In this document: in pieces, positions 1-64,000 of the stretch | How positions within the stretch are numbered: position 1 is the first letter of the stretch | Layout: the number at the start of each line of letters is the position of its first letter | Virus record (IMG/VR): IMGVR_UViG_2609459856_000007 | Location: 28,436-92,435 of that record | Source: a virus | Lineage: Duplodnaviria > Heunggongvirae > Uroviricota > Caudoviricetes | DNA: 64,000 nucleotides | Strand: one strand, 5' to 3' | Program-made: the position numbers and the translations under genes | The notes under the pieces: model-generated | The model's input: only the letters and a program-made list of their open reading frames with translations | The model's database searches: none | What the model was told of the DNA's origin: nothing

Positions 1-239
1 GTCATACCCGAGTTTTCGTAAATCTTCATGACCTTTTCACGAGCCTTTGCAGTAGTCTCTAATGACGTAGCTATCTTATCAAAATCACCCATCGTCATAT
101 TGGACAGCACCAGATTGATGATGTCTGCCTTTGACAGTTTTATGCTGCGTTCACGCAGTCGATTCTGAAAGGTCTCTAGTTTATCGTTTGCTTTTTCGGT
201 TAACTGAACCTGGCAGTGTATAGCGCGTTTCTCGCTCAT
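1..239 (-). CDS. hypothetical protein, partial (start in window, runs off left edge); start 2 nt after helicase stop
   Basis: Reverse-strand ATG at 237-239; translation MSEKRAIHCQVQLTEKANDKLETF... open to position 1. Confidence 0.4.
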   Translation of the reverse strand, partial: MSEKRAIHCQVQLTEKANDKLETFQNRLRERSIKLSKADIINLVLSNMTMGDFDKIATSLETTAKAREKVMKIYENSGM

Positions 240-241
240 GC

Positions 242-1801
242 TTACTCTCTATTTAAAACAGTGAAATCGAATGTGCTGCCAACCGGCAAGACCCCCTCGG
301 CAAACCCAGGCGTCGTGTCGATAATGTGTTTCCGCTCATATGAATGCGACATGAGGTATTTGTTGCTCACGTCGATGAAGTCGGTAATAAAGCACACGTT
401 AGCCTGATTCTTTTTGGCTCGAAGACCGCGACCCACACGTTGACGCATCTCCACTTCGGCTTTGCCGCCACCACCCAGAATCACCGCGCCTACGCTTGGA
501 ACGTCGACACCAACATCCAGAATGGTTGAACCAATGAGAACATCTATCTTGCCTGCCGCCAGACTATTAAGTTTTGCTTGTCGGGTAGTCTGGTTTGATT
601 CTCCGTAGATGAAATCGACCTTGAGGCCACTCTCTTTCATCATTTCCATCAAGATCTGACCATGACGCTTCAGACGAACCAATGTCATACAGTTCAGACC
701 GTGACTCTTGTACATTAGCGCTTCACGCACAATAGCTTCGTTGCGGCCCAGATTATAGACGATGCCTAACTGATAGGCTTTCTGGTAAGCCGTGCTCATT
801 CCAACCCGAAAATTCAGGTGTTTTGAAGCAAGTTCGGCTCTAATCCGCGCCTCATCTGGAGTGTACGCGATTTTATGATATAAAAAGTATGGTTTCGCTA
901 AAATACCTCTGTCGATCAAATATTTCTCCGTTACTTTTATCTCGATGCGACCCGCAACGGCCATGAGACGCATATTTGCTTCAGTCGAGTCCTTCATGAA
1001 CGGCGTTGCTGTCAGCGCCAGACGGTAGTCGGCATTGATGCACAACCGGGCGATGTCGTAGAAGTTAGAACCAGATGATTCGTGTGCCTCTTCCAGAATC
1101 AGCAGAGAAACGCTGGACAGGAAGCGTTTAACCAGTTCCCGGCGCTTCAGGTGGTACTGTTTTTTCTCCGGTGATGCGTCGCGCGGTGGCTCTTCGAGAA
1201 AACTGGCCAGGGTCTGCACCGTGGCAACGTTGATATGGCGCGAGACCTGGAACTCACCCGATCCAATCACCCCAACTCTCTGACCTTTCAGCCACGGCTC
1301 GCCATTCTCCGCGCGGTAGTCGATGGATTTCTGGAAGTTCTCTGCCATCTGGAACATCAGAACCGATCGCGTGGTTAAAAACAGCGTCATACGACCAATG
1401 CGAGCAGCAGCCTTACACGCTACGTTCGATTTACCGCCACCCGTCGCAATCTGGGCAATCATCATCCCTTCGCGCACCAGTGTTTCCACTGTCTGATCCT
1501 GATACGCGTAGTCCGGGTTATACGGGAATGGGTTAACCACCGGATTCGGCTTACCCAGCGCGGGAGCTTTTTCCTTGCGAACATGCACGCATTTGATGCC
1601 AGCTTTCAGAAGATTGGTCGCAACTGGCTTCGCAAACCCAGCCGGGAACGCGTTTTTACTCCAGTTGAACATCGTGCTGGTCCCTTTCCAGTCACCAGCC
1701 TCCACTTCATAGCTCAACATCTCCTGAACAAGCCGTTTCACGTTGTCATCAGCGCCAGAAATCAGCGCATTGACTGCATTTGATACAATCCGAACAGTCA
1801 T
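242..1801 (-). CDS. superfamily 2 DEAD/DEAH-box DNA helicase
   Basis: Motif I GGGKS, motif II LEEAH, motif III TATP, motif VI QRVGRGLR; RBS GGAAAGAGG upstream of ATG. Confidence 0.85.
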   Translation of the reverse strand: MTVRIVSNAVNALISGADDNVKRLVQEMLSYEVEAGDWKGTSTMFNWSKNAFPAGFAKPVATNLLKAGIKCVHVRKEKAPALGKPNPVVNPFPYNPDYAYQDQTVETLVREGMMIAQIATGGGKSNVACKAAARIGRMTLFLTTRSVLMFQMAENFQKSIDYRAENGEPWLKGQRVGVIGSGEFQVSRHINVATVQTLASFLEEPPRDASPEKKQYHLKRRELVKRFLSSVSLLILEEAHESSGSNFYDIARLCINADYRLALTATPFMKDSTEANMRLMAVAGRIEIKVTEKYLIDRGILAKPYFLYHKIAYTPDEARIRAELASKHLNFRVGMSTAYQKAYQLGIVYNLGRNEAIVREALMYKSHGLNCMTLVRLKRHGQILMEMMKESGLKVDFIYGESNQTTRQAKLNSLAAGKIDVLIGSTILDVGVDVPSVGAVILGGGGKAEVEMRQRVGRGLRAKKNQANVCFITDFIDVSNKYLMSHSYERKHIIDTTPGFAEGVLPVGSTFDFTVLNRE

Positions 1802-1846
1802 AAACCTCTTTCCTTCGTGCCTTTTGTATGGTAATTGGCTATTATG

Positions 1847-1864
1847 TTAAGTAAGTGCTTACAC
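1847..1864. promoter_or_regulatory. palindromic TAAGTA-n-TACTTA motif in divergent helicase/ParB intergenic region
   Basis: ttaagtaagtgcttacac; family recurs at 11 sites. Confidence 0.35.
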
Positions 1865-1865
1865 A

Positions 1866-2564
1866 ATGTATTGTATCAAAAATATGGATGTGAAAATTAC
1901 GATTCTACAGGTGGAAGTCGCGAACCTGCGTCCGAACCCCTGGAATACCAACTCCGTTGGGGCGCAAAACTTCGAAAAACTGAAAGGTTCCATCGAAAAG
2001 TTGGGCTTTTTTAAGCCAATTCTGGCGCGAGAGCTGGACGGCGGCATTTTTGAGATTCTCGGTGGCGAACATCGCTGGCGTGCCGCGATGGAGCAGGGCA
2101 TTTCAACGGTTCCCGTCATCTCCGTGGGCAAAATTAACGACCTGGTGGCCAAACAGATGTCCCTCGTCGACAACGAGCGCTACGGCGAAGACGATCAGGT
2201 CGCTTTGCAGCGCTTAATCGAAGAAATCCAGTCTGAAATCGACTACCGGTTGTCCGATATCGCCCCGTATGACGACGAAATGGCGGCAACACTCGCCAAA
2301 GCGTCCGTTATCGATCTTGAAGCGCTGGAAGCGCTCTCCCGTGGCGATGACGAGCCGGTCGATGAGGACAAACGCGAGAAAACCGAGCGAGTCGGCGCTG
2401 AACACCAGACGATGCGCTTCAAGGTGACGTTTGATGCGTCAGATCGGGTCGCCGACACCATCAAAACCATCATCAAAGAGCAGGGAATCAATACCGGTAA
2501 CGAAATGGAGAACGCCGGGGAAGCCCTGGTGTGGCTGGTCGACTACTACAAGGAGCGTATGTAA
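1866..2564 (+). CDS. ParB/Srx-like nuclease domain protein
   Basis: ILGGEHRWRAA motif typical of ParB N-terminal domain; start could be 1884. Confidence 0.7.
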   Translation: MYCIKNMDVKITILQVEVANLRPNPWNTNSVGAQNFEKLKGSIEKLGFFKPILARELDGGIFEILGGEHRWRAAMEQGISTVPVISVGKINDLVAKQMSLVDNERYGEDDQVALQRLIEEIQSEIDYRLSDIAPYDDEMAATLAKASVIDLEALEALSRGDDEPVDEDKREKTERVGAEHQTMRFKVTFDASDRVADTIKTIIKEQGINTGNEMENAGEALVWLVDYYKERM

Positions 2565-3232
2565 TGACCAAAAACTTTGAAATCGTCTATCGAAACCCGG
2601 CAGAACTCATCCCGTATGAGATGAACGCCAAAAAACATGACGAACAGCAGATCCGCGATCTGGCGGCCGCCATCAAAAAGCGCGGTTTTGACCAGCCGAT
2701 CACGGTCGACAAGCACGACGTCATCATTACTGGCCACGGTCGTCGCGAGGCGGCTCTTCTGGCTGGTCTGGAGCGTGTGCCGGTCATTGTTCGCGACGAT
2801 CTGAGCGAAGAAGAAGTGAAGGCTAAGCGTCTGGAAGACAACCGCCTGGCCAGTATTGACTACGACGCCATCAAATTGCAGCAGGAACTGGAATCCCTGG
2901 TGCTGGGCGACGTCGAGGTCTTCGGTTTTGAAGAGCGCGAGCTGAACGTGCTTGTCGGCAGCATGACCGAAGAGATGGAAACCGGCTCTCTGGTGCTCGA
3001 TCTGGGCGAAGAGACGGAGCGCCAGAAGGAAGAGCACACCGAGATCAGTCGCGAAGTGGCCTCTGAAGAAGTCCGCGTCATCGACGTATTGGGCTTTAAA
3101 ACGCTCCCTGCTGGCTCTGCCATTGTGGTTGGGGATTTGCTTGCCCACATGGAAGAAATCACGGGAGAGAGCGGGGTAGACGCTTTCGTGGCGTATGCGG
3201 AGAAAGTTTCTTCTGGTGAGCTGGCCGCATGA
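2564..3232 (+). CDS. ParB-like nuclease domain protein (second copy)
   Basis: ITGHGRREAA motif; ATG overlaps upstream stop (TAATG); ORF track start 2531 is an upstream GTG. Confidence 0.7.
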   Translation: MTKNFEIVYRNPAELIPYEMNAKKHDEQQIRDLAAAIKKRGFDQPITVDKHDVIITGHGRREAALLAGLERVPVIVRDDLSEEEVKAKRLEDNRLASIDYDAIKLQQELESLVLGDVEVFGFEERELNVLVGSMTEEMETGSLVLDLGEETERQKEEHTEISREVASEEVRVIDVLGFKTLPAGSAIVVGDLLAHMEEITGESGVDAFVAYAEKVSSGELAA

Positions 3233-3867
3233 GCAAATACACCATCAACGTATCGTTTCAGACCCGCGTGAACAAAACCACGCGCACGCTGGAGATTGCC
3301 GAATCGTTCGGTCTTGGCCTGGACGAAAAAGAGTGGACGCTTTACGACAATCTGGAGCTGGAAGTGAAGCAGGGCGATGTGGTGTACATCACCGGCCAAT
3401 CCGGTTCCGGTAAATCCGTTGTGCTGCGCGAGCTGCAACGCCAGATGAAGGATGAAGGGCTTTCTGTAGCCTCCATCGATGACTTTGCCTTCGACAATGA
3501 GGTTAACGTCATTGACCAGCTGGGCAAAACCACCAGCGAAGCGCTGGGGCTGCTGTCTATGGCCGGATTGAATGACGCCTATCTCTTTGTGCGTAAGCCA
3601 TCCGAGATGTCTGACGGCCAGAAATACCGTCTCAAGATCGCCAAGCTGATCGAGTCCGGCGCGAAAGTCTGGGCTGCCGACGAATTTGGCGCTGTTCTCG
3701 ACCGTGTAACCGCCCAGGTTGTGGCGTCGAACCTCCAGCGTGCCGCCCGTAAGGTTGGTGCGACGGTAATGGTGGCGACGACCCACGAAGACCTGAAGAA
3801 CGCGCTGCGCCCGGATATGCAGATCACCAAGCACTACAAAGAACGCGTGAAGGTGGAATATGCCTGA
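3229..3867 (+). CDS. minimal ABC-type ATPase domain protein
   Basis: Walker A GQSGSGKS, signature-like SDGQKYR, Walker B VWAADEF, H-loop TTHE; ATGA overlap with upstream gene. Confidence 0.65.
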   Translation: MSKYTINVSFQTRVNKTTRTLEIAESFGLGLDEKEWTLYDNLELEVKQGDVVYITGQSGSGKSVVLRELQRQMKDEGLSVASIDDFAFDNEVNVIDQLGKTTSEALGLLSMAGLNDAYLFVRKPSEMSDGQKYRLKIAKLIESGAKVWAADEFGAVLDRVTAQVVASNLQRAARKVGATVMVATTHEDLKNALRPDMQITKHYKERVKVEYA

Positions 3868-4114
3868 TTTGAAGATCGTAGAGCTGAAGCCATCGAAAGA
3901 GGCTGACAACAACAACGTTGAAGTCATCCGCCTGCTGGAAGAAGCACTCCAGTACGCCAGAGAAGGCAAAAGCCAGAGCCTGGCACTGCTGATGATCAAC
4001 AACGACGGCAGTGTGCTGGATTGCTGGCATAACGGTGGGCGTCCATACGTCATGGTTGGGGCGATGGAATCGCTTCGCCTGGACTTCATCAATGCCAATA
4101 TCGAGCGTAGGTGA
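3860..4114 (+). CDS. hypothetical protein
   Basis: 84-aa ORF translationally coupled in operon. Confidence 0.4.
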   Translation: MPDLKIVELKPSKEADNNNVEVIRLLEEALQYAREGKSQSLALLMINNDGSVLDCWHNGGRPYVMVGAMESLRLDFINANIERR

Positions 4115-4119
4115 TCGAC

Positions 4120-5037
4120 ATGACAGGCATCATCATCAAACGCTACCGCCCGGAAGAGTTCCCGCGTCATCTGGACTTTCTGGAGCGTATGACCGTTACC
4201 AAAGGCACGGTTGAAGACTGGCACGCGCTGAAGTCGCTGCACTACAAGACGGATGGTAAGCCGTTTGCGCCAACGTATTATCGCTGCGAACTGGACGACC
4301 GGCTGGTGGGCGTCGTGGTTATGGCTTACCCGAAACTGCTGCTGGCGCCTCGCCATCGCATGTTTCCTAAGCTGAAGCCAACCACCAATACCACCGTGGC
4401 CAACCAGTATTGGGGGCGGTACGTGAACAACAACTTTGCGGTGATCAGCCGTTCCGTTGTGGACACTCAGTACCGCGGTGTCGGCGTCTCCTATCGAATG
4501 ATTAACCTGGTTAGCAGGATGCACGACCGGCCAATCATCGAGATCCAGTCGTCGATGAGCAAATACAACCCGTTCGCCATGAAAGCAGGGTTCCAGTTCA
4601 TCCGTCCGGAGCGTCCGAAGAGCTATGAGAGTGCGTTGCGTGTCTTCCAGCGTCATTTCCGTTCCGACCCTGGCGACAACGAAGCGATCGTCAAAGAGCT
4701 GTTTGCCATGAGTGAGTCTCGCCGTCGTCGTGCGCTGCGTGATCTGGTCGCTGACTACCACAAGAACAGTTCCCTGGCCAAAGCCGGGCGTAATCGTGGC
4801 ACGACGATTCAGGACATTGCCGACAGCCTGGTGGACGAGGCCAGCATCGTGAAGCTGCTCAAGGACATTCACAACCTGAGCTTCACGTCTCCGCTGTATG
4901 GCGTGTACCGAAACCCGGACTTTGGTCGTCAGCTGCCGGACACGCTGCCACTGCTGGCATTCGACAAACAGCCTTTGAATAACCCTCTTGAAATTGCATT
5001 ATCCGAAGAAGCCCCCGCCGATCGCAGACCGTGTTAA
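4120..5037 (+). CDS. hypothetical protein, possible GNAT-like fold
   Basis: AGGTGA RBS before ATG 4120; YRGVGVSYRMINLV resembles acetyl-CoA binding motif A (weak). Confidence 0.4.
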   Translation: MTGIIIKRYRPEEFPRHLDFLERMTVTKGTVEDWHALKSLHYKTDGKPFAPTYYRCELDDRLVGVVVMAYPKLLLAPRHRMFPKLKPTTNTTVANQYWGRYVNNNFAVISRSVVDTQYRGVGVSYRMINLVSRMHDRPIIEIQSSMSKYNPFAMKAGFQFIRPERPKSYESALRVFQRHFRSDPGDNEAIVKELFAMSESRRRRALRDLVADYHKNSSLAKAGRNRGTTIQDIADSLVDEASIVKLLKDIHNLSFTSPLYGVYRNPDFGRQLPDTLPLLAFDKQPLNNPLEIALSEEAPADRRPC

Positions 5038-5258
5038 CGCAGTGAACCGCATGTTGATGAGTGCCTCGGGCGAAACCCGGTTGTACATCGATCCGAAGTG
5101 CAAACACCTCATCGACTCGCTGGAGAAGGTGATCTACAAGCCAGGCTCACGCGATATGGATAAGACTGGCGGCATCGAACACAGTGCGGATGCGTTAGGT
5201 TATCCGGTTCATCGTAGGTATCCGGTGAAAAATCGTGTTATTCTTGGTGGATCTAGAT

Positions 5259-5274
5259 AGGTAAGTACTTACCT
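5259..5274. promoter_or_regulatory. perfect 16-bp palindrome AGGTAAGTACTTACCT upstream of portal-like gene
   Basis: Member of recurring TAAGTA-n-TACTTA motif family. Confidence 0.4.
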
Positions 5275-5293
5275 AATAGGAAAAGAAAATCAA

Positions 5294-6868
5294 ATGGAAT
5301 TGACTGACAAGCAAATCAAAGACCTTGTGGCACGACGCCACCCAGAATATGAGAAGAAAAAAGAACATTGGGACTTCCTCGCCAGCACCTACGCTGGCGG
5401 GCGTGCCTGGTTCAACGACAATATCTTCCGTTACTTCAAAGAGGGCGATCAGGAGTTCAAAGAGCGCCTGGAACGCGCTTATCGCTTCAACCATACGCGC
5501 GAAGTGGTAAACCTCATCAACAAATACCTCTTCAAAGAGGTCATTCACCGCAACACTGATGAAGCACCGGAGCAGATCCGCAATTTCTGGAAGCGAGCCA
5601 CGCGCCAGAACGCCTCCATCGATGCGTTTATGGCGGCTATCGATCTGCAATCATCCATTTATGGCCGTATCTGGGTTGTCGTGGATAGCACGATGAACGT
5701 CGATGTTGAGTCTGTTGCAGACGAGAAGAAAAATGATGCGCGTGCCTACGCTTACTGGATTTCGCCGCAGCAGCTGCTTGATGTTGCCTGGGATGAAGAC
5801 GGCAATATGTTGTGGGCGCTGATTGTTGAAATCGCGCGCGACGACGAAGATCCGTTCACTTCAACCGGGCAGGAATACCAGCGTTACCGTCTGTGGACGC
5901 AAAACGAGTGGTATCTGTTCCGTGAAGAAGTGAAGAAGGGTTCCGGAAATAGCGGTCGCCGTCAGGCCAAAGTCGTTCTGGAGGATAGCGGCCAGCATAA
6001 TCTGGGCGTGGTGCCGGTGTTCCCGGTGGATTGCATTGGTGAAAGCGAGTCTCCGTATTTTAGCCCGTCGTTGATTGACGATATTGCCTATCTTGATCGC
6101 GCCGTGGCCAACTACCTGTCGAACCTTGACGCGATTATTCAGGATCAGACATTCAGCCAGTTAGCGATTCCGGTTCAGTCCCTGCTGCCGGGCGATGAAA
6201 ACCACACCAAAGTGCTCGAAATGGGGACAAAACGTGTCTTCACCTTCGATTCTGAGAGCGGTAATCAGCCATTCTATCTGTCTCCAGACCCGAAACAGGC
6301 TCAGATGATCATCACCACGATTAAGACGGTGATTAATGAGATCTACCATTCCGTTGGTGTGGCTGGTGAGCGAACCAAGCAGGATAACGCGCAGGGTATC
6401 GACAACTCTTCGGGGGCAGCGAAGATGTACGACTTCCAACGTATTAACAGTCTGTTGGTGACAAAAGCAGAGCGCCTCGAAAGGGCAGAACGCCAAATGA
6501 TGGAGTTGGCTGCGAAATGGATGGGCATCGAATTGGATGAAGACCACTCTCTGATCGCTTACCCGGAGAGTTTCGATATTCGTGGTCTGACTGACGAATT
6601 TGCCGTCGCTGAGAAATTGTCGCTGTTACAGGCGCCTGATTCTGTACGTCGTCATCAGATGGAAATGCTCATAGAAAAGATCTTCCCGAATATTTCCGAA
6701 GCGATGCAAAAGGAATTTAAAAAAGATCTCTTGAAATTTCCTCTAAAAAATGCTCCTGGCGCCCTTGAAAATAAGTCAGTACTTACTTATGATCGAGATA
6801 CAGTCCAAGAAAGCGGACAAGATCAACCCCGAGGGAATGGGGACTCATCTACTCAAGAGACCGAGTGA
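5294..6868 (+). CDS. putative portal protein
   Basis: 524 aa, no NTPase motif, immediately upstream of scaffold-like and capsid-like genes; assignment by size and position only. Confidence 0.5.
   Translation: MELTDKQIKDLVARRHPEYEKKKEHWDFLASTYAGGRAWFNDNIFRYFKEGDQEFKERLERAYRFNHTREVVNLINKYLFKEVIHRNTDEAPEQIRNFWKRATRQNASIDAFMAAIDLQSSIYGRIWVVVDSTMNVDVESVADEKKNDARAYAYWISPQQLLDVAWDEDGNMLWALIVEIARDDEDPFTSTGQEYQRYRLWTQNEWYLFREEVKKGSGNSGRRQAKVVLEDSGQHNLGVVPVFPVDCIGESESPYFSPSLIDDIAYLDRAVANYLSNLDAIIQDQTFSQLAIPVQSLLPGDENHTKVLEMGTKRVFTFDSESGNQPFYLSPDPKQAQMIITTIKTVINEIYHSVGVAGERTKQDNAQGIDNSSGAAKMYDFQRINSLLVTKAERLERAERQMMELAAKWMGIELDEDHSLIAYPESFDIRGLTDEFAVAEKLSLLQAPDSVRRHQMEMLIEKIFPNISEAMQKEFKKDLLKFPLKNAPGALENKSVLTYDRDTVQESGQDQPRGNGDSSTQETE
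6773..6790. promoter_or_regulatory. TAAGTA-n-TACTTA motif inside 3' end of portal-like gene, upstream of scaffold gene
   Basis: taagtcagtacttactta. Confidence 0.3.
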
Positions 6869-6890
6869 TAAGTAACGAAAAGGTATTTCT

Positions 6891-7787
6891 ATGAATCTGT
6901 GGCAAATGCTTATGGCCCGTCGTGGCCTGATGGATGTAGCCGAAGCGCATGAGCGCGGCGGCGCTGGTGGCGGTGCTCCTGCTGGAGACAATGAGCAGAG
7001 CATTCAAGACCCAGGCAAACAGGGCGAGCAAAAAGAGCAACCGAAGGGTGACGACGATGAGTATGCCGGTATGACTCAGGAAGAGTTGCTGGCAGAACTG
7101 CGTAAGTCTAAGAAAGCCGGTGCTGATCTGTTGAAAGAGAACATGAAGCGCAAGGAGAAAGAGCGCACATTGGCCGATCAGCTGGCTCAGTACGGTGATA
7201 TTGACCCGACGCGTGCTCGTCAGCTTCTCGAAGCTGAACAAGCCGCAGAAACCGCACGTCGGGAGGCGGAGCAGGCTGAACTGGAACGTCGTGGTGAGTT
7301 CGATGCTGTGAAAAAGCAGATGATCGAAGCACACCAGACTGAACTGGCACAGCGCGACGAACGCTACTCCGCTCTGGAGAGCGAGAACGCCGCACTGAAG
7401 GCTCAACTGGTCGAAATGACTGTTGGTGTTTCCTTCAGCAGTTCTGCTTTCCTGCGTGACAAAGTTCTGATGACTCCGGCTAAGGCACGCGTTATCTACG
7501 GCTCTCATTTCGAAGTGGGTGAAGACGGTAGTGTTGTGGGCTTTGATAAGCCAGCCGGTCAGAAAGAACGTGCAGTTCTGGTTGACGGTGAAGGCAAGCC
7601 GTTACCGTTCGAATCCGCGATTGAGCGCATTCTGCGTGCAGATCCGGAAGCTGACGCACTGTTGCGTAGCGAAGCCAAGCAGGGTGCTGGTTCCAATAGC
7701 AAACCGACCCACAAAGTAAGCCAGCCGAAGAGCAAGTCGACTATGGATAAGTTGACCTCCGGTCTGGGAAAAATCGGACTCAAGTAA
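6891..7787 (+). CDS. putative scaffolding protein
   Basis: Acidic N-terminus, long Ala/Glu/Gln-rich predicted coiled coil, located between portal-like and capsid-like genes. Confidence 0.5.
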   Translation: MNLWQMLMARRGLMDVAEAHERGGAGGGAPAGDNEQSIQDPGKQGEQKEQPKGDDDEYAGMTQEELLAELRKSKKAGADLLKENMKRKEKERTLADQLAQYGDIDPTRARQLLEAEQAAETARREAEQAELERRGEFDAVKKQMIEAHQTELAQRDERYSALESENAALKAQLVEMTVGVSFSSSAFLRDKVLMTPAKARVIYGSHFEVGEDGSVVGFDKPAGQKERAVLVDGEGKPLPFESAIERILRADPEADALLRSEAKQGAGSNSKPTHKVSQPKSKSTMDKLTSGLGKIGLK

Positions 7788-7813
7788 CATCTTAAATCAT
7801 AGGGAAATGAAAG

Positions 7814-8689
7814 ATGCCATTACTGCGTGATGAAGCTGAAAAGCTGTCTAATAACGAACTTGAGCAGGGTGTGATCGAGACCATCATCGATCGCGATGAC
7901 CTGTTCGCTATTCTGCCTTTCATGAAGATTAATTCTAAGGCATACCTTTACAACCGCGAAGCTACCCTGAGCGAAGCTACCTTCATTGATGTGAACGACA
8001 CCATCACTGAAGGCGCAGCAACCTTCAGCGAACACGTTGCGAAGCTACGTATCCTGGCAGGCGACGTAGACGTCGACAAATTCCTGGCGACCACTATGTC
8101 CGACACCAACAACCAGCTGGCAATCCAGGTTCGTCAGAAGGTGAAAGGTCTGGCTCGCGCATTCCGCCGCAATCTGATTCTGGGCGACTCCAGCACCAAC
8201 ACCAAAGCGTTCGACGGTATTCCGAAACTGATGCACGACGATCAGAAGATCGACATCGAAGGCGCTTCCATGACCTTCTCCATGTTCGACGAACTGGTCG
8301 ACGCGGTGAAAGATCTGGGTGCGGACTGCATCATGATGCGCTCCGAGCATCTGCGTGCTTATCGCGCTCTGCTGCGTACCGTTAATATCGGCCCGTCCGA
8401 AATTATGATGGAAAACTTCGGTCGACCGATGTTGTGCCACAACGGTGTACCTTTCATCGTGAACGACTTCATCCCGACTGACGCGGGCAAAGCAAGCATC
8501 TACTGTCTGCACCTGTCCGAAGAGAACGGTGTGACCGGTCTGTATGGCGGTGAAAACGCTGGTATCGTTGTTGAGAACATCGGTACTGTTCAGAACAAAG
8601 ACGCAACCCGTACCCGCGTTAAGTGGTACTGCTCTCTGGCGAACAAGCACGACAAAGCTATCGCCGCGCTGACCAATGTAAAAATTTGA
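7814..8689 (+). CDS. putative major capsid protein
   Basis: 291 aa, position after scaffold, followed by strong terminator; no motif-level confirmation. Confidence 0.5.
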   Translation: MPLLRDEAEKLSNNELEQGVIETIIDRDDLFAILPFMKINSKAYLYNREATLSEATFIDVNDTITEGAATFSEHVAKLRILAGDVDVDKFLATTMSDTNNQLAIQVRQKVKGLARAFRRNLILGDSSTNTKAFDGIPKLMHDDQKIDIEGASMTFSMFDELVDAVKDLGADCIMMRSEHLRAYRALLRTVNIGPSEIMMENFGRPMLCHNGVPFIVNDFIPTDAGKASIYCLHLSEENGVTGLYGGENAGIVVENIGTVQNKDATRTRVKWYCSLANKHDKAIAALTNVKI

Positions 8690-8702
8690 TCAGAATGATA
8701 GG

Positions 8703-8720
8703 TAAGTAGTTATCTACTTA
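8703..8720. promoter_or_regulatory. TAAGTA-n-TACTTA motif
   Basis: taagtagttatctactta. Confidence 0.35.
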
Positions 8721-8723
8721 ATA

Positions 8724-8751
8724 TGGGTGGGCTATACGCCCACCTTTTTTG
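8724..8751 (+). terminator. rho-independent terminator after capsid gene
   Basis: GGGTGGGC-tatac-GCCCACC stem followed by TTTTTT. Confidence 0.65.
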
Positions 8752-8763
8752 TAGGAGCGATAA

Positions 8764-9090
8764 ATGCCAGAACAAAAGATGAAAATCATGGAGGAGACGT
8801 TTGCGGATTTCACAGGGCATATGTGCCGTGCCGGATTCACCAACTCCGTCTCCAACGAGCCTCTGAGCGAGCGCCAGCAGAACCATCTTGCGGCTTGCTT
8901 CCGGACAGTTCCGTTCACGCAGTCTGTCAGCGTGGAGTCTGTTGCTCTGACTCCTGATTCTGTCTCTGTTGAGAAGGGGAAGTCAGTCAAATTGCGAGTT
9001 GATGTGCAACCGTCAAACGCAACCAATCAAAAAGTCACCTGGACTTCTCAAAATAGCGACAAAGCGACCGTGGATCAGAACGGTATCTGA
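8764..9090 (+). CDS. bacterial Ig-like (Big_2) domain protein
   Basis: RBS GGAG; C-terminal SVSVEKGKSVKLRVDVQPSNATNQKVTWTSQNSDKATVDQNG matches Big_2 pattern. Confidence 0.65.
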   Translation: MPEQKMKIMEETFADFTGHMCRAGFTNSVSNEPLSERQQNHLAACFRTVPFTQSVSVESVALTPDSVSVEKGKSVKLRVDVQPSNATNQKVTWTSQNSDKATVDQNGI

Positions 9091-10252
9091 AGAAAAAAAC
9101 GCCCGAGCAACTGCCGACGAATCTTTGGCACAACAGATAACTACATTGAAGAGTCAAACGGGCAAGGATATTAAGGCGGCTGTAGCTGAAGAGACGAAAG
9201 CCAGAACTGATGCTGATTCCGCTTTGGCTTCTAATATCACTAATCTACAGGCTCAAACGAGCAAAGATATTCATGCTGCGATTACATCTGAAGCGACTGC
9301 GCGTACAAGCGCCGACAATGCACTAAGTGGGAGAGTTGACACCTTAAAAGCATCAGTAGATGGAAATACAGCAACAATTCAACAACAGGCCACAGCTATT
9401 GCTGATACGAACAAGAAGGTATCAACAGCCTGGACGCTGAAAATGGAAACCTCCACCAGCGGAGGCCAAAAATATGTTGCCGGCATAGCGTTGGGCATCG
9501 ACACAACAGGTCTATCGCAGTTTTTGGTGCAGGCAGATCGCTTTGGTTTGGTGAACTCCGTTAATGGGAAAATTACAACGCCATTCGTTATTGATGCCGG
9601 TGTGGCTTATATGAACGGAGCTTATATCAAGAACGGCACCATTGATAACGCCAAAATAGGCAACTTCATTCAGTCCAACGATTACTCAAGCGGGATGACG
9701 GGGTGGCATATTAATAAAAACGGGAACTCAGAGTTTAACAATGTAACTGTTAGAGGCACCGTTTACGCAACGAATGGCAAATTCACAGGAGAAATACAGG
9801 CTACCAGCGGAACATTCAGAGGCACGGTACAAGCAGATCACTTCGTAGGCGATGTCGCTAACATGTATGTGGGCAATGACTTCTCAGTTCGTTACAACGG
9901 CACATATACAATGACATATACAGACTCTTCTTCGTCTGCATTGCCCAAAAATATTTATGTGGCAATAAATGTATATACGGGGGGCGTCGGCCCTGTTGCA
10001 GCCCAATTTACCTGCAATGGAGTGACGAAGACCGCAACCACTGGTAAGGGGACAACATACAGAGACCCTGATCTTAATTCAACAAGATCTACAGGCGTCG
10101 GTGGCACTCTTTACGCTGCTTTTAACAATGTTACCTCAAGAACTGTTGCTGTTACGGTAAAAGTGACCAGTTCATCACAGACACATATTTATTCGCCCGT
10201 GATGCTAATCAGCCGTGGAAGTGGCGCATTTTCCATGTCGGGCATCAGTTAA
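9086..10252 (+). CDS. fibrous virion protein ORF with no start codon of its own (+1 frame relative to 8764..9090); fusion by frameshift or disrupted gene
   Basis: Coiled-coil-like TxADxALA repeats then beta-rich C-terminal domain; no ATG/GTG/TTG with RBS in frame near 9086; A7 run at 9093-9099. Confidence 0.45.
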   Translation, partial: SEEKNARATADESLAQQITTLKSQTGKDIKAAVAEETKARTDADSALASNITNLQAQTSKDIHAAITSEATARTSADNALSGRVDTLKASVDGNTATIQQQATAIADTNKKVSTAWTLKMETSTSGGQKYVAGIALGIDTTGLSQFLVQADRFGLVNSVNGKITTPFVIDAGVAYMNGAYIKNGTIDNAKIGNFIQSNDYSSGMTGWHINKNGNSEFNNVTVRGTVYATNGKFTGEIQATSGTFRGTVQADHFVGDVANMYVGNDFSVRYNGTYTMTYTDSSSSALPKNIYVAINVYTGGVGPVAAQFTCNGVTKTATTGKGTTYRDPDLNSTRSTGVGGTLYAAFNNVTSRTVAVTVKVTSSSQTHIYSPVMLISRGSGAFSMSGIS

Positions 10253-10323
10253 TTGATGGGAATAATGAGCAGCAATGTATACAGCGTGTTTTCTTAGTGC
10301 AAAAGGATTTTGTATCATGGATA

Positions 10324-10344
10324 ATAAGTAAGTATATACCTATT
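10324..10344. promoter_or_regulatory. ATAAGTAAGTAnATACCTATT motif, followed by hairpin 10346-10367
   Basis: Near-identical 21-mer also at 17735-17755. Confidence 0.4.
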
Positions 10345-10387
10345 TGTGTGGGCAAGGACGCCCACACTTCAAGGAGTGAAAAAGAAC

Positions 10388-13300
10388 ATGTGGTACAGGG
10401 AAGGTACTGTTACATTTACAAAAGGAAGCGACACAATATCAGGCATCGGAACACGTTGGAATTTGACCGAAAACGGCGTGTTACCGGGCATGATTGTCAT
10501 TGGTCCTGACAATAAGTTGTATGAGGTCAAGCGCGTAACCAGTGATACGGTCATTGTCCTCTCAGAACCTTATACCGGCGAAACTCAATCTAAAGTTCCG
10601 TGCCGAATCATTACGACCTATGAAGGCGACTTAACTCAGTTTAGTGCGCGCTTTACTGCACTAATGTCGCGTATGTCGGCTGATTCCAAGTCCATGCGCA
10701 GTTGGTTGACCGCTCTGGATGATGTGACAATCGAGCGTGAAGACGGTACAGAAGTGACCGTTAAGCCGCTAATGCAGATCGTCAACGAGCATAACGAAAA
10801 CGTTGAGTGGTATAAAAATAACACCGATGCGATTGAGGCCGCTGGAGACAAAGCTCGGGAGGCGGCGGCCAGTGCTGTCGCTGCGGCAGAAAGTGCCAAC
10901 ACTGCTGTAGAAAAAGCCTCTCAGGCATCTCAAAGTGCATCCGCTGCGGTATCTTCACAAAGTGCGGCGAGTGAGAGTGCAGCTGCTGCGGAAAAATCTG
11001 AAACAAACGCAGAAGCGGCAAAAGAAGCGGCAGCAGAATCAGCATCTGTGGCGTCGACTAAAGCATCGGAGGCAGCCACATCAGCGTCCAGTGCCTCTGC
11101 ATCTAAGGATGCGGCTAAATTATCAGAGACTAACGCTTCATCGAGTGCAAACGCGGCAGCATCATCAGCTACAGAAGCTGCAAATTCATGTAAGGCAGCA
11201 AAAGCATCAGAGACAAACGCAAAAGCGTCTGAAGCTGCTGCCGAACAGAGTGCATTGTCTGCAAACAGTTCGAAATCTGCGGCAGAAACGTCAGCGAGCG
11301 CGGCCTCAGTAAGCGCGGATAGTGCTTCATCAAGTGCAACGTCGGCAGAAAAGTCTGCGGAAAGCGCTTCGTTATCCGCGGCAAATGCCACCGCTAAAGC
11401 GACAGAGGCGACGAAACAGGCAACAGCTGCGGAAAAGTCAGCAGAGGCGGCAAAATCTTCTGAAACCAATGCAAAGACTTCAGAAGACAATGCCGCTGCT
11501 TCTAAGGAGACAGCAGCCGAATCTGCAAGCTCTGCCTCTGTTTCAGCTTCCTCGGCGTCATCTTCAAAAGATGAGGCCGCTCGCCAGGCGTCAGCGGCAG
11601 CAGAGAGTGCGACAACGGCATCAACGAAGGCGACGGAAGCGGCAGACAGTGCGACGGCGGCTGCGCAGAGCAAAAATGCGGCAGAATCCGCGGCAACACG
11701 CTCTGAGACAGCGGCAAAACGAGCTGAGGATATTGCATCCGCCGTGGCGCTTGAGGATGCAAGCACGACGAATAAGGGAATAGTACAACTTAGTAGCTCA
11801 ACTAATAGCGAATCGGAGTCATTTGCAGCCACCCCAAAAGCAGTAAAGACAGCATATGATCTTGCTAATGGCAAATACACTGCACAGGACGCCACCACGT
11901 CGCAAAAGGGGCTTGTTCAGCTTAACAGTGATACCAACAATAGCAGTGAAAGTTATGCGGCCACATCAAAGGCCGTGAAGGCCGCATACGACAATGCTGA
12001 AACACGCCTTCGGAAAGACCAGAATGGCGCGGATATACCTAGCAAAGACACCTTCGCAAAAAATATTGGCGCAGCGAAAGCTGCTGGCGGCAGTATCAGT
12101 ATTGGGGGAGACAGCAACAACTGGACGACGGCGCAATTTATTGAGTGGTTGGAGTCTCAGGGGGCATTCAATTATCCATACTGGATGTGCAAAGGCTCTT
12201 GGTCTTACGCTGCCAATAAAATCATCACGGATACCGGTTGTGGGAATATACAACTCGCTGGCGCTGTAGTTGAAGTTATGGGGGTTCGGGATGCTATGAC
12301 GATTCGCGTCACTACCCCCACGACGGCAACGAATGGCGGAACCGTCAAGGCTCAGTTTACCTACATCAACCACGGTGACTCTTATGCGCCAGGCTGGAGG
12401 CGCGACTTTAATCGAGCTGGCGATTCAATGTCAGGCCAATTGACTTTGGCGAATATGTCGCAGCCATTAAGATCACCTGGTGGTGGTATATTTGCCAATG
12501 ATGGCAACGTGTATATCAATAAACCGGGTTTCGCTGGATGGATTGATGCACTCTTTTTGAAATTAACCGGAGGAACTTTAACCGGGTCACTTGGATTTCA
12601 AAATTCAAACGGGAAAGTATTCAGGGTGCAGACTACTGAAACTCCGTCACTGAATACTTATATGCAGGTATGGGGAAATTCTTCAAGGCCAACGGTAATT
12701 GAATTCAAAGACGATCAAGGCTATCACTTTTACAGTCAGAGAAACACTGACAATACTATTACAATGAGTATAAATGGAGAGGTGGTTTCCGAAACAGCAA
12801 ATGCTTTCCGTGCAGTATATGGGAATTATGGCTTCTTCATTCGAAATGATGGGGCGAATACTTACTTTCTGTTGACAAATTCAGGTGATCAACATGGAAG
12901 TTGGGGACCTTTACGTCCACTATATATTAGCAATACAACAGGACGAGTGACACTTGGAAATGGCGTTGATATTAGTAATGGGGCAGTAATTAACGGTAGC
13001 GTCGGATTAGGGGTGTCGAATGCGCTTGGCGGAAACTCTATCGTATTAGGCGATAATGATACTGGCTTAAAACAGAATGGTGATGGCATTCTTGATGTTT
13101 ATGCAAATAATGCCCATGTTTTTCGGTTCACTAATGGCACGTTGCAAAGTCTTAAGCCGTTGAGTGTAACGGGGGATATCACGTCAAGTGCATGGGTTTA
13201 TGCCAACAGCTACTCTATCAACAGCGGTTCTGGCGCATGGATCGATATGCGGAGCCAGAACGTCATCTTCGGGAAGAATGCTGTAAGCACAAGCTCTGCA

Positions 13301-13777
13301 CAAGCGTTGTTGAGACAAGACCACGCGGATCGCAAATTCTTTGTGGGTGGCTTGGGAAACAGTCAGTTTGGTTTTTACATGATCAACAACTCACGTACCG
13401 CGAATGGCACGGATGCGAACGCATATCTTCAAAATGATGGTACTTGGGTTTGTGGAGGTAATGGTAACTTTAACGATGTTTATATCCGCTCTGATGCCAG
13501 ACTTAAAAGTAACTTCGCACCGATTAAAAATGCTCTGAGTAAGGTGAAAGTACTGAGCGGATTAATTTACGATAAAAAGGAAAATTTTCAATCTAGTACG
13601 GTTCGTCGTGAGGCGGGTGTTGTTGCTCAGGAACTCCAAAAGGTTTTACCGGAAGCTGTTTCAGCTTACAAAGATGCAAATGGCGAAGATGTTCTGACTA
13701 TTTCAAATTCTGCACAAATAGCACTTCTTATTGAGGCTGTTAAAGAGCTGGCAGCAATCATTGAACAAAAAATATGA
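10388..13777 (+). CDS. tail fibre protein with C-terminal intramolecular chaperone (peptidase S74-like) domain
   Basis: RBS AAGGAG before ATG 10388; long Ala/Ser-rich low-complexity region; fibre repeats (TNKGIVQLSSSTNSESESFAATPKAVKTAYD, twice); C-terminal DARLKSNF...VAQELQKVLPEAV...IALLIEAVKELAAIIEQ. Confidence 0.8.
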   Translation: MWYREGTVTFTKGSDTISGIGTRWNLTENGVLPGMIVIGPDNKLYEVKRVTSDTVIVLSEPYTGETQSKVPCRIITTYEGDLTQFSARFTALMSRMSADSKSMRSWLTALDDVTIEREDGTEVTVKPLMQIVNEHNENVEWYKNNTDAIEAAGDKAREAAASAVAAAESANTAVEKASQASQSASAAVSSQSAASESAAAAEKSETNAEAAKEAAAESASVASTKASEAATSASSASASKDAAKLSETNASSSANAAASSATEAANSCKAAKASETNAKASEAAAEQSALSANSSKSAAETSASAASVSADSASSSATSAEKSAESASLSAANATAKATEATKQATAAEKSAEAAKSSETNAKTSEDNAAASKETAAESASSASVSASSASSSKDEAARQASAAAESATTASTKATEAADSATAAAQSKNAAESAATRSETAAKRAEDIASAVALEDASTTNKGIVQLSSSTNSESESFAATPKAVKTAYDLANGKYTAQDATTSQKGLVQLNSDTNNSSESYAATSKAVKAAYDNAETRLRKDQNGADIPSKDTFAKNIGAAKAAGGSISIGGDSNNWTTAQFIEWLESQGAFNYPYWMCKGSWSYAANKIITDTGCGNIQLAGAVVEVMGVRDAMTIRVTTPTTATNGGTVKAQFTYINHGDSYAPGWRRDFNRAGDSMSGQLTLANMSQPLRSPGGGIFANDGNVYINKPGFAGWIDALFLKLTGGTLTGSLGFQNSNGKVFRVQTTETPSLNTYMQVWGNSSRPTVIEFKDDQGYHFYSQRNTDNTITMSINGEVVSETANAFRAVYGNYGFFIRNDGANTYFLLTNSGDQHGSWGPLRPLYISNTTGRVTLGNGVDISNGAVINGSVGLGVSNALGGNSIVLGDNDTGLKQNGDGILDVYANNAHVFRFTNGTLQSLKPLSVTGDITSSAWVYANSYSINSGSGAWIDMRSQNVIFGKNAVSTSSAQALLRQDHADRKFFVGGLGNSQFGFYMINNSRTANGTDANAYLQNDGTWVCGGNGNFNDVYIRSDARLKSNFAPIKNALSKVKVLSGLIYDKKENFQSSTVRREAGVVAQELQKVLPEAVSAYKDANGEDVLTISNSAQIALLIEAVKELAAIIEQKI

Positions 13778-13839
13778 TAATGTTGGAGAGGCTAAGACCT
13801 CTCCCATAATAAACTGTCATAATATTTGAGAGGGTTATT

Positions 13840-14097
13840 GTGTCAATTTCAAATGTTCCAGGATGGATAGGATCATCAGCGGTTTCCGAAACAGGGCAAC
13901 GTTGGATGAGTGCTGCCCGTATTGGCCTTGCACAAATTGCTGACGTTATGCCTCAAGTTTCTGCCGCAATGGATAAAGCGCAAGGCAATATCTCCAGTGG
14001 AGATACGGTACGCATCATCTTTGGCGTAGCTACCATTCTTGTGGCAGCATTCATTGCCTGGTCCCAGGTTCGCAAGCACCAGAAAGGATTAGTGTAA
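13840..14097 (+). CDS. small membrane protein, possible holin
   Basis: GTG start; one TM helix IIFGVATILVAAFIAW; directly upstream of spanin genes. Confidence 0.35.
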   Translation: MSISNVPGWIGSSAVSETGQRWMSAARIGLAQIADVMPQVSAAMDKAQGNISSGDTVRIIFGVATILVAAFIAWSQVRKHQKGLV

Positions 14098-14099
14098 GT

Positions 14100-14351
14100 A
14101 TGTTCGACGGCCTGTTGTTCAAAATGAAATCCGCTTTGTTCACTCTGGCCGCCGTCATTCTAGTCCTTGTCGGCGCATACTCCTATGGCGGGGATATGGC
14201 CAGACGCAGTATGGAAGAGAAAGAACGGCGGGAAGATAACAAGCGTCTTCAAAGCACAGTGGAAGTGGTGAATGAGACGAACAGTGAAATACGTCAGAAA
14301 GATGCTTCTGCCATTCATCGTGAGCTGCATGATAAGTGGGTGCGTAATTAA
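14100..14351 (+). CDS. Rz-like inner-membrane spanin (i-spanin)
   Basis: N-terminal TM anchor, charged coiled-coil periplasmic region; embedded overlapping lipoprotein ORF. Confidence 0.6.
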   Translation: MFDGLLFKMKSALFTLAAVILVLVGAYSYGGDMARRSMEEKERREDNKRLQSTVEVVNETNSEIRQKDASAIHRELHDKWVRN

Positions 14352-14487
14352 GCCACAGACCACCAGCGTGTTGTTCTGCGATGGCGCTGAACCTATTTAT
14401 ATCAGCAATGACGATGTAATGACCGAAGAAACCGAACGCCAAATCCTTTTTCACAATACGATGGGAGAGAGAGTTTGCGGTTGGTGA
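14302..14487 (+). CDS. Rz1-like outer-membrane lipoprotein spanin (o-spanin), overlapping Rz in +1 frame
   Basis: Lipobox MISGC; starts inside Rz and extends past its stop (overlapped architecture). Confidence 0.5.
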   Translation: MLLPFIVSCMISGCVIKPQTTSVLFCDGAEPIYISNDDVMTEETERQILFHNTMGERVCGW

Positions 14488-14519
14488 TGTCGAAGTTCCC
14501 CTCAAATGAGGGGGACACA

Positions 14520-15041
14520 TTATTCTTCGAACAATTTTTCGATAGATTTTGTTGGATAGAACAAAGAACGATCGTTGTTACCAACCAGCTGGATAAAGCC
14601 CAAACTTTTATAAAACGCCCTGGCTTTATCGTTCAACGCCTCAACGAAAAGCCCATGAATGCCTACCGCAAGAGATGCATTGTACACAACACGCATTGCG
14701 TGAGTTACAAGCATTGAGCCAAGCCCCTGACCTTGAAGAGATTTGTCCAAAGCCAGTCTGCCTAAAGTGATACTTGGGACATGCCGATAAGGCACTTTCT
14801 TTTGCTGACTCTTTGAAGGTAAGTTTTCTTTCTCAAAGCAGCTGCCTGACAAAGTGTAATAACCTAATACCTTTGGTATTTCTTCTTTAGTGCAAAGCAC
14901 ATAAGCGCGAAGAATTTTTCCTTCATGCTGTCTTTTTAAGTGGTTGGTCAAAAATGCGTTTAGTGACTCTTCGCCGCAATCAAAACCGTTTAGATCATAA
15001 TCTTTCTCTCCAGAGAAAATCTCGATCGTCGTATTGCTCAC
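14520..15041 (-). CDS. GNAT-family acetyltransferase toxin (TacT-like)
   Basis: GNAT motif A QGQGLGSMLV; 7 nt downstream of DUF1778-type antitoxin gene; GTG start. Confidence 0.75.
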   Translation of the reverse strand: MSNTTIEIFSGEKDYDLNGFDCGEESLNAFLTNHLKRQHEGKILRAYVLCTKEEIPKVLGYYTLSGSCFEKENLPSKSQQKKVPYRHVPSITLGRLALDKSLQGQGLGSMLVTHAMRVVYNASLAVGIHGLFVEALNDKARAFYKSLGFIQLVGNNDRSLFYPTKSIEKLFEE

Positions 15042-15048
15042 GAGTAAA

Positions 15049-15318
15049 TTACTCCATGCTTTTCAGACGATTGGCAGCTCGTTTCAGCTTGTCGTTCGGT
15101 GCCGGAGGATTGCTTATAGCATCCATAACCAGATTCCAGGACTCTTCACTTAGAACCAGTCTACGGTGTTGCTCTATCACCTTCACGGCACGTTCGGATG
15201 CACTGCTAACCATGAACTGGGTAATGCTCTGGTTAGACATTGCGGCAGCTTCCTCGATGATGCTTTTATCGTCATCGGTTAATCTCAAATCGATGCGCTG
15301 CTTTTTCAGTGCGGACAT
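15049..15318 (-). CDS. DUF1778-family antitoxin (TacA-like)
   Basis: 89 aa; RIDLRLTDDDKSIIEEAAAMSNQSITQFMV... matches DUF1778 pattern. Confidence 0.75.
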   Translation of the reverse strand: MSALKKQRIDLRLTDDDKSIIEEAAAMSNQSITQFMVSSASERAVKVIEQHRRLVLSEESWNLVMDAISNPPAPNDKLKRAANRLKSME

Positions 15319-15329
15319 GTGTACCCCCT

Positions 15330-15357
15330 GATGGCCGGTGATGTAGGAAGGCCATCA
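15330..15357. promoter_or_regulatory. inverted repeat GATGGCC-n-GGCCATC just upstream of tacA-like start, candidate operator
   Basis: Palindrome adjacent to antitoxin start codon. Confidence 0.3.
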
Positions 15358-15437
15358 TTGCTCTCTATTTAAACTGAGTTTTCGACTCAAAGGTTATTTA
15401 ACTGGGCTATAGCCCATTGCGTATGTGTCATCAAATT

Positions 15438-15460
15438 GTGTACGGCAATTTACCGTACAC
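15438..15460. promoter_or_regulatory. inverted repeat GTGTACGG-caattta-CCGTACAC in partition/TA intergenic region
   Basis: Perfect 8-bp arms, 7-bp spacer; candidate centromere or operator. Confidence 0.3.
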
Positions 15461-15637
15461 GTAATATAGAGATGATTGTCACTTTTTTCAACAGACAAAT
15501 GAAAACAGTTACTAGCAATAGGCAATAACAACCTACTAAATAACCTTTACACCGCAGCCGTAGGCATTTAGGCTATATCACATATAAGAAAACAAGTTGT
15601 TTCAGACGATAATTATATACGCAAAGGGAACTCTCCA

Positions 15638-16306
15638 ATGACCAAGATCTTTGTGGTTGGCGGCACAAAGGGCGGGCCTGGCAAATCCACTGTTGCCCAG
15701 CAAATTGCCGTTTGCCTGAAAGTCAAAAAGAAGAAGAAGGTTTATATCACTGATATAGATATTCAGCGCACGACAACAAGCTGGTGTGAAGACCGTCGAC
15801 AGAACGAAGACCTTGAGCTGATTCCTTTTGCATACGTTCAGGATGACATCATTAAGCACCTAAAATCGCTTCAGGGTAGAGCTGAGTTTGTAGTGGTAGA
15901 TGCTGGTGGCTTTGACTCCGAAATTCAGCGACAAGCGATGCTGATGGCCGACGTTATCATTATCCCGCTTCGTCCTAAGCGTCGTGATTTGAAATCTCTG
16001 CGTGACATCGATCCTATTATCGACAATGTTCGTAATGTAAACGATAAAGTGAAGGTCCGCGCGGTCATGAACCAGTGCCCGGCTTTGCCATCACAAGTGT
16101 CTCGCATTTTGGCGGCTAAAGAGATTGTCGAGACGGTTGGCATCGAGTCTGCGCCAGTCAATTTATATAACCGCAACGTCTATGATGATGCGGAAGAGTC
16201 TGGTCGTTCTATCTTTGAAATGACCGGTAGCGAGCGCGACAAAAAGGCGGAAGCCGAGTTTGAAGAATTTGTAGATTATCTGTTGAGTCTGGAGGAAGAA
16301 GAATAA
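15638..16306 (+). CDS. parA: ParA-family partition ATPase (small, type Ib)
   Basis: Deviant Walker A GGTKGGPGKST; RBS AAAGGGA. Confidence 0.8.
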   Translation: MTKIFVVGGTKGGPGKSTVAQQIAVCLKVKKKKKVYITDIDIQRTTTSWCEDRRQNEDLELIPFAYVQDDIIKHLKSLQGRAEFVVVDAGGFDSEIQRQAMLMADVIIIPLRPKRRDLKSLRDIDPIIDNVRNVNDKVKVRAVMNQCPALPSQVSRILAAKEIVETVGIESAPVNLYNRNVYDDAEESGRSIFEMTGSERDKKAEAEFEEFVDYLLSLEEEE

Positions 16307-16665
16307 TGTCCATGAAAATGGGTGACCTAGCAAAGCGCAAAGAGCCTGATGCACCGGCCAAGAACACAACTCCTTTGCGCCAACCAGTCAGACCACAGGG
16401 ACGCCCGACTCGTGGCAAAGAGAAAATTAAAAGCCGCACAATGTCACTGGAGGACGAATACTTCGAACTGCTGGAAATGATGAAGTTCATCCCTCGTTTC
16501 GAGAAGTTCACCCGTTCTGACGTGATTCGCGCAGCCATTTTCCATCTGGCAGAGAAGTCACCGCAGGAAATCGAGGACATCGTGAAACTTAACGAGGCGA
16601 TCACAGCTGCCGATGTCACGATGCGTACCGATGAAATCAAACGAGAGTTGATGAAGAAAGGTTAA
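16306..16665 (+). CDS. partition centromere-binding protein (ParG/ParB-like)
   Basis: Small basic protein coupled to parA (start overlaps parA stop). Confidence 0.5.
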   Translation: MSMKMGDLAKRKEPDAPAKNTTPLRQPVRPQGRPTRGKEKIKSRTMSLEDEYFELLEMMKFIPRFEKFTRSDVIRAAIFHLAEKSPQEIEDIVKLNEAITAADVTMRTDEIKRELMKKG

Positions 16666-16717
16666 AAATTATGCATTGGCGCAATGTACGCGCCAATGCA
16701 TAAGTACAGTGTCAGCT

Positions 16718-17485
16718 TTATGCCGCGCTAACACTATGTTCATTCCTAACCACCCCAACCTTCACAAAAGGGCTGCCGTAGCTTGGTGGCTTCTTGATTA
16801 ATTTGCCTACATACAGTTTTCTAATATGCTCATCGGCTATTCTGCCAACAAATTCATAACGTTTTGTGTCGGGGCCAAGAGCTATATCCCTTGTAAAGTA
16901 CTGCTGAGAACCGGCTTTGACCCAGCATTCAATCTGATAAACTTCCATTATCAGGCCCCCATATGTAGCGTAGGCATATTTGAGATTCTCGTCTCTTGGA
17001 ACCTTTGCCCATACGCCACGCGTAGCTTCATATAATGCCAGAGCGGACATTCCTGACTTGTAGGTGCTGTTTAGCAGGAAGGCAAGACCGGCGTGCTCAG
17101 GAGCAATTTCAGTTTCCTCTTGCAGCACTAAGTGATGGTAGGCGTCCAGTGATATTCTGCCCATCATGGAACCACTTCCTCGTACCTTATTCGTAAGCTC
17201 TCCGACCCCCATAAGGTCGATGCATGTCGCCTCAACAAGTTTGGCTGTGGTTTCATCCATACCATGACGAAGAATATCTATGCCTAATTTTTTATTAGCC
17301 AAAAGTTCTTTGATCCGCATGGATTTGGGAGAGTCATCGGGATACTTGATGTGATCGAGACAACGAGTCGATTTGCCTTTTCCTATGTAAAACGGTCTTT
17401 TCATCTTGTCTTCTGTATCATAGAGACAGTAAACATAGTATTTAGCCTTATCCAATGATTTCGCGTATACCGATAAATCGTCCAT
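16718..17485 (-). CDS. GIY-YIG nuclease domain protein
   Basis: N-terminal YYVYCLYD...PFYIGKGKSTR with downstream Glu/Asn; 255 aa, unknown C-terminal domain. Confidence 0.7.
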   Translation of the reverse strand: MDDLSVYAKSLDKAKYYVYCLYDTEDKMKRPFYIGKGKSTRCLDHIKYPDDSPKSMRIKELLANKKLGIDILRHGMDETTAKLVEATCIDLMGVGELTNKVRGSGSMMGRISLDAYHHLVLQEETEIAPEHAGLAFLLNSTYKSGMSALALYEATRGVWAKVPRDENLKYAYATYGGLIMEVYQIECWVKAGSQQYFTRDIALGPDTKRYEFVGRIADEHIRKLYVGKLIKKPPSYGSPFVKVGVVRNEHSVSAA

Positions 17486-17734
17486 TATTGCATCTCTTAG
17501 CTACTGACTAATGCGTTCTATTTTACACATAAGTGTTTAATCAATTTTACAGGCTCAAAGTGTAGAGCTTCTGGGTGTCTAAGACGACAAGTTATGCCTG
17601 TTTCTGTATATAAATAATAAGTAACTTATTAAATATATACGGAAGCAGGTCTTTTAAAAGACACCCACCAGAACAACTCCCTTCCGTTTCCACTTCCCAA
17701 AAATATCTCCAGTCGCTATGATTCGCTAACTTAG

Positions 17735-17755
17735 ATAAGTAAGTACATACCTATT
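17735..17755. promoter_or_regulatory. ATAAGTAAGTAnATACCTATT motif upstream of Toprim gene
   Basis: ataagtaagtacatacctatt. Confidence 0.4.
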
Positions 17756-17858
17756 AAAGGGAATCATGTGAGCCAGATCTTCTTCAACACTATCGACAAT
17801 GACCAGTACGATTTCATGACAGAGTGGAATACTGATACCGGTTTACGATCTGGATGGC

Positions 17859-18401
17859 GTGATGAAGACCTTCCAGGGTCGTGACATTACCGGTGCAGCA
17901 GAACGCCGGTATCTGTTCCCCATGCAGCTGCCAGCATCGGGTAAATTTCTCTACAACGGCCACAATGCAGTCGGCAAACAGACTGTAGTTGTCTGTGAGG
18001 GGGCGTTCGATGTTATGGGGGTTAAACGAGCTATTTTTGATGAAGAAACATTACGCGATTACGTGGAACCGATAGGAACGTTCGGGATGCATCTATCTGG
18101 TAACACCACTCAGGATGCAGAAGATCAGTTGGGCGCGTTCCTGACGCTCAAGGCGCGTGGATTACGTAATGTGATTATGATGTGGGATAGTGAAAAGCAA
18201 GCTATACGCAACACGATGGCCGCAGCCAGGCGACTGACCAGTATCGGTCTTAATGTCAAAGTAGCGTGTTTGGGCGAGGAAGGACTCGACCCCGGCGATG
18301 CGACACCGGGGCAGATTATCAAAGCCTACTATTGCGCAAAACCTTATTCACGACAGCTTGAACTTTTAAGCAAGGTAAAAGGCATAGCTGCATTAGTTTG
18401 A
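17859..18401 (+). CDS. Toprim domain protein (primase C-terminal-like, no zinc-finger/RNA-polymerase domain)
   Basis: VVVCEGAFDVMG and MMWDSE Toprim motifs; 180 aa. Confidence 0.6.
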   Translation: MMKTFQGRDITGAAERRYLFPMQLPASGKFLYNGHNAVGKQTVVVCEGAFDVMGVKRAIFDEETLRDYVEPIGTFGMHLSGNTTQDAEDQLGAFLTLKARGLRNVIMMWDSEKQAIRNTMAAARRLTSIGLNVKVACLGEEGLDPGDATPGQIIKAYYCAKPYSRQLELLSKVKGIAALV

Positions 18402-19538
18402 ACCAGTATTAGTCACATACACATTGACCGAAAATGATTTAACTTCAGTATTGAAGTTGTCAGTCATTACCGCGAGGTAGGCATTCTTGGTATCTCTGAA
18501 TTGCTTCAGGATGATTTGAACGTTATCGGTGCAAACAAACGAGGTAGCCAGATTGCCTCCTTTCTCTGAAAAATCCTTCAGGAAGGTGCAGTCAACTTTG
18601 CCATCATTAGCGGTGAAGGTAGCATCATCACCCTGCCAGGTAAATGTAGCGTTAACGCCCTTATCAATGGATTTAGCAATAAGTCGCTGGGTGGCGGATT
18701 TTGTTTTGGCTTTGGAAGCCGGCGCTCGATATTTGCCGCTTTCTTTCAGTTCAGCAATGTATTTACAGCCGCTTTTATCTCCTTTATCGCAAGCGGCCTG
18801 ATAAAAATCGGCTGCTTTTTTATAATCCTTTTTAACACCCTCGCCATTCTCATACATAATGCCAAGATTTGTCATGGCATCGACGTTTCCGAGTTCAGCA
18901 GCTTTTTTATACCACTTAATTGCTTCGGCATCGTTTCGTTTAACACCTAAACCATCATCGTATAAGGTGCCTAATGCGAACATACCATCTGAACTACCTT
19001 GATCCGCCGCTTTTTTGTAATAAGCAAAAGCCTTTTTATAACTCTTTTGTACATTTTTACCATGTTGGTAATACACCCCAAGAAGGTAAGTAGCCTTAAC
19101 ATACCCGGCATCAGAGGCTAATTTGAAGTATTTAATGGCGAGTGCATGATCTACTTTACCAAGCATCCCCTTTTGATAAATAGCACCAAGATTGTTGTAG
19201 GCTCTACCTTCACGGGCATCTCCCGCAAGTTTGTAGTACTCAACAGCTTTATTTAGGTCTTTATCTACACCCTCGCCAAATGTGTACATAACTCCAAGTG
19301 CATAATATGCTACTTTATCTCCCTTTTCTGCAGCTAGATCAATCCACTTCTTGGCCTCAACTACATCCTTATCAAAACCATTGATACCATCAAAATAATT
19401 TGTCCCTAACTCACTTTGTGCTGCGGTATCCCCTGCGTTAGCGGCTTCTATCAGCGTTTGTTTATTGTCTGCGTTAACGAATCCAGAGCTAAAAAGCAAA
19501 GTTAATGCCAGCAACGATGAAGATTTTATGTATTTCAT
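18393..19538 (-). CDS. secreted Sel1-like repeat protein
   Basis: Signal peptide MKYIKSSSLLALTLLFSSGFVNA; at least six Sel1 repeats (AxxWYxKAAxxG); ~110-aa non-repeat C-terminus. Confidence 0.75.
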   Translation of the reverse strand: MKYIKSSSLLALTLLFSSGFVNADNKQTLIEAANAGDTAAQSELGTNYFDGINGFDKDVVEAKKWIDLAAEKGDKVAYYALGVMYTFGEGVDKDLNKAVEYYKLAGDAREGRAYNNLGAIYQKGMLGKVDHALAIKYFKLASDAGYVKATYLLGVYYQHGKNVQKSYKKAFAYYKKAADQGSSDGMFALGTLYDDGLGVKRNDAEAIKWYKKAAELGNVDAMTNLGIMYENGEGVKKDYKKAADFYQAACDKGDKSGCKYIAELKESGKYRAPASKAKTKSATQRLIAKSIDKGVNATFTWQGDDATFTANDGKVDCTFLKDFSEKGGNLATSFVCTDNVQIILKQFRDTKNAYLAVMTDNFNTEVKSFSVNVYVTNTGSN

Positions 19539-19770
19539 ATTTTTTGTTCTGTTGATATAGGATGAACAGTTTAGACGCGGCAAGCGTCAAGTGTGCGAAA
19601 AGGGTACTTAAATTTAGTTAATATGTCAGCTTTGTTGATTTAGTTTATGGTCGGTAAAGTTACTGGGAAACTAATAACCATAAGAAATAGTACGCCATTT
19701 AATTATTGTGGCACTGCTCGTGTTTTGATTAACTAATACCTGCGATAAATATAAATAAAGGGAAGCCAAC

Positions 19771-20184
19771 ATGAGCAAAAATAAGCTGATTTTAACAGGA
19801 GCTTTATTGTCTTTGTTTGCTTTAGTGGGGTGTAAGCCTACAGACGAGAAGGCTATTGCTCTGGGCCAACAAGCAATTGCGGATGATATGAAAGATCCCA
19901 CGTCGGTGATGTTTAGGAAAGATAAGTTTGTCAGGACTGATCATAATGACGGGAGAGTTACCGGTTTTGTGTGTGGTGAATTAAACGCCAAAAATGGCTT
20001 TGGTGCATACGTGGGCTACCACTCATATGTTGTCGAACTTGAAATGAAACCAAAGGGCATGTTTTCTAAAGGTGTGGAATACAAAATCCTCATGAAGTCA
20101 TTGGCACCAAACGAGCCTCATGATTTACAGCGTTATAAGCAGGTCTACAGAGAGATGTGCAACAGTGAGGCTGTAGCTCATTAA
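19771..20184 (+). CDS. putative lipoprotein
   Basis: Lipobox LVGC after hydrophobic signal; RBS AAAGGGAAG. Confidence 0.55.
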   Translation: MSKNKLILTGALLSLFALVGCKPTDEKAIALGQQAIADDMKDPTSVMFRKDKFVRTDHNDGRVTGFVCGELNAKNGFGAYVGYHSYVVELEMKPKGMFSKGVEYKILMKSLAPNEPHDLQRYKQVYREMCNSEAVAH

Positions 20185-20247
20185 TGTGAATGCCGGGCTT
20201 ATCGTCTGCCTGGCTTCTTCGTATAGCAGACTATTGCGCCCGATATA

Positions 20248-20267
20248 ATAAGTAGATACTTACTTAT
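20248..20267. promoter_or_regulatory. TAAGTA-n-TACTTA motif
   Basis: ataagtagatacttacttat. Confidence 0.35.
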
Positions 20268-20308
20268 TTTTCTGAAAGAATACTTTCATCTGTTAGTCAG
20301 GAGTTGCT

Positions 20309-21121
20309 ATGAAAGAAGAATTTCAGAAGTTAGTCTGCGACATCATCGACAAATCCGGCGTAGAAATTGATGCAGAAGAGCGCCAGAAGATTATCGACGA
20401 GGCGATCCAAACTGCGCTGGAGCATATCGCCACGTCCGTGAGCGCCGCACCTCTTTCGGAAGGCTCGAAATACATGCAGGTCTGGGTTCGTTTTGGAGAG
20501 TCCCCGGAGTTGCCAGGTGTTAAGCAGAAACGCGCGGCACTTGTGGCGTTCTCTCGCGAGATGAAAGACGCAACGGTCGAAGTGAGTACCGGTGCATGGT
20601 ACGACGGCCGCATTGTCTACACTAATCAGGCTGTCTACACCAATCAGACTGTGTGCAATGAAGGTGAACGGTTTGAGGATATTGTCGACGCAACTCTTCG
20701 CACGCTCAAAGTCAGAGCTGAAGTGGCGGATGACCCGTCCATCGCGGCGTTCCTGAGTATTGTCGAACAGTCTGAAGTTACCGAGCGCGTAACAGATCTG
20801 ACAACTCCACCTGGTTTGCTGGAATTGGTGGTCAGTGGCGATATCAAAAAAGCCGTTGAGCGCATTCGTGAGGTGGAATACGGCATTATCTGCGATATGT
20901 GCCGCAGCGACTTAGACCTGGTGCGCATCATTGTCGACGCGGGTCAGGCATGTGACGGAGTACTCGCCAGTTTTGCAGGGCAAGTGGCTCGTCTGGCCAA
21001 CGAATTACCCATGATTAAACAAGAAGCCAAATCCTACGCCGTCCACCATGCCAACGATTTACTGGACCCATACCGGTTCGAAGCTGCTCAGGACAAAATG
21101 ACTGGCTGGGCGACCTGGTAA
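20309..21121 (+). CDS. hypothetical protein
   Basis: RBS CAGGAG; contains 18-bp tandem duplication (VYTNQAVYTNQTV). Confidence 0.5.
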   Translation: MKEEFQKLVCDIIDKSGVEIDAEERQKIIDEAIQTALEHIATSVSAAPLSEGSKYMQVWVRFGESPELPGVKQKRAALVAFSREMKDATVEVSTGAWYDGRIVYTNQAVYTNQTVCNEGERFEDIVDATLRTLKVRAEVADDPSIAAFLSIVEQSEVTERVTDLTTPPGLLELVVSGDIKKAVERIREVEYGIICDMCRSDLDLVRIIVDAGQACDGVLASFAGQVARLANELPMIKQEAKSYAVHHANDLLDPYRFEAAQDKMTGWATW

Positions 21122-21138
21122 GCCTCGATAAAACATTT

Positions 21139-21161
21139 AGCCCCCTCGTGGGGCTTCTTTA
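21139..21161 (+). terminator. putative rho-independent terminator
   Basis: AGCCCC-ctcgtg-GGGGCT then TCTTT. Confidence 0.45.
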
Positions 21162-21172
21162 AACTGCGATTA

Positions 21173-21184
21173 ATAAGTAAGTAC
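21173..21184. promoter_or_regulatory. TAAGTA motif variant (ataagtaagtac)
   Basis: Upstream of 21203 gene. Confidence 0.3.
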
Positions 21185-21202
21185 AAGATTACGGTTAGAA
21201 GC

Positions 21203-21679
21203 ATGTCCACAAGAACAGATTTGTCGAAAATCCCGTCTATCTCCGGAAACAACGGTTATTCGCTGCGCTGCCCGGAAGTGAAGCTCAACGGCCATGAGGC
21301 TCATTGCAGCTATACAGTCTGCCAACACACGATCCTCGCCTATAAAGAAAAACGTCTCCCGGCTACATCGTTCCAGTCCTGTGCTGCGGCTATTGCTGCT
21401 GGTAAATGTCAGGCACTGAAAATGATGGTCGAAGAGATCCGCAAAGGCGAACAGCTCTACTTCATCGATATGTCTTCACTTATCAAAGAAGTGGAAGAGC
21501 AAAACGACCATGCCAGAACGCTCCCCCGGAAGCGAAACACCGCGACAATTGACAGTCTTATTCATCGCACGAAGAAAACAGAACCTGCTAAATCCGAAAC
21601 CAAGCCCACCGATTCACTGGCGCCGGTCACTGACGTGTACGCGGCACTCATTGAAGAAGCAACCAAAGAAAACACATGA
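21203..21679 (+). CDS. hypothetical protein
   Basis: 158-aa ORF. Confidence 0.45.
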   Translation: MSTRTDLSKIPSISGNNGYSLRCPEVKLNGHEAHCSYTVCQHTILAYKEKRLPATSFQSCAAAIAAGKCQALKMMVEEIRKGEQLYFIDMSSLIKEVEEQNDHARTLPRKRNTATIDSLIHRTKKTEPAKSETKPTDSLAPVTDVYAALIEEATKENT

Positions 21680-21713
21680 AAACTCCCGAGCGACCGATGG
21701 AGGTTAAACACTA

Positions 21714-23036
21714 ATGGAAAAACTGATCGCCCTAAAGCACAAGCTAGATGCTATTAAAACGATGGGAACCAACGCCAAGAAAGAGGCGCTGGCCAATCTG
21801 GATGAATTTGAACAGAGCATGGTCTCGCTAATGCTCAATCCATTCATTCGATTCGGTGTGAAGAAGTACAAAGTGGCCGAGCCACTCGATACTTCCGTAC
21901 CCAGCGACCAGAAGGTAGTAGATCTGCTGGAGAAGCTGGCAGCGCGCGAACTGACCGGGAACATCGCTATTGCTGCTGTCGAATCACTCGTTGCCTCGAT
22001 GTGCGCTGACGGGCAGGACGTGTTTCGTCGCTTCCTGCTGAAAGATCCGAAAGCCGGTGTCGGCATCAGCCTGTGCAACAAGGTGTTCGCAAACCCAATT
22101 CCGAAGTTTGAGGTACAGCTGGCGTCTCCGTACAAGGAGAAAGGCGACAAATACCCATTTAAACCAAATCCAAAGGCCAAGTGGCCAATGATCGGCAGTC
22201 TCAAACTCGATGGTCTCCGGGTTATCTGCGAAGTCATCGTGGACGAGGGTGAGGTCAATTTCCTGACGCGCACCGGCAATCCGATTACGTCACTCGATCA
22301 CCTTAAACCAGCCATGCTGGAGCGGGGCAGACTCTCCGGCTTCAATCACATCTTCTTCGATGGAGAGGGCACTGCAGATACATTCAACCAGTCAGTGTCG
22401 GCGCTTCGTAAGAAGAACGTGAAAGCCATTGGTGCCGTTTACCACATTTTCGATTTCTTCTTACCGGAGTGGCGTGCTCAGGCAAAAAGCAAAGAGTACC
22501 TGAAGACCGGTATGAAGCTGAAAGAGCGCCTGGCTATGCTGGTGGCGTTGTTCCGCAACACTTGCGTGGAAGATTATGCGCAAGATATCCACCTTCATCC
22601 GTTCTACATCATCCATAACCATGAAGACTTTATCGAACGCTTCATGAAGCGCCTGGACGAGAACGAAGAGGGAGAGATGGGCAAAGATCCGGATTCTGTT
22701 TACGAGTTCAAACGCACCCGCAGCTGGTGGAAGCTGAAAGACGAGGATTCAGAAGACGGTGAAATCATCGACTTCGAGCCTGGCGATCCGGATTCTGGAT
22801 TTGCGCATACGCTAGGCAAGATAGTGATTCGTCTGGAGAACGGCGTCATCGTTCGTGCCAGCGGTATCAAGCATAAATACCTGGATGAAATCTGGAACAA
22901 TCAGGAGAAGTATCGTGGACGCATCGTTGAGGTTCACTGCCATGAGAAAACGCCAGATGGTAGCTTGCGTCATCCACGTCTGAAGTGGCCTAAATGTCTT
23001 CGAGATACCGAAGATCGTATTGGAGATAAGGAATGA
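21714..23036 (+). CDS. ATP-dependent DNA ligase
   Basis: Motif I SLKLDGLR (KxDG), FFDGEG, WWKLK; RBS GGAGG. Confidence 0.8.
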   Translation: MEKLIALKHKLDAIKTMGTNAKKEALANLDEFEQSMVSLMLNPFIRFGVKKYKVAEPLDTSVPSDQKVVDLLEKLAARELTGNIAIAAVESLVASMCADGQDVFRRFLLKDPKAGVGISLCNKVFANPIPKFEVQLASPYKEKGDKYPFKPNPKAKWPMIGSLKLDGLRVICEVIVDEGEVNFLTRTGNPITSLDHLKPAMLERGRLSGFNHIFFDGEGTADTFNQSVSALRKKNVKAIGAVYHIFDFFLPEWRAQAKSKEYLKTGMKLKERLAMLVALFRNTCVEDYAQDIHLHPFYIIHNHEDFIERFMKRLDENEEGEMGKDPDSVYEFKRTRSWWKLKDEDSEDGEIIDFEPGDPDSGFAHTLGKIVIRLENGVIVRASGIKHKYLDEIWNNQEKYRGRIVEVHCHEKTPDGSLRHPRLKWPKCLRDTEDRIGDKE

Positions 23037-23212
23037 TGCTCGGCTGGATGTTTGTATTTTTAGTCGTCGGCATTGTTATCGGAAGTCTGGTTATGTCCAG
23101 CTGTATCCACGATTACGTAAAAGCCGGTGTCATGCAAAGGCGAGGTCGTATTTATCGCATAGTAGATATCACGGACACACTGAAGGAGATTAAGGATGAT
23201 CATGTTAAGTAA
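23033..23212 (+). CDS. small membrane protein (59 aa), translationally coupled to ligase
   Basis: ATG overlaps ligase stop; TM LGWMFVFLVVGIVIGSLVM; below ORF-track size cutoff. Confidence 0.35.
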   Translation: MMLGWMFVFLVVGIVIGSLVMSSCIHDYVKAGVMQRRGRIYRIVDITDTLKEIKDDHVK

Positions 23213-23408
23213 ACGAGAGAAGGAAACCCTGCGTGAAATCAGCAAGTGGAAGGAGTTCTACGCCAACTGGAAGCCGAAGACCAGAGCCAAACTGGAGCGC
23301 ATGAATCTTGTCGCCAACGTTTCTCCAAAGGGATGTATTGAGAACTATCAACTGACTGAAAAAGGTTATTTGTTGTTGCAGCAATTGACTGAGGCGGGGG
23401 CATACTGA
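23196..23408 (+). CDS. hypothetical protein
   Basis: 70-aa ORF in coupled series. Confidence 0.35.
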   Translation: MIMLSKREKETLREISKWKEFYANWKPKTRAKLERMNLVANVSPKGCIENYQLTEKGYLLLQQLTEAGAY

Positions 23409-23560
23409 TGATTCCATACATCATTTTATCATTCACTGGTGGCGTGGGCCTCGGCCTCGCAATCTGCCGCGCCCTGGTCCAGCAGGAACTGAAAACCAAA
23501 ACACTTCGTGTCGGTAAGCGTGTGTATCGGGTTGTTCACGAGACGGGAGTGCGAAAATGA
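23408..23560 (+). CDS. small membrane protein (50 aa)
   Basis: ATGA overlaps on both sides; MIPYIILSFTGGVGLGLAICRAL. Confidence 0.3.
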   Translation: MIPYIILSFTGGVGLGLAICRALVQQELKTKTLRVGKRVYRVVHETGVRK

Positions 23561-23862
23561 GCAATTTGACTTCCTTCGACTGGTGGCTGGCAACCTACCT
23601 TGTTGCGGCCGGCTTCGGATTTGCCTTTTACGTTGGTCAGTTAATCGTAAAGCTACTGCTGATCAGATTCCCCAGCCATAAACGCATAGACGACGGTCTG
23701 TGGCGTCTGGGGTCCCTGTTAGAGACGCATTACGGCGAACTCAAGGAAAACGAAACTATCACTATTCAAGCGAAGCGTTTTACCGCCATCATCACGAGAA
23801 CTCCGGAACAAAAGGGGAGCCTGATCAAAAAGATAGCAACTAAACGCATTACAGATAGATAA
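23557..23862 (+). CDS. membrane protein
   Basis: TM WWLATYLVAAGFGFAFYVGQLIVKLLLI. Confidence 0.4.
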   Translation: MSNLTSFDWWLATYLVAAGFGFAFYVGQLIVKLLLIRFPSHKRIDDGLWRLGSLLETHYGELKENETITIQAKRFTAIITRTPEQKGSLIKKIATKRITDR

Positions 23863-23880
23863 GTATTTACTTACTTATCT
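23857..23880. promoter_or_regulatory. TAAGTA-n-TACTTA palindromic motif
   Basis: agataagtatttacttacttatct. Confidence 0.35.
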
Positions 23881-24605
23881 AATATGTATAAGATCACTTT
23901 GTTTTCGTTGAGATGCGACTGTTTGAACGTTAAATATAACTGCAAACGAAGATGCATACCTGGCAGTAGCCTAAGAAGCCAAACACCAGCGAGGTCAGTT
24001 TCCAGCCTCGTTACCAAAATGGGACACACTGAGCGAGTGTGATTGCAGAACGCAGAATAGGGCATATTGCACCATCCATGCCCTATTCAATGAAGTAACA
24101 GAATGGGCGGTTGGTTTCATCATTCCATTCATCCATCCCGGTTTCAGCTGACCGTCCATTCTGTTACGTCATTTCCATTACTTATGTCGTTTATACTTGG
24201 GTTAAAAGCGGCGACGTAACCCGGCTGACTTGGTTAGTCAGCACATAACGTTGAGATCACTGATTTTTCTTAAAATCATACAGGCGATTCCACATAGCTG
24301 TAGCGACTGATCAATATGTTGGGTTGAACATTAATCGGTTCAGTGATCTCAACGTTGTGAAAGCAGGATTAATTAACCCTCTAGTGAAAACATTGTTGCC
24401 TTTATTGCCCCTGGCTTCACAACATGTATGATTCCATACATCCAATAAGATCGAAGAATCTAACGGCAATCAACCACCGAGAAAGATTCCAGATCTTCGC
24501 TCATATGAGCGAGCCACATGCCTCGTCTGGTACTAACGTAAAGTGCAAGTTGCGGGAAAGTTTCTGGCTGCCTGGTTGTCCATAAGCTAGTACCGCCGCG
24601 AAAAT

Positions 24606-24680
24606 GATGGTGTAGCTCAGTGGTAGAGCGGTTGACTGTTAATCAACTGGTCGGTGGTTCGAGTCCACCCACCATCGCCA
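24606..24680 (+). tRNA. tRNA-Asn (anticodon GTT), CCA encoded
   Basis: Cloverleaf: acceptor GATGGTG/CACCATC, D-arm GCTC..GAGC, anticodon stem GTTGA/TCAAC with loop CTGTTAA, T-arm GGTGG-TTCGAGT-CCACC, discriminator G, CCA. Confidence 0.9.
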
Positions 24681-24684
24681 ACAT

Positions 24685-24759
24685 AGCGCTGAACGGTTTG
24701 GATTCGCCACCACCGTCCGAACGAAAGACTCCGCAAATGTCGCCAGACCGTTCAGCGCT
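24685..24759 (+). other. large imperfect hairpin immediately 3' of tRNA-Asn
   Basis: AGCGCTGAACGGT...ACCGTTCAGCGCT (13-bp perfect arms, about 49-nt loop). Confidence 0.4.
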
Positions 24760-24873
24760 GTGATAGACACGGCAGACGTTTTTTAACCATTGCTTCTAAG
24801 CATCGTAGCAACACTTTTTTCAGCGCAAAATCCAAAGGGGCTTCGGCCCCTTTTTGCTATCTTATCTCTTGGT

Positions 24874-25653
24874 AATATGGGAAACAAACGTAAACAGGCG
24901 CGTCGCGCAGTCCGACAGGCACTGAAGTCAAAGCCACGTATCCAGGACTACGAAATTGATACAATCATCGTTAACGAGCAGGCTGTACACCCTACTCTGC
25001 CACCCACCAAGCCTAAACGCGACAAATCCCCCATCGAAGCGCTTAACGAGGCCCAGGCTCACTATCTTATCTCCCTAGATACCAAAGCTCTGACTTTCGC
25101 CACTGGTGAAGCAGGTTGCGGTAAGACTTACCTGGCTGCCACCGTCGCTGCGCAGCGTCTGTTGGATAAGGAAGTCGAGAAGATCATCGTTACGCGTCCC
25201 GTATTGCAAGCAGAAGAAGATCTGGGCTTCCTTCCGGGTGACATGAGCGAGAAGTTCGCTCCGTTCTTTCGTCCCGTTTATGACGTGCTAAAGAAGCGTT
25301 TGGGTGGCTCATTCCTTGAATATTGCTTAAAGCCAGAGGTGGCCAAAGTAGAAATTGCTCCCTTCGCTTATATGCGTGGGCGCACGTTCGAGAACGCAGT
25401 AGTCATTCTTGATGAGGCGCAAAACGTTACAGCGTCACAAATGAAAATGTTCCTGACCCGTATGGACGAGAATGTTACCGTCATTGTGAACGGTGATATT
25501 ACTCAATGTGATCTGCCCGGTAACGTTAAGTCTGGTCTGGAAGATGCTCTGGCTCGTTTTAGACCTTCCGCCCATGTTGGCCTTGTTGAGTTTACGACCG
25601 AAGACTGCGTGCGATCAGAACTATGCAAAATCGCACTGGAAGCCTATCAGTAA
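24874..25653 (+). CDS. phoH: PhoH-family ATPase
   Basis: Walker A GEAGCGKT, Walker B-like VVILDEAQ; ORF track start 24790 is upstream of likely ATG 24874. Confidence 0.8.
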   Translation, partial: NMGNKRKQARRAVRQALKSKPRIQDYEIDTIIVNEQAVHPTLPPTKPKRDKSPIEALNEAQAHYLISLDTKALTFATGEAGCGKTYLAATVAAQRLLDKEVEKIIVTRPVLQAEEDLGFLPGDMSEKFAPFFRPVYDVLKKRLGGSFLEYCLKPEVAKVEIAPFAYMRGRTFENAVVILDEAQNVTASQMKMFLTRMDENVTVIVNGDITQCDLPGNVKSGLEDALARFRPSAHVGLVEFTTEDCVRSELCKIALEAYQ

Positions 25654-25712
25654 GAGAGTTATACAGCCTCGATATCCAGCCATTTGGTGGCTCTCCCAGA
25701 TTAAACCCAACA

Positions 25713-25745
25713 AAAAGCCCCTTACGGGGCTTATTTATTTTTGGC
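25713..25745. terminator. bidirectional rho-independent terminator between convergent genes
   Basis: A-run, AAGCCCC-ttac-GGGGCTT, T-run. Confidence 0.65.
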
Positions 25746-26228
25746 TGTTACTAGAACGCGTCGTTTCTGTCTACCAAAACCTCTAGTAGTAACGACTCTG
25801 ACTTTCTGAGCGACATCACTTTCATTTACAGGAACCATCTGCCCCGTACTTGCATCATAAGTAAAAAGCTGCCCATCTCGAGGCTCATTCGGTGAGATCA
25901 ATGCCGCAGCTTTAACATTCATATGTGGTCTAAATGCGTACGCAACACCTGTAGCGGTTGCACTTTTGCGTCCCCGACCATCAGTAATCAAGCCAGTAAA
26001 CATTCCAAATTTTCTCGGTACAATTCGGCGACGAAATTTTGGTGTAGAATTTTCAATGATTGTTTTTATGGCAGAGGTAGTAGTGCGGGCAGGCTCCGCA
26101 TTTTCAGAAGAGGATGCGACTACTGTAGTTTGGCCCGCATCGATGGCTCGATTCATAGCATCGATACGTTCAGCCTGGCGAGCACGATATTGCTCAAGCC
26201 GTGTAGAATTTTGGCGTTCGTAAGACAT
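25731..26228 (-). CDS. hypothetical protein
   Basis: Strong RBS GAGGGGAAGG before ATG at 26228. Confidence 0.5.
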   Translation of the reverse strand: MSYERQNSTRLEQYRARQAERIDAMNRAIDAGQTTVVASSSENAEPARTTTSAIKTIIENSTPKFRRRIVPRKFGMFTGLITDGRGRKSATATGVAYAFRPHMNVKAAALISPNEPRDGQLFTYDASTGQMVPVNESDVAQKVRVVTTRGFGRQKRRVLVTAKNK

Positions 26229-26667
26229 TCGCCTTCCCCTCTGGTTCTAGGCCTACTTCAATAGTAAACCCTCTGTGTTTCTTCATGGTTACAAATCGAC
26301 AGTAAACGCCTGAAAGTTTTAGATCTGCTGGCGCAAATGTGTAAAGTGCCACGTTGAATGTATTATAGTGGTCAATAATTATTCTTTCAACGCACTTTAG
26401 GACTCTGGTTCCAGCGCCATTTGGCAGGTTTTCCATTCTTTTAAAATGAGTCTTTTCCTTCCAGTTCTGAACAGAATCGAACACTACGTCGTAATGGTTG
26501 CCGTATTCTGGGAAAATAAAATCCAGCGGAAACTCGGCAGCACAATCATACATGTTTGCTTTGGTGATTTGCGTAAAATACACACGGTATTCAACTCCGG
26601 CTACTGCAAATGTTGCTGAATGTGAACGCGGTTCGCCGTATGGAGCAAGCTCGTCAAAGTTAGTCAT
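26194..26667 (-). CDS. hypothetical protein
   Basis: Start uncertain (TTG 26712 or ATG 26667). Confidence 0.4.
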   Translation of the reverse strand: MTNFDELAPYGEPRSHSATFAVAGVEYRVYFTQITKANMYDCAAEFPLDFIFPEYGNHYDVVFDSVQNWKEKTHFKRMENLPNGAGTRVLKCVERIIIDHYNTFNVALYTFAPADLKLSGVYCRFVTMKKHRGFTIEVGLEPEGKANVLRTPKFYTA

Positions 26668-26802
26668 GATTAATGGGTTAATTGTCCTTTTTAAATATGA
26701 TACCAGATTCAATTAGACCGCGTAAAAACGCCTTACATTTGCTCCCCTTATATTAGCGGTAGATTTCACGCCGACGGCTACTTTTTTTAAAAATAGCGGC
26801 CT

Positions 26803-26837
26803 AAATGATTCCATACTTGTAAGGTATGGAATCATTT
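26803..26837. promoter_or_regulatory. perfect 14-bp inverted repeat with 7-bp spacer, candidate recombinase core site or operator
   Basis: AAATGATTCCATAC-ttgtaag-GTATGGAATCATTT, about 100 bp upstream of tyrosine recombinase gene. Confidence 0.45.
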
Positions 26838-26935
26838 TCAAAAACAGTCTATTTTACTGTTGATCATACAAAAACTGAGGCCTAACACACTGTTTATAAA
26901 TACAGTAAAAACAGGCTTCACTCAGTGAGTGGACT

Positions 26936-28039
26936 ATGAAAAACACTTTTGATAAAGCACGCGCAGCAGAAAACACCTCTAGAGAAGCCATCGAGTATCT
27001 CGAACGCGCTTCCGGTTTGTCAGCAGTGTCGACCACCAATTTCGACGGTGACATGTCGTTTTCTTCCGCATTCATGTTATTCACTCGCTTATCTTTGCTG
27101 ATAACGAGACGTCGACCTGAAATAGCTGTTCATTGTATTTTGATACATGTAATGCCGCATATCTGTGAAGTAAAAGTAAGTGACATTAGTAGGGTTTTAG
27201 TCAACCAGCTGGTGAACCCATTAATACTTGAGGGCAAGATCGTCCAGGGCAGACGTGTGTTCTCGCTGATGAAGCAGTTTCTCAGTTGGTGTGCATTTCA
27301 GGGCTTAATTGATACATCCCCATTGAACGATATGTCGCTTAACAGAGTAGCCGGTGGCGCGAAGCCCACGCCGCGCGAGCGCAAACTGACCGACGCAGAG
27401 GTCTGGGTCTTTTGGAATGTATGGGACTACTTCAACGTATGTGAGGGTACAAAGTGGGCGGCCAGATTATGCCTTGTAGCGGCCAGACGACCAGATGAAG
27501 TGCTCCGAGCTAAAAGATCAGAATTCAACCTCGAATATAATTTATGGAATCAAGGAACGAGGAATAAATCGGCTCGCCAGCACTCGTTACCATTAAGCCC
27601 GCTAATGCGCAAATGTGTTGAGGAGCTGATCAAATACGGAAAAGGCAGCCAGTGGCTTGTTCCTTCAAACAAGAAACAGGGGGAGGATGTGCCAATGTCT
27701 AAGGTGGCCATATCACAGGCGTTGAGAAGGATTTTAGAACGTCCAGAGTTGATGGAGCTTGAGCCATTTACCCCCCGAGATTTGCGTCGTACTGCGCGTA
27801 GTTACTTCCCCGCGTTAGGCATAAGTCAGGAGGTATCCCGCAAAATTATGAACCATAGTCTTGAGGGGATAGATCGAGTATACGATCGGCACGATTATAT
27901 AGACGAGATGCGAGACGCCTTAAACAGTTTTTCGGCGTACATCGCATCAATCGTAGAGAAACAGGATTTAGAGGAGATAGATCATAAGTTCAAGGGAGAT
28001 CGACTCGCTACTGAGCTAATCCGTGTAAATTTCTCATAG
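26936..28039 (+). CDS. tyrosine recombinase / phage integrase family protein
   Basis: C-terminal catalytic region with conserved Arg, LRRTA box, MNHS and RVYDRHDY. Confidence 0.75.
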   Translation: MKNTFDKARAAENTSREAIEYLERASGLSAVSTTNFDGDMSFSSAFMLFTRLSLLITRRRPEIAVHCILIHVMPHICEVKVSDISRVLVNQLVNPLILEGKIVQGRRVFSLMKQFLSWCAFQGLIDTSPLNDMSLNRVAGGAKPTPRERKLTDAEVWVFWNVWDYFNVCEGTKWAARLCLVAARRPDEVLRAKRSEFNLEYNLWNQGTRNKSARQHSLPLSPLMRKCVEELIKYGKGSQWLVPSNKKQGEDVPMSKVAISQALRRILERPELMELEPFTPRDLRRTARSYFPALGISQEVSRKIMNHSLEGIDRVYDRHDYIDEMRDALNSFSAYIASIVEKQDLEEIDHKFKGDRLATELIRVNFS

Positions 28040-28423
28040 CGACTTGATTGCCTCAACAACCCGCTCCGACGCACCACGTTGGTCACCGAAACGTCGACGG
28101 AAGGCTTCCAGAACTAGTTTTTCATCTTTAGTCAGAGGGGCTGTGCCTTCGTCGCGAAAAAACGCTAACAGCTCTGGATGACGCTCTTCCAGCACCATTA
28201 GCATCAATCGGACCGAATCGGCATCCAATGCTTTAGCCAACGCTCTGACCTTGTCGATCGGAAGCGGGATTTTGCCGCTCTTGATAAGTGAAAGATTGTT
28301 AGGATTTTTATAGCCTGCTTCTTTCGCGATGGTCGCCTGGCTTTTCGGAGAAATCGCGATTAAAGCGTCAATGTAAGCAGCGTAGCGACCTACTTTAGCT
28401 TCTGTTATTTCGTTGGTAGCCAT
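28034..28423 (-). CDS. helix-turn-helix transcriptional regulator (XRE-like), possible repressor
   Basis: ATIAKEAGYKNPNNLSLIKSGK HTH; divergent from small ORF 28680. Confidence 0.6.
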   Translation of the reverse strand: MATNEITEAKVGRYAAYIDALIAISPKSQATIAKEAGYKNPNNLSLIKSGKIPLPIDKVRALAKALDADSVRLMLMVLEERHPELLAFFRDEGTAPLTKDEKLVLEAFRRRFGDQRGASERVVEAIKSL

Positions 28424-28455
28424 AATTATCAACCTGCGTGTTTTGATTTTATATG

Positions 28456-28469
28456 GTAAGTGCTTACTG
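28456..28469. promoter_or_regulatory. TAAGTG-CTTAC palindromic motif upstream of HTH gene
   Basis: ggtaagtgcttact. Confidence 0.35.
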
Positions 28470-28679
28470 ATATTACATCAAAGGTTAGTGTTGTAAAGAC
28501 TTATCTATTTTTTTTCGTAGAGTTATTGACCACAAAAGGCTTAATTAATAGACAACTATCTAAAAAACAACTCATTTAAGAACTTAAAACTAAGTTGTAT
28601 TTGATATATAAGTATTCCGTATTGATACAATAGGTAGTAGTATTGCAAGGCATTTACGTGTTCAGTTGGATGATATGAA

Positions 28680-28892
28680 ATGAAAAAAATAACTTCTAAT
28701 TTGATCGCCCTTGAGGTCGGACATACGGTTTCAATTGACGATGATGGGGCAGCAGCCATACTCACTGAACTGCCAACAAAGTCTTTGTTACTTGACATGA
28801 AAGACGCAACCGCATACATCTTTGAGCTAAAGGGCAAGTGCTTCACTCTCATCAATACCGGCTGCGGTTCAGTAGCCGTCCGCACTATTTAA
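28680..28892 (+). CDS. hypothetical small protein
   Basis: 70-aa ORF divergent from regulator gene. Confidence 0.3.
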   Translation: MKKITSNLIALEVGHTVSIDDDGAAAILTELPTKSLLLDMKDATAYIFELKGKCFTLINTGCGSVAVRTI

Positions 28893-29004
28893 CACCCCCC
28901 TCCCATCCTCTCTAGCGCCTGTACGAACAGATTAGATGCCTGTTCGTACAGTGATAAATTACGCACATCAGAAAACAAATTGTTTTAACAACAAGGAAAT
29001 TCTA

Positions 29005-29103
29005 ATGTCCAAAAAAACCACCAAAGCTGTACTGAAAGAGGTGCAGGATTTTCGCGACTGTGTAAAACGAGTTGTAGCGATGCTTTCAGGTAAACAGATA
29101 TGA
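29005..29103 (+). CDS. 32-aa ORF translationally coupled to vWA gene
   Basis: RBS AAGGAAA; stop TGA overlaps ATG of 29100 gene. Confidence 0.3.
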   Translation: MSKKTTKAVLKEVQDFRDCVKRVVAMLSGKQI

Positions 29104-30650
29104 AAGACAAGCCAGAGGGCAAATTACCAGAACTTAAATCATCTGCCAGAAAGCCGTCGGAGAGCAAAGACGAGTCCGAGGAAACGCCAGAATCAGGTGA
29201 CGAGCCGTCTCATGGTGACTCTGCATCTAAGCCTGCCAAAGGCGAAGGCGATGACAAGGAAGAACGAGAAGATGATGCATCAGAAGAGGAAGATTCTGGG
29301 GATTCCGATTTGCCTGATTCGTTAGATAAGGACTTACCTACACACGTTAAAGATATTAGTGATACAGAAAGTAAATATACAGAAGCAGGCCACGAAGAGT
29401 CAGGAGACACCCCAGAATCCGATGCTATCGGCATGAAATCAAGTGACTCTGACACCGATGGTGATGACGGTGAGGACTCCGATACTGATCGTGGGGAAAC
29501 TGAAGAAGACGTCGAAGGCAAAAAAAATAAAGATGGTGCGGAAGTGCCCAAAGACAGTGAGTCTGGCTTTGTTCCTGCGCCGGATGAAATGACTCTGGAG
29601 GAGGCGCTAAAGGCGCTCGACGAGATGGAAGACGGAATCGGTGAAATGACCGAAGACGCACTGTCGGCCACCATCAGCAAAGAGCTTATGAGCGTCTCAC
29701 CTTCTGATTATCGGCCATACGATCGATCATACGACTTTATCGGGTTGATTGATGGAGCCGAAGAGCATGTGAAGCGCACCAGAAAGACGTTCGGTGCAAT
29801 ACCAATGCACTCACCAGTCGACCGCTACCGTATGGTGCCAGAAGGCAGAAAACTCTTTGAACTGAAAATCGAAAAACATCTGTCTGCAGGCGTTTCTTCG
29901 ACGCTGGCCAAAGACCTGGAGCGGGCCATCGCCAGCCGCAACCGAGTTCAGTTTATACCTGGTCAGAGGCGTGGGCGGATACATGGCGCGAGCCTGTATC
30001 GTCTGGCAATGAACGACGACCGAGTGTTCCGCAAGAAGGAAGACCATAGAGCGGTGAACGCGTGTGTCCAGCAGGTCATCGACTTGTCCGGCTCAATGGA
30101 TGGCGTGAAGATTCAACTGGCCCTAGCCAGTGCCTATACCATTGCGGATGCTTTAGATCGTATCAATGTCCCCAACATCATCACCGGCTTTACCACGTTC
30201 GGTAGCCCAGATTATGAAACCAGGTCGAAGCGCGGGTTTACACGCTTCGAGGCGCTCATGCTGCCCATTATCAAAAACTGGAATGAGAAAGCAAACTCTC
30301 CAGAGATCCGTGCTCGCATGGGATGCGTATGTGAGACGTTCCCCCTGCTCAATAACGTCGATGGTGAGAGTGTCGCGCAACTGGCTACCCTGTTTGCAGG
30401 GCGAATGGAGGACAAAAAGATCATGCTGGTTATGAGTGATGGGGAGCCATGTGCTACAGGTAGTGGATTCCATCAGCATTTACGAACCGTCACCAAAGAA
30501 ATTGAGACCTTGAGCGACATCGAACTGATGGCTATCGGCATTCTGACCGACGAACCACGGCGTTACTACAAAAATTACGCACTGGTTAACAGTGTTGAAG
30601 AGTTAGGGCCGTCAGTCGTCACTGAGTTATCTCGTATCATTCTTGGGTAA
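29100..30650 (+). CDS. von Willebrand factor A domain protein (CobT-like)
   Basis: About 180-aa acidic N-terminal region; MIDAS-like DLSGSM; vWA fold. Confidence 0.75.
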   Translation: MKDKPEGKLPELKSSARKPSESKDESEETPESGDEPSHGDSASKPAKGEGDDKEEREDDASEEEDSGDSDLPDSLDKDLPTHVKDISDTESKYTEAGHEESGDTPESDAIGMKSSDSDTDGDDGEDSDTDRGETEEDVEGKKNKDGAEVPKDSESGFVPAPDEMTLEEALKALDEMEDGIGEMTEDALSATISKELMSVSPSDYRPYDRSYDFIGLIDGAEEHVKRTRKTFGAIPMHSPVDRYRMVPEGRKLFELKIEKHLSAGVSSTLAKDLERAIASRNRVQFIPGQRRGRIHGASLYRLAMNDDRVFRKKEDHRAVNACVQQVIDLSGSMDGVKIQLALASAYTIADALDRINVPNIITGFTTFGSPDYETRSKRGFTRFEALMLPIIKNWNEKANSPEIRARMGCVCETFPLLNNVDGESVAQLATLFAGRMEDKKIMLVMSDGEPCATGSGFHQHLRTVTKEIETLSDIELMAIGILTDEPRRYYKNYALVNSVEELGPSVVTELSRIILG

Positions 30651-30667
30651 TAGCTTTACCCTTAAAA

Positions 30668-30685
30668 ATAAGTAACTGCTTACTA
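30668..30685. promoter_or_regulatory. TAAGTA-n-CTTACT motif
   Basis: ataagtaactgcttacta. Confidence 0.35.
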
Positions 30686-30745
30686 TACAGCATAATATAT
30701 TTCTATAAGATATACCCCACAAACGACAAACAGTAAGGAAAAAAC

Positions 30746-31981
30746 ATGACCGCTACTGCACTACAGCAAGAAGAACATTTGCCGGAAGCCATCGTCTGCA
30801 AGTGGTGTGGCAAATCCTTTCATTACCTGAAATCCCATATCTCTATGGGCCGTTGCGAGAATATTCCTGAGTCTGCGAAGGGTCTGGACGTGGACGAAGT
30901 GGTGAAGATGTACACCTCTGCGTTTCCAGATGAACCAACGATCTCTCGCACGGCACTGGCCAAACTCAATGAGAAGCGTGCCGAAAAAAATTCATGCGAA
31001 GGAAAGGTAGCGGAGATTAGCGCACATCCGGGCTACGCAGGAACGGTCGAATACAAGACCGAACTGGTGGCCGCGCACGAGCTGCTTGGCGTAACGATCA
31101 AAGAGCTGGGAACGTCACGCGGAAAGCCACTACAGGTGACAGTCAACGTCAACACGCCCTATCCGGAGTTCGTACCGGAAGCGAAGAAAAACTATGTGTA
31201 TGGCGACTTCGACCTGATCAAAGACATCTTTATGATGCTGGAAATCGGAATCCCGGGTTATCTCTGGGGCCATGCAGGAACCGGTAAATCTTCTCTTCCT
31301 ACGCAGCTATGTGCCCTGCTAAATCGACCACTGATCCGCGCCCAGCATACGGCATCTATGGAGGAAGCGCACGTTACAGGCCAGATCCTCGCTCGCGATG
31401 GTTCCACCTATTTCGAACCGGGTTTACTAGCGCTGGCGATGAAAAATGGTTGGGTTTACCTCGCTGATGAATATGACTTCGCGTTCCCGCAGATTCTGGG
31501 TGTGTATCAGCCAGTTCTTGAAGGAGAGCCGCTGATCATCAAAGAGGCAACTGCGGACTGGCGCCGCATCACCCCGCATAAACGCTTTGCCTTCATTGGC
31601 ACTGGCAACACTAACGGCTCTGGCGACGAAACAGGTCTCTATCAAGGCACAAACATCCAGAACGCAGCGAACTTCTCGCGTTTTGGCATTGTTTCAAACG
31701 TGAAGTACATGAGTACGAAGGCAGAAGTCAACATGCTGGCTGAAGCAGGCGTCATCCGCGAATACGCCGAGAAGATGGTGAAGTTCGCGAATCTTATCCG
31801 TGAAGGTTATGAAAAGCATCAGATTAGCCAGCCAATCGGGCCTCGTGAGCTGCTGCTGTCCGCCAAAATCGGAATGATGCGCGGTGATTTCTCTGCCGGC
31901 ATCGAAAAGTCGTTTATCAATAAACTTCCATCCACGTCTGCACAGGCAGCGCGTGAAGTGGTTCAGAAGATCTTTGGTTAA
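30746..31981 (+). CDS. AAA+ ATPase, MoxR/CobS-like
   Basis: Walker [10 protein letters not shown], Walker B VYLADEYD; N-terminal [20 protein letters not shown] zinc-finger-like motif. Confidence 0.8.
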
Positions 31982-31983
31982 TC

Positions 31984-32385
31984 GTGCGTAACTGGCTAAT
32001 GAATGGCGGACAATGGTTCTTCATGCTGGACACTGATCAGGAAATATTAGCCTGGGCGCTGGTGGAGCTGGTAAAGCGTCTGCCCTATATCATTGAGTTG
32101 AACACCGGGCAAGAAACTATCGTTATAGCCCATGCCGACTATCCGGATAATGAATACCAATTCGGTAAGGAGGTGCCGCTTTTCAACGTTGTCTGGGCGC
32201 GCGAGCGTATCAGTGATTCGATGGATGATATTGGTGGCGAAATTTCGGGCGCAGATCGTTTTATCTTTGGTCACACTCCGGTGAAAAGCCCGAAGACATT
32301 CTGGAATCAGCAGTATATCGACACTGGTGCCGTATTTTGCGGAAACCTGACATTGATGAAAGTGAAAGGTGATGGTGCAGCATGA
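31984..32385 (+). pseudogene. ppp: 5'-truncated lambda-type Ser/Thr protein phosphatase (C-terminal half only)
   Basis: [10 protein letters not shown]...IVIAHADYP...FIFGHTP...[15 protein letters not shown] aligns to C-terminal half of lambda phosphatase; GDxHG/GDxxDR/GNHE motifs absent; GTG start 3 nt after AAA+ stop. Confidence 0.6.
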
Positions 32386-33083
32386 AGATTGCTTTAGTTT
32401 TTCGCTCTGGTGGTGACTATAACGCTTCCGATGTGCAGTGGCTGGTTAATCAACTGCCAAAAGGCTATGAAATTATTTGCCTGACAGACCTGAAGCGTTT
32501 ACATGTACCTGGCGTCAAAGTTGTCCCATTGATCAACCAGTGGCAAAAGTGCCGTGGCTGGTGGGCGAAAATAGAGTTGTTCCGACCGGATATAACCGAT
32601 GATCTGTTCTATCTGGATTTGGACACGGTTATTGCCGGTGATATACGCCCAATCCTAGAGCATCCACCAACCAGCTTCACCATGCTTAGGGATTTTTACC
32701 ATCCACAATATCGTGGCAGCGGTGCCCTGTGGATACCAAATAGTGTTAAAGCGCATATCTGGAGTTCATTCTGGCAAGATCCGGAAGGTTGGATTTCTCG
32801 TTGTGTCACTACTGAGTGCTGGGGTGACCAGGGGTTCTTACGAAAGGTTATGGGCGATGATACACCAGCATTTCAGGATCTGTATCCAGGATGGTTTGTA
32901 AGTTACAAGGCCGATGTTGTGGAACCTGGTTCAAAATATGCGAGCGCGCGTTACTCCAGGGGGAATGGGGCATTACCAAAAGACTGCCGAATAATCTTTT
33001 TCCACGGCAAACCGCGACCTCGCGAAGTGTCAGAGGATTGGCTTCCCCTTATCAGCTCATTTTTTGAGCGAGAATCAGAATAA
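32382..33083 (+). CDS. hypothetical protein, possible DxD glycosyltransferase-like
   Basis: [11 protein letters not shown] motif. Confidence 0.45.
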
Positions 33084-33111
33084 TATTACTCTAATAATTC
33101 CATATTTTTAA

Positions 33112-33141
33112 AACGTGATGTACGCTCATCACGTTTTTTAT
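33112..33141 (+). terminator. rho-independent terminator
   Basis: AACGTGATG-tacgct-CATCACGTT then TTTTTT. Confidence 0.6.
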
Positions 33142-33150
33142 TAGAGCAAT
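33134..33150. promoter_or_regulatory. C1-operator-like site
   Basis: Reverse complement ATTGCTCTAATAAAAAA vs P1 Op consensus ATTGCTCTAATAAATTT. Confidence 0.4.
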
Positions 33151-33164
33151 CTACAAGGTGCACT

Positions 33165-33383
33165 ATGTGGCCATTCCGACGGAAATATCACTACTGGCTG
33201 ATCGCCTTTGTTACGCCGACCGGCGGTATCAGGCATGTCATCACCAGGTATAGCAACAAGAGACTCACCTTAGCCAGAATTTTACAGGCTGCCATAGGTG
33301 AGGGACTGGATACAAATTGCGTAGTCCTTCCTCCTTCATACTTAGGAAAAATGACCGAAGCACAAGCTAATACGGAACTTTGA
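33165..33383 (+). CDS. hypothetical protein
   Basis: 72-aa ORF. Confidence 0.4.
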   Translation: MWPFRRKYHYWLIAFVTPTGGIRHVITRYSNKRLTLARILQAAIGEGLDTNCVVLPPSYLGKMTEAQANTEL

Positions 33384-33384
33384 A

Positions 33385-34647
33385 ATGATCACTTCAGCAC
33401 AAAACCAATCAATCGAAAATGTATCTATCCCTGACGTCCTGAATGCCGGTATCCCGGCCATTATCCAGAACATCCGGGCCGCGCAACGCCGCGTTAGTTG
33501 TGATGACCTCACAGCGCGTTTTTTTGATAATGCGGTTCAGTCAGCGGAGATGCTTCACGCACTGCTTATTGATGTTTATAACGCAGAAGCTGATAGCCAT
33601 AACTCCCTGGTAGATGCAGCTGAAAATATGCAGTTGGATCTCGGTCTGAAGGGTAAAGAAATTGAAGAGCTTCAGCTGGAAATTGAACATTTGAAACGCC
33701 AGCAACAGGACGCGATCGACGATGCGACGCATGACGCCAACCAGCGTGCTGATAATGCCGAACGTATAAGCATTGAGCTGGAAACAAAACTCAATGAAAT
33801 GACCGCGATGGTTGAACTGCGGAACTCACAGATTTCAACGCTAAAATCTCAATATAAAGAGATCATGAAACTTGATCCTTTTAACCTTGAGAAACGCTAT
33901 AACAAAGCTAAAAGCGAGCGACAGGAACTGCGTAAGCAGGTCGCCGACCTTAACCAACAGCTCAAAAAAACTATTAAAGATGCAAGCGAAGCGCGTGTGG
34001 CATTTGCTAATAAAAAAGCAGAGGTTACCGCGCTGGTTAATGAGAATGCCAAATTTGCGACGCTCAAGAAGGAAATGTATGGCATTACTGAGCGCCGTTT
34101 CCCTGCAAGCAAACTTCATCCGACGTTAGGGCAAATCTCCTTCTTCCCGCGCCTCCTGGCTTATGGGATCTCATCGCCTAAAGAGTTCAATAACGAGCGT
34201 CCTTATATCGTTTCTAAGCTGGGCTTTGCTTATCAGCTCTGCTGCGACATGGGCTATGCCATTGATATCCGGATCAATGAATGGTTGATGCCAAACTTCC
34301 AGCCGTTGGCCATTTTCCGCGAGTTCCAGCCGGAAGGTTGGGTAGAGTTCTTCCATGAATTGATCTGTAAAGAGATGGAAAGCCGCCGCCCGGAACTGGT
34401 CCGTCGAGTTGAGTGGGCGCAAGAGGTTATGTTGGCAGAGGCAGAGCTGCCGTTCGAACCGGAATTTATTGATGATCTGGCAGCTAAAGGGCTGCATACC
34501 CTGTTTGATGTGGTTACCCGCCGTCATGAGCAGTTGGTTGTCGAATTGGGTTTAGAGGAAACAGCGGCAAGAAGACTTCTCGATGTTTGCTATGCACGTA
34601 GCGATGCATGGGAAAAAGAGAACGGCGGCACTATTTACGTTCGCTGA
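33385..34647 (+). CDS. hypothetical coiled-coil protein
   Basis: Central long charged heptad-rich segment. Confidence 0.5.
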   Translation: MITSAQNQSIENVSIPDVLNAGIPAIIQNIRAAQRRVSCDDLTARFFDNAVQSAEMLHALLIDVYNAEADSHNSLVDAAENMQLDLGLKGKEIEELQLEIEHLKRQQQDAIDDATHDANQRADNAERISIELETKLNEMTAMVELRNSQISTLKSQYKEIMKLDPFNLEKRYNKAKSERQELRKQVADLNQQLKKTIKDASEARVAFANKKAEVTALVNENAKFATLKKEMYGITERRFPASKLHPTLGQISFFPRLLAYGISSPKEFNNERPYIVSKLGFAYQLCCDMGYAIDIRINEWLMPNFQPLAIFREFQPEGWVEFFHELICKEMESRRPELVRRVEWAQEVMLAEAELPFEPEFIDDLAAKGLHTLFDVVTRRHEQLVVELGLEETAARRLLDVCYARSDAWEKENGGTIYVR

Positions 34648-34720
34648 TAGTTACAGTGTCACTTTTAATGCTGGTGGAGTGCGTCCCACCAGCATTTTTT
34701 TCGTCCAATGAGGAGGGCAT

Positions 34721-34993
34721 TTGAGTATTTTCAATAAACACGCACACCAGGAACGTCCGTATATCGTCATAGTAGATATTGATGGGACGATAACTCCGGA
34801 TAGTTGGATAAGCTGTAGTGAGCGAATGCCCGCTCAAGATGATTGGATTTTAATTTATTCAAAGCACGGTGAGTATATGGCAGGACAGGTGCAAGGGGAA
34901 TACGTGGAGTTGAGCGATGGCACTTTATCGTGGTTAGGGAATGCCTTGTTCTGGATGCCGCTACCAGAACCGCCGCAGGAGGTGAATCAATGA
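34721..34993 (+). CDS. hypothetical protein
   Basis: 90-aa ORF. Confidence 0.4.
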   Translation: MSIFNKHAHQERPYIVIVDIDGTITPDSWISCSERMPAQDDWILIYSKHGEYMAGQVQGEYVELSDGTLSWLGNALFWMPLPEPPQEVNQ

Positions 34994-35073
34994 GCTGGCC
35001 TGAAGCATTCACCACGGTAGGAATTGTGATGGCGGCAGCACTGGGTTTGTATTCAATTTGTCGCTGGTGGTAA
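34990..35073 (+). CDS. 27-aa hydrophobic peptide ORF, translationally coupled
   Basis: MSWPEAFTTVGIVMAAALGLYSICRWW; ATGA overlap with upstream gene. Confidence 0.25.
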   Translation: MSWPEAFTTVGIVMAAALGLYSICRWW

Positions 35074-35075
35074 CG

Positions 35076-35309
35076 ATGGGAAAAATAACTTTTGTAGTCG
35101 AATTTGAGGATGGTAAAGAGCCACCTGTTAGCGCCAATCTTGATGTTGCTGGTGGCAGGCTTGTTTCGGTTCTATTTGGTGACTACCGAGATGATTTCTT
35201 CCAACCAGAAGAAGTTGATGTGGTGCGAGAGGCATTAAACGAGTTAAGTGTTGATAACGATGATGCTCATGCGGAAATCATCCAAAAAATGGAACTGCTA
35301 ACTCACTAA
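35076..35309 (+). CDS. hypothetical protein
   Basis: ORF track 35058..35309; ATG at 35076. Confidence 0.4.
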   Translation: MGKITFVVEFEDGKEPPVSANLDVAGGRLVSVLFGDYRDDFFQPEEVDVVREALNELSVDNDDAHAEIIQKMELLTH

Positions 35310-35400
35310 ATTATCAATTATGGTGCTATCACCTACGACACCAAGAGAAAATTTATAATGTCAAAAGTAAATGTTTTGATTTTTTCAGTAATTGTAGGTT

Positions 35401-35781
35401 TTGGTTTTTCTGCTGGAGTGCATATTTATATTACGTGGGAAAAAATCATCAACTACGTATGGAGTTGTTTTATTAAGTGAGGTAAGTATGTGGAGAGGTA
35501 ATAGTCATGGCAAAAGCCAGATGATACTTACCGAATATCAGTTTGACCATAAAACCAACAAATCACGTTCAGTATATTTGCTTCGGCACAATAGCCGCGT
35601 AAGGAATACCGTGCTGGAGCAAAATCTGACTGTTGAAATGGATAATTACGGGGGCTTCAAGCCAACAATTTCGCTTGATGATTTTCCTCGTGGTTTAAGC
35701 GAAAGAGAAGCAATGCTGAAATTAGCAGAATGGCTACAAAGATTAAGCATTGCTATTGAAGATAACTGGTCTGAACCTTAA
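35401..35781 (+). CDS. hypothetical protein
   Basis: 126-aa ORF; start uncertain. Confidence 0.4.
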   Translation: MVFLLECIFILRGKKSSTTYGVVLLSEVSMWRGNSHGKSQMILTEYQFDHKTNKSRSVYLLRHNSRVRNTVLEQNLTVEMDNYGGFKPTISLDDFPRGLSEREAMLKLAEWLQRLSIAIEDNWSEP

Positions 35782-35787
35782 ATTTAT

Positions 35788-36162
35788 ATGATGACACTAA
35801 AACATTATCTTGACCGCCCATTATGGACGGCAGCCGCAGGCTATGACTTTAATTATATGGATTGCATGTCTTATACCGCCAATGCATACGACCATTCCTT
35901 CAGTCTGCTGTTTAATTCTTTAAGAATATTGCCGCAAACAGAAGTTGGAGAGCTTCATTTATGGCTATTGGGCTTTATCGCGGCTGGAGTTGGTATTGCT
36001 GTATGGCCTTTTATTTTCTGGCTGGTGGCTGTTGTAGTGTGGTTTAAGTGCAAGACGTACCGGAAAAAGTATTTCTTAGGTGATGGAATGACTGATATTG
36101 CCAAAATGAACATTGAAAAATGGACTAAGGAATGTGAAAAGAAATGGCGCAAAAAGAAATGA
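35788..36162 (+). CDS. membrane protein
   Basis: TM LWLLGFIAAGVGIAVWPFIFWLVAVVVWF. Confidence 0.45.
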   Translation: MMTLKHYLDRPLWTAAAGYDFNYMDCMSYTANAYDHSFSLLFNSLRILPQTEVGELHLWLLGFIAAGVGIAVWPFIFWLVAVVVWFKCKTYRKKYFLGDGMTDIAKMNIEKWTKECEKKWRKKK

Positions 36163-36818
36163 CTACTCTAACGACAGCATACTTACAGCAATTGGTATTT
36201 TTTGCAGGCGAGGCTACTTGTCATCCTGACGCAAACTATTTATTGGAATTTGAGAGGTTAGCGTCACCCGGTATCGTTCTGGAACTGGCCCAACAGGTGC
36301 TGGCCTTAAGACAAAAAGAGCAACATGAAAGTAATACGTGTAGATTGAATTTTGAGCAGTGGCTGGAACAGCAACGCGGAAAAATCGATGTGGACTGTGG
36401 TTGTGTGTCCACTGAAACATTCATGCACTGGCTGCGGGTAGCTTACGAGGCTGGCAACTATCCGGATATTCCGGATAGTTCGGTGCCAGCGCCAGGAAAG
36501 GGCGTCACCGGTGAACGTATCCGCATTAAGCCGCATGTTTATCGCGAACTGGTTAACCGTCTCCACGATACAGCGATCAAGTGTGCTGGCACCCAGCAAT
36601 TACGAGAAAGAATTAGCCGTGTTTTGGGCGACGTTATTACGCCATATCATCATAAACAAGCTGAGAAAAGCGGTCTGGAAAGGTGTCATCTTGAGGCAGC
36701 ATTAAACATTAAGCCGGGGCATACGCTTGGCATTATTGATGCACTGTTGGTTCATAAGATGGCCAGGGCTTTATTGTCGTTGGTGGACGCTGGTGATACA
36801 AGCGAGGGTGAAGTATGA
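36144..36818 (+). CDS. hypothetical protein
   Basis: 224-aa ORF. Confidence 0.45.
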   Translation: MAQKEMTTLTTAYLQQLVFFAGEATCHPDANYLLEFERLASPGIVLELAQQVLALRQKEQHESNTCRLNFEQWLEQQRGKIDVDCGCVSTETFMHWLRVAYEAGNYPDIPDSSVPAPGKGVTGERIRIKPHVYRELVNRLHDTAIKCAGTQQLRERISRVLGDVITPYHHKQAEKSGLERCHLEAALNIKPGHTLGIIDALLVHKMARALLSLVDAGDTSEGEV

Positions 36819-37177
36819 GAGTTGCAGATCACATTAAACACCTTGAAAGAATTATCGAAAACGGTGAACTCTTAAGAGATCAGATGAGACGCACGGCAGA
36901 AGCCAGGGAGGCGATAATCCGCAGTCAGGCTGGTAAATTAAAGCAATTGTCAGAGATTAACACGCTATACAAGAACAGACGTAACCGGGCGGTGATGCGG
37001 CTTCAGAAAGCACGTAATGAAATTAAATTGGTGGAGGCAAAACTGAAAAAACAGATCCAGCGTTACGATCAGCAAGATGCTTTTTATGCCGCCATCAAGG
37101 CGGCTGCTAATGAAATAGGCATCTGGAAGTTGCTGGTGGAGAAAGCAAAGACGAAGTTAAATGCCAACGAAAGCTGA
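36815..37177 (+). CDS. hypothetical coiled-coil protein
   Basis: 120-aa ORF, ATGA overlap. Confidence 0.45.
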   Translation: MRVADHIKHLERIIENGELLRDQMRRTAEAREAIIRSQAGKLKQLSEINTLYKNRRNRAVMRLQKARNEIKLVEAKLKKQIQRYDQQDAFYAAIKAAANEIGIWKLLVEKAKTKLNANES

Positions 37178-37253
37178 ACTACAGGCGCCCACCAGCACAT
37201 ACAGAAAATGATTGTTTCCACATCAAGGAGATTTTAATGTTTCACTGAAACAT

Positions 37254-37391
37254 TAAGTAAGCCAGTGCATAATTCCATTTTTTACTGACCTTAAAAGCAA
37301 AATCAAAACGATGATGAGGATAATAGCCAGAATCTGGCTAATAATAGGCGCATCTAAAAATGCACTCAGGAACTGAAAAAAAGCGTTCATT
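37254..37391 (-). CDS. 45-aa hydrophobic peptide ORF
   Basis: MNAFFQFLSAFLDAPIISQILAIILIIVLILLLRSVKNGIMHWLT; isolated in about 1 kb gene-poor region. Confidence 0.25.
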
Positions 37392-38255
37392 CAGGTGGTT
37401 CCTTGTCAAATGTAAAGGTGCACTTGCTCACGTTGACGTAGAAACCCAACCCCTATATAGTTGGATTCGGTGAATGAAAGTCGTTAACGTGAGCTTACGG
37501 CACATGTTTTCGGAAAAACATCAGGGAACGGCTAATTCCTTGATGCGGGTGGGGTCTGTAATGCAGACCCTATCTATTAACGTCATGATTGCATCTCAAA
37601 TTTTCTCCTTATCTTCAATTAATCTACATACATTCATTTTATCTGTTAGCCACCACAATATGTAGAAAATGGCCCTCTTGCAAGTGCATAACTTTGTGGA
37701 TAACTCAGGAAGGAAAAAGTGGCTTTCGCGCACCTTCGGTCAGACAAGGTGTCCGGGAAAGTCAACGCAAAGAAAAAAATTGTTAAAAATAACGTTTGTT
37801 GGAATTGTATATTTTTATCCCCTTCAATGGTTAGCATTCTATTAACATCTTTTTTTAGAGACAGAAAAACATATCGTAACAACATATATACAGTATTAAG
37901 AGGCGAGTATTATCCTGCGGTGGGAATTCTGGGCGCTGTTAGATTCGACTTTCTCAGCAGGATTACATCGTCAACTTGCGACGTTGCCGTATGACTTTCG
38001 TGTAATAGGTGACAATGATGCGGCTAGTGAGTTACTTGTGAAGTTTTTCGGAAAAGGTTTTGTGGCCTCGGATCTTGATGAGCTACAGCAACATGAAGTG
38101 TCTAATTTGATTTTTAGCCATAGCCAATAAGCATCTCTCCCCTTTGAGGCCACAATTTGTGACCTTAAACAATTTGTTTTCTGCTTTTTCTTATTTGAGA
38201 AAATAACGTTGTTGACAGCTAATAGGCTCGTTGTTGTTATACATGCCTGTATAGA

Positions 38256-38612
38256 TTATGACCGTAAATTATTAGCGGATTTTAAGCCATATTCACCGTT
38301 GTAGAAATTACTCATGTTCCATTCATTAGGAAGTTCTTTTCTGTCCAATGTATAGTGGCGCACGATATAACGATCTTCATCTTCTTCGATGGACAGGCGG
38401 ACATAGCCAATGTGAATCACCGATACGGGCGGTGTTCGTATTGCATAGATGTCGCGGAGATATACCGGCAGCTCGACAAATGCATCAGGTGCATCTGTGA
38501 TGCTCGTTTTTTCACAGTATTCATATAACGCATCGTTGATATCGTTAAGAGATTCATGATCGTATATTTCCAGGTAATTACCGCGATCGCGATTGTACTC
38601 GATTTTAGCCAT
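38256..38612 (-). CDS. hypothetical protein (second gene of LexA-box operon)
   Basis: 118-aa ORF immediately after 38613..39197. Confidence 0.45.
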   Translation of the reverse strand: MAKIEYNRDRGNYLEIYDHESLNDINDALYEYCEKTSITDAPDAFVELPVYLRDIYAIRTPPVSVIHIGYVRLSIEEDEDRYIVRHYTLDRKELPNEWNMSNFYNGEYGLKSANNLRS

Positions 38613-39197
38613 TCAAAATCCCCTGTTATCGTTTTGCATTTCTCTAATCCGGTTCAGAACTACTTCGTGCTGGATTTGGATAGCGGCTTTTTCGTTTTCA
38701 AGCCGGGAAATAGACATCTCTAATTCTTTGCTGTACCAGGCGAGCTGGGCCAGGTTCATCCGGTTGTGGTCGAGAGTTGGAGACACTTCGACGCGATCCC
38801 TTTCTTCCTGCTTTAATGAGAAGAGATTCATCTCATCCCTTGAGGAAAATTCAGCAACAATTTCTTGTTGATGATCCGGTCGCTGCGGCATCCTCGCCAG
38901 TATAAATGGCGGTTCTTTTGAAAACATGAATGTCGGTTCAGACCGTGTTTTTACCCAGCTTGCCTGCTGTCTTTCGGCAAGTTCACAGGCTTCATCATAG
39001 TTATCTGCCAAACAAAGCACGGATGGACGGTCCCACGCCCCACCATTCAGACAATAAACTACAATTTTCCCGTCAGGTTGTGTAACCCCATATGGATGGT
39101 CCCACCAGGCGTCCAGCTGAGCTTTAGAGCGTTTCTCGTTAGGAGTGCAGTCAAAATTTTTGGGCAATACAGGATCGAGAGGAATGCGATTAGGCAT
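38613..39197 (-). CDS. hypothetical protein, likely LexA-regulated
   Basis: Divergent from humD across LexA box. Confidence 0.5.
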   Translation of the reverse strand: MPNRIPLDPVLPKNFDCTPNEKRSKAQLDAWWDHPYGVTQPDGKIVVYCLNGGAWDRPSVLCLADNYDEACELAERQQASWVKTRSEPTFMFSKEPPFILARMPQRPDHQQEIVAEFSSRDEMNLFSLKQEERDRVEVSPTLDHNRMNLAQLAWYSKELEMSISRLENEKAAIQIQHEVVLNRIREMQNDNRGF

Positions 39198-39333
39198 AGC
39201 TAATTCCTTATTAACTGATTGGCAACGAGGTTACGCTGATCCCGCGGTGATGAATAGTAGCAAAGCGCACAAAAATCATCAGCGGTGGTTGATGTACATA
39301 ACGTGTTTGCACCAAAGGTGCTTCTTTAATGTA

Positions 39334-39353
39334 TACTGTGCAGATAAACAGTA
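39334..39353. promoter_or_regulatory. LexA (SOS) box
   Basis: TACTGTgcagataaACAGTA = CTGT-N8-ACAG. Confidence 0.75.
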
Positions 39354-39371
39354 TTTTTGAGGTAAAACGCT

Positions 39372-39761
39372 ATGGGTTTCCCTTCTCCTGTGGCGGATTA
39401 TGTTGAAAACCGAATTTCTCTTGATCAGCAGATAATTAGGCATCCATCAGCAACCTACTTCATGCGGGCAGCTGATAGCCATCACCGTGAGGGAATATTG
39501 CAGGGTGCTTTGCTGGTGGTTGATTCTTCGCTTACTCCAGTTGATGGTTCGCTGCTTGTGTGCGCTATGGAGGGTGAATATCGCATAAAGAGATACAGGA
39601 AGTATCCGCGCCAGCACCTGGAGGATTTAAGCACCGGGAAGAAAGAGGCGTTACCAGTAGATGACGATGGATACACGGGCAGTAATGCTGTTTTTGGTGT
39701 GATCACTCATGTCATCAATGATGCCCGAAGTGGGGAGTTTGATGATTGTCCGGTTATTTAA
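39372..39761 (+). CDS. humD: UmuD'-like protein (S24 peptidase fold, no N-terminal arm)
   Basis: Aligns with UmuD C-terminal region (GFPSPVADYVE..., HPSATYF, Ser in AADS, Lys in RIKRYRK); LexA box upstream. Confidence 0.8.
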   Translation: MGFPSPVADYVENRISLDQQIIRHPSATYFMRAADSHHREGILQGALLVVDSSLTPVDGSLLVCAMEGEYRIKRYRKYPRQHLEDLSTGKKEALPVDDDGYTGSNAVFGVITHVINDARSGEFDDCPVI

Positions 39762-39827
39762 GCTGCAAAGGGCTGGTGCTTTATGCCTGTGAGGTTTATA
39801 ATTGTGTACACATAACGAGTACACGAG

Positions 39828-40055
39828 GTGTTTATGCAATCCATTAACTTCCGTACCGCGCGCGGCAACCTTTCTGAAGTGCTCAACAATGTTGAAGCCG
39901 GGGAAGAGGTTGAAATCACCCGCAGAGGCCGTGAGCCAGCAGTAATTGTCAGCAAGGCTACTTTCGAAGCCTACAAAAAAGCGGCGCTGGATGCTGAATT
40001 TGCATCCCTGTTTGACACCCTGGACTCCACCAACAAGGAACTGGTTAACCGATAA
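39828..40055 (+). CDS. phd: Phd antitoxin
   Basis: 75-aa Phd/YefM-type; stop overlaps doc start by 1 nt (TAATG). Confidence 0.85.
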
Positions 40056-40435
40056 TGAGGCATATATCACCGGAAGAACTTATTGCGCTTCATGATGCGA
40101 ATATAAGCCGCTACGGCGGCCTGCCGGGAATGTCAGATCCGGGTAGGGCAGAGGCCATTATCGGGAGAGTTCAGGCCAGAGTTGCCTACGAAGATATCAC
40201 CGACCTTTTCGAAGTCTCCGCCACCTACCTGGTGGCTACAGCGAGAGGGCATATATTCAATGATGCCAATAAGCGTACCGCGCTAAACAGCGCGCTGCTA
40301 TTTCTACGCCGTAACGGGGTGCAGGTATTTGATTCACCTGAACTGGCAGACCTTACTGTAGGGGCTGCGACTGGCGAGATATCTGTATCTTCTGTCGCCG
40401 ACACGTTACGTAGATTGTATGGTTCTGCGGAGTAG
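40055..40435 (+). CDS. doc: Doc toxin (Fic/Doc family)
   Basis: Fic motif [11 protein letters not shown]. Confidence 0.9.
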
Positions 40436-40619
40436 ATTAATGGCACGCAAATACAACAAATTGTCCCGTGAAGCGTTAAAGATGCTTCTTGATGGCGTGA
40501 GTCGCCGCGAGGTAAAGCAATACCTGGTTGGTAAGCAAATTGGAGCCAGGACTGCTATTGCTGTGTTATGCCGTCAGGAAATGGTTGTGCTTAAACAGAG
40601 AATGCCGGGCAGCAGATAA
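40419..40619 (+). CDS. small hypothetical protein
   Basis: 66-aa ORF; position matches first post-doc gene in P1. Confidence 0.35.
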
Positions 40620-40646
40620 AGCCCAATCAGTGATGAAAGGTGTGAT

Positions 40647-41690
40647 GTGAAAGCCGTAATTACTCCCTTTGTACAAAAAGAGCTTGGCGTCGCCACATTC
40701 AAAGTGGATCAGGAAGTCAGAAAGCTGGTGGAGGCTGGCCGTAAATTTATTATGGAGCCGGTGCCGCGTGAGTTAATCGAGCACATGGACGACGGCCTCG
40801 TTGTTTCCGAGCAAACTATGGCAACAAATGAGGCGTTGCAGCCGTTTTTTAACAGCGATGAACTGTTTCGCCGTATTGGTGGAATTGACGCGCTGGTGGC
40901 GTGGTTGCGCAGGAAAGAGGGGCAATGCCAGGCCGCAGATCGTAGCTGGTGTGACAACCATATTGTCCACGCAGAACGAGACAATAGCGCGGTGTTGTTG
41001 TGCTGGCATCACGATAACCATTACCGGATGCGTGGTTTTAATGAGCTGAAAGAAACGCTGCATAATAATCGCGTTAACTGGATACTGGATGTCGCCCGTC
41101 AGGAAATGGGGCTTTCAGATGGCCATGATTTAAGTATTCAGGAACTGTGCTGGTGGGCTTTCATGCGCAACATGATGCACCTGATGCCGGAAGAAGTTTG
41201 CCGTATATCAATAAATAAGATGAAAGCCGCAACGCAGGATAGCGGACCTCTGAAAGAGGCGGATATTCGCCCGTATGACGATCGCGCTACAGCATATGTT
41301 CAGATGATGGAAGAACGCGCCGCGCCGATGCGTGCAAAAGTATGCCCTGTGGATGTTGACTCTGACCCTGGCATGGCGCATTTCAAAATACCAAAACTGC
41401 AATCGCTAAAATTACCTGAGTACATGGACTTTGTTGCTTCCCGTCCATGCTGTGGGTGTGGAGCGGCGGGAGCTGGCGCTCACATTACGCCTTATATCGT
41501 TCGTCATAGTCGATTATGCGCGCATGACATTTACCCAATTCCTCTGTGCCAGTCATGCCAGCGTGATATTGAGCGTGACCGCGATAATTGGGAGAAGACG
41601 CACGGTAGGCTGGCGATGCATCAACGATTGTTCTTTGATTACGCGCTTGGAGTCGGCGCTATCACAAGTCACTCGTCGAGCGTTAGATAA
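40647..41690 (+). CDS. hypothetical protein with Cys-rich C-terminus
   Basis: 347 aa; CCGCG...CxxC cluster; position matches second post-doc gene in P1. Confidence 0.5.
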
Positions 41691-41691
41691 A

Positions 41692-41708
41692 ATTGCTCTA
41701 ATGTATTG
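41692..41708. promoter_or_regulatory. C1 operator upstream of lpa
   Basis: ATTGCTCTAATGTATTG vs Op consensus. Confidence 0.55.
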
Positions 41709-41778
41709 CTATTTCTTTAATCGAGGGTATTATATTCCACGTTGATTAGTTGACATGGGCTAATCAGTAGGTGACAGG

Positions 41779-42231
41779 ATGTTACTTAACTGGCAGGGAC
41801 GCCACTTCATGGAAATAAATCACTCACGAATAACATCGTACGAGATTGCGGATTACATGATCCGCACTAAATCTCTTCTGTCAGCGAAAGAACTCGCAGC
41901 AATTCTTGAAAAGGAATACCCGCATCTGGATGTCGATAAGCGCGATGTTTATCTGCGCTTAAAGGCTATCGCTGTGTCTAAGTATTCGTCTGTTTTGATT
42001 GATGACAGTACACGCCCACGTAGATTTCAGATCCACTCTCTGAATCCTGAATTCTTTCGCCGCAGCCGCGCTCCGCGCCGGTTTGATGAAAAACTCCAGA
42101 ACGAACTCTATATGACGCAGGACGAAAAGGAACGCCGGGAGCACCAGCCTTGGGTGATGGCGCGTCAACTTTTCAATAAGGTGGTCCGTCAGCACCGTCA
42201 TTACGGTAATGCCACATCCGCACGTATCTGA
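41779..42231 (+). CDS. lpa: late promoter activator-like protein
   Basis: 150-aa ORF between C1 operator and pacA, as in P1; assigned by position. Confidence 0.5.
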   Translation: MLLNWQGRHFMEINHSRITSYEIADYMIRTKSLLSAKELAAILEKEYPHLDVDKRDVYLRLKAIAVSKYSSVLIDDSTRPRRFQIHSLNPEFFRRSRAPRRFDEKLQNELYMTQDEKERREHQPWVMARQLFNKVVRQHRHYGNATSARI

Positions 42232-42317
42232 TTGATTGCTTGCCCGTTCCGGGCCTTTTGACATGTGACTTTCGTTACCCTCGCGTCAAAAAGAGTTTTA
42301 TACGAAAGGAAGCATAA

Positions 42318-43511
42318 GTGACCTGGGACGATCACAAGAAGAATTTTGCTCGCCTGGCGCGAGATGGTGGTTACACCATCGCACAATATGCCGCCGAGTT
42401 TAATCTCAACCCAAACACCGCACGTCGTTATCTCCGTGCATTCAAAGAAGACACCGGAACAGCGGACAGCCGTAAGCCAAATAAGCCTGTCAGAAAACCA
42501 CTAAAAAGCATGATCATTGATCACGCTAATGATCAACGTGCAGGTGATCACATTGTGGCTGAAATGGCTGAAAAACAAAGAGTTAATGCTGTTGTCAGTG
42601 CCGCAGTCGAGAACGCGAAGCGCCAGAATAAGCGCATAAATGATCGTTCTGATGATCATGACGTGATCACCCGCGCCCACCGGACCTTACGTGATCGCCT
42701 GGAACGCGACACCCTGGATGATGATGGTGAACGCTTTGAATTCGAAGCTGGCGATTACCTGATAGATAACGTTGAAGCGCGGAAGGCCGCGCGCGCTATG
42801 TTGCGTCGGTCCGGGGCTGATGTTCTGGAAACCACTCTTCTGGAAAAGTCTCTCTCTCATCTCCTTATGCTGGAGAACGCCAGGGATACGTGTATTCGCT
42901 TGGTTCAGGAAATGCGCGATCAGCAAAAAGACGATGATGAAGGAACTCCGCCTGAATACCGTATCGCGAGCATGCTAAACAGCTGTTCCGCGCAGATAAG
43001 CAGCCTGATCAACACCATTTACAGCATCCGGAATAACTATCGAAAAGAAAGCCGGGAGGCGGAAAAGCACGCTTTGTCTATGGGGCAAGCTGGCATTGTT
43101 AAGCTGGCATACGAACGAAAGCGTGAAAACAACTGGTCAGTGCTGGAGGCAGCTGAATTCATCGAGGCGCATGGAGGGAAAGTACCGCCCCTGATGCTGG
43201 AGCAAATCAAAGCCGATCTGCGTGCTCCTAAGACCAATACCGATGATGAGGAAAGGCAAACAGCCGTCGGTGGCCCTTCTCTTGAAGATCTGGACAAAGT
43301 TGCGCGAGAACGGGCCGCCAACCGCCGCGCCGATGCCGCATTGTGGATTGAGCAGCGTAGGGAAGAAATCGCCGATATCGTTGATACAGGCGGTTATGGA
43401 GATGTTGATACTGAAGGTGTATCAAACGACCCATGGCTGGAACAAGACCTGGACGAAGACGAGGAGGAAGACGAAGAAGTTACCCGCAAGCTATACGGGG
43501 ATGATGATTAA
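42318..43511 (+). CDS. pacA: terminase small subunit PacA
   Basis: 397 aa; contains pac hexamer cluster; followed by pacB. Confidence 0.75.
42511..42669. promoter_or_regulatory. pac: pac packaging site (TGATCA/G hexamers, 4 + 3, Dam GATC sites)
   Basis: TGATCA at 42511, 42518, 42530, 42545; TGATCG 42641; TGATCA 42653, 42664. Confidence 0.75.
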
Positions 43512-44995
43512 TGGCCAGAAGTTGCGTAACGGATCCACGTTGGCGCGAGCTGGTGGCGCTATATCGTTATGACTGGATTGCGGCCGCTGATGTTTTGTTC
43601 GGCAAAACACCTACCTGGCAGCAGGATCTGATTATTGAGTCTGTGCAGGAACAGGGTAGCAAGACATCTGTTTCGTCTGGTCACGGTACCGGGAAATCAG
43701 ACATGACTTCTATCATGATCATGTTGTTCATAATCATGTATCCCGGTGCCCGCGCCATTATCGTTGCGAACAAAATTCAGCAGGTAATGACCGGTATATT
43801 CAAGTACATCAAGATAAACTGGGCTACTGCCACCAGCCGTTTTCCATGGCTTGCTGATTATTTTGTTCTGACAGAAACCGCTTTCTATGAGGTTACTGGT
43901 AAAGGTGTATGGACTGTAGTACCGAAGGGCTTTCGTCTGGGAAGTGAAGAAGCTCTCGCCGGTGAACACGCAGATCATCTTCTGTATATTATCGATGAAG
44001 CCTCCGGTGTCAGTGATAGAGCTTTCGGTATCATCACCGGTGCTCTTACCGGACAGGATAACCGCATCTTATTACTGTCACAGCCTACACGCCCAAGCGG
44101 CTATTTCTACGATACTCACCATAAACTGGCCAAGCGTCCTGGTAACCCTGATGGCGTTTATACGGCGATCACGCTTAATAGTGAGGAATCACCGCTGGTA
44201 ACGCCAGCATTTATCAAAATGAAGCTGGCGGAGTACGGCGGGCGTGATAACCCTATGTACATGATTAAGGTACGCGGACTATTCCCTAAATCACAGGATG
44301 GCTTCCTTCTTGGACGTGATGAGGTTGAACGTGCGACGCGGCGGAAAGTCAAGATTGCAAAAGGATGGGGCTGGCTTGCATGTGTGGACGTTGCTGGTGG
44401 TACGGGACGGGATAAGTCCGTTATCAATATCATGATGGTGTCCGGCCAGCGAAATAAACGCCGTGTAATCAACTATCGAATGCTGGAATACACAGACGTT
44501 ACAGAAACGCAGCTTGCCGCCAAAATTTTCGCAGAATGTAATCCTGAGCGATTCCCAAATATCACCATAGCGATAGACGGCGATGGCCTGGGTAAAGCAA
44601 CGGCGGATCTGATGTACGAGTATTATGGTATTACCGTACAGCGTATACGCTGGGGTAAAAAGATGCATAGCCGTGAAGATAAGAGCCTGTACTTTGATAA
44701 ACGTGCTTATGCCAACGTTCAAGCCGCAGAGGCCGTAAAATCTGGTCGTATGAGACTGGATAAGGGTAATGAAACTATTGAGGAAGCGTCGAAAATCCCT
44801 GTAGGGATTAACTCCGCAGGTCAATGGAAGGTGATGAGTAAGGAGGATATGAAGAAAAAACTCAACCTGCACTCACCAGACCATTGGGATACATATTGTT
44901 TCGCTATGCTGGCGGATTATGTTCCCCAGGATGAAGTGCTTAGCGTCGAAGACGAAGCGCAGGTTGATGAAGCTCTGGCATGGCTTAATGAATAA
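43511..44995 (+). CDS. pacB: terminase large subunit PacB
   Basis: 494 aa; ATGA overlap with pacA; P1 gene order. Confidence 0.75.
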
Positions 44996-45019
44996 CTCAT
45001 TGACCATGCCGGATGGAAA

Positions 45020-45871
45020 CTATTGCGCGCTTTCGGGGTTGTCGTTTACTGGCTGCCCCTTCTTAGTTTTACGGCTGCGCGTAACTGATGCGGCTGATTT
45101 GACCTTTTTCTCTTCGCGAGTGATGGCAATTTGTTTTTTTACATTTTCAATATCTGCCAGGCGATATATTTTTGCCTGCGGCCAGCGGTCGCAGATGATC
45201 GGTTCTATAGAGTCATAAAGGCTAAATTTTGCTTTCTCGAATTCACCGTTGATGATAATTCCATCACGGAGAGTTTCATCGCAGATAAACACACCACATA
45301 GCGGCACATGGTAACTAACTGATTTACCATCATTGTAGTTAGGGCTACTAGAAATGTAATGGACGCGCAGCATTGTCTCGCTAAAGCCGTGTACGCGCAT
45401 ACGGAATTTTTCATCCTCCGGGTACTGCTTCATTAGCTCTTTTGTTGCTTCCAGGTTCTCTATGTATTTCGCACTGTGCTCATTGATCCCTGCGCTTTTC
45501 TGGATGCGAATGTCCTTATCAATCAGATGAATAATGCGGCCAGCGGTCATGTTGACGCTGTTCACAGCTTCTGTCTGATAAGTCGTAACCTTACGCACAC
45601 CGCGAAGGATGTTAGGCACTGGATATAAAATAGTCTTTGGGATATTGAGGTCTGGGTACTGTTCCAGTTCCCGCGCCATTAAAGTCCATTTATCAATTTC
45701 AGCCTGAATGCTGTCAGTTTCTTTGAACGGCAGAACGACAACCGGGCGTACAGGACGACCGTCGCTGGCGGCATCAACGTGTTGGGCGCGTGCAACAGCT
45801 TTTTTTAGAAAGAGATCCCTGAAGCTGACGAACTCCTGGTACAGTTGTTCGCCGTAGACATAATTTATCAT
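45020..45871 (-). CDS. c1: C1 repressor of lysogeny
   Basis: 283 aa as in P1; flanked by operators matching ATTGCTCTAATAAATTT; adjacent coi. Confidence 0.85.
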   Translation of the reverse strand: MINYVYGEQLYQEFVSFRDLFLKKAVARAQHVDAASDGRPVRPVVVLPFKETDSIQAEIDKWTLMARELEQYPDLNIPKTILYPVPNILRGVRKVTTYQTEAVNSVNMTAGRIIHLIDKDIRIQKSAGINEHSAKYIENLEATKELMKQYPEDEKFRMRVHGFSETMLRVHYISSSPNYNDGKSVSYHVPLCGVFICDETLRDGIIINGEFEKAKFSLYDSIEPIICDRWPQAKIYRLADIENVKKQIAITREEKKVKSAASVTRSRKTKKGQPVNDNPESAQ

Positions 45872-45981
45872 TGATCCTCCTCCAGAATTGACATGGCCAA
45901 CAACTCACAGCGGATTACACTGGGAGTTGTTGGCCACCATTATAGAAGGATCCAACGAAAATAATAGATTTATTAGTGCAT

Positions 45982-46191
45982 TTATTGTGAGTCTGGCTGG
46001 TTAGTGGCCATGAGATATTCGATTGTGTCAGTGAGATCATCCAGGTCGTCTTGGGTGATGCGGTACTCCTGATTGGATATCTTTGAGTAGTGTTCAGCAA
46101 TGGCGCGGGCAGCGTCGGTTTCGGCGGGGTCTACAGATAAAGCGTTAGAGCAATGTCTAACGTCGTCGATGGTTGGTGGAATGAAAGCCAT
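45982..46191 (-). CDS. coi: C1 inactivator Coi
   Basis: 69-aa ORF upstream of c1 on same strand. Confidence 0.65.
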   Translation of the reverse strand: MAFIPPTIDDVRHCSNALSVDPAETDAARAIAEHYSKISNQEYRITQDDLDDLTDTIEYLMATNQPDSQ

Positions 46192-46429
46192 AATTATGCC
46201 TCACTGTATTGACAACACAGAGCCTGAAGCTCTGACCTACTGTTTCACCCATGATCCATGCTGGGGTAATCTAACAACATTGCGCTGTGTGTAAGATGAG
46301 CAATGCATAGCTGTAATGCCGTTGTATAAGGTTTCCCTGTTTGCTCATTTCCTTCTGAGCCGCTCTACAACGCTGAAGACACATTAAATAGTGAATCCAA
46401 AGTCGTATTACGAAACGGCGGCAAAACTA

Positions 46430-46446
46430 TAATTTATTAGAGCAAT
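46430..46446. promoter_or_regulatory. C1 operator
   Basis: Reverse complement ATTGCTCTAATAAATTA. Confidence 0.6.
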
Positions 46447-46512
46447 TGTCAAACAACTATGAAAAACAATCCAGTTTTTGGCTGGTGGAGTGGGATTTTT
46501 CTCTCAAAATTT

Positions 46513-46529
46513 ATTGCTCTAATAATTCT
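46513..46529. promoter_or_regulatory. C1 operator
   Basis: ATTGCTCTAATAATTCT. Confidence 0.6.
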
Positions 46530-46573
46530 TGATTTTTATGCGCAGCTGGACGTAAACTCCTCTTCAGACCTAA

Positions 46574-46607
46574 TAACTTCGTATAGCATACATTATACGA
46601 AGTTATC
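46574..46607. other. loxP: loxP site-specific recombination site
   Basis: Exact ATAACTTCGTATA-GCATACAT-TATACGAAGTTAT (13-bp inverted arms, 8-bp spacer). Confidence 0.97.
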
Positions 46608-47016
46608 TTAAGGGTTATTGAACATGATCAATTTACCTGTAAATCCATACAGTTCAATACCTTATCAGGTCAAATAGTGATCATTTGATCAAGGTTGCGC
46701 TACGTAAAATCTGCGAAATGTTGGCAGTGTTAGTGCTCCAGATTTCGCGTAGCGCACTTAGCACCACCAATCAATCAGAGGTGAAAAATGGGATATTCAG
46801 CTGCTAAAGTGTCCACTCATATTGAGCTTGAGAAAAACCGTGGTTACTGGCGGGCAAAAGGGGTTGATTGTGATAGTTGTCAACTGTCATTATCGCGCGG
46901 TGAAGAGAAAATAGAACGCACGCGCGGTCGCTGGCGTTTCTATGACGAGAACCATAAACAGGTAAAGGCAGAGCCGATCCTGTACACTTTACTTAAAACC
47001 ATTATCTGAGTGTTAA

Positions 47017-48048
47017 ATGTCCAATTTACTGACCGTACACCAAAATTTGCCTGCATTACCGGTCGATGCAACGAGTGATGAGGTTCGCAAGAATCTGATG
47101 GACATGTTCAGGGATCGCCAGGCGTTTTCTGAGCATACCTGGAAAATGCTTCTGTCCGTTTGCCGGTCGTGGGCGGCATGGTGCAAGTTGAATAACCGGA
47201 AATGGTTTCCCGCAGAACCTGAAGATGTTCGCGATTATCTTCTATATCTTCAGGCGCGCGGTCTGGCAGTAAAAACTATCCAGCAACATTTGGGCCAGCT
47301 AAACATGCTTCATCGTCGGTCCGGGCTGCCACGACCAAGTGACAGCAACGCTGTTTCACTGGTCATGCGGCGGATCCGAAAAGAAAACGTTGATGCCGGT
47401 GAACGTGCAAAACAGGCACTAGCGTTCGAACGCACTGATTTCGACCAGGTTCGTTCACTCATGGAAAATAGCGATCGCTGCCAGGATATACGTAATCTGG
47501 CATTTCTGGGGATTGCTTATAACACCCTGTTACGTATAGCCGAAATTGCCAGGATCAGGGTTAAAGATATCTCACGTACTGACGGTGGGAGAATGTTAAT
47601 CCATATTGGCAGAACGAAAACGCTGGTTAGCACCGCAGGTGTAGAGAAGGCACTTAGCCTGGGGGTAACTAAACTGGTCGAGCGATGGATTTCTGTCTCT
47701 GGTGTGGCTGATGATCCGAATAACTACTTGTTTTGCCGGGTCAGAAAAAATGGTGTTGCCTCGCCATCATCCACCAGCCAGCTATCAACTCGCGCCCTGG
47801 AAGGGATTTTTGAAGCAACTCACCGATTGATTTACGGGGCTAAGGATGACTCTGGTCAGAGGTACCTGGCCTGGTCTGGACACAGTGCCCGTGTCGGAGC
47901 CGCGCGAGATATGGCCCGCGCCGGAGTTTCAATACCGGAGATCATGCAAGCTGGTGGCTGGACCAACGTAAATATTGTCATGAACTATATCCGTAATCTG
48001 GATAGTGAAACGGGGGCAATGGTGCGCCTGCTGGAAGATGGTGATTAG
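47017..48048 (+). CDS. cre: Cre tyrosine recombinase
   Basis: 343 aa; MSNLLTVHQNLPALPVDATSDEVRKNLMDMFRDRQAFSEHTWKMLLSVCRSWAAWCK... matches P1 Cre. Confidence 0.97.
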   Translation: MSNLLTVHQNLPALPVDATSDEVRKNLMDMFRDRQAFSEHTWKMLLSVCRSWAAWCKLNNRKWFPAEPEDVRDYLLYLQARGLAVKTIQQHLGQLNMLHRRSGLPRPSDSNAVSLVMRRIRKENVDAGERAKQALAFERTDFDQVRSLMENSDRCQDIRNLAFLGIAYNTLLRIAEIARIRVKDISRTDGGRMLIHIGRTKTLVSTAGVEKALSLGVTKLVERWISVSGVADDPNNYLFCRVRKNGVASPSSTSQLSTRALEGIFEATHRLIYGAKDDSGQRYLAWSGHSARVGAARDMARAGVSIPEIMQAGGWTNVNIVMNYIRNLDSETGAMVRLLEDGD

Positions 48049-48065
48049 CCGTCAACGCATAATAA

Positions 48066-48082
48066 ATTGCTCTAATTATTTG
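48066..48082. promoter_or_regulatory. C1 operator
   Basis: ATTGCTCTAATTATTTG. Confidence 0.55.
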
Positions 48083-48098
48083 ATATTTATGGTGGCAT

Positions 48099-48410
48099 AT
48101 GAGAAAGGATTTCAACATCGACGGAAAATATGTAGTGCTGTCTGTAAGCACTAATATTCAGTCGCCAGCCGTCATTGTCACTGTAAAGCTGAGCGATAGA
48201 ATGCCTGATATTGACTCAATATCCGTTGCGTTTCCTGTCAAAAGTATGCGTAGTGCTGAACATTTCGTAATGAATGCCACCGAGGAAGAAGCACGGCGCG
48301 GTCTTGGTAAAGTGATGTCTGAGTTTGTCGAATTTCTGGGGCTCGTTAACAAAGCCCTCACAATCAGTTCAGCAAGGTCCAAAGCGTTAACAGCTTCCAT
48401 GATGAAATAA
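48099..48410 (+). CDS. hypothetical protein (cre-adjacent gene)
   Basis: 103-aa ORF between cre and ref. Confidence 0.5.
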   Translation: MRKDFNIDGKYVVLSVSTNIQSPAVIVTVKLSDRMPDIDSISVAFPVKSMRSAEHFVMNATEEEARRGLGKVMSEFVEFLGLVNKALTISSARSKALTASMMK

Positions 48411-48542
48411 AAAAAAGCCTGGCAAGGAGCCAGGCTGCACAAAAGAGCGGGTTTGTATTCCGCATCCAATCAATCAAGAAGGAGTATAGCACACAGGTAC
48501 TGAAGTGAAAAAATGTGATTCGCGATAAACAAAATATCTACC

Positions 48543-48559
48543 ATTGCTCTAATTGATTG
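48543..48559. promoter_or_regulatory. C1 operator overlapping promoter upstream of ref
   Basis: ATTGCTCTAATTGATTG followed by TATAAT at 48561-48566. Confidence 0.6.
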
Positions 48560-48625
48560 CTATAATTGAGCCGCAGTTTTTGTCAACTACGAAGACGTGC
48601 CATTACTTAACTCCTTGACATCATA

Positions 48626-48650
48626 GGCGGCCATTAGGCCGCCTTTTTTT
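48626..48650 (+). terminator. rho-independent terminator-like hairpin in ref leader
   Basis: GGCGGCC-atta-GGCCGCC then TTTTTTT. Confidence 0.5.
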
Positions 48651-48656
48651 GACCAT

Positions 48657-49217
48657 ATGAAAACAATCGAACAAAAAATTGAACAGTGCCGCAAGTGGCA
48701 GAAGGCAGCCAGAGAACGAGCGATCGCTCGGCAACGGGAGAAGTTGGCTGATCCGGTCTGGCGAGAATCTCAATATCAGAAAATGCGAGATACTATCGAC
48801 CGCCGTATCGCTAAACAGAAAGAGCGCCCACCAGCCAGCAAAACGCGGAAAAGCGCTGTAAAAATAAAATCTCGTGGCTTGAAGGGGAGAACACCAACGG
48901 CGGAGGAACGGCGCATCGCCAATGCTCTTGGCGCTCTCCCCTGCATTGCCTGCTATATGCATGGAGTAATATCTAATGAGGTGTCTCTGCACCATATCGC
49001 TGGTCGTACCGCGCCGGGTTGTCATAAAAAGCAATTGCCACTTTGTAGATGGCACCACCAGCATGCAGCACCGGCTGAAGTAAGAGCAAAATACCCCTGG
49101 CTGGTCCCTGTTCATGCCGATGGTGTGGTTGGAGGCAAGAAAGAATTCACCCTGCTGAACAAGTCAGAGATGGAGTTACTGGCTGACGCCTATGAGATGG
49201 CAAACATCATGCACTAA
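48657..49217 (+). CDS. ref: recombination enhancement function Ref (HNH endonuclease)
   Basis: 186 aa; HNH-like Cys/His cluster CIACYMHG...SLHHIAGR...LCRWHHQ; C1 operator upstream. Confidence 0.8.
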   Translation: MKTIEQKIEQCRKWQKAARERAIARQREKLADPVWRESQYQKMRDTIDRRIAKQKERPPASKTRKSAVKIKSRGLKGRTPTAEERRIANALGALPCIACYMHGVISNEVSLHHIAGRTAPGCHKKQLPLCRWHHQHAAPAEVRAKYPWLVPVHADGVVGGKKEFTLLNKSEMELLADAYEMANIMH

Positions 49218-49405
49218 TAAATATATTATTTTTAATGATAAATGATTGACAACTGACAAGTGACTTCAGTCAGAATCATCACACGCCCGGTACGGATGGA
49301 TCCCTTTTCAAATATTCCATGGACGGCACAGTCTGAGTACCGGGCGCTACCTTCAGTTGTATTGCTAAGCCGCCGCTGGTGGCTTTTCTTTTTTGTAGGG
49401 GCGCT

Positions 49406-50047
49406 ATGGATAAGAAAATATGCGTTGTTTCGATGAGCGTCGGCAAACCGGCGTCAATGACTGCTGCATGGATCAATAACGAGCTGATAATGGCTGAGCG
49501 GACCAGCTACCCTGAACGCCGCCGCGACATGGAACTCCAGCTGCTGCGCGAATTGCGAGAAAAAGAGGAAAAGGGTTTTATCGTGCTGGTGGAAGAGGAA
49601 AACAGCTTTATTACTGGTCGAGTTGGCCAGCGTGTAAGGTTGCGCGATCCCTTCATGAACGGCAGGCCGGTACTAATTGAGGCAATGCAGATTTATAAGG
49701 AGCTGGAACGCCAGAAAGCAATCAAGTTACCGCGCAAGGAATCCGGCAAATACATCCTCCACCAAAGCATCTTCGATTCCGAACACGATAAAAAAGGCGA
49801 TGAATTTTTCAACATCAATTGGAGCGAAATAACGACAGAGCATGTTCTGACGTTACTCTGTTGCTTTGCGACGGAATACAACAACGTTGCCAGCGCCGAC
49901 TACATCAGGGCAATGGCTTGTGAAGTGGATAGTCGTGATGACTCATCGCTGATAGCGTCATATATAAACATCATCAAGAAAACTCAAATTATGGGATGCG
50001 CTAGAGTTCCTCAAGGAATACTCACCGGAAAGAATAATATTCTATAA
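49406..50047 (+). CDS. hypothetical protein at P1 mat position
   Basis: RBS GGGG before ATG 49406; ORF track start 49379 is an upstream GTG; assigned by position. Confidence 0.45.
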   Translation: MDKKICVVSMSVGKPASMTAAWINNELIMAERTSYPERRRDMELQLLRELREKEEKGFIVLVEEENSFITGRVGQRVRLRDPFMNGRPVLIEAMQIYKELERQKAIKLPRKESGKYILHQSIFDSEHDKKGDEFFNINWSEITTEHVLTLLCCFATEYNNVASADYIRAMACEVDSRDDSSLIASYINIIKKTQIMGCARVPQGILTGKNNIL

Positions 50048-50144
50048 CCTACGAAGGTTATTTGTTACTTTCTGCGTAAACCTACAACTAACCTTCCTAA
50101 GTTAAGGAAGGTATTTATCATGAAGTGTAGACATAAGCGTATTA

Positions 50145-51155
50145 TTACATGGGCTTAACCACAACCTTTCCGTATATATCAAGTTTTGAATGTAATACGT
50201 TGACGTGAGACAATTCTTTATTCGAACTAACTTTATCTAAAATTATATTTTTATCTTTTTCAGTCATGTTATACCCTAAGGTAATTTGCTTGAATGCAGA
50301 AAAAGGAATTTTCTTTAAGTTAATTTCATGATAGTCATGAAAAACATCAGGATACTCATTTAATAGGCAGTCATCAATCGATGGAGAGACAATGCTTCCT
50401 ATTTTTCTCTCGCAATCAGCCAATGGAAAAATAATTCTACTTTCATTTTCAGGAAGCCACTCTTCACCTTTTGTATAAAGAAGCCTATTAATAAAAAGCT
50501 CGCGAACTGAATCTCGATTTAAGATCCCATGCAATGTATTATCTTTATTCTTTATATCTATATTCCTCGATGGCGCAGGATAGCCATTAAATCGCACAGC
50601 GCCTTTATAATAGGTTACAGATGCTCTATCTTCTGGATTATAACTAACATCACACGGCCGATATATTTTGAAAAAATCGTGTGTTTCATCGAAAACTACA
50701 GCAAACCCCTTTCCTATCGATGCATAATGATTCCACATGTGTAGATTGCAATCACTTTTTGATAGAGAGAACACACCAAGATGACAGCTTACGGCTTCTA
50801 CTAAATAATCGTTAAGGTACGTTACTATTTCTTGGAGTTTAGATTCATCATATGAATCCATTGAGGTAAAACCTTCATTGATTAACAAGTGTGGAAAATC
50901 CTCTCCGTATCGTTTCCCGCAAGGTTTTAAATAATACTCTAACTCTTGTATAGATGGGACATAAGATGGATCTCGTTGCATTTTCTTAAATTCATTTCTA
51001 GCCCATGCGTAATCGGCTGGTGAAAATTTATTAAAAAATGGAAGAAGTCGCGACTCACTCGACGGATCATTAAGATACTTTGGTTGCGTTGCTCTAAAGA
51101 AACCATCCTCCAGACAAGATGTTCTAATGTGCATGCCCGGCCAAGGTTTATCCAT
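50145..51155 (-). CDS. DUF2971-like protein, candidate abortive-infection/defence protein
   Basis: KYLNDPSSE and LGVFSLS...LHMWNHYA...KGFAVVFD resemble DUF2971 signature; visibly AT-rich relative to flanks. Confidence 0.5.
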   Translation of the reverse strand: MDKPWPGMHIRTSCLEDGFFRATQPKYLNDPSSESRLLPFFNKFSPADYAWARNEFKKMQRDPSYVPSIQELEYYLKPCGKRYGEDFPHLLINEGFTSMDSYDESKLQEIVTYLNDYLVEAVSCHLGVFSLSKSDCNLHMWNHYASIGKGFAVVFDETHDFFKIYRPCDVSYNPEDRASVTYYKGAVRFNGYPAPSRNIDIKNKDNTLHGILNRDSVRELFINRLLYTKGEEWLPENESRIIFPLADCERKIGSIVSPSIDDCLLNEYPDVFHDYHEINLKKIPFSAFKQITLGYNMTEKDKNIILDKVSSNKELSHVNVLHSKLDIYGKVVVKPM

Positions 51156-51237
51156 ATAACTCTCGCCTATATATTTAACTAACACTGTATGTCGATCCTG
51201 TTGTTTAAGCCCATATCATATGGGCTTTAAATGATTA

Positions 51238-51486
51238 TTAATCAGCATTCAGAAGCAATGCGTTATCTATGATGATCTGCTCCCATTCTTCGAATGCCCG
51301 ATCGCGGACACCTTGGGGAACACTGTTAGTTTTGAAATCGACGACCGTCCGCCATTTCCCGTCCGGGCGGTACATGCGCAGAGCTTTACTTCCCCCTTCC
51401 CTGCGCACCTCAACGTTATGCTTGTCAGCAAACTCTTGTAATGCTCGTAGCGTCCCATGCTTTACTGTGTAGTATCGCTTTTTCAA
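51238..51486 (-). CDS. small HicA-like fold protein lacking the catalytic His
   Basis: NVEVRREGGSKALRMYRPDGKWRTVVDF resembles HicA core with His replaced by Ala; TTG start with GGAGAG RBS. Confidence 0.35.
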   Translation of the reverse strand: MKKRYYTVKHGTLRALQEFADKHNVEVRREGGSKALRMYRPDGKWRTVVDFKTNSVPQGVRDRAFEEWEQIIIDNALLLNAD

Positions 51487-51584
51487 GTTTTCTCTCCAGC
51501 CTGTGCCAAGGCTTCAACTTCCAAATCGTAAGACTCAAACTCATAGTCCTGGTCGTCAACTTCTTCAGGCACTGGCAGTAAATG

Positions 51585-51923
51585 CTAGGCTGAGTATATC
51601 TGACCATTATCAAAACGCTCCTGGCTGTAGAGCGTCGCGGCTATGAGTGTTAGCGCCGGGCGGTCATAACGGTAAATTTTGCGAACGTCACGGTCAACGA
51701 GACGACCGAAATTACCATAACCGCGCTCCAGTAATAATTTTTTAATTTCCGGCCAGTATGGGCCATAGCTGCGGTACAGACGGGGATTTTTCAGTAATCG
51801 CCCGCGTAGCCCTGACAGGAAGAAATCAACGTATTCGTCTTCTGTCTTTCCTAACAACGCTGTACGGAGTACCGCTTCAAGATATGTTTTATTCGGTTTT
51901 ATTGTATCAGATAGTGTGGCCAT
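51585..51923 (-). CDS. hypothetical protein
   Basis: 112-aa ORF in same-strand cluster. Confidence 0.4.
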   Translation of the reverse strand: MATLSDTIKPNKTYLEAVLRTALLGKTEDEYVDFFLSGLRGRLLKNPRLYRSYGPYWPEIKKLLLERGYGNFGRLVDRDVRKIYRYDRPALTLIAATLYSQERFDNGQIYSA

Positions 51924-51956
51924 ATTATGCGACGCCCGGCGAACCGGGCGCTCCTG

Positions 51957-53324
51957 TTATGCGTATTGTTGGATGACGGCCAGAACGTCCGCCACGTTGT
52001 GTTTTGTCTCGATAATCCACCAGTTACCCGGGAAATCGCTGTTCTTTGCCTTCGCTGGCAGCCAGCGAGCGCCGAATTTCGCCTTGATTGCGTCTTTCGC
52101 ACGGAAAAGAATGCCTTTCATGCCGGACGCCTCCTGAAGCCCAAATACCTCGCCAGCGGCGAATTTTGGTGCGTACATCATCTTCAGGTCGGCGGTGGAT
52201 ACGCGATAATTCAGACCAAGAGACTGAGCTATGCTGGTGGCATCACCCTGTATTGATGATAACTCTTCTTGTTTCTCGTTTCTGGCGGCAATTTCTTCCT
52301 CCGTGATGTTGCCAAGGGCCAGGTTTATCCGATCAGCGTCGGCCTGTTTCTCTTCATCGGTGCGCCCGGCAAGAACCGTGTTAATTCTCTGCAATATCTC
52401 CACATGATTCTTGCGCATGCTGAGCAATTCCGGCGTAACATCGTTAAGAGCCACCAGCCCAAGGATGGCAAGGTCGGAAAACATTGATACCAGGTTGTAG
52501 GTCATGCGATAGCTGAGTTGGCCATAGGCTGATGGCAACTGCACCGCATCCATTTGATAGGCATCCATAAATTTAGAGCCGTCGTTTACGACATCCGCAA
52601 TTGCCGGTGTGATTTTCCCTGTGGTGGCGGCCTCCCTGATTGCTGTTACCCACGATTGAGTCAGCGCGGCGACTGCATGATTCAGATTGGCTTTCCGTTC
52701 TGCTGCAATGCGCGCGCTTGCTGCGTCCATTGCCTGCTTGATCTCGTCTTTATTGCTGTAAATGCCAATGGGACCAAACTGTGTTGTGGTGATCTCATAA
52801 TCTGACGCCCGGAACTCATTGGTACCGAAAATGGCATTGGTGACCTCAAGTTCAGAATCCCCGTTACGAGTAGCCCCCTGACTTGTTTTCTCCGGCATTT
52901 TTGCGATCGCATCCGCTATTTTCTCCTGAATTGCTTCAGGGGATAGCGTATCTCCGTATGACGCGATTACATCGCTATAATTGGATCCAAACAGTTCAGT
53001 CAGGAATACTTCTGCCAAACGGACCTGGCGGTTATTCCCTTCCGACATCATACCAAGCACCCATTTAGCAATTGACGACTTCAGCGCGCCGTCACGGCGA
53101 TCCGGGTAAACCGCATGCTTCAGTGGGTCCGTATAGGTACCAACAAAATCAATGCTATAGCCTGACTCTGTAGTCTGAACGCCGTATGAGTCAGTGATTT
53201 TGATCATGCCGCGCTGCTGGAAACGGTAGAAATCGTCACAGGAAATGATGTCGTTAATCCCGGCGATGGAGACGCCACCACTGATTTTCTGCATAACAGC
53301 ATCTTCATCGGGAGTTACATCCAC
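51957..53324 (-). CDS. hypothetical protein (455 aa)
   Basis: No nucleotide-binding or nuclease motif seen; start overlaps upstream gene by 10 nt. Confidence 0.5.
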   Translation of the reverse strand: MDVTPDEDAVMQKISGGVSIAGINDIISCDDFYRFQQRGMIKITDSYGVQTTESGYSIDFVGTYTDPLKHAVYPDRRDGALKSSIAKWVLGMMSEGNNRQVRLAEVFLTELFGSNYSDVIASYGDTLSPEAIQEKIADAIAKMPEKTSQGATRNGDSELEVTNAIFGTNEFRASDYEITTTQFGPIGIYSNKDEIKQAMDAASARIAAERKANLNHAVAALTQSWVTAIREAATTGKITPAIADVVNDGSKFMDAYQMDAVQLPSAYGQLSYRMTYNLVSMFSDLAILGLVALNDVTPELLSMRKNHVEILQRINTVLAGRTDEEKQADADRINLALGNITEEEIAARNEKQEELSSIQGDATSIAQSLGLNYRVSTADLKMMYAPKFAAGEVFGLQEASGMKGILFRAKDAIKAKFGARWLPAKAKNSDFPGNWWIIETKHNVADVLAVIQQYA

Positions 53325-54046
53325 CTGTTATCCAGCGTCTTCACATCCCAGTTACCCGATTTGGTGCCTTTGAAGGTAAAGATGATCTCCACGTCTGCGC
53401 GCTGGCTGTCGAAGTCCAGCGACTTAATGCGAACGATATCACCGGCACAATCGTAGTATTGGCCTACACGCCATGAGCGATCGCCGATAACAAGGAACTC
53501 ACTCGCATGGTTAACCAGGTCAGGATCAACATCCAGAATGCCTTTATTTATTGCATCCTCCACCAGCGGGCGCAGGCGTTTGATATCCGTCGCGGCCTTC
53601 TGAGTACGGTTCAATAATTTCTCATAGCGGGAGATGGCTTGAGAGATATTAGCCTTGCGCTGAATGGCGCTTTTCAACGACGCGCGATACTGTGCTAACA
53701 ACATACGGTCTGTGTGATGGACACTCCCCCAGCGGGCCTTCCAGTCTGCGTTATCAGCTGCTTTGGCCATTACCGCCTGTTTGAATTTAGCTACCTCGGC
53801 GGTGGTCTTTTCAAATTCCGCTTTGCTTCGCTCTAATTCAGCGGTAAGTACCTCCACATCCTCACCAGCTGCGTGCTGCGCCTTGATGTAGTTCTGAAGG
53901 TCGATAGTAGCCTGTTCTTTCTGGCGAGCGCGTTGCGCGGCTTTCGCCTTATCCATTTGAACCTGCATCATTGCCAGACGTTCACCGTCATCCTTCGCGG
54001 TATACATCTGCATTTCGATCATATCATTGGCGTCGGCGTTCTCCAT
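53315..54046 (-). CDS. hypothetical protein with N-terminal coiled coil
   Basis: ORF track 53315..54106 (TTG); first ATG at 54046. Confidence 0.45.
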   Translation of the reverse strand: MENADANDMIEMQMYTAKDDGERLAMMQVQMDKAKAAQRARQKEQATIDLQNYIKAQHAAGEDVEVLTAELERSKAEFEKTTAEVAKFKQAVMAKAADNADWKARWGSVHHTDRMLLAQYRASLKSAIQRKANISQAISRYEKLLNRTQKAATDIKRLRPLVEDAINKGILDVDPDLVNHASEFLVIGDRSWRVGQYYDCAGDIVRIKSLDFDSQRADVEIIFTFKGTKSGNWDVKTLDNRWM

Positions 54047-54093
54047 TTCTGACTTATCTGAACGGAGGATATCGGAGATCCTGGGCTTCGTTT

Positions 54094-54116
54094 GGGAAAC
54101 GTACAATATTGTACGG
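54094..54116. repeat. left copy of imperfect inverted repeat, contains perfect 16-bp palindrome CGTACAATATTGTACG
   Basis: GGGAAACGTACAATATTGTACGG; inverted partner at 54282-54305. Confidence 0.4.
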
Positions 54117-54281
54117 TTGCGCTATTGCGGTAGGGTGTACTCCAACGCTATACGGTCTTTGGCAGACCTTTAGGGAAATGAGATAAGCTAAATGCGATAA
54201 GAGAAAAGCAATAACTTAAAGGCAATAGCTGATTACGATAAATCAATCAGTTACTTATCAGTATCGATTAAAAAATGCTCC

Positions 54282-54305
54282 TAACGTACAATAATTTCCG
54301 TTTCC
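54282..54305. repeat. right copy of imperfect inverted repeat
   Basis: CTAACGTACAATAATTTCCGTTTCCC; shares CGTACAATA and inverted GGGAAACG/CGTTTCCC with 54094-54116. Confidence 0.4.
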
Positions 54306-54731
54306 CAAACCGCCCCCTCCGATCCCGCGCCGGTCTACCCGCAGACGCATCTGAGTTTTCTGGCAAACGTCTATAACCAGAAGGCGCGTGAGTTCTACCA
54401 TTGTTATGGCGTACAGTTGATCGACGCGGCGTATGAAGCGCATCAAGAAAAGGGCGATGTGCCTGTGATGATCACCAAGCATTGCCTGCGTTTTGCCTTT
54501 AATCTTTGCCCGAAACAGGCGAAAGGTAACATCAAAAGCTGGAAAGCGACGCCAATGCAACTGGTCAACGGTGATGAGGTGCTGACGCTGAAATTTGGCT
54601 GTCGCCCGTGTGAAATGCACGTTATCGGCAAGATTAAAGATCACATTCTTAAAATGCCGCTGCCGGGCAGCGTGGTGGGTTCCGTCAGTCCGGAAGATCC
54701 GATGAAAACGCTGCCGAAGCGTAAACCTTAA
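54285..54731 (+). pseudogene. C-terminal fragment of a peptidase U32-family protein (5'-truncated)
   Basis: Frame open from 54285 without credible start; resembles U32 C-terminal region from memory (HCYGVQLIDAAYEAHQEKGDVPVMITKHCLRFAFNLCPKQAKGNIKSW); N-terminal catalytic part absent. Confidence 0.4.
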
Positions 54732-54835
54732 TCCTTTGCGACATCAGCCCGGTGGCGTTTACCGGGCCTTTGTGTTGGTATTTATTTCCGCCGGTTAACG
54801 CCTGGCCCAAAGCCGACATCCGGCGAGGTGTCCGC

Positions 54836-54964
54836 TTAATGCGCTTTAAACCCCGCCGCAGTCATGAGCAGGCGAAAAAACATGCCCACCGCCGCCAGCG
54901 CCAACACGCTGCCGCCCCAAAGGATGACCAGCCACATCAGGCGTTTCCAGAGAGAATGTTGCAT
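54836..54964 (-). CDS. CydX-like small membrane subunit (42 aa)
   Basis: MQHSLWKRLMWLVILWGGSVLALAAVGMFFRLLMTAAGFKAH; start overlaps subunit II stop by 1 nt. Confidence 0.5.
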   Translation of the reverse strand: MQHSLWKRLMWLVILWGGSVLALAAVGMFFRLLMTAAGFKAH

Positions 54965-55974
54965 CAGTGATACCCCTCGCCATGTTGCACTTTGCCGCGA
55001 AACACATAGTAACTCCAGAAGGTGTACACCAAAATCACCGGAATGATGAGCAGCGCACCGACCAGCATAAACCCCTGACTCTGGGCGGGGGCGGCTGCCT
55101 GCCAGAGGGTAACCGAAGGCGGAATAATGTGCGGCCAGATACTGATGCCCAGGCCGCTGAAACCAAGGAAGATTAGCCCGAGCGTCAGCACAAACGGAAA
55201 CGTGTGGTTTTCCGGACGACCCAGTGTGCGCCATAACCAGACGCTGAACGCGATCACCAGCACCGGAACCGGCAGCAGATAGCCCAGGTTGGGAAGCGTA
55301 AACCAACGGTCGGCGATCGCCGGATGCGCTAACGGTGTCCAGAGGCTGATTATCGCAATTGACAACAGCAGGGCCAGCAGCAGTTTTTTCGCGACGCTGC
55401 GCATTTTATCCTGAAGCGGATTTTCGCTTTTCATCACCAGCCAGGTTGCGCCTAAGAGCGCATAGGCAACGACCAGTCCGACGCCACAGAACAGAGTGAA
55501 GGGGGTTAACCAGTCGAACGGCCCGCCGCTGTAGCTGCGACCGGTCACCGGGAAACCGTTGATCACTGCGCCAACCACGATCCCTGGGGCGAAGGTAGCC
55601 AGAATCGACCCGCCGAGAAAAGCATGGTCCCAAAATGGGCGGTGGGCTGGCGTGGCCTTGAAGCGAAACTCGAAGGCCACGCCGCGAAAAATCAGTCCGA
55701 TCAGCATCAGCGTCAACGGAATGGTCAGCGCATCGATAATAACCGCATAGGCCATCGGGAAAGCCCCAAACAGCCCCGCGCCGCCCAGCACCAGCCAGGT
55801 TTCATTACCGTCCCACACCGGCGCGACGCTATTGACCATCACATCACGATCCTCTGCGTTTCGTGTGACAGGAAACAGAATGCCAATACCCAAATCGAAT
55901 CCATCCATCACGATATACATTAGCGTGGCGAAAACGATGATCACAAACCAGATAACCGATAAATCAATACCCAT
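54964..55974 (-). CDS. cytochrome bd-type quinol oxidase subunit II (CydB/CioB-like)
   Basis: 336-aa polytopic membrane protein coupled to subunit I. Confidence 0.8.
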   Translation of the reverse strand: MGIDLSVIWFVIIVFATLMYIVMDGFDLGIGILFPVTRNAEDRDVMVNSVAPVWDGNETWLVLGGAGLFGAFPMAYAVIIDALTIPLTLMLIGLIFRGVAFEFRFKATPAHRPFWDHAFLGGSILATFAPGIVVGAVINGFPVTGRSYSGGPFDWLTPFTLFCGVGLVVAYALLGATWLVMKSENPLQDKMRSVAKKLLLALLLSIAIISLWTPLAHPAIADRWFTLPNLGYLLPVPVLVIAFSVWLWRTLGRPENHTFPFVLTLGLIFLGFSGLGISIWPHIIPPSVTLWQAAAPAQSQGFMLVGALLIIPVILVYTFWSYYVFRGKVQHGEGYH

Positions 55975-57374
55975 TAGCGATGTGCCTTATGTTGAGAATC
56001 GAGGACGGCGGCGGAAAGCGGCCTGGCGGGGGTGCCCGGCGGCGGCGCGGAATCATCTTCCAGCGGGCCTTTGCGGATCAGGCGAATCATATAGCTGTAG
56101 CCGACGCCAAAGACTGAGCTGTAGACAACAAAGAAAGCGAGCAACGAAATGCTCATATGTAAATCGCCGTGGGCCGACACCGCGTCGGCAGTACGCTGTA
56201 AACCGTACACCACCCACGGCTGGCGTCCGACCTCAGTGGTCACCCAGCCCGCGAGAATGGCGATGAGCCCCGAGGGTCCCATCCATAGCGCAAAGCGCAG
56301 GAACGGGCGCGAGGTGTAGAGGCGCTGCCTGTAGCGCAGCCAGAGCGCACAGAGCCCTAGCAGGATCATTAACATGCCCAGGCCGGCCATGATGCGAAAC
56401 GACCAGAACACGATCGTCGAGTGAGGGCGATCCTCTTTGGCGAATTCTTTTAGCGCCGGAACCTGTTTATCCAGACTGTGCGTCAGGATCAGGCTTCCCA
56501 GCGCCGGGATCGCCAGTCCATAGCGGGTGCGTTCCTGTTCCATATCCGGCCAGCCAAACAGCAGCAGCGGCGTGGGCTCACCCGGCGGGTTTTCCCAGTG
56601 ACCTTCAATCGCGGCGATTTTGGCTGGCTGATGTTTCAGGGTGTTCAGCCCATGCATATCGCCGATTAACGCCTGCACCGGCGCGACAATAAGCGTCATC
56701 CACAACGCCATGGAAAACATCGTGCGAATGGCTGGCGTTGCGTTGCCGCGCAGCAGATGCCAGGCTGCCGAAGCGCCGACAAACAGCGCGCTACTGAGAA
56801 ATGCGGCGACGGACATATGCAGCAGCCGATAAGGGAACGAAGGATTGAAGATAACGGCGAACCAGTCCACGGGCACAACCTGGCCGTTGACGATCTCAAA
56901 CCCCTGCGGCGTTTGCATCCAACTGTTAGACGCCAGGATCCAGAAGGTGGAAATGAGGGTGCCAAGCGCCACCATGCAGGTTGAGAAGAAATGCAAACCC
57001 GGACCGACTTTATTCCAGCCAAACAGCATCACCCCGAGGAATCCGGCTTCAAGGAAGAAAGCGGTCAGCACCTCATAGGTAAGCAACGGCCCGGTAATAC
57101 TGCCTGCGAATTCCGAAAAACCGCTCCAGTTGGTGCCGAACTGATAGGCCATCACCAGACCGGAAACCACGCCCATGCCGAAATTTACGGCGAATATTTT
57201 TGACCAGAAGTGGTACAACGAGCGCCAGACCGGATTTTTGCTTTTTAGCCAAAGGCCTTCCAGCACCGCCAGATAACTGGCAAGCCCAATGGTGATCGCC
57301 GGAAAGATAATGTGAAATGAAACTGTAAAGGCGAACTGGATCCTTGCCAGGTGATACGCATCAAGACCAAACAT
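55974..57374 (-). CDS. cytochrome bd-type quinol oxidase subunit I, short Q-loop form (CydA/CioA-like)
   Basis: N-terminus MFGLDAYHLARIQFAFTVSFHIIFPAITIGLA; GWxxxExGRQPW near C-terminus; 466 aa. Confidence 0.85.
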   Translation of the reverse strand: MFGLDAYHLARIQFAFTVSFHIIFPAITIGLASYLAVLEGLWLKSKNPVWRSLYHFWSKIFAVNFGMGVVSGLVMAYQFGTNWSGFSEFAGSITGPLLTYEVLTAFFLEAGFLGVMLFGWNKVGPGLHFFSTCMVALGTLISTFWILASNSWMQTPQGFEIVNGQVVPVDWFAVIFNPSFPYRLLHMSVAAFLSSALFVGASAAWHLLRGNATPAIRTMFSMALWMTLIVAPVQALIGDMHGLNTLKHQPAKIAAIEGHWENPPGEPTPLLLFGWPDMEQERTRYGLAIPALGSLILTHSLDKQVPALKEFAKEDRPHSTIVFWSFRIMAGLGMLMILLGLCALWLRYRQRLYTSRPFLRFALWMGPSGLIAILAGWVTTEVGRQPWVVYGLQRTADAVSAHGDLHMSISLLAFFVVYSSVFGVGYSYMIRLIRKGPLEDDSAPPPGTPARPLSAAVLDSQHKAHR

Positions 57375-57497
57375 GCCTGACTCCGCATTAAAAATTGATT
57401 CAGCGCAATTCTAAGCGTGTGAGGCAATGAGGGGCAGAAACAGAACAGACATATTTAACCATAACAGTTTGCAAATCGTTGTGAATTTTATTCACTG

Positions 57498-57956
57498 TTA
57501 TACACTGCGAGGCTCACCTGCATTGACCGACGAGAAACCAGAATAAAAAATACCAGCGTCTGGCTGAACAACTTTGCGAACAGATCGCCTCTGGCGTCTG
57601 GCGACCCGGCGACGCGCGGCCTCTTTGCGGTGGGAGTCGGAGTCCATTGCGCTGGCTACGCGCCCGGCAGCAACGAAGTCATAAAGCATATCCTGTGCAT
57701 GCTCATCTACGGTGTCATCACGTAGCGGAATGCGGGCGTATTGTTCTTTGGTAAACACGACTGCACGGTAATTTGAGTGCGGGATTGCATTCATACGTGC
57801 CGTGATAGTGGCTTCATCTGCCAGTTTAAGGGCATCGCGCATAACTGGAGTGCCATCAGTACCAAGAACAGGAGCACCTCCCACGCTAACGCGCGGGCCC
57901 CGAATCTCACCGTTCTGAAACCACAACAAAAAAACATCAGGAATAAAAAACACCAC
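57498..57956 (-). CDS. hypothetical protein (start uncertain)
   Basis: ORF-track ORF; Arg-rich C-terminus. Confidence 0.3.
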   Translation of the reverse strand: MVFFIPDVFLLWFQNGEIRGPRVSVGGAPVLGTDGTPVMRDALKLADEATITARMNAIPHSNYRAVVFTKEQYARIPLRDDTVDEHAQDMLYDFVAAGRVASAMDSDSHRKEAARRRVARRQRRSVRKVVQPDAGIFYSGFSSVNAGEPRSV

Positions 57957-58454
57957 ACAAACACAGCACTGTACCCCCCCTCATAACTGAAAAGCGCCGC
58001 CGCCCCCGCCCGAAGGGCGGGAACAACATCGCTTTTAATTATGAATGTTGTAAGTACATTGTCATCGCTGTCAGTCTTCTGGCTGGAAGTCCTCAGTACA
58101 CGCTCGTAAGCGGCCCTCACGGCCCGCTAACGCGGAGATACGCCCCAACTTCGGGTAAACCCTCGTCGGGACCACTCCGACCGCGCACAAAGGCTCTGTC
58201 ATGGCTGAAAACGGGTATGGCTTAGCAGGGCCGGGGGTGGGTAAGGTGAAATCTATCAGTCAGTACCGGCTTACGCCGGGCTTCGGCGGTTTTACTCCGG
58301 TATCATATGAAACAACAGAGTGCCGCCTTCCATGCCGCTGGCGCGGCATCAGGACAACTGAAGAGTGACGGCGCACATTAACATCAAACAGACTTGTTAA
58401 GCAGTCTTTCAGGGTGTAATCTGAAGACCTGTTAAATAGTCTCAGAGGTGTGTT

Positions 58455-58706
58455 ATGCCCAGTATCATTTTGTCTGACACCAGTGCAAGCGTCAGTGAGC
58501 TGAAAAAAAATCCGATGGCAACTGTCAGTGCCGGAGAGGGGTATCCTGTTGCCATTCTTAACCGGAATCAGCCAGCATTCTACTGTGTCCCTGCTGAGCT
58601 CTATGAAAGAATGCTTGATGCCTTGGATGACCAAGAGCTGGTAAAACTGGTTACTGAACGCAGCAGTCAGCCTCTGCATGATGTGGACCTGGACAGTTAT
58701 TTATGA
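58455..58706 (+). CDS. stbD: RelB/StbD-family antitoxin
   Basis: 83 aa, MPSIILSDTSASVSELKKNPMATV...; RBS AGAGG; coupled to toxin. Confidence 0.7.
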   Translation: MPSIILSDTSASVSELKKNPMATVSAGEGYPVAILNRNQPAFYCVPAELYERMLDALDDQELVKLVTERSSQPLHDVDLDSYL

Positions 58707-58990
58707 CTTATACAGTAAAATTCCGGGATGATGCACTGAAAGAATGGCTCAGACTGGACAAGACCATTCAGCAGCAGTTCGCAAAAAAACTGAAAAAATG
58801 CAGTGAAAATCCTCATATAGCTTCTGCAAAACTACGTGGATTAAAGGACTGCTATAAAATCAAACTTCGCGCATCAGGTTTTCGTCTGGTTTATCAGGTT
58901 ATTGATGATATGTTAATTATTGCGGTCGTCGCAGTAGGTAAACGTGAACGCAGCAACGTTTATCATCTCGCCAGTGAACGGATGAAATAA
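58703..58990 (+). CDS. stbE: RelE/StbE-family toxin
   Basis: 95 aa; FRLVYQVIDDMLIIAVVAVGKRERSNVY RelE/ParE-fold pattern; ATGA overlap. Confidence 0.7.
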   Translation: MTYTVKFRDDALKEWLRLDKTIQQQFAKKLKKCSENPHIASAKLRGLKDCYKIKLRASGFRLVYQVIDDMLIIAVVAVGKRERSNVYHLASERMK

Positions 58991-59849
58991 TATCCTGGTC
59001 AGCACTCTTTCTTACCTGCTTCCATTTTTTCAGTGATTCTTTTCCTGCATGCAGAAAAAAAGCCTACCCTGTGGGCAGGCATAACAGACAATCGCACAGT
59101 CAGTGTTGAAATTAATGATGTCACGCATTATACCCGGTGGATACACAAACCATCCCTGCAAATGCACTGGCATCCTAATCAACGTCTGAAACAACTGCAA
59201 TGGCCGGACCTGTGATTTCAGAGAAAGTTATTATGTTTATTGAATATAACCGAAGTGATAAATAAAAGTATTATCACCTTTAATATTTATGCTTATTGCG
59301 TGGTTTTATCTGGTTATATAAAGCACAGATGTTCTTATTATTTTCTGAAAAATAACCATATGGATCGATTTCCCCCACCCAGCCGAAGCGGTTCGGCTCG
59401 TTCGGCGTGTCGTCGACACTGAAGCGCTTATCCACTTCGTTCCAGCGGTAAGAGTTGTCGCTGTCGCTGACGAATGCCATCGGGTCGCTAAACAGCGTGA
59501 TCCGCCATGCGATCAAAAAGCGTAAGTGTTTCCGACAGACGAGCCGGTGAAAAAAGTGGTGTGTCTGGCAATACAGGCATCGTCCCCGAAATGGACGATG
59601 CCGTTGAAGGACTGGGGTATGGCAATAAGCCGCTTTATTATCGGATTCAGTGACCGCCTGGACGGTTACTTTTGAGAAAAGGCATTTACACACAATCCTA
59701 AACAGACTCCTATATTTCAGATTTTGTTATCAACGCATTTCAAATCTCTTAGAAATCATTACTGTCGTCATATTTTCCGAGGCAGCTCACCACCTAACCA
59801 TGTCTTATCAACAATATTTTGTGAAGGATATTTATAATGTAAAGACACA

Positions 59850-62800
59850 TCAGAAACGATATTCCACACTCAACATGGCAGATGTATTATGGTATCCATG
59901 TTCTCCAAGTTGAATGCCTGCATCAGCCCGGAATGCTACTTCTGGTGTTATCATTCCCACAACACCACCATTTATTTCTCCGATATCACGCGCACCATCC
60001 TGGTATATACTTACACCATTCATACTGGTGCCGAAAACACGACTATTGTGCAACCAGTGTGCCTCCACAAATGGTCTGAACGGAACCGCATACCGCGTAT
60101 TTTTACCGTTTTTGCTGGTAAGCCATGTTCTTGCTCCCAGGCGGGTGAGAATATTTCCGTTACCGGTATTTTCAATACTGGTTCCGTTACTTTCATGATA
60201 TTTGTCTGATTTTACATTCATCCGGACAACCTGAAGCTGCGGCTGAACATACCATTCATGACTTCCCTTGTAATTGTCGGTAAACTCTCCAGCCTTCCAT
60301 GAATATCCTGCTTCCAGAGATACCGTAAACCCTTTTGACTTCCATGACTCAGCAGGCAGCCGTTCTCCATTTATATGATTATCAAACCAGCTGTATTGCA
60401 GCCAGCTATCAAGATAAGAACCATTGTGTGTTTCATCATTGGCATACCATGTTGCATAAAGACCCGCTGTGTATCCATTCATTCTTCCTTCCGAATGGTA
60501 TCCGGTGCTCAGGGCATTCGTACTGTTATTATTATGACCATAGCCAGCCATCATACCTGTATGCCAGCGATCGGTACCATTCAGGCTCCACTGAGCTATA
60601 TCTCCCCCTATTAACACAACGTAGCTATTCCCCCGGGTTCTCAGCTGACTACTGTTGTCACGCCAGCGATTATGTTTTCCTTTATTATACATCCAGATAC
60701 CTGCTTCATTTTCTTCTCCTGTCATGTGGCTGATATACAACTCCTGTCCCTGTCGTTCATACAGATTCGTTACAAACAGATTATTTGCAGCAGCAATACT
60801 GGCAACATAGCTACCTGCCTCAGGACGCAAATTATTATCATGGCTTTCCGGTACAGCTTCAGGTTGTGGTACAGGAATGTCTTTTCTGCTAATCAGATAC
60901 CAGTTAGTGCTGTTAATCCCCTGACCACGTTTCAGTATGTAATCATAAGCTCCGGCTGTAATACGTTCCGTCTGAATGAATTCAGCATTATCAGCATTGC
61001 CACTGACGTGAATCACTTCAATCCCATTAAGTGTCTCTGCACCAGTACCACCGGCCTGAGTAACAGCGACACGGGTACGGCCACTGGCATTACCTTTAAT
61101 CACCAGACGATCTGTTTTCGAATTGTCACCACCTGTTTCTGTCTGGAGGAGAATAAGTCCATTTCTGCCAGTGTAATTCCCTCCGACAGTCAGTATATTA
61201 CCCGGCATATATGTAGTGAGATCGACTATACCACTATTGCTCAGATTTCCTGCAACGCCCCCAAACCCGGAGAGTTTGCCCTGCTCTTCAACAATGACCT
61301 GGTTACTGCCGAGCATCACCGGTGAATCTGCGTTCCCCAGTATCACTGTCCCCTGAATAATATCTGTCATCCCGGTCCATTTTGCGTTATCGCTAATGTT
61401 CAGTGCACCTGCTCCCGTCTTGCGAACATTACCATAACCACTGATATTGTTGGTAAGCTGCCATGCTGATGTACTGTTCAGAGTTAATGTGCCATAGTTA
61501 TCAACAAAGGCTGTCCCCAGATTATCAGCCGTGGATACAGCCAAATGAGCCCCCTTATTCACGGTAAAAACACCGGAAAAATTACGATTATTACCCGTTA
61601 TATCAAGCATTCCCCCATTTATGTTCAGAGAACCATCCCCTGCAATAGTACCTGCAGATTCTCCTCCATTATTCAGTATCAGACTTCCGCCATGAATGTT
61701 CAGCACAGAGCCTGCAGCCGTCAGTAGTTTGCTTATTGTCTGAGGATACCCATTCATATCCAGTTCTGCGCCACGGGATAAATATAAATACTCAGTCCGA
61801 CCAAGAGCATCAGGTGCAGCAAGAATTAATACGCCAGATTTAACCTCTGTATTTCCTGTATAATTGTTTGTTGCAGAAAGTATAAGAGTACCATTACCTG
61901 ATTTTGTCAGACTTTTGCCGTCCCAGCCATCATATAATAAAGGTGAAAGATTATCGGAAAGAGAAACGCCTATGTTCAGAGTGGCATCTTTTTCTATATT
62001 AAAGGTTCCATATCCCATCCCTTTTGTATTATTCCATCTCAGCATGGATATCAGTTTGTTATCGTCGTCATTTAAAGACGTATAAACATAACTTTCAGCA
62101 CCTTCTGTCAGTAATACATTGTATTGTACAATGTGACTATTATCAGCGATCGAGATACCTGTGTCTGACGACAATAATGTGTAATAGTCCTGAGTCCAGT
62201 TCTTAATTGATGTGTCTATATTAAGCCATGAATCACTTTTTAATGTAATAGTATTTGCGTGAACATTAGCATTTCCTACAGACAGGTTCATAGATGCGTC
62301 TTCATCAATACTTATATTTCCGTTAAAAATGGAGTTCTTGCCTGACAGATAAACAGATGAGCCATTCCCAATCATTAGCCCACCATTAATTGCTGTTGCG
62401 TTATTGATGTTTTTAATAATTAATTCATTTGTACCATTAACAGGTATACTAGCTAGTTTAATATCACCATTAATCACAGAATCTGAATAAATATCTAATG
62501 AATTATACCCGCCAGAAAAAATCATTGATGTATTATAAGCATCTTTTTGGCTATTATATAATCCTGAAAGATTACCATGATTATTAATATGGATATCTTC
62601 TCCATAAACAGAGCAACCACCGTCGGGGCCATATCCCCCCTGAACAATACCGTTATTATTCAAAGTGATTTGATTTCCAGAAATAGCATCTCCCCCTTGT
62701 TTTATTCCATATCCTCCAGATATCATGTTGTCGTTAGTAATGAAAAGATTACTACCATTAATACCATCACCACCGTTTACGCCATTACCGCCCAATATTC

Positions 62801-63347
62801 CTCCGGAATTATGCACTGTAATATTGCTACCGGTTACACCGGAACCACCTGTCCCACCTACATCATCACCTCCGTATATACTTCTGTAATTATCAACTAT
62901 AATATCATCCCCGCTTAACCCTGCACCTCCGCTACTTCCTGAGCCACCAAGACCATTACCCCCATATACATTTCTGTAATTGTTTATAGATATTTTGTTG
63001 CCACTAACAGCAATTCCACCATTATATCCATCTCCTCCCCAAACACTACCATTATTATTTAGCGTAAAGTTTTCACCGTAGACACCTGCACCACCGATTG
63101 ATGTATTGCTTGTTCCTCCTTTGATGTTAATACTGCTTTCAACAGATAGTATATTTTGAGTATAACTTGTTTTATACGGCACGCTGATATTAAGCGCCGC
63201 GTTTCCATCAACACCTGTAATACTCCTGGTTATACTTTCAGGTATACCATTACCATTCAGTTGTATTGTTTGCGCACCAGAAAAATGAGACTGCACAGAA
63301 TAAAGTATACTGACCAGAAATTGTAAAATTCGTATATTCTTATTCAT
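59850..63347 (-). CDS. autotransporter adhesin (type Va)
   Basis: Signal peptide MNKNIRILQFLVSILYSVQSHFSGAQT; Gly/Asn-rich beta-helical passenger repeats; C-terminal beta-barrel ending ...SVEYRF. Confidence 0.85.
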   Translation of the reverse strand: MNKNIRILQFLVSILYSVQSHFSGAQTIQLNGNGIPESITRSITGVDGNAALNISVPYKTSYTQNILSVESSINIKGGTSNTSIGGAGVYGENFTLNNNGSVWGGDGYNGGIAVSGNKISINNYRNVYGGNGLGGSGSSGGAGLSGDDIIVDNYRSIYGGDDVGGTGGSGVTGSNITVHNSGGILGGNGVNGGDGINGSNLFITNDNMISGGYGIKQGGDAISGNQITLNNNGIVQGGYGPDGGCSVYGEDIHINNHGNLSGLYNSQKDAYNTSMIFSGGYNSLDIYSDSVINGDIKLASIPVNGTNELIIKNINNATAINGGLMIGNGSSVYLSGKNSIFNGNISIDEDASMNLSVGNANVHANTITLKSDSWLNIDTSIKNWTQDYYTLLSSDTGISIADNSHIVQYNVLLTEGAESYVYTSLNDDDNKLISMLRWNNTKGMGYGTFNIEKDATLNIGVSLSDNLSPLLYDGWDGKSLTKSGNGTLILSATNNYTGNTEVKSGVLILAAPDALGRTEYLYLSRGAELDMNGYPQTISKLLTAAGSVLNIHGGSLILNNGGESAGTIAGDGSLNINGGMLDITGNNRNFSGVFTVNKGAHLAVSTADNLGTAFVDNYGTLTLNSTSAWQLTNNISGYGNVRKTGAGALNISDNAKWTGMTDIIQGTVILGNADSPVMLGSNQVIVEEQGKLSGFGGVAGNLSNSGIVDLTTYMPGNILTVGGNYTGRNGLILLQTETGGDNSKTDRLVIKGNASGRTRVAVTQAGGTGAETLNGIEVIHVSGNADNAEFIQTERITAGAYDYILKRGQGINSTNWYLISRKDIPVPQPEAVPESHDNNLRPEAGSYVASIAAANNLFVTNLYERQGQELYISHMTGEENEAGIWMYNKGKHNRWRDNSSQLRTRGNSYVVLIGGDIAQWSLNGTDRWHTGMMAGYGHNNNSTNALSTGYHSEGRMNGYTAGLYATWYANDETHNGSYLDSWLQYSWFDNHINGERLPAESWKSKGFTVSLEAGYSWKAGEFTDNYKGSHEWYVQPQLQVVRMNVKSDKYHESNGTSIENTGNGNILTRLGARTWLTSKNGKNTRYAVPFRPFVEAHWLHNSRVFGTSMNGVSIYQDGARDIGEINGGVVGMITPEVAFRADAGIQLGEHGYHNTSAMLSVEYRF

Positions 63348-63593
63348 ACTGTTTTTTCTTTAGTGATGCATTTTTTATCAACCACACAAGCACATTATTT
63401 CATTGATACTAATCACATCAGGATGAATGTTTTTTCTCAATAGAAATAAGTGTCTTTATTCCTTACCAATTTATTCTGGTTATTCCTCTTATCCAGACGT
63501 CTCGTGATACTCCCTGTATTTATTATAGAGTATATATATGTACTGCGTTTAAATCATGAAGACGACAACCTGTTTTACATAAATTATTCCTAA

Positions 63594-64000
<407 letters not shown>

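Follow-up and report, generated by a model that had tools for sequence, protein, structure and literature searches.

A DUF2971 gene, predicted to encode a stand-alone ADP-ribosyltransferase, as the sole cargo of the mat-lxc slot in a decayed P1-like remnant

Introduction

DarT of the DarTG toxin-antitoxin systems is an ADP-ribosyltransferase (ART) that acts on thymidine in single-stranded DNA. DUF2971 proteins have been described as DarT-like ARTs with a conserved Tyr and ExE, and about 18% of them are predicted to be secreted effectors, Legionella lpg1268 being a putative effector of this kind (PMC12522546). Aristaios, a 316-aa DUF2971 protein encoded by a single gene on the Lactococcus plasmid pUCCL641_199 (Grafakou et al., 2024; PMC11381338), has an abortive-infection (Abi) phenotype, in which phage transcription and protein production are blocked (PMC11381338; PMC13064643; PMC12967558). 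PADLOC PDC-S31, a single gene proposed for phage defence, is one of 145 candidates embedded in BREX, DISARM or type I restriction-modification (R-M) loci (Payne et al., bioRxiv 10.1101/2024.01.29.577857). DarB and Ulx are parts of the Dar anti-restriction system of P1, according to PMC12810830, where Piya et al. (2017) is cited.

The DNA analysed here (the window) is a stretch of 64,000 nt from an IMG/VR virus record (IMGVR_UViG_2609459856_000007). An initial annotation placed five minus-strand ORFs in the position of P1 res-mod and proposed them as an undescribed defence or abortive-infection system. All five ORFs are found, the last two sharing 10 nt, and the P1-like backbone is confirmed by a cre-c8-ref-mat segment 96.9% identical to P1. 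The five-gene system does not hold, since four of the ORFs correspond at 97-100% identity to the P1 genes lxc, ulx and darB.

Layout of the locus and its boundaries with P1

The features of the locus are as follows.

49406-50047, plus strand: mat, 213 aa, left flank of the slot
49927-51233: variable cargo segment of the mat-lxc slot, standing in for P1 res-IS5-mod
50091-50112: hairpin with an 8-bp stem, between the convergent mat and DUF2971 genes
50145-51185, minus strand: DUF2971 gene, 346 aa, GTG start, the sole true cargo gene
51204-51230: palindrome of 27 nt between the lxc stop and the DUF2971 start, belonging to the cargo flank
51238-51486, minus strand: lxc (bof), 82 aa, intact P1 backbone gene
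51483-51923, minus strand: ulx, in which the 112-aa ORF (51585-51923) is shortened by a nonsense codon
51957-54081, minus strand: 3' remnant of darB (DarB aa 1549-2255), a pseudogene
51957-53324, minus strand: 455-aa ORF, a darB piece
53315-54106, minus strand: 263-aa ORF, a darB piece plus junction sequence
54082-57603: cytochrome-bd (cyd) insert, which cuts darB at 54081
54090-54310: 221-bp element with 26-nt terminal inverted repeats, at the darB breakpoint
57604-57872, minus strand: internal darB scrap (DarB aa about 926-1023), beyond the cyd insert

In alignments of the window, homology to P1 stops at 49926 and restarts at 51238, and homology to the sister plasmid pLR-28_1 stops at the same position and restarts at 51234. 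The replacement for res-mod is about 1.3 kb with one gene, not five genes as first proposed; nothing in the window corresponds to P1 3348-9749, and both res and mod are absent between mat and lxc. The part of the window from 51238 to 54081 aligns collinearly to P1 9750-12594, where lxc, ulx and the 3' portion of darB lie; the two are 98.0% identical, and their base-level alignment contains 56 mismatches and a single gap. The last approximately 40 codons of mat lie within the variable segment, and their DNA differs from that of P1 mat. This 642-nt gene is annotated as Mat in MH422554, and a 642-nt gene for a hypothetical protein at the mat position of the other sister plasmid, pEcoUTI1e, is the same gene.

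The DUF2971 gene is AT-rich, as the initial annotation stated, with a GC content of 0.33-0.37 against about 0.47-0.52 in the flanks. No ORF of at least 50 aa is present between mat and the DUF2971 gene or between the latter and lxc. The hairpin at 50091-50112 has a weak T-run and might serve as a terminator. Altogether, the stretch has the ordinary P1 order of mat, cargo slot and lxc-ulx-darB, in a decayed P1-like remnant. P1 sequence amounts to only about 22 kb of the window and is fused to SSU5-like DNA, so that the P1 genome is broken on this side at least.

Backbone genes beside the slot

The 82-, 112-, 455- and 263-aa ORFs can be equated, practically with certainty, with P1 lxc, ulx and two pieces of darB. 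The reported lack of any recognisable signature holds for a reading of the sequence alone, because such a reading could not detect P1 homology; PHROGs identifies four of the five products immediately, with matches to its Ulx-like and DarB families among them. The 82-aa ORF, once considered HicA-like, has no Pfam or PADLOC match at E<=1; it is identical to P1 Lxc in 82/82 amino acids (blastp), matches phrog_2160 (E 8e-57) and lies downstream of ulx as in the P1 annotation. It is intact Lxc/Bof, which modulates the C1 repressor or acts as its co-repressor.

The 112-aa ORF is Ulx, the virion anti-restriction protein of the Dar system, prematurely stopped. In the alignment to P1 Ulx (146 aa), homology extends over 146 codons at 97%, and C>T at 51586 changes codon 113 from TGG to TAG (W113*; stop codon 51585-51587), which accounts for the length of the ORF; an intact 146-aa Ulx ORF overlapping the lxc start is lacking in the window. 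The exact 112-aa product occurs on 149 contigs, and ulx is intact in 69 of the 71 assessable P1-like loci of IMG/VR.

The 455- and 263-aa ORFs are pseudogene debris derived from the last third of DarB, a virion anti-restriction protein, and correspond to DarB residues 1801-2255 (97.4% identity) and 1549-1798 (99.2% identity), respectively (blastp). They were proposed as a possible unit; they are frameshifted pieces of one gene, separated where a T-run at about 53325-53327 has lost 1 nt. In the 263-aa ORF, the TTG start and the first nine codons (54082-54106) come from the junction and not from darB. Residues 1-1548 of DarB are gone except for a 98-aa scrap, which is carried by a 152-aa ORF (blastp) and is 96.3% identical to P1 14169-14437, so the full-length DarB of about 2255 aa with its N6-MTase and SNF2/helicase domains does not exist in the window. 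In P1 DarB, the Pfam domains lie at 145-290, 833-911 and 1455-1517, all N-terminal of residue 1517, and the two ORFs are therefore domain-less; the cyd insert severs the remnant from the methyltransferase and helicase domains. The same 1-nt deletion and cyd insert are found in pLR-28_1. PGAP annotates an incomplete 'helicase' pseudogene without the N-terminus in both sister plasmids, also frameshifted in pLR-28_1. The 221-bp element borders the cyd insert; in pEcoUTI1e, the cyd segment lies between two inverted copies of this element and has the opposite orientation to that in the window.

The mat-lxc slot as a cargo hotspot

As the initial annotation supposed for this locus, anti-phage cargo does gather in the mat-lxc slot, a genuine hotspot where type III R-M, CapRelSJ46, SIR2, JukA, PIN and other genes alternate. 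Among P1-like elements its occupants include the type III R-M systems EcoP1I and EcoP7I, CapRelSJ46 (100% identity, Y155; PMC9712102), a SIR2 protein, JukA and a PIN_12 protein, and some slots are empty. Other occupants bear no obvious defence label (a 202-aa GNAT protein, an EAL + AraC pair and a lipoprotein), and a pair of YaaC and a nucleoside-deoxyribosyltransferase-like protein is also found. Location alone is thus no proof of defence.

Comparison of P1-like loci, as had been suggested, shows that the slot cargo is variable and that the backbone fragments grouped with it are not linked to it. The darB wreck of the window recurs in pLR-28_1 with CapRel in the slot, and MH422554 has the DUF2971 gene with full-length (2255-aa) darB. 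Among the IMG/VR P1-like elements carrying the DUF2971 gene, darB is intact in 7/7 and ulx (146 aa) in 8/8. Slot cargo and darB/ulx fragments assort independently.

The DUF2971 gene and its predicted product

The product matches Pfam DUF2971 (PF11185) over the whole 89-position profile (residues 150-251; 29.4 bits against a cut-off of 22, E 2.1e-6), four PADLOC models of PDC-S31 (E 2e-16 to 2e-6), the best match being partial (64 residues in one model, 118-324 in another), and also PHROGs. The gene belongs to the DUF2971 family, as first proposed, and is a credible single-gene defence candidate. Comparison with 57 homologues (36-54% identity) shows 36 invariant columns, and PF11185 is present in 48 of these homologues (all but nine). 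Across a broader set of 53 relatives (23-50% identity), K4, D40, G137, W151, Y154, Y182, K239, W243, E248 and G304 are invariant and R31 and E246 are conserved at >=90%; S140 is invariant within the subfamily. All 8/8 alleles in P1-like elements are intact, and pN/pS is 0.12 for the most divergent pair. The gene occurs in 62 of 5426 complete E. coli genomes, with 63 of 64 places on plasmids. Homologues stand alone on mobile elements, and no neighbouring gene is conserved across four other contexts. These are the interval from gpV to gpS in a P2-like prophage, the end of a prophage adjoining smpB, a conjugative Vibrio plasmid and an AlpA/H-NS island.

The AF2 model (pLDDT 89.8) shows an ART core fold, a split β-sheet of six strands. 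Helices are inserted between β1 and β2 and between β4 and β5, and in this, as in the order of its strands, the prediction agrees with how DUF2971 has been described (PMC12522546). Mapped by secondary-structure register, the Glu of motif III (ExE) and the aromatic/Ser of motif II are present, as Y154, E246 and E248. The conserved motif I His of the H-Y-E clade is absent, and R31, on the strand at 29-31, would fit an R-type motif, as in the R-S-E clade, by strand position. Judged by secondary-structure order, the core would consist of β1 (R31), β2 (S140-x-S142), the next helix (Y154) and β5 (E246-x-E248). The protein is likely an ART-fold enzyme and, from this model, would be an NAD+-dependent ADP-ribosyltransferase of the DarT/Tpt1-like type. 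Sensing or auto-inhibition is probably the task of two large helical inserts and a C-terminal α/β domain.

Proposed role and rival explanations

The reading preferred as a whole is that of the P1 backbone order with one DUF2971 cargo gene for a predicted stand-alone ART defence, at a probability of about 0.6. Taken by itself, an anti-phage role of this candidate is slightly favoured, and nucleic acid is put forward only tentatively as its putative target. The protein would act alone, without an antitoxin, in an abortive-infection-type defence of the lysogen against other phages. In the lysogen, read-through transcription that starts at the lxc promoters would probably serve to express its gene, which is proposed because a promoter search of the locus detected none for the DUF2971 gene. 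Switched on during infection, the protein would ADP-ribosylate nucleic acid or a core gene-expression component, and phage gene expression would stop, as reported for the distant family member Aristaios. A lone ART toxin without an antitoxin needs auto-inhibition, which is purely hypothetical here. A more specific version, less likely than not, is a self-contained sensor-plus-effector, in which a DarT/Tpt1-like core would be restrained by the protein's own helical inserts or C-terminal domain until a phage cue releases it, so that nucleic acid is ADP-ribosylated and infection aborted; by extension, the unlabelled occupants of the slot would be new anti-phage genes.

The same strand, the tight packing and the place beside a defence slot could suggest that all five ORFs, or the 263/455 pair and the 112/82/DUF2971 trio separately, make up a new multi-gene defence or abortive-infection system, and the exact 455-aa product is widespread (622 contigs). 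This is nevertheless most improbable: strong homology to virion or otherwise characterised proteins (Lxc, Ulx and DarB), which the initial annotation itself named as counting against its proposal, covers four of the ORFs, loss of a single nucleotide produced the 263/455 split, and the trio dissolves into a nonsense-shortened Ulx, Lxc and the cargo gene. The cluster is not a functional unit because other DUF2971 carriers have intact darB and ulx; conversely, the same darB wreck stands beside other slot cargo. The 622-contig spread, together with the label 'DarB domain protein' in some records, might also be taken to mean that the C-terminal DarB fragments keep a function of their own, such as a virion-packaged or DNA-binding module. 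The spread is explained by clonal expansion of the cyd-insertion lineage, and such a function is very unlikely, as the promoter and the first approximately 1548 residues with every recognisable domain are gone, the reading frame is shifted, ulx has decayed too, the P1 sequence is short and fused to SSU5-like DNA, and PGAP labels the stretch a pseudogene.

T4 Alt/Mod-type ARTs are the model for a host-takeover or anti-defence effector. An active ART could likewise serve the element itself, either in this way during P1 infection or as a plasmid-addiction toxin, and the ART-like fold with a conserved ExE, the position beside the anti-restriction genes ulx and darB, the non-defence-looking cargo of the slot and the predicted secreted effectors of the family, including lpg1268 (PMC12522546), are consistent with this. 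It is considered unlikely, since validated defences (type III R-M, CapRelSJ46) occupy the same slot, as do genes of defence families (SIR2, JukA), the DUF2971 family has been recovered inside BREX, DISARM or type I R-M loci, the one tested member, Aristaios, is an Abi defence, and the protein has no virion packaging or secretion signal; the absence of a partner antitoxin argues against plasmid addiction. Still less likely is a non-enzymatic or inert passenger, a degenerate ART-like scaffold without a role in phage-host conflict, against which stand the conservation of Y154, E248, R31 and E246 in relatives of 23-50% identity, the intact alleles with their low pN/pS, and the recurrence of the gene in moron slots of unrelated mobile elements.

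If the sensor-plus-effector version is true, a family that spans about 5,900 species would have in this protein its first member that is both Gram-negative and experimentally tractable. The mat-lxc slot would then be a compact defence hotspot, in which the GNAT protein, the YaaC pair, EAL + AraC and PIN_12 are also new anti-phage genes.

Comparison with known systems

The candidate family (DUF2971/PDC-S31) is already known, and what is new is a member in the P1-like mat-lxc slot. Aristaios and the window protein have in common the DUF2971 domain, the single gene and the predicted ART-like fold. The link between them is the Pfam family only, and a tblastn search of plasmids with the window protein as query found no record from Lactococcus at E<=1e-3. 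Aristaios differs in its Gram-positive host and its demonstrated phenotype, whereas the window protein is known from sequence and a model. PDC-S31 is likewise a solitary DUF2971 gene; it was defined from BREX/DISARM/type I R-M loci, whereas the context in the window is a phage-plasmid slot.

The protein is DarT-like at most in its way of working and is not a member of DarTG. It has no PADLOC DarT match at E<=1, and no macrodomain antitoxin DarG adjoins its gene in the window, nor is there a macrodomain neighbour in the four other contexts. It further differs from DarT in having Arg in place of the motif I His (position by strand order), the two large helical inserts and the extra C-terminal domain. 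The Dar genes and Lxc of P1 (annotation of Lobocka et al., 2004) stand in the same order in the window, where only lxc is intact. EcoP1I and EcoP7I are unrelated proteins that act by DNA restriction, and CapRelSJ46, also unrelated, acts by tRNA pyrophosphorylation triggered by a capsid protein. With these systems the DUF2971 gene nevertheless shares the mat-lxc slot itself, and like them it is compact, AT-rich and horizontally exchanged.

Lxc, Ulx and DarB sequences in the proposed cluster

An initial annotation proposed that five minus-strand open reading frames (ORFs) form an undescribed defence or abortive-infection system. The cre, c8, ref and mat genes lie upstream. An ORF listing reproduces all five at their positions:

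50145-51185, minus strand, 346-aa ORF with a GTG start
51238-51486, minus strand, 82-aa ORF
51585-51923, minus strand, 112-aa ORF
51957-53324, minus strand, 455-aa ORF
53315-54106, minus strand, 263-aa ORF, overlapping the 455-aa ORF by 10 nt

The five-gene system, however, is not real: four of the ORFs are P1 lxc, ulx and darB sequences, and the darB and ulx fragments assort independently of the slot cargo. In a megablast search of 49900-54300 against phage genomes, the stretch 51238-54081 is collinear with P1 9750-12594 at 98% identity and is matched by eighteen P1-like phages; in the annotated P1 genome this region comprises lxc, ulx and the 3' end of darB. Base-level alignment to P1 contains 56 mismatches and one gap, the loss of a single T from a TTT run around 53325-53327. 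The 82-aa ORF is identical to P1 Lxc (Bof), annotated in P1 as a modulator of the C1 repressor, at 82/82 positions, and this identity, together with profile searches, rejects its description as a HicA-like protein. The 112-aa ORF is Ulx, a 146-aa protein in P1, terminated by a C>T change at 51586 that converts TGG to TAG at codon 113. The 455-aa ORF corresponds to DarB 1801-2255 (97.4% identity), and residues 10-259 of the 263-aa ORF correspond to DarB 1549-1798 (99.2% identity). Since these two ORFs are consecutive segments of DarB, their 10-nt overlap is the trace of a frameshift within one gene. The 263-aa ORF opens with junction sequence, as its TTG start and nine initial codons fall outside the darB homology, which ends at 54081. 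Weak matches of the same ORF (JetC/MukB-like, E 0.009; Par3; TPR) are dismissed as coiled-coil or low-complexity noise, as the ORF is DarB 1549-1798.

PHROGs agrees with these assignments, placing Ulx in an "Ulx-like anti-restriction" family and running DarB-type family profiles across both ORFs consecutively. In the sister plasmids pEcoUTI1e and pLR-28_1, PGAP treats this region as an incomplete "helicase" pseudogene with a missing N-terminus, additionally marked as frameshifted in pLR-28_1. In P1, DarB has an N6-methylase domain (145-290), an SNF2/ResIII domain (833-911) and a Helicase_C domain (1455-1517). All of these are absent here, which explains why no ATPase or methyltransferase signature had been noticed. 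In P1, DarB and Ulx belong to the Dar anti-restriction system and are packaged in the virion (PMC12810830); they are counter-defence rather than defence proteins.

Origin of the damage and independent assortment

The 1-nt darB deletion is also present in pLR-28_1, where the ulx nonsense codon is absent, and 622 and 149 contigs, respectively, are on record with exactly the 455-aa and the 112-aa product. Sequencing error is therefore excluded as the source of either change, and the damage to darB and ulx is real and confined to this lineage. darB is further broken at 54081/54082 by a segment of ~3.5 kb encoding cytochrome bd subunits I and II, beyond which one scrap of the gene survives:

57604-57872, internal darB fragment, 269 bp

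The inserted segment (54,082-57,603; GC ~0.6) encodes subunits I and II of a cytochrome bd ubiquinol oxidase and a DUF2474 peptide, and displaces about 1.6 kb of darB. A 221-bp MITE-like element with 26-nt terminal inverted repeats (GTTTGGGAAACGTACAATATTGTACG) is located at 54,090-54,310, exactly at the darB breakpoint. The cyd segment of pEcoUTI1e is inverted relative to that of the window and pLR-28_1, and two inverted 221-bp copies flank it in pEcoUTI1e, which would explain the inversion.

Comparison over P1-like loci shows that the five ORFs are not one functional unit. pLR-28_1 carries the same darB wreck and cyd insert, yet its slot gene, at the variable cargo site between mat and lxc, encodes a RelA/SpoT protein, while in another P1-like record, MH422554, a full-length darB adjoins the DUF2971 gene. 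Among the nine IMG/VR loci with DUF2971 cargo, darB is intact in all seven that could be assessed and ulx (146 aa) in 8/8, so that the 112-, 263- and 455-aa "genes" are absent from most carriers of the cargo. A homology-free reading of ORFs had made a supposed new multi-gene immune system out of a truncated, frameshifted darB, a nonsense-mutated ulx and the known lxc.

The DUF2971 gene as single-gene cargo

Homology to P1 ends at 49926 inside mat and restarts at 51238, the lxc stop codon. The intervening ~1.3 kb stands in place of P1 res-IS5-mod and contains only one gene, the 346-aa DUF2971 gene, a single imported cistron downstream of lxc. GC content is 0.33-0.37 over 50000-51000 as against about 0.47-0.52 on both sides. 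The last ~40 codons of mat (49,927-50,047) fall in the exchanged segment, where the C-terminus of Mat is kept as protein (…VPQGILTGKNNIL in the window and …VPHGILTGKGNYF in P1) although the DNA has diverged; the lengths of Mat, 213 aa here and 250 aa in the P1 annotation, differ because different start codons were annotated. A perfect-looking 13+13 palindrome (TTTAAGCCCATAT/ATATGGGCTTTAA) occupies 51204-51230 within the cargo flank, in the gap separating the lxc stop codon from the start of the DUF2971 gene, and lacks a T-run. An inverted repeat at 50143-50161/51202-51220 (16/19 complementary) was considered as the mark of a mobile cassette, but no comparable repeat surrounds the homologues in four other contexts, and it is taken as local or fortuitous.

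Against Pfam DUF2971 the product scores higher than the gathering threshold, and it also matches phrog_1762 and four models of PDC-S31, a PADLOC single-gene defence candidate (best E 2e-16). PDC-S31 is one of 145 phage defence candidates that were recovered from within BREX, DISARM or type I R-M loci (bioRxiv 10.1101/2024.01.29.577857). Homologues begin with MLVKYYGL, in which K4 is invariant and Y5 nearly so, and on this ground the GTG at 51185 (346 aa) is more likely the start than the ATG at 51155 (336 aa; PGAP in pEcoUTI1e and several NCBI records), which would drop the N-terminal β-strand containing K4 and Y5.

Enterobacterales, Vibrio, Shewanella and other bacteria contain 57 relatives with 36-54% identity that were retrieved by database search, and an exhaustive search gave 532 cluster representatives at E<=1e-3. 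About 1% of complete E. coli genomes (62 of 5426) have the gene, which is carried on P1-like plasmids; 63 of its 64 places are on a plasmid, and 89 copies at >=95% identity are found on plasmids of Escherichia, Salmonella, Shigella and Klebsiella. All eight alleles in P1-like elements are intact, with a pN/pS of 0.12 for the most divergent pair. In each of four contexts the homologue stands alone on a mobile element; no neighbour is common to them, and no macrodomain partner is present:

L012/L013 8001-9050, Salmonella P2-like prophage, homologue 46% identical, on the opposite strand between gpV-like baseplate spike and gpS-like tail-completion genes
L016 8001-10100, Vibrio cyclitrophicus conjugative plasmid, homologue followed after 42 nt by a PIN_12 protein gene
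Serratia prophage end, homologue adjoining smpB
Klebsiella AlpA/H-NS island, homologue

The gpV-gpS site is the position of the P2 orf30 moron, and the Salmonella homologue is indexed in 121 blocks of the collection. DUF2971 and PIN_12 occur together on the Vibrio plasmid and as alternatives in the P1 slot (PIN_12 in JL22). A distant DUF2971 gene is also found on the phage-plasmid SSU5.

Alternative fillings of the mat-lxc slot

The slot holds EcoP1I res-mod in P1, EcoP7 res-mod in P7, a 373-aa RelA/SpoT protein in SJ46, a PIN_12 protein in JL22, an EAL and AraC pair in Ro157c2YLVW and nothing in RCS47. The SJ46 protein has Y155 and is 100% identical to one IMG/VR cargo cluster; CapRelSJ46 is stated to come from SJ46 (PMC9712102). 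An Lxc query recovered 80 IMG/VR loci, 73 of which have both lxc and mat.

Contents of the mat-lxc slot in the 73 IMG/VR loci with both lxc and mat (number of loci)
SIR2_2 protein (PDC-S25/ThsA-like): 12
DUF2971: 9
GNAT acetyltransferase (202 aa): 9
CapRel: 9
Empty slot: 8
Type III res-mod: 8
PIN_12: 6
JukA with HTH + KilAC protein: 4
EAL + AraC: 3
YaaC(-like) + nucleoside-deoxyribosyltransferase-like protein: 3
Small lipoprotein (135 aa): 2

At least 10 alternative fillings are thus seen (IMG/VR loci L018-L097 with JL22, Ro157c2YLVW and RCS47). The slot is a hotspot, and the initial annotation was right to regard it as an anti-phage cargo site, EcoP1I and EcoP7 res-mod, CapRel, SIR2_2 and JukA being among the alternatives. 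The unlabelled fillings (GNAT, YaaC-like with nucleoside-2-deoxyribosyltransferase-like, EAL with AraC, and the lipoprotein) could be anti-phage or lysogenic-conversion cargo, and the survey thereby adds a few more candidates of one or two genes each.

Predicted fold and possible action

The modelled product has a predicted ADP-ribosyltransferase (ART)-like fold with conserved candidate catalytic residues. The fold comparison list contains M. tuberculosis DarT (7.2), yeast Tpt1 (7.0), Thermus DarT (6.7), Thermosipho DarTG (6.0), a Salmonella ART effector (7DN9; 5.7), E. coli DarT1 (5.5), mouse Tpt1 (5.3) and TreX (5.3), with scabin, LT, pertussis toxin and PARPs lower. Foldseek with the model gave no significant match, and profile HMMs built from a narrow (A2) and a broad (A3) alignment retrieved no ART and nothing relevant among PDB sequences, so the link to ARTs is purely structural; the lone match, HP0721 (E=0.09), falls in a helical insert and is judged to be due to chance. 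In the model, β 29-31 is followed by a long stretch of inserted helices, then by β 136-142, helix 148-154, β 161-165 and β 189-199, by a second helical insertion, and finally by β 248-254 and β 260-266. This order agrees with how DUF2971 has been described in the literature (PMC12522546): a DarT-like ART in which insertions separate β1 from β2 and β4 from β5, a Tyr is strictly conserved and an ExE motif is present. Y154 and E248 do not vary, and R31 and E246 are >=90% conserved, in relatives with identities as low as 23%; S140 is invariant within the subfamily. By register rather than superposition, R31, S140, Y154, E246 and E248 would represent ART motifs I to III.

The protein would use NAD+ to ADP-ribosylate a target, for which the DarT, Tpt1 and scabin neighbours suggest nucleic acid and the phenotype of Aristaios, a lactococcal DUF2971 defence protein, the gene-expression machinery. 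Helical inserts or the C-terminal domain (residues ~285-346) might keep it auto-inhibited until a phage cue. A sigma-70 scan of the minus strand upstream of the gene found no promoter-like site and fewer sites than in shuffles, so that expression in the lysogen would occur by read-through from lxc promoters. In the main rival explanation the beneficiary is the element, for which the protein would be an addiction toxin or an ART with a takeover or anti-defence function.

Composition of the remaining window

Window 1-31,991 is not P1 but phage-plasmid DNA of the SSU5/pHCM2-like type, with genes for a DnaB-like helicase, ligase, primase, CobT and an AAA ATPase; its identity is 83-86% to Klebsiella phages (e.g. 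pJN2-26) and 99% to E. coli plasmids (e.g. pYLPI6a). At ~31,983-31,991 it runs straight into the interior of P1 ppp, and no IS separates the two, and none of the complete E. coli records in the collection extends across this junction. On these grounds, the window seems to be a cointegrate in which two different types of phage-plasmid are joined and no more than ~22 kb of P1 is left on this side. Beyond the P1 remnant are the following:

58,455-58,990, Phd/YefM-ParE toxin-antitoxin pair
59,850-63,347, 1165-aa autotransporter (pertactin/AC_1/β-barrel)
63,579-64,000, IS5-like end (ISKpn26-type)

Comparison with known systems

The remaining object is a further member of a known candidate family at a location of known type. 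A full-text search of literature naming DUF2971 returned no report of an E. coli member tested. The family has one validated Abi member, Aristaios, which is distant from the window protein. Aristaios is a 316-aa single-gene DUF2971 protein of a lactococcal plasmid with an abortive-infection-type phenotype, in which phage transcription and protein production are blocked, and its ART-like fold was remarked on by its authors (PMC11381338, PMC13064643, PMC12967558). DUF2971 is a very large family, and work on this gene in E. coli, a host with phage collections and good genetics, could show what substrate and trigger this ART-like family has. The 346-aa gene, sharing its slot with EcoP1I and CapRelSJ46, is a modest but testable candidate.

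Follow-up and report, generated by a model that had tools for sequence, protein, structure and literature searches.

The gene pair at positions 58455 to 58990 of the window, by which we mean the whole 64,000-nucleotide stretch of DNA analysed here, represents an already known system: judged by its sequence, it is an intact copy of the well-known StbDE/RelBE-P307 plasmid addiction module. We consider it very probable that the pair works as a type II toxin-antitoxin operon of this kind, with RelE-type action. The prototype of stbDE is that of Morganella R485. The antitoxin gene (58455..58706, + strand, 83 aa, StbD or 'RelB-P307' type) was recognised from the ORF list, homology and its predicted fold, and the toxin gene (58703..58990, + strand, 95 aa, RelE/StbE) from the ORF list and homology; both begin with ATG. 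The antitoxin stop and the toxin start share the four bases ATGA at 58703-58706, as read directly in the sequence (…tattt ATGA ctt…), which together with the ORF list bears out the lengths and the overlap described in the original prediction. The assignment as a toxin-antitoxin pair is well beyond chance, and its type II reading is upheld with one refinement, namely that the antitoxin is predicted to have a YafN/Phd/YefM-type fold and not the ribbon-helix-helix of RelB. Antisense ORFs over the locus, such as the one at 58260..58679 (139 aa, minus strand), were regarded as spurious.

Protein lengths of 83 and 95 aa, a 4-bp overlap and near-identity to named members place the pair in the StbDE/RelBE-P307 group. 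With P307 relBE and the enteric stbDE modules it also shares the order of the genes, antitoxin first, the upstream boxes, a -10-like element and an upstream flank from the repA4 region; unlike them, it is detached from repA and lies in the cargo island of a phage-plasmid. A pair of the same lengths has been described as stbD (83 aa) and stbE (95 aa) on the ETEC plasmid pEntH10407 and the EPEC plasmid pB171, the gene order there being repA1 - repA4 - small ORF - stbD - stbE (PMC2762410). For the pair on the Shigella sonnei plasmid pINV/pSS (pINV below), RelE was shown to be toxic, and the cells were rescued when RelB was made from its own promoter; the pINV proteins are reported to be 87.5% (RelE) and 94.5% (RelB) identical to those of P307 relBE (bioRxiv 10.1101/2020.08.10.243006; PMC8923223), and it is through these published identities that the present pair is linked to P307 (M26308). 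P307 relBE itself is presented as the plasmid-stabilising prototype in PMC8923223, which cites Gronlund and Gerdes 1999. Protein identity between the present pair and that of S. sonnei pINV is 79/83 (95.2%) for the antitoxin and 90/95 (94.7%) for the toxin, a difference of four and five residues, respectively. For the present allele, toxicity and rescue are expected by analogy; the toxicity and neutralisation assay proposed as a check on the original prediction was passed, in the hands of others, by the 95%-identical pINV pair.

The pair is widespread among enterobacterial plasmids. Many E. coli plasmids carry an 801-nt stretch around it at 100% identity, and PGAP labels the products there as Phd/YefM antitoxin and RelE toxin. 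In PLSDB, the 536-nt pair was found in 479 plasmids of Escherichia, Shigella, Salmonella, Klebsiella and Citrobacter, falling into two main allele groups, one of 187 records at 99% identity or more and one of 230 records at 80-90%. The latter group sits directly downstream of an IncFII-type repA, as it does in S. sonnei pINV and in an IncK2/Z plasmid. Identity to the pair of an IncK plasmid is 81/83 (97.6%) for the antitoxin and 87/95 (91.6%) for the toxin. The same layout, an 83/95-aa pair with a 4-bp overlap, also occurs on the chromosome of Yersinia enterocolitica and on a Pantoea replicon.

Family assignment of the antitoxin took more than a search with a single sequence. The HMM search that had been proposed as a check on the original prediction settled the toxin, which exceeded the cut-offs of PF05016 and TIGR02385, and fell short for the antitoxin, which stayed under those of PF02604 and the YafN equivalog. 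As a single sequence, the antitoxin scored 24 bits (E 3.2e-5) against PF02604 (Phd/YefM; Pfam cut-off 29.8) and 41 bits against the YafN equivalog (NCBIfam cut-off 99), and it had a weak NCBIfam match to DnaT (E 6.7e-4). PF02604 was matched by all 23 of its 23 close homologues, with a best E of 9e-7. Relatives are numerous, with 4545 at E ≤ 1e-3 in a word-indexed search and 795 cluster representatives in an exhaustive search, and their source names include Phd/YefM antitoxin, antitoxin StbD and RelB/StbD; 'antitoxin StbD' is the name given to proteins 89% identical to the antitoxin.

A family profile (A3) built from 37 diverse members resolved the protein into two parts. Residues 2-71 of the profile aligned with K-12 YafN (hhalign probability 98.5%, E 1.6e-15), and residues 58-82 aligned with residues 54-79 of K-12 RelB, the solved RelE-binding peptide (90.4%, E 1.4e-6). 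Residues 1-50 of RelB, its ribbon-helix-helix N-terminus, showed no similarity to the antitoxin. Among PDB sequences, neither the single protein nor the profile of close homologues found a significant match to a solved structure. The diverse profile reached only two things there by hmmsearch: the RelB C-terminal peptide in complex with RelE (2kc8_B, E 0.0047; 4fxe_A, E 0.014) and the N-terminus of DnaT (9zbu/9zbt, E 4.7e-4). The antitoxin family was not significantly similar to the window's own P1-type Phd in hhalign comparisons (probabilities of 0.65% and 25%), and its Phd/YefM membership is accordingly based on homology to YafN and on the predicted fold, not on likeness to Phd itself.

The predicted fold came from AlphaFold. 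A first model, from an alignment of 23 near-identical homologues, was unusable (pLDDT 52.7); the model from 37 diverse sequences reached a pLDDT of 89.7 with the topology beta-alpha-alpha-beta-beta-alpha. When this model was compared with the PDB using Foldseek, the top 39 matches were all Phd/YefM-type antitoxins, among them PfiA, YefM, Phd, RelB1 and RelB2 of M. tuberculosis and VapB46. Probabilities ranged from 0.51 to 1.00 (at least 0.87 in 37 of the 39) and the best E was 8.5e-3; modest E-values are expected of a small domain.

The profile and the predicted fold together give good support to an antitoxin made of a YafN-like, Phd/YefM-type dimerisation and DNA-binding domain at the N-terminus (approximately residues 2-57), joined to a RelB-like C-terminal tail (residues 58-82) that is predicted from the profile comparison to bind RelE. 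Chromosomal RelBE of E. coli K-12 lies in the Qin prophage and is structurally known (PDB 4FXE, 4V7J/K, 2KC8). The present antitoxin resembles K-12 RelB in its last 25 residues and differs from it in the N-terminal domain, which is ribbon-helix-helix in RelB and YafN/Phd/YefM-type here, so the operator sequence and the mode of DNA binding must differ as well. Its N-terminal domain is homologous to that of YafN and its predicted fold matches Phd/YefM structures; unlike in YafNO, YefM-YoeB and Phd-Doc, however, the partner toxin is RelE and not YafO, YoeB or Doc, and YafN has an unrelated C-terminal segment for toxin binding. Solved precedents for a YefM-fold antitoxin with a RelE-type toxin are RelBE1 and RelBE2 of M. 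tuberculosis, which were among the Foldseek matches. The combination of domain and tail is an example of the accepted idea that toxin-antitoxin modules evolve by 'mix and match' (PMC10305079).

The similarity to DnaT, a replication-restart protein, was traced to residues 10-54 of the antitoxin (window 58482-58616), whose N-terminal domain is detectably similar to the DnaT N-terminus. This suggests that DnaT carries a Phd/YefM/YafN-like domain.

If the module is functional, its main role might be phage defence through abortive infection, or competition between plasmids or phage-plasmids, instead of post-segregational killing. Published work on relatives gives this reading some weight, as they showed no measurable vertical stabilisation: under laboratory conditions, no influence of the pINV pair on the maintenance of pINV could be measured (PMC8923223), and StbDE of an IncI2 plasmid, a more distant system with an 11-bp overlap that provides a loose context for the present pair, was dispensable for vertical stability and helped modestly when plasmids competed with each other (PMC11878559). 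In addition, the phage-plasmid that carries the pair already has two further toxin-antitoxin pairs. One is a GNAT acetyltransferase toxin with a DUF1778 antitoxin (TacAT/AtaRT-type; 14520-15318, - strand), 100% identical to the pYLPI6a pair; the other is the P1-type phd/doc addiction module (39834-40435, + strand), 98.5% identical to that of pLAO33. The pair studied here is therefore the third addiction module in the window, as had been claimed. Against a role in defence or competition, neither protein matched a PADLOC defence model, the pair had no match in the phage collection even in distant mode, P307 relBE has been reported to stabilise plasmids (Gronlund and Gerdes 1999, cited in PMC8923223), and the sequence gives nothing to tell the roles apart. 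We regard this alternative as unlikely; nevertheless, since close relatives are not always stabilising, what the module does for this replicon is uncertain. The joint reading, in which the antitoxin is a natural chimera of a YafN/DnaT-like Phd/YefM domain with a RelB tail and the main role is at the same time competition between mobile elements or phage exclusion, seems to us quite unlikely.

The region upstream of the pair contains signals of the kind expected for an autoregulated operon. A direct-repeat search revealed two copies of an 18-nt near-palindrome, 35 nt apart. Box 1 (AGACTTGTTAAGCAGTCT, 58390..58407, + strand) is operator-like, with 14 of 18 positions self-complementary and arms AGACT/AGTCT about TTAA, and overlaps the candidate -35 element; the similarly operator-like box 2 (AGACCTGTTAAATAGTCT, 58425..58442, + strand) covers the expected transcription start and the 5' UTR. 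The candidate sigma-70 promoter (58394..58422, + strand) consists of a -35 TTGTTA at 58394-58399, a 17-nt spacer and a -10 TAATCT at 58417-58422. A Shine-Dalgarno-like AGAGGTG (58444..58450, + strand), conserved across loci, lies 5 nt 5' of the antitoxin ATG. Across six aligned loci, the box cores GACTnGTTAnnnnGTC and AAnACnnnTTAnnnnGT and the intervening TAnnnT are conserved, and the remaining upstream sequence has diverged. The core GACTnGTTAnnnnGTC is invariant in all six loci, those of the Yersinia chromosome and Pantoea included, as are T58417, A58418 and T58422.

A consensus promoter scan returned nothing upstream of the pair at its threshold; the candidate, a weak sigma-70 promoter, was assigned by eye from position and conservation. 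The two conserved near-palindromes flanking it suggest autoregulation, with boxes 1 and 2 as putative operators, and the layout of boxes and promoter is the standard design of an autorepressed type II toxin-antitoxin operon. The authors of the pINV study assumed that the K-12 relO model transfers to their pair (bioRxiv 10.1101/2020.08.10.243006; PMC8923223). Given that the DNA-binding domain of the antitoxin is predicted not to be a ribbon-helix-helix, that model, including conditional cooperativity, is not simply transferable. No terminator-like site on the + strand was found by a scan 3' of the toxin gene. Terminator-like hairpins were seen on the - strand at 59062-59080, approximately 70 nt 3' of the toxin stop, and on the + strand at 58274-58288, approximately 100 nt 5' of the candidate promoter.

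The wider setting is that of a composite element. Positions 1-32 kb of the window match SSU5/pHCM2-like phage-plasmids (tail genes, DnaB-like helicase, primase and ParB-like genes), and 36.3-50 kb (36328-50000) is P1-like, with phd/doc, a late-promoter activator, the C1 repressor, a cre-like integrase and ref. These matches identify the window as a mosaic phage-plasmid in which two phage-plasmid lineages appear to be joined in one replicon, with the toxin-antitoxin module placed in a cargo island. A 14.6-kb block (48949-63594) comprising a ref fragment, DUF2971, a helicase pseudogene, the cyd operon, the toxin-antitoxin pair and an autotransporter is 99.9% identical in the plasmid NZ_AP025206.2, whose unrelated backbone carries IncA/C and IncHI transfer-gene remnants. 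Such identity in a different backbone indicates that the block moves as a unit between replicons.

Within the block, the upstream neighbours of the pair are a GntR fragment and a cytochrome bd-type ubiquinol oxidase operon (54836-57374, - strand; subunit I 55974-57374, cydB 54964-55974, DUF2474 small protein 54836-54964). A plasmid-borne cytochrome bd operon is unusual respiratory cargo for a phage-plasmid. Downstream are an alkaline-phosphatase pseudogene fragment (approximately 59331-59471) and then, approximately 860 nt from the pair, a 1165-aa autotransporter with an outer-membrane beta-barrel domain (59850-63347, - strand). The flank that travels with the module (57874..58454, + strand, including the hairpin at 58274-58288) corresponds by homology to the repA4 region, which follows IncFII-type repA in other plasmids, and this homology spans window positions 57874-58975. 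The locus holds only this repA-downstream fragment; repA itself is absent from it. A 55-aa RepA4-like ORF lies in the flank upstream of the pair at 58201-58368. Partial matches of 95-99% were found in 4526 E. coli replicon records and probably reflect the replicon-derived flank.

Such surroundings raise the question of whether the pair is an inert relic that came into the mosaic island with part of an IncFII-type replicon and has since ceased to be expressed or useful. The presence of a repA-downstream fragment without repA, the pseudogene fragments around the module (GntR, alkaline phosphatase, collagenase-like and helicase) and the silence of the promoter scan at threshold would all fit. However, both ORFs are intact, the ribosome binding site, the conserved boxes and a -10-like TAnnnT are present, and the allele is conserved to full identity in many plasmids and to at least 99% in the 187 PLSDB records. 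Wherever dS could be estimated, dN/dS was 0.02-0.07 in comparisons with the pINV, IncK, Yersinia chromosomal and Pantoea copies (dS was saturated for the antitoxin genes of Yersinia and Pantoea). These low values, together with the pair architecture kept in Yersinia and Pantoea, argue against an inert relic. Moreover, an intact toxin beside a dead antitoxin would kill the cell, and a dead toxin would be expected to gather changes. We therefore consider decay of the module highly improbable and favour a functional operon.

By all sequence criteria available, the toxin of this operon is a RelE-type mRNA interferase and not a ParE-type gyrase poison. It scored 56.8 bits against PF05016 (Pfam cut-off 23) and 35.8 bits against TIGR02385, the RelE_StbE model (NCBIfam curated cut-off 27.9). 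Searches of PDB sequences returned E. coli RelE entries only (4V7K, 4FXE, 4V7J and 2KC8; E 1e-29 to 6e-28), with a gap-free alignment over residues 1-93. BLASTP against K-12 RelE (from NC_000913.3), a protein of the same length, gave 51/94 identities (54%) and no gaps at an E of 3e-38. The residues R45, K52, K54, R61, R81 and Y87 (K-12 numbering), whose catalytic roles come from the structural literature on RelE and the ribosome (4V7J/4V7K), are all retained in these gap-free alignments; two of them, R45 and R81, are replaced by Ala in the 4V7J chain (pre-cleavage ribosome complex) that aligned with the toxin. The RelE/StbE label of the original prediction is thus supported. ParE and RelE share one common fold, and a gyrase poison could be read from PF05016, which is the toxin's top Pfam match and bears the name 'ParE_toxin', from a weak match to the ParE-like PF15781 (26.1 bits, under the cut-off of 28) and from the wording 'RelE/ParE family' in some plasmid annotations; yet PF05016 is a model for the entire RelE/ParE superfamily, and with the RelE_StbE cut-off passed, a RelE-binding type of tail on the antitoxin, and RelE both in its catalytic residues and in its closest relatives, we rejected the ParE identity as scarcely credible. 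A toxin of the ParE subfamily would be expected to lack the RelE catalytic set and to be nearest to ParE; here the full set is present and the nearest solved structures are those of RelE alone.

The mechanism that we propose for the operon follows the known systems. Free toxin would enter the ribosomal A site, cleave the mRNA codon there and stop translation and growth. An antitoxin dimer would bind DNA through its N-terminal Phd/YefM-type (YafN-like) domain, and the RelB-like C-terminal helix and tail would wrap around RelE and neutralise it. Both genes would be co-transcribed from one promoter, with translational coupling through the ATGA overlap, and the antitoxin or the toxin-antitoxin complex may repress this promoter through the two 18-nt boxes over the -35 element and the transcription start. 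Of the two proteins, the antitoxin would presumably be the shorter-lived. On loss of the replicon, leftover RelE would poison the cell, by way of post-segregational killing or plasmid competition, and this would favour keeping the phage-plasmid with its cargo island.

The finding has little importance other than for annotation. Together with the two other addiction-type modules, the pair probably helps the mosaic E. coli phage-plasmid and the cargo island on it, with the cytochrome bd oxidase and the autotransporter, to persist in the population. The sole added value of our analysis is that it clarifies the nature of the 'RelB' of the StbD group, for which a solved structure was not detectable in our PDB searches. 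The 'RelB' of the P307/StbD group appears to be a Phd/YefM-type (YafN-like) repressor with a RelB-like tail and not a protein of the RelB fold, so that operator recognition and conditional cooperativity should not simply be copied from K-12 RelBE.
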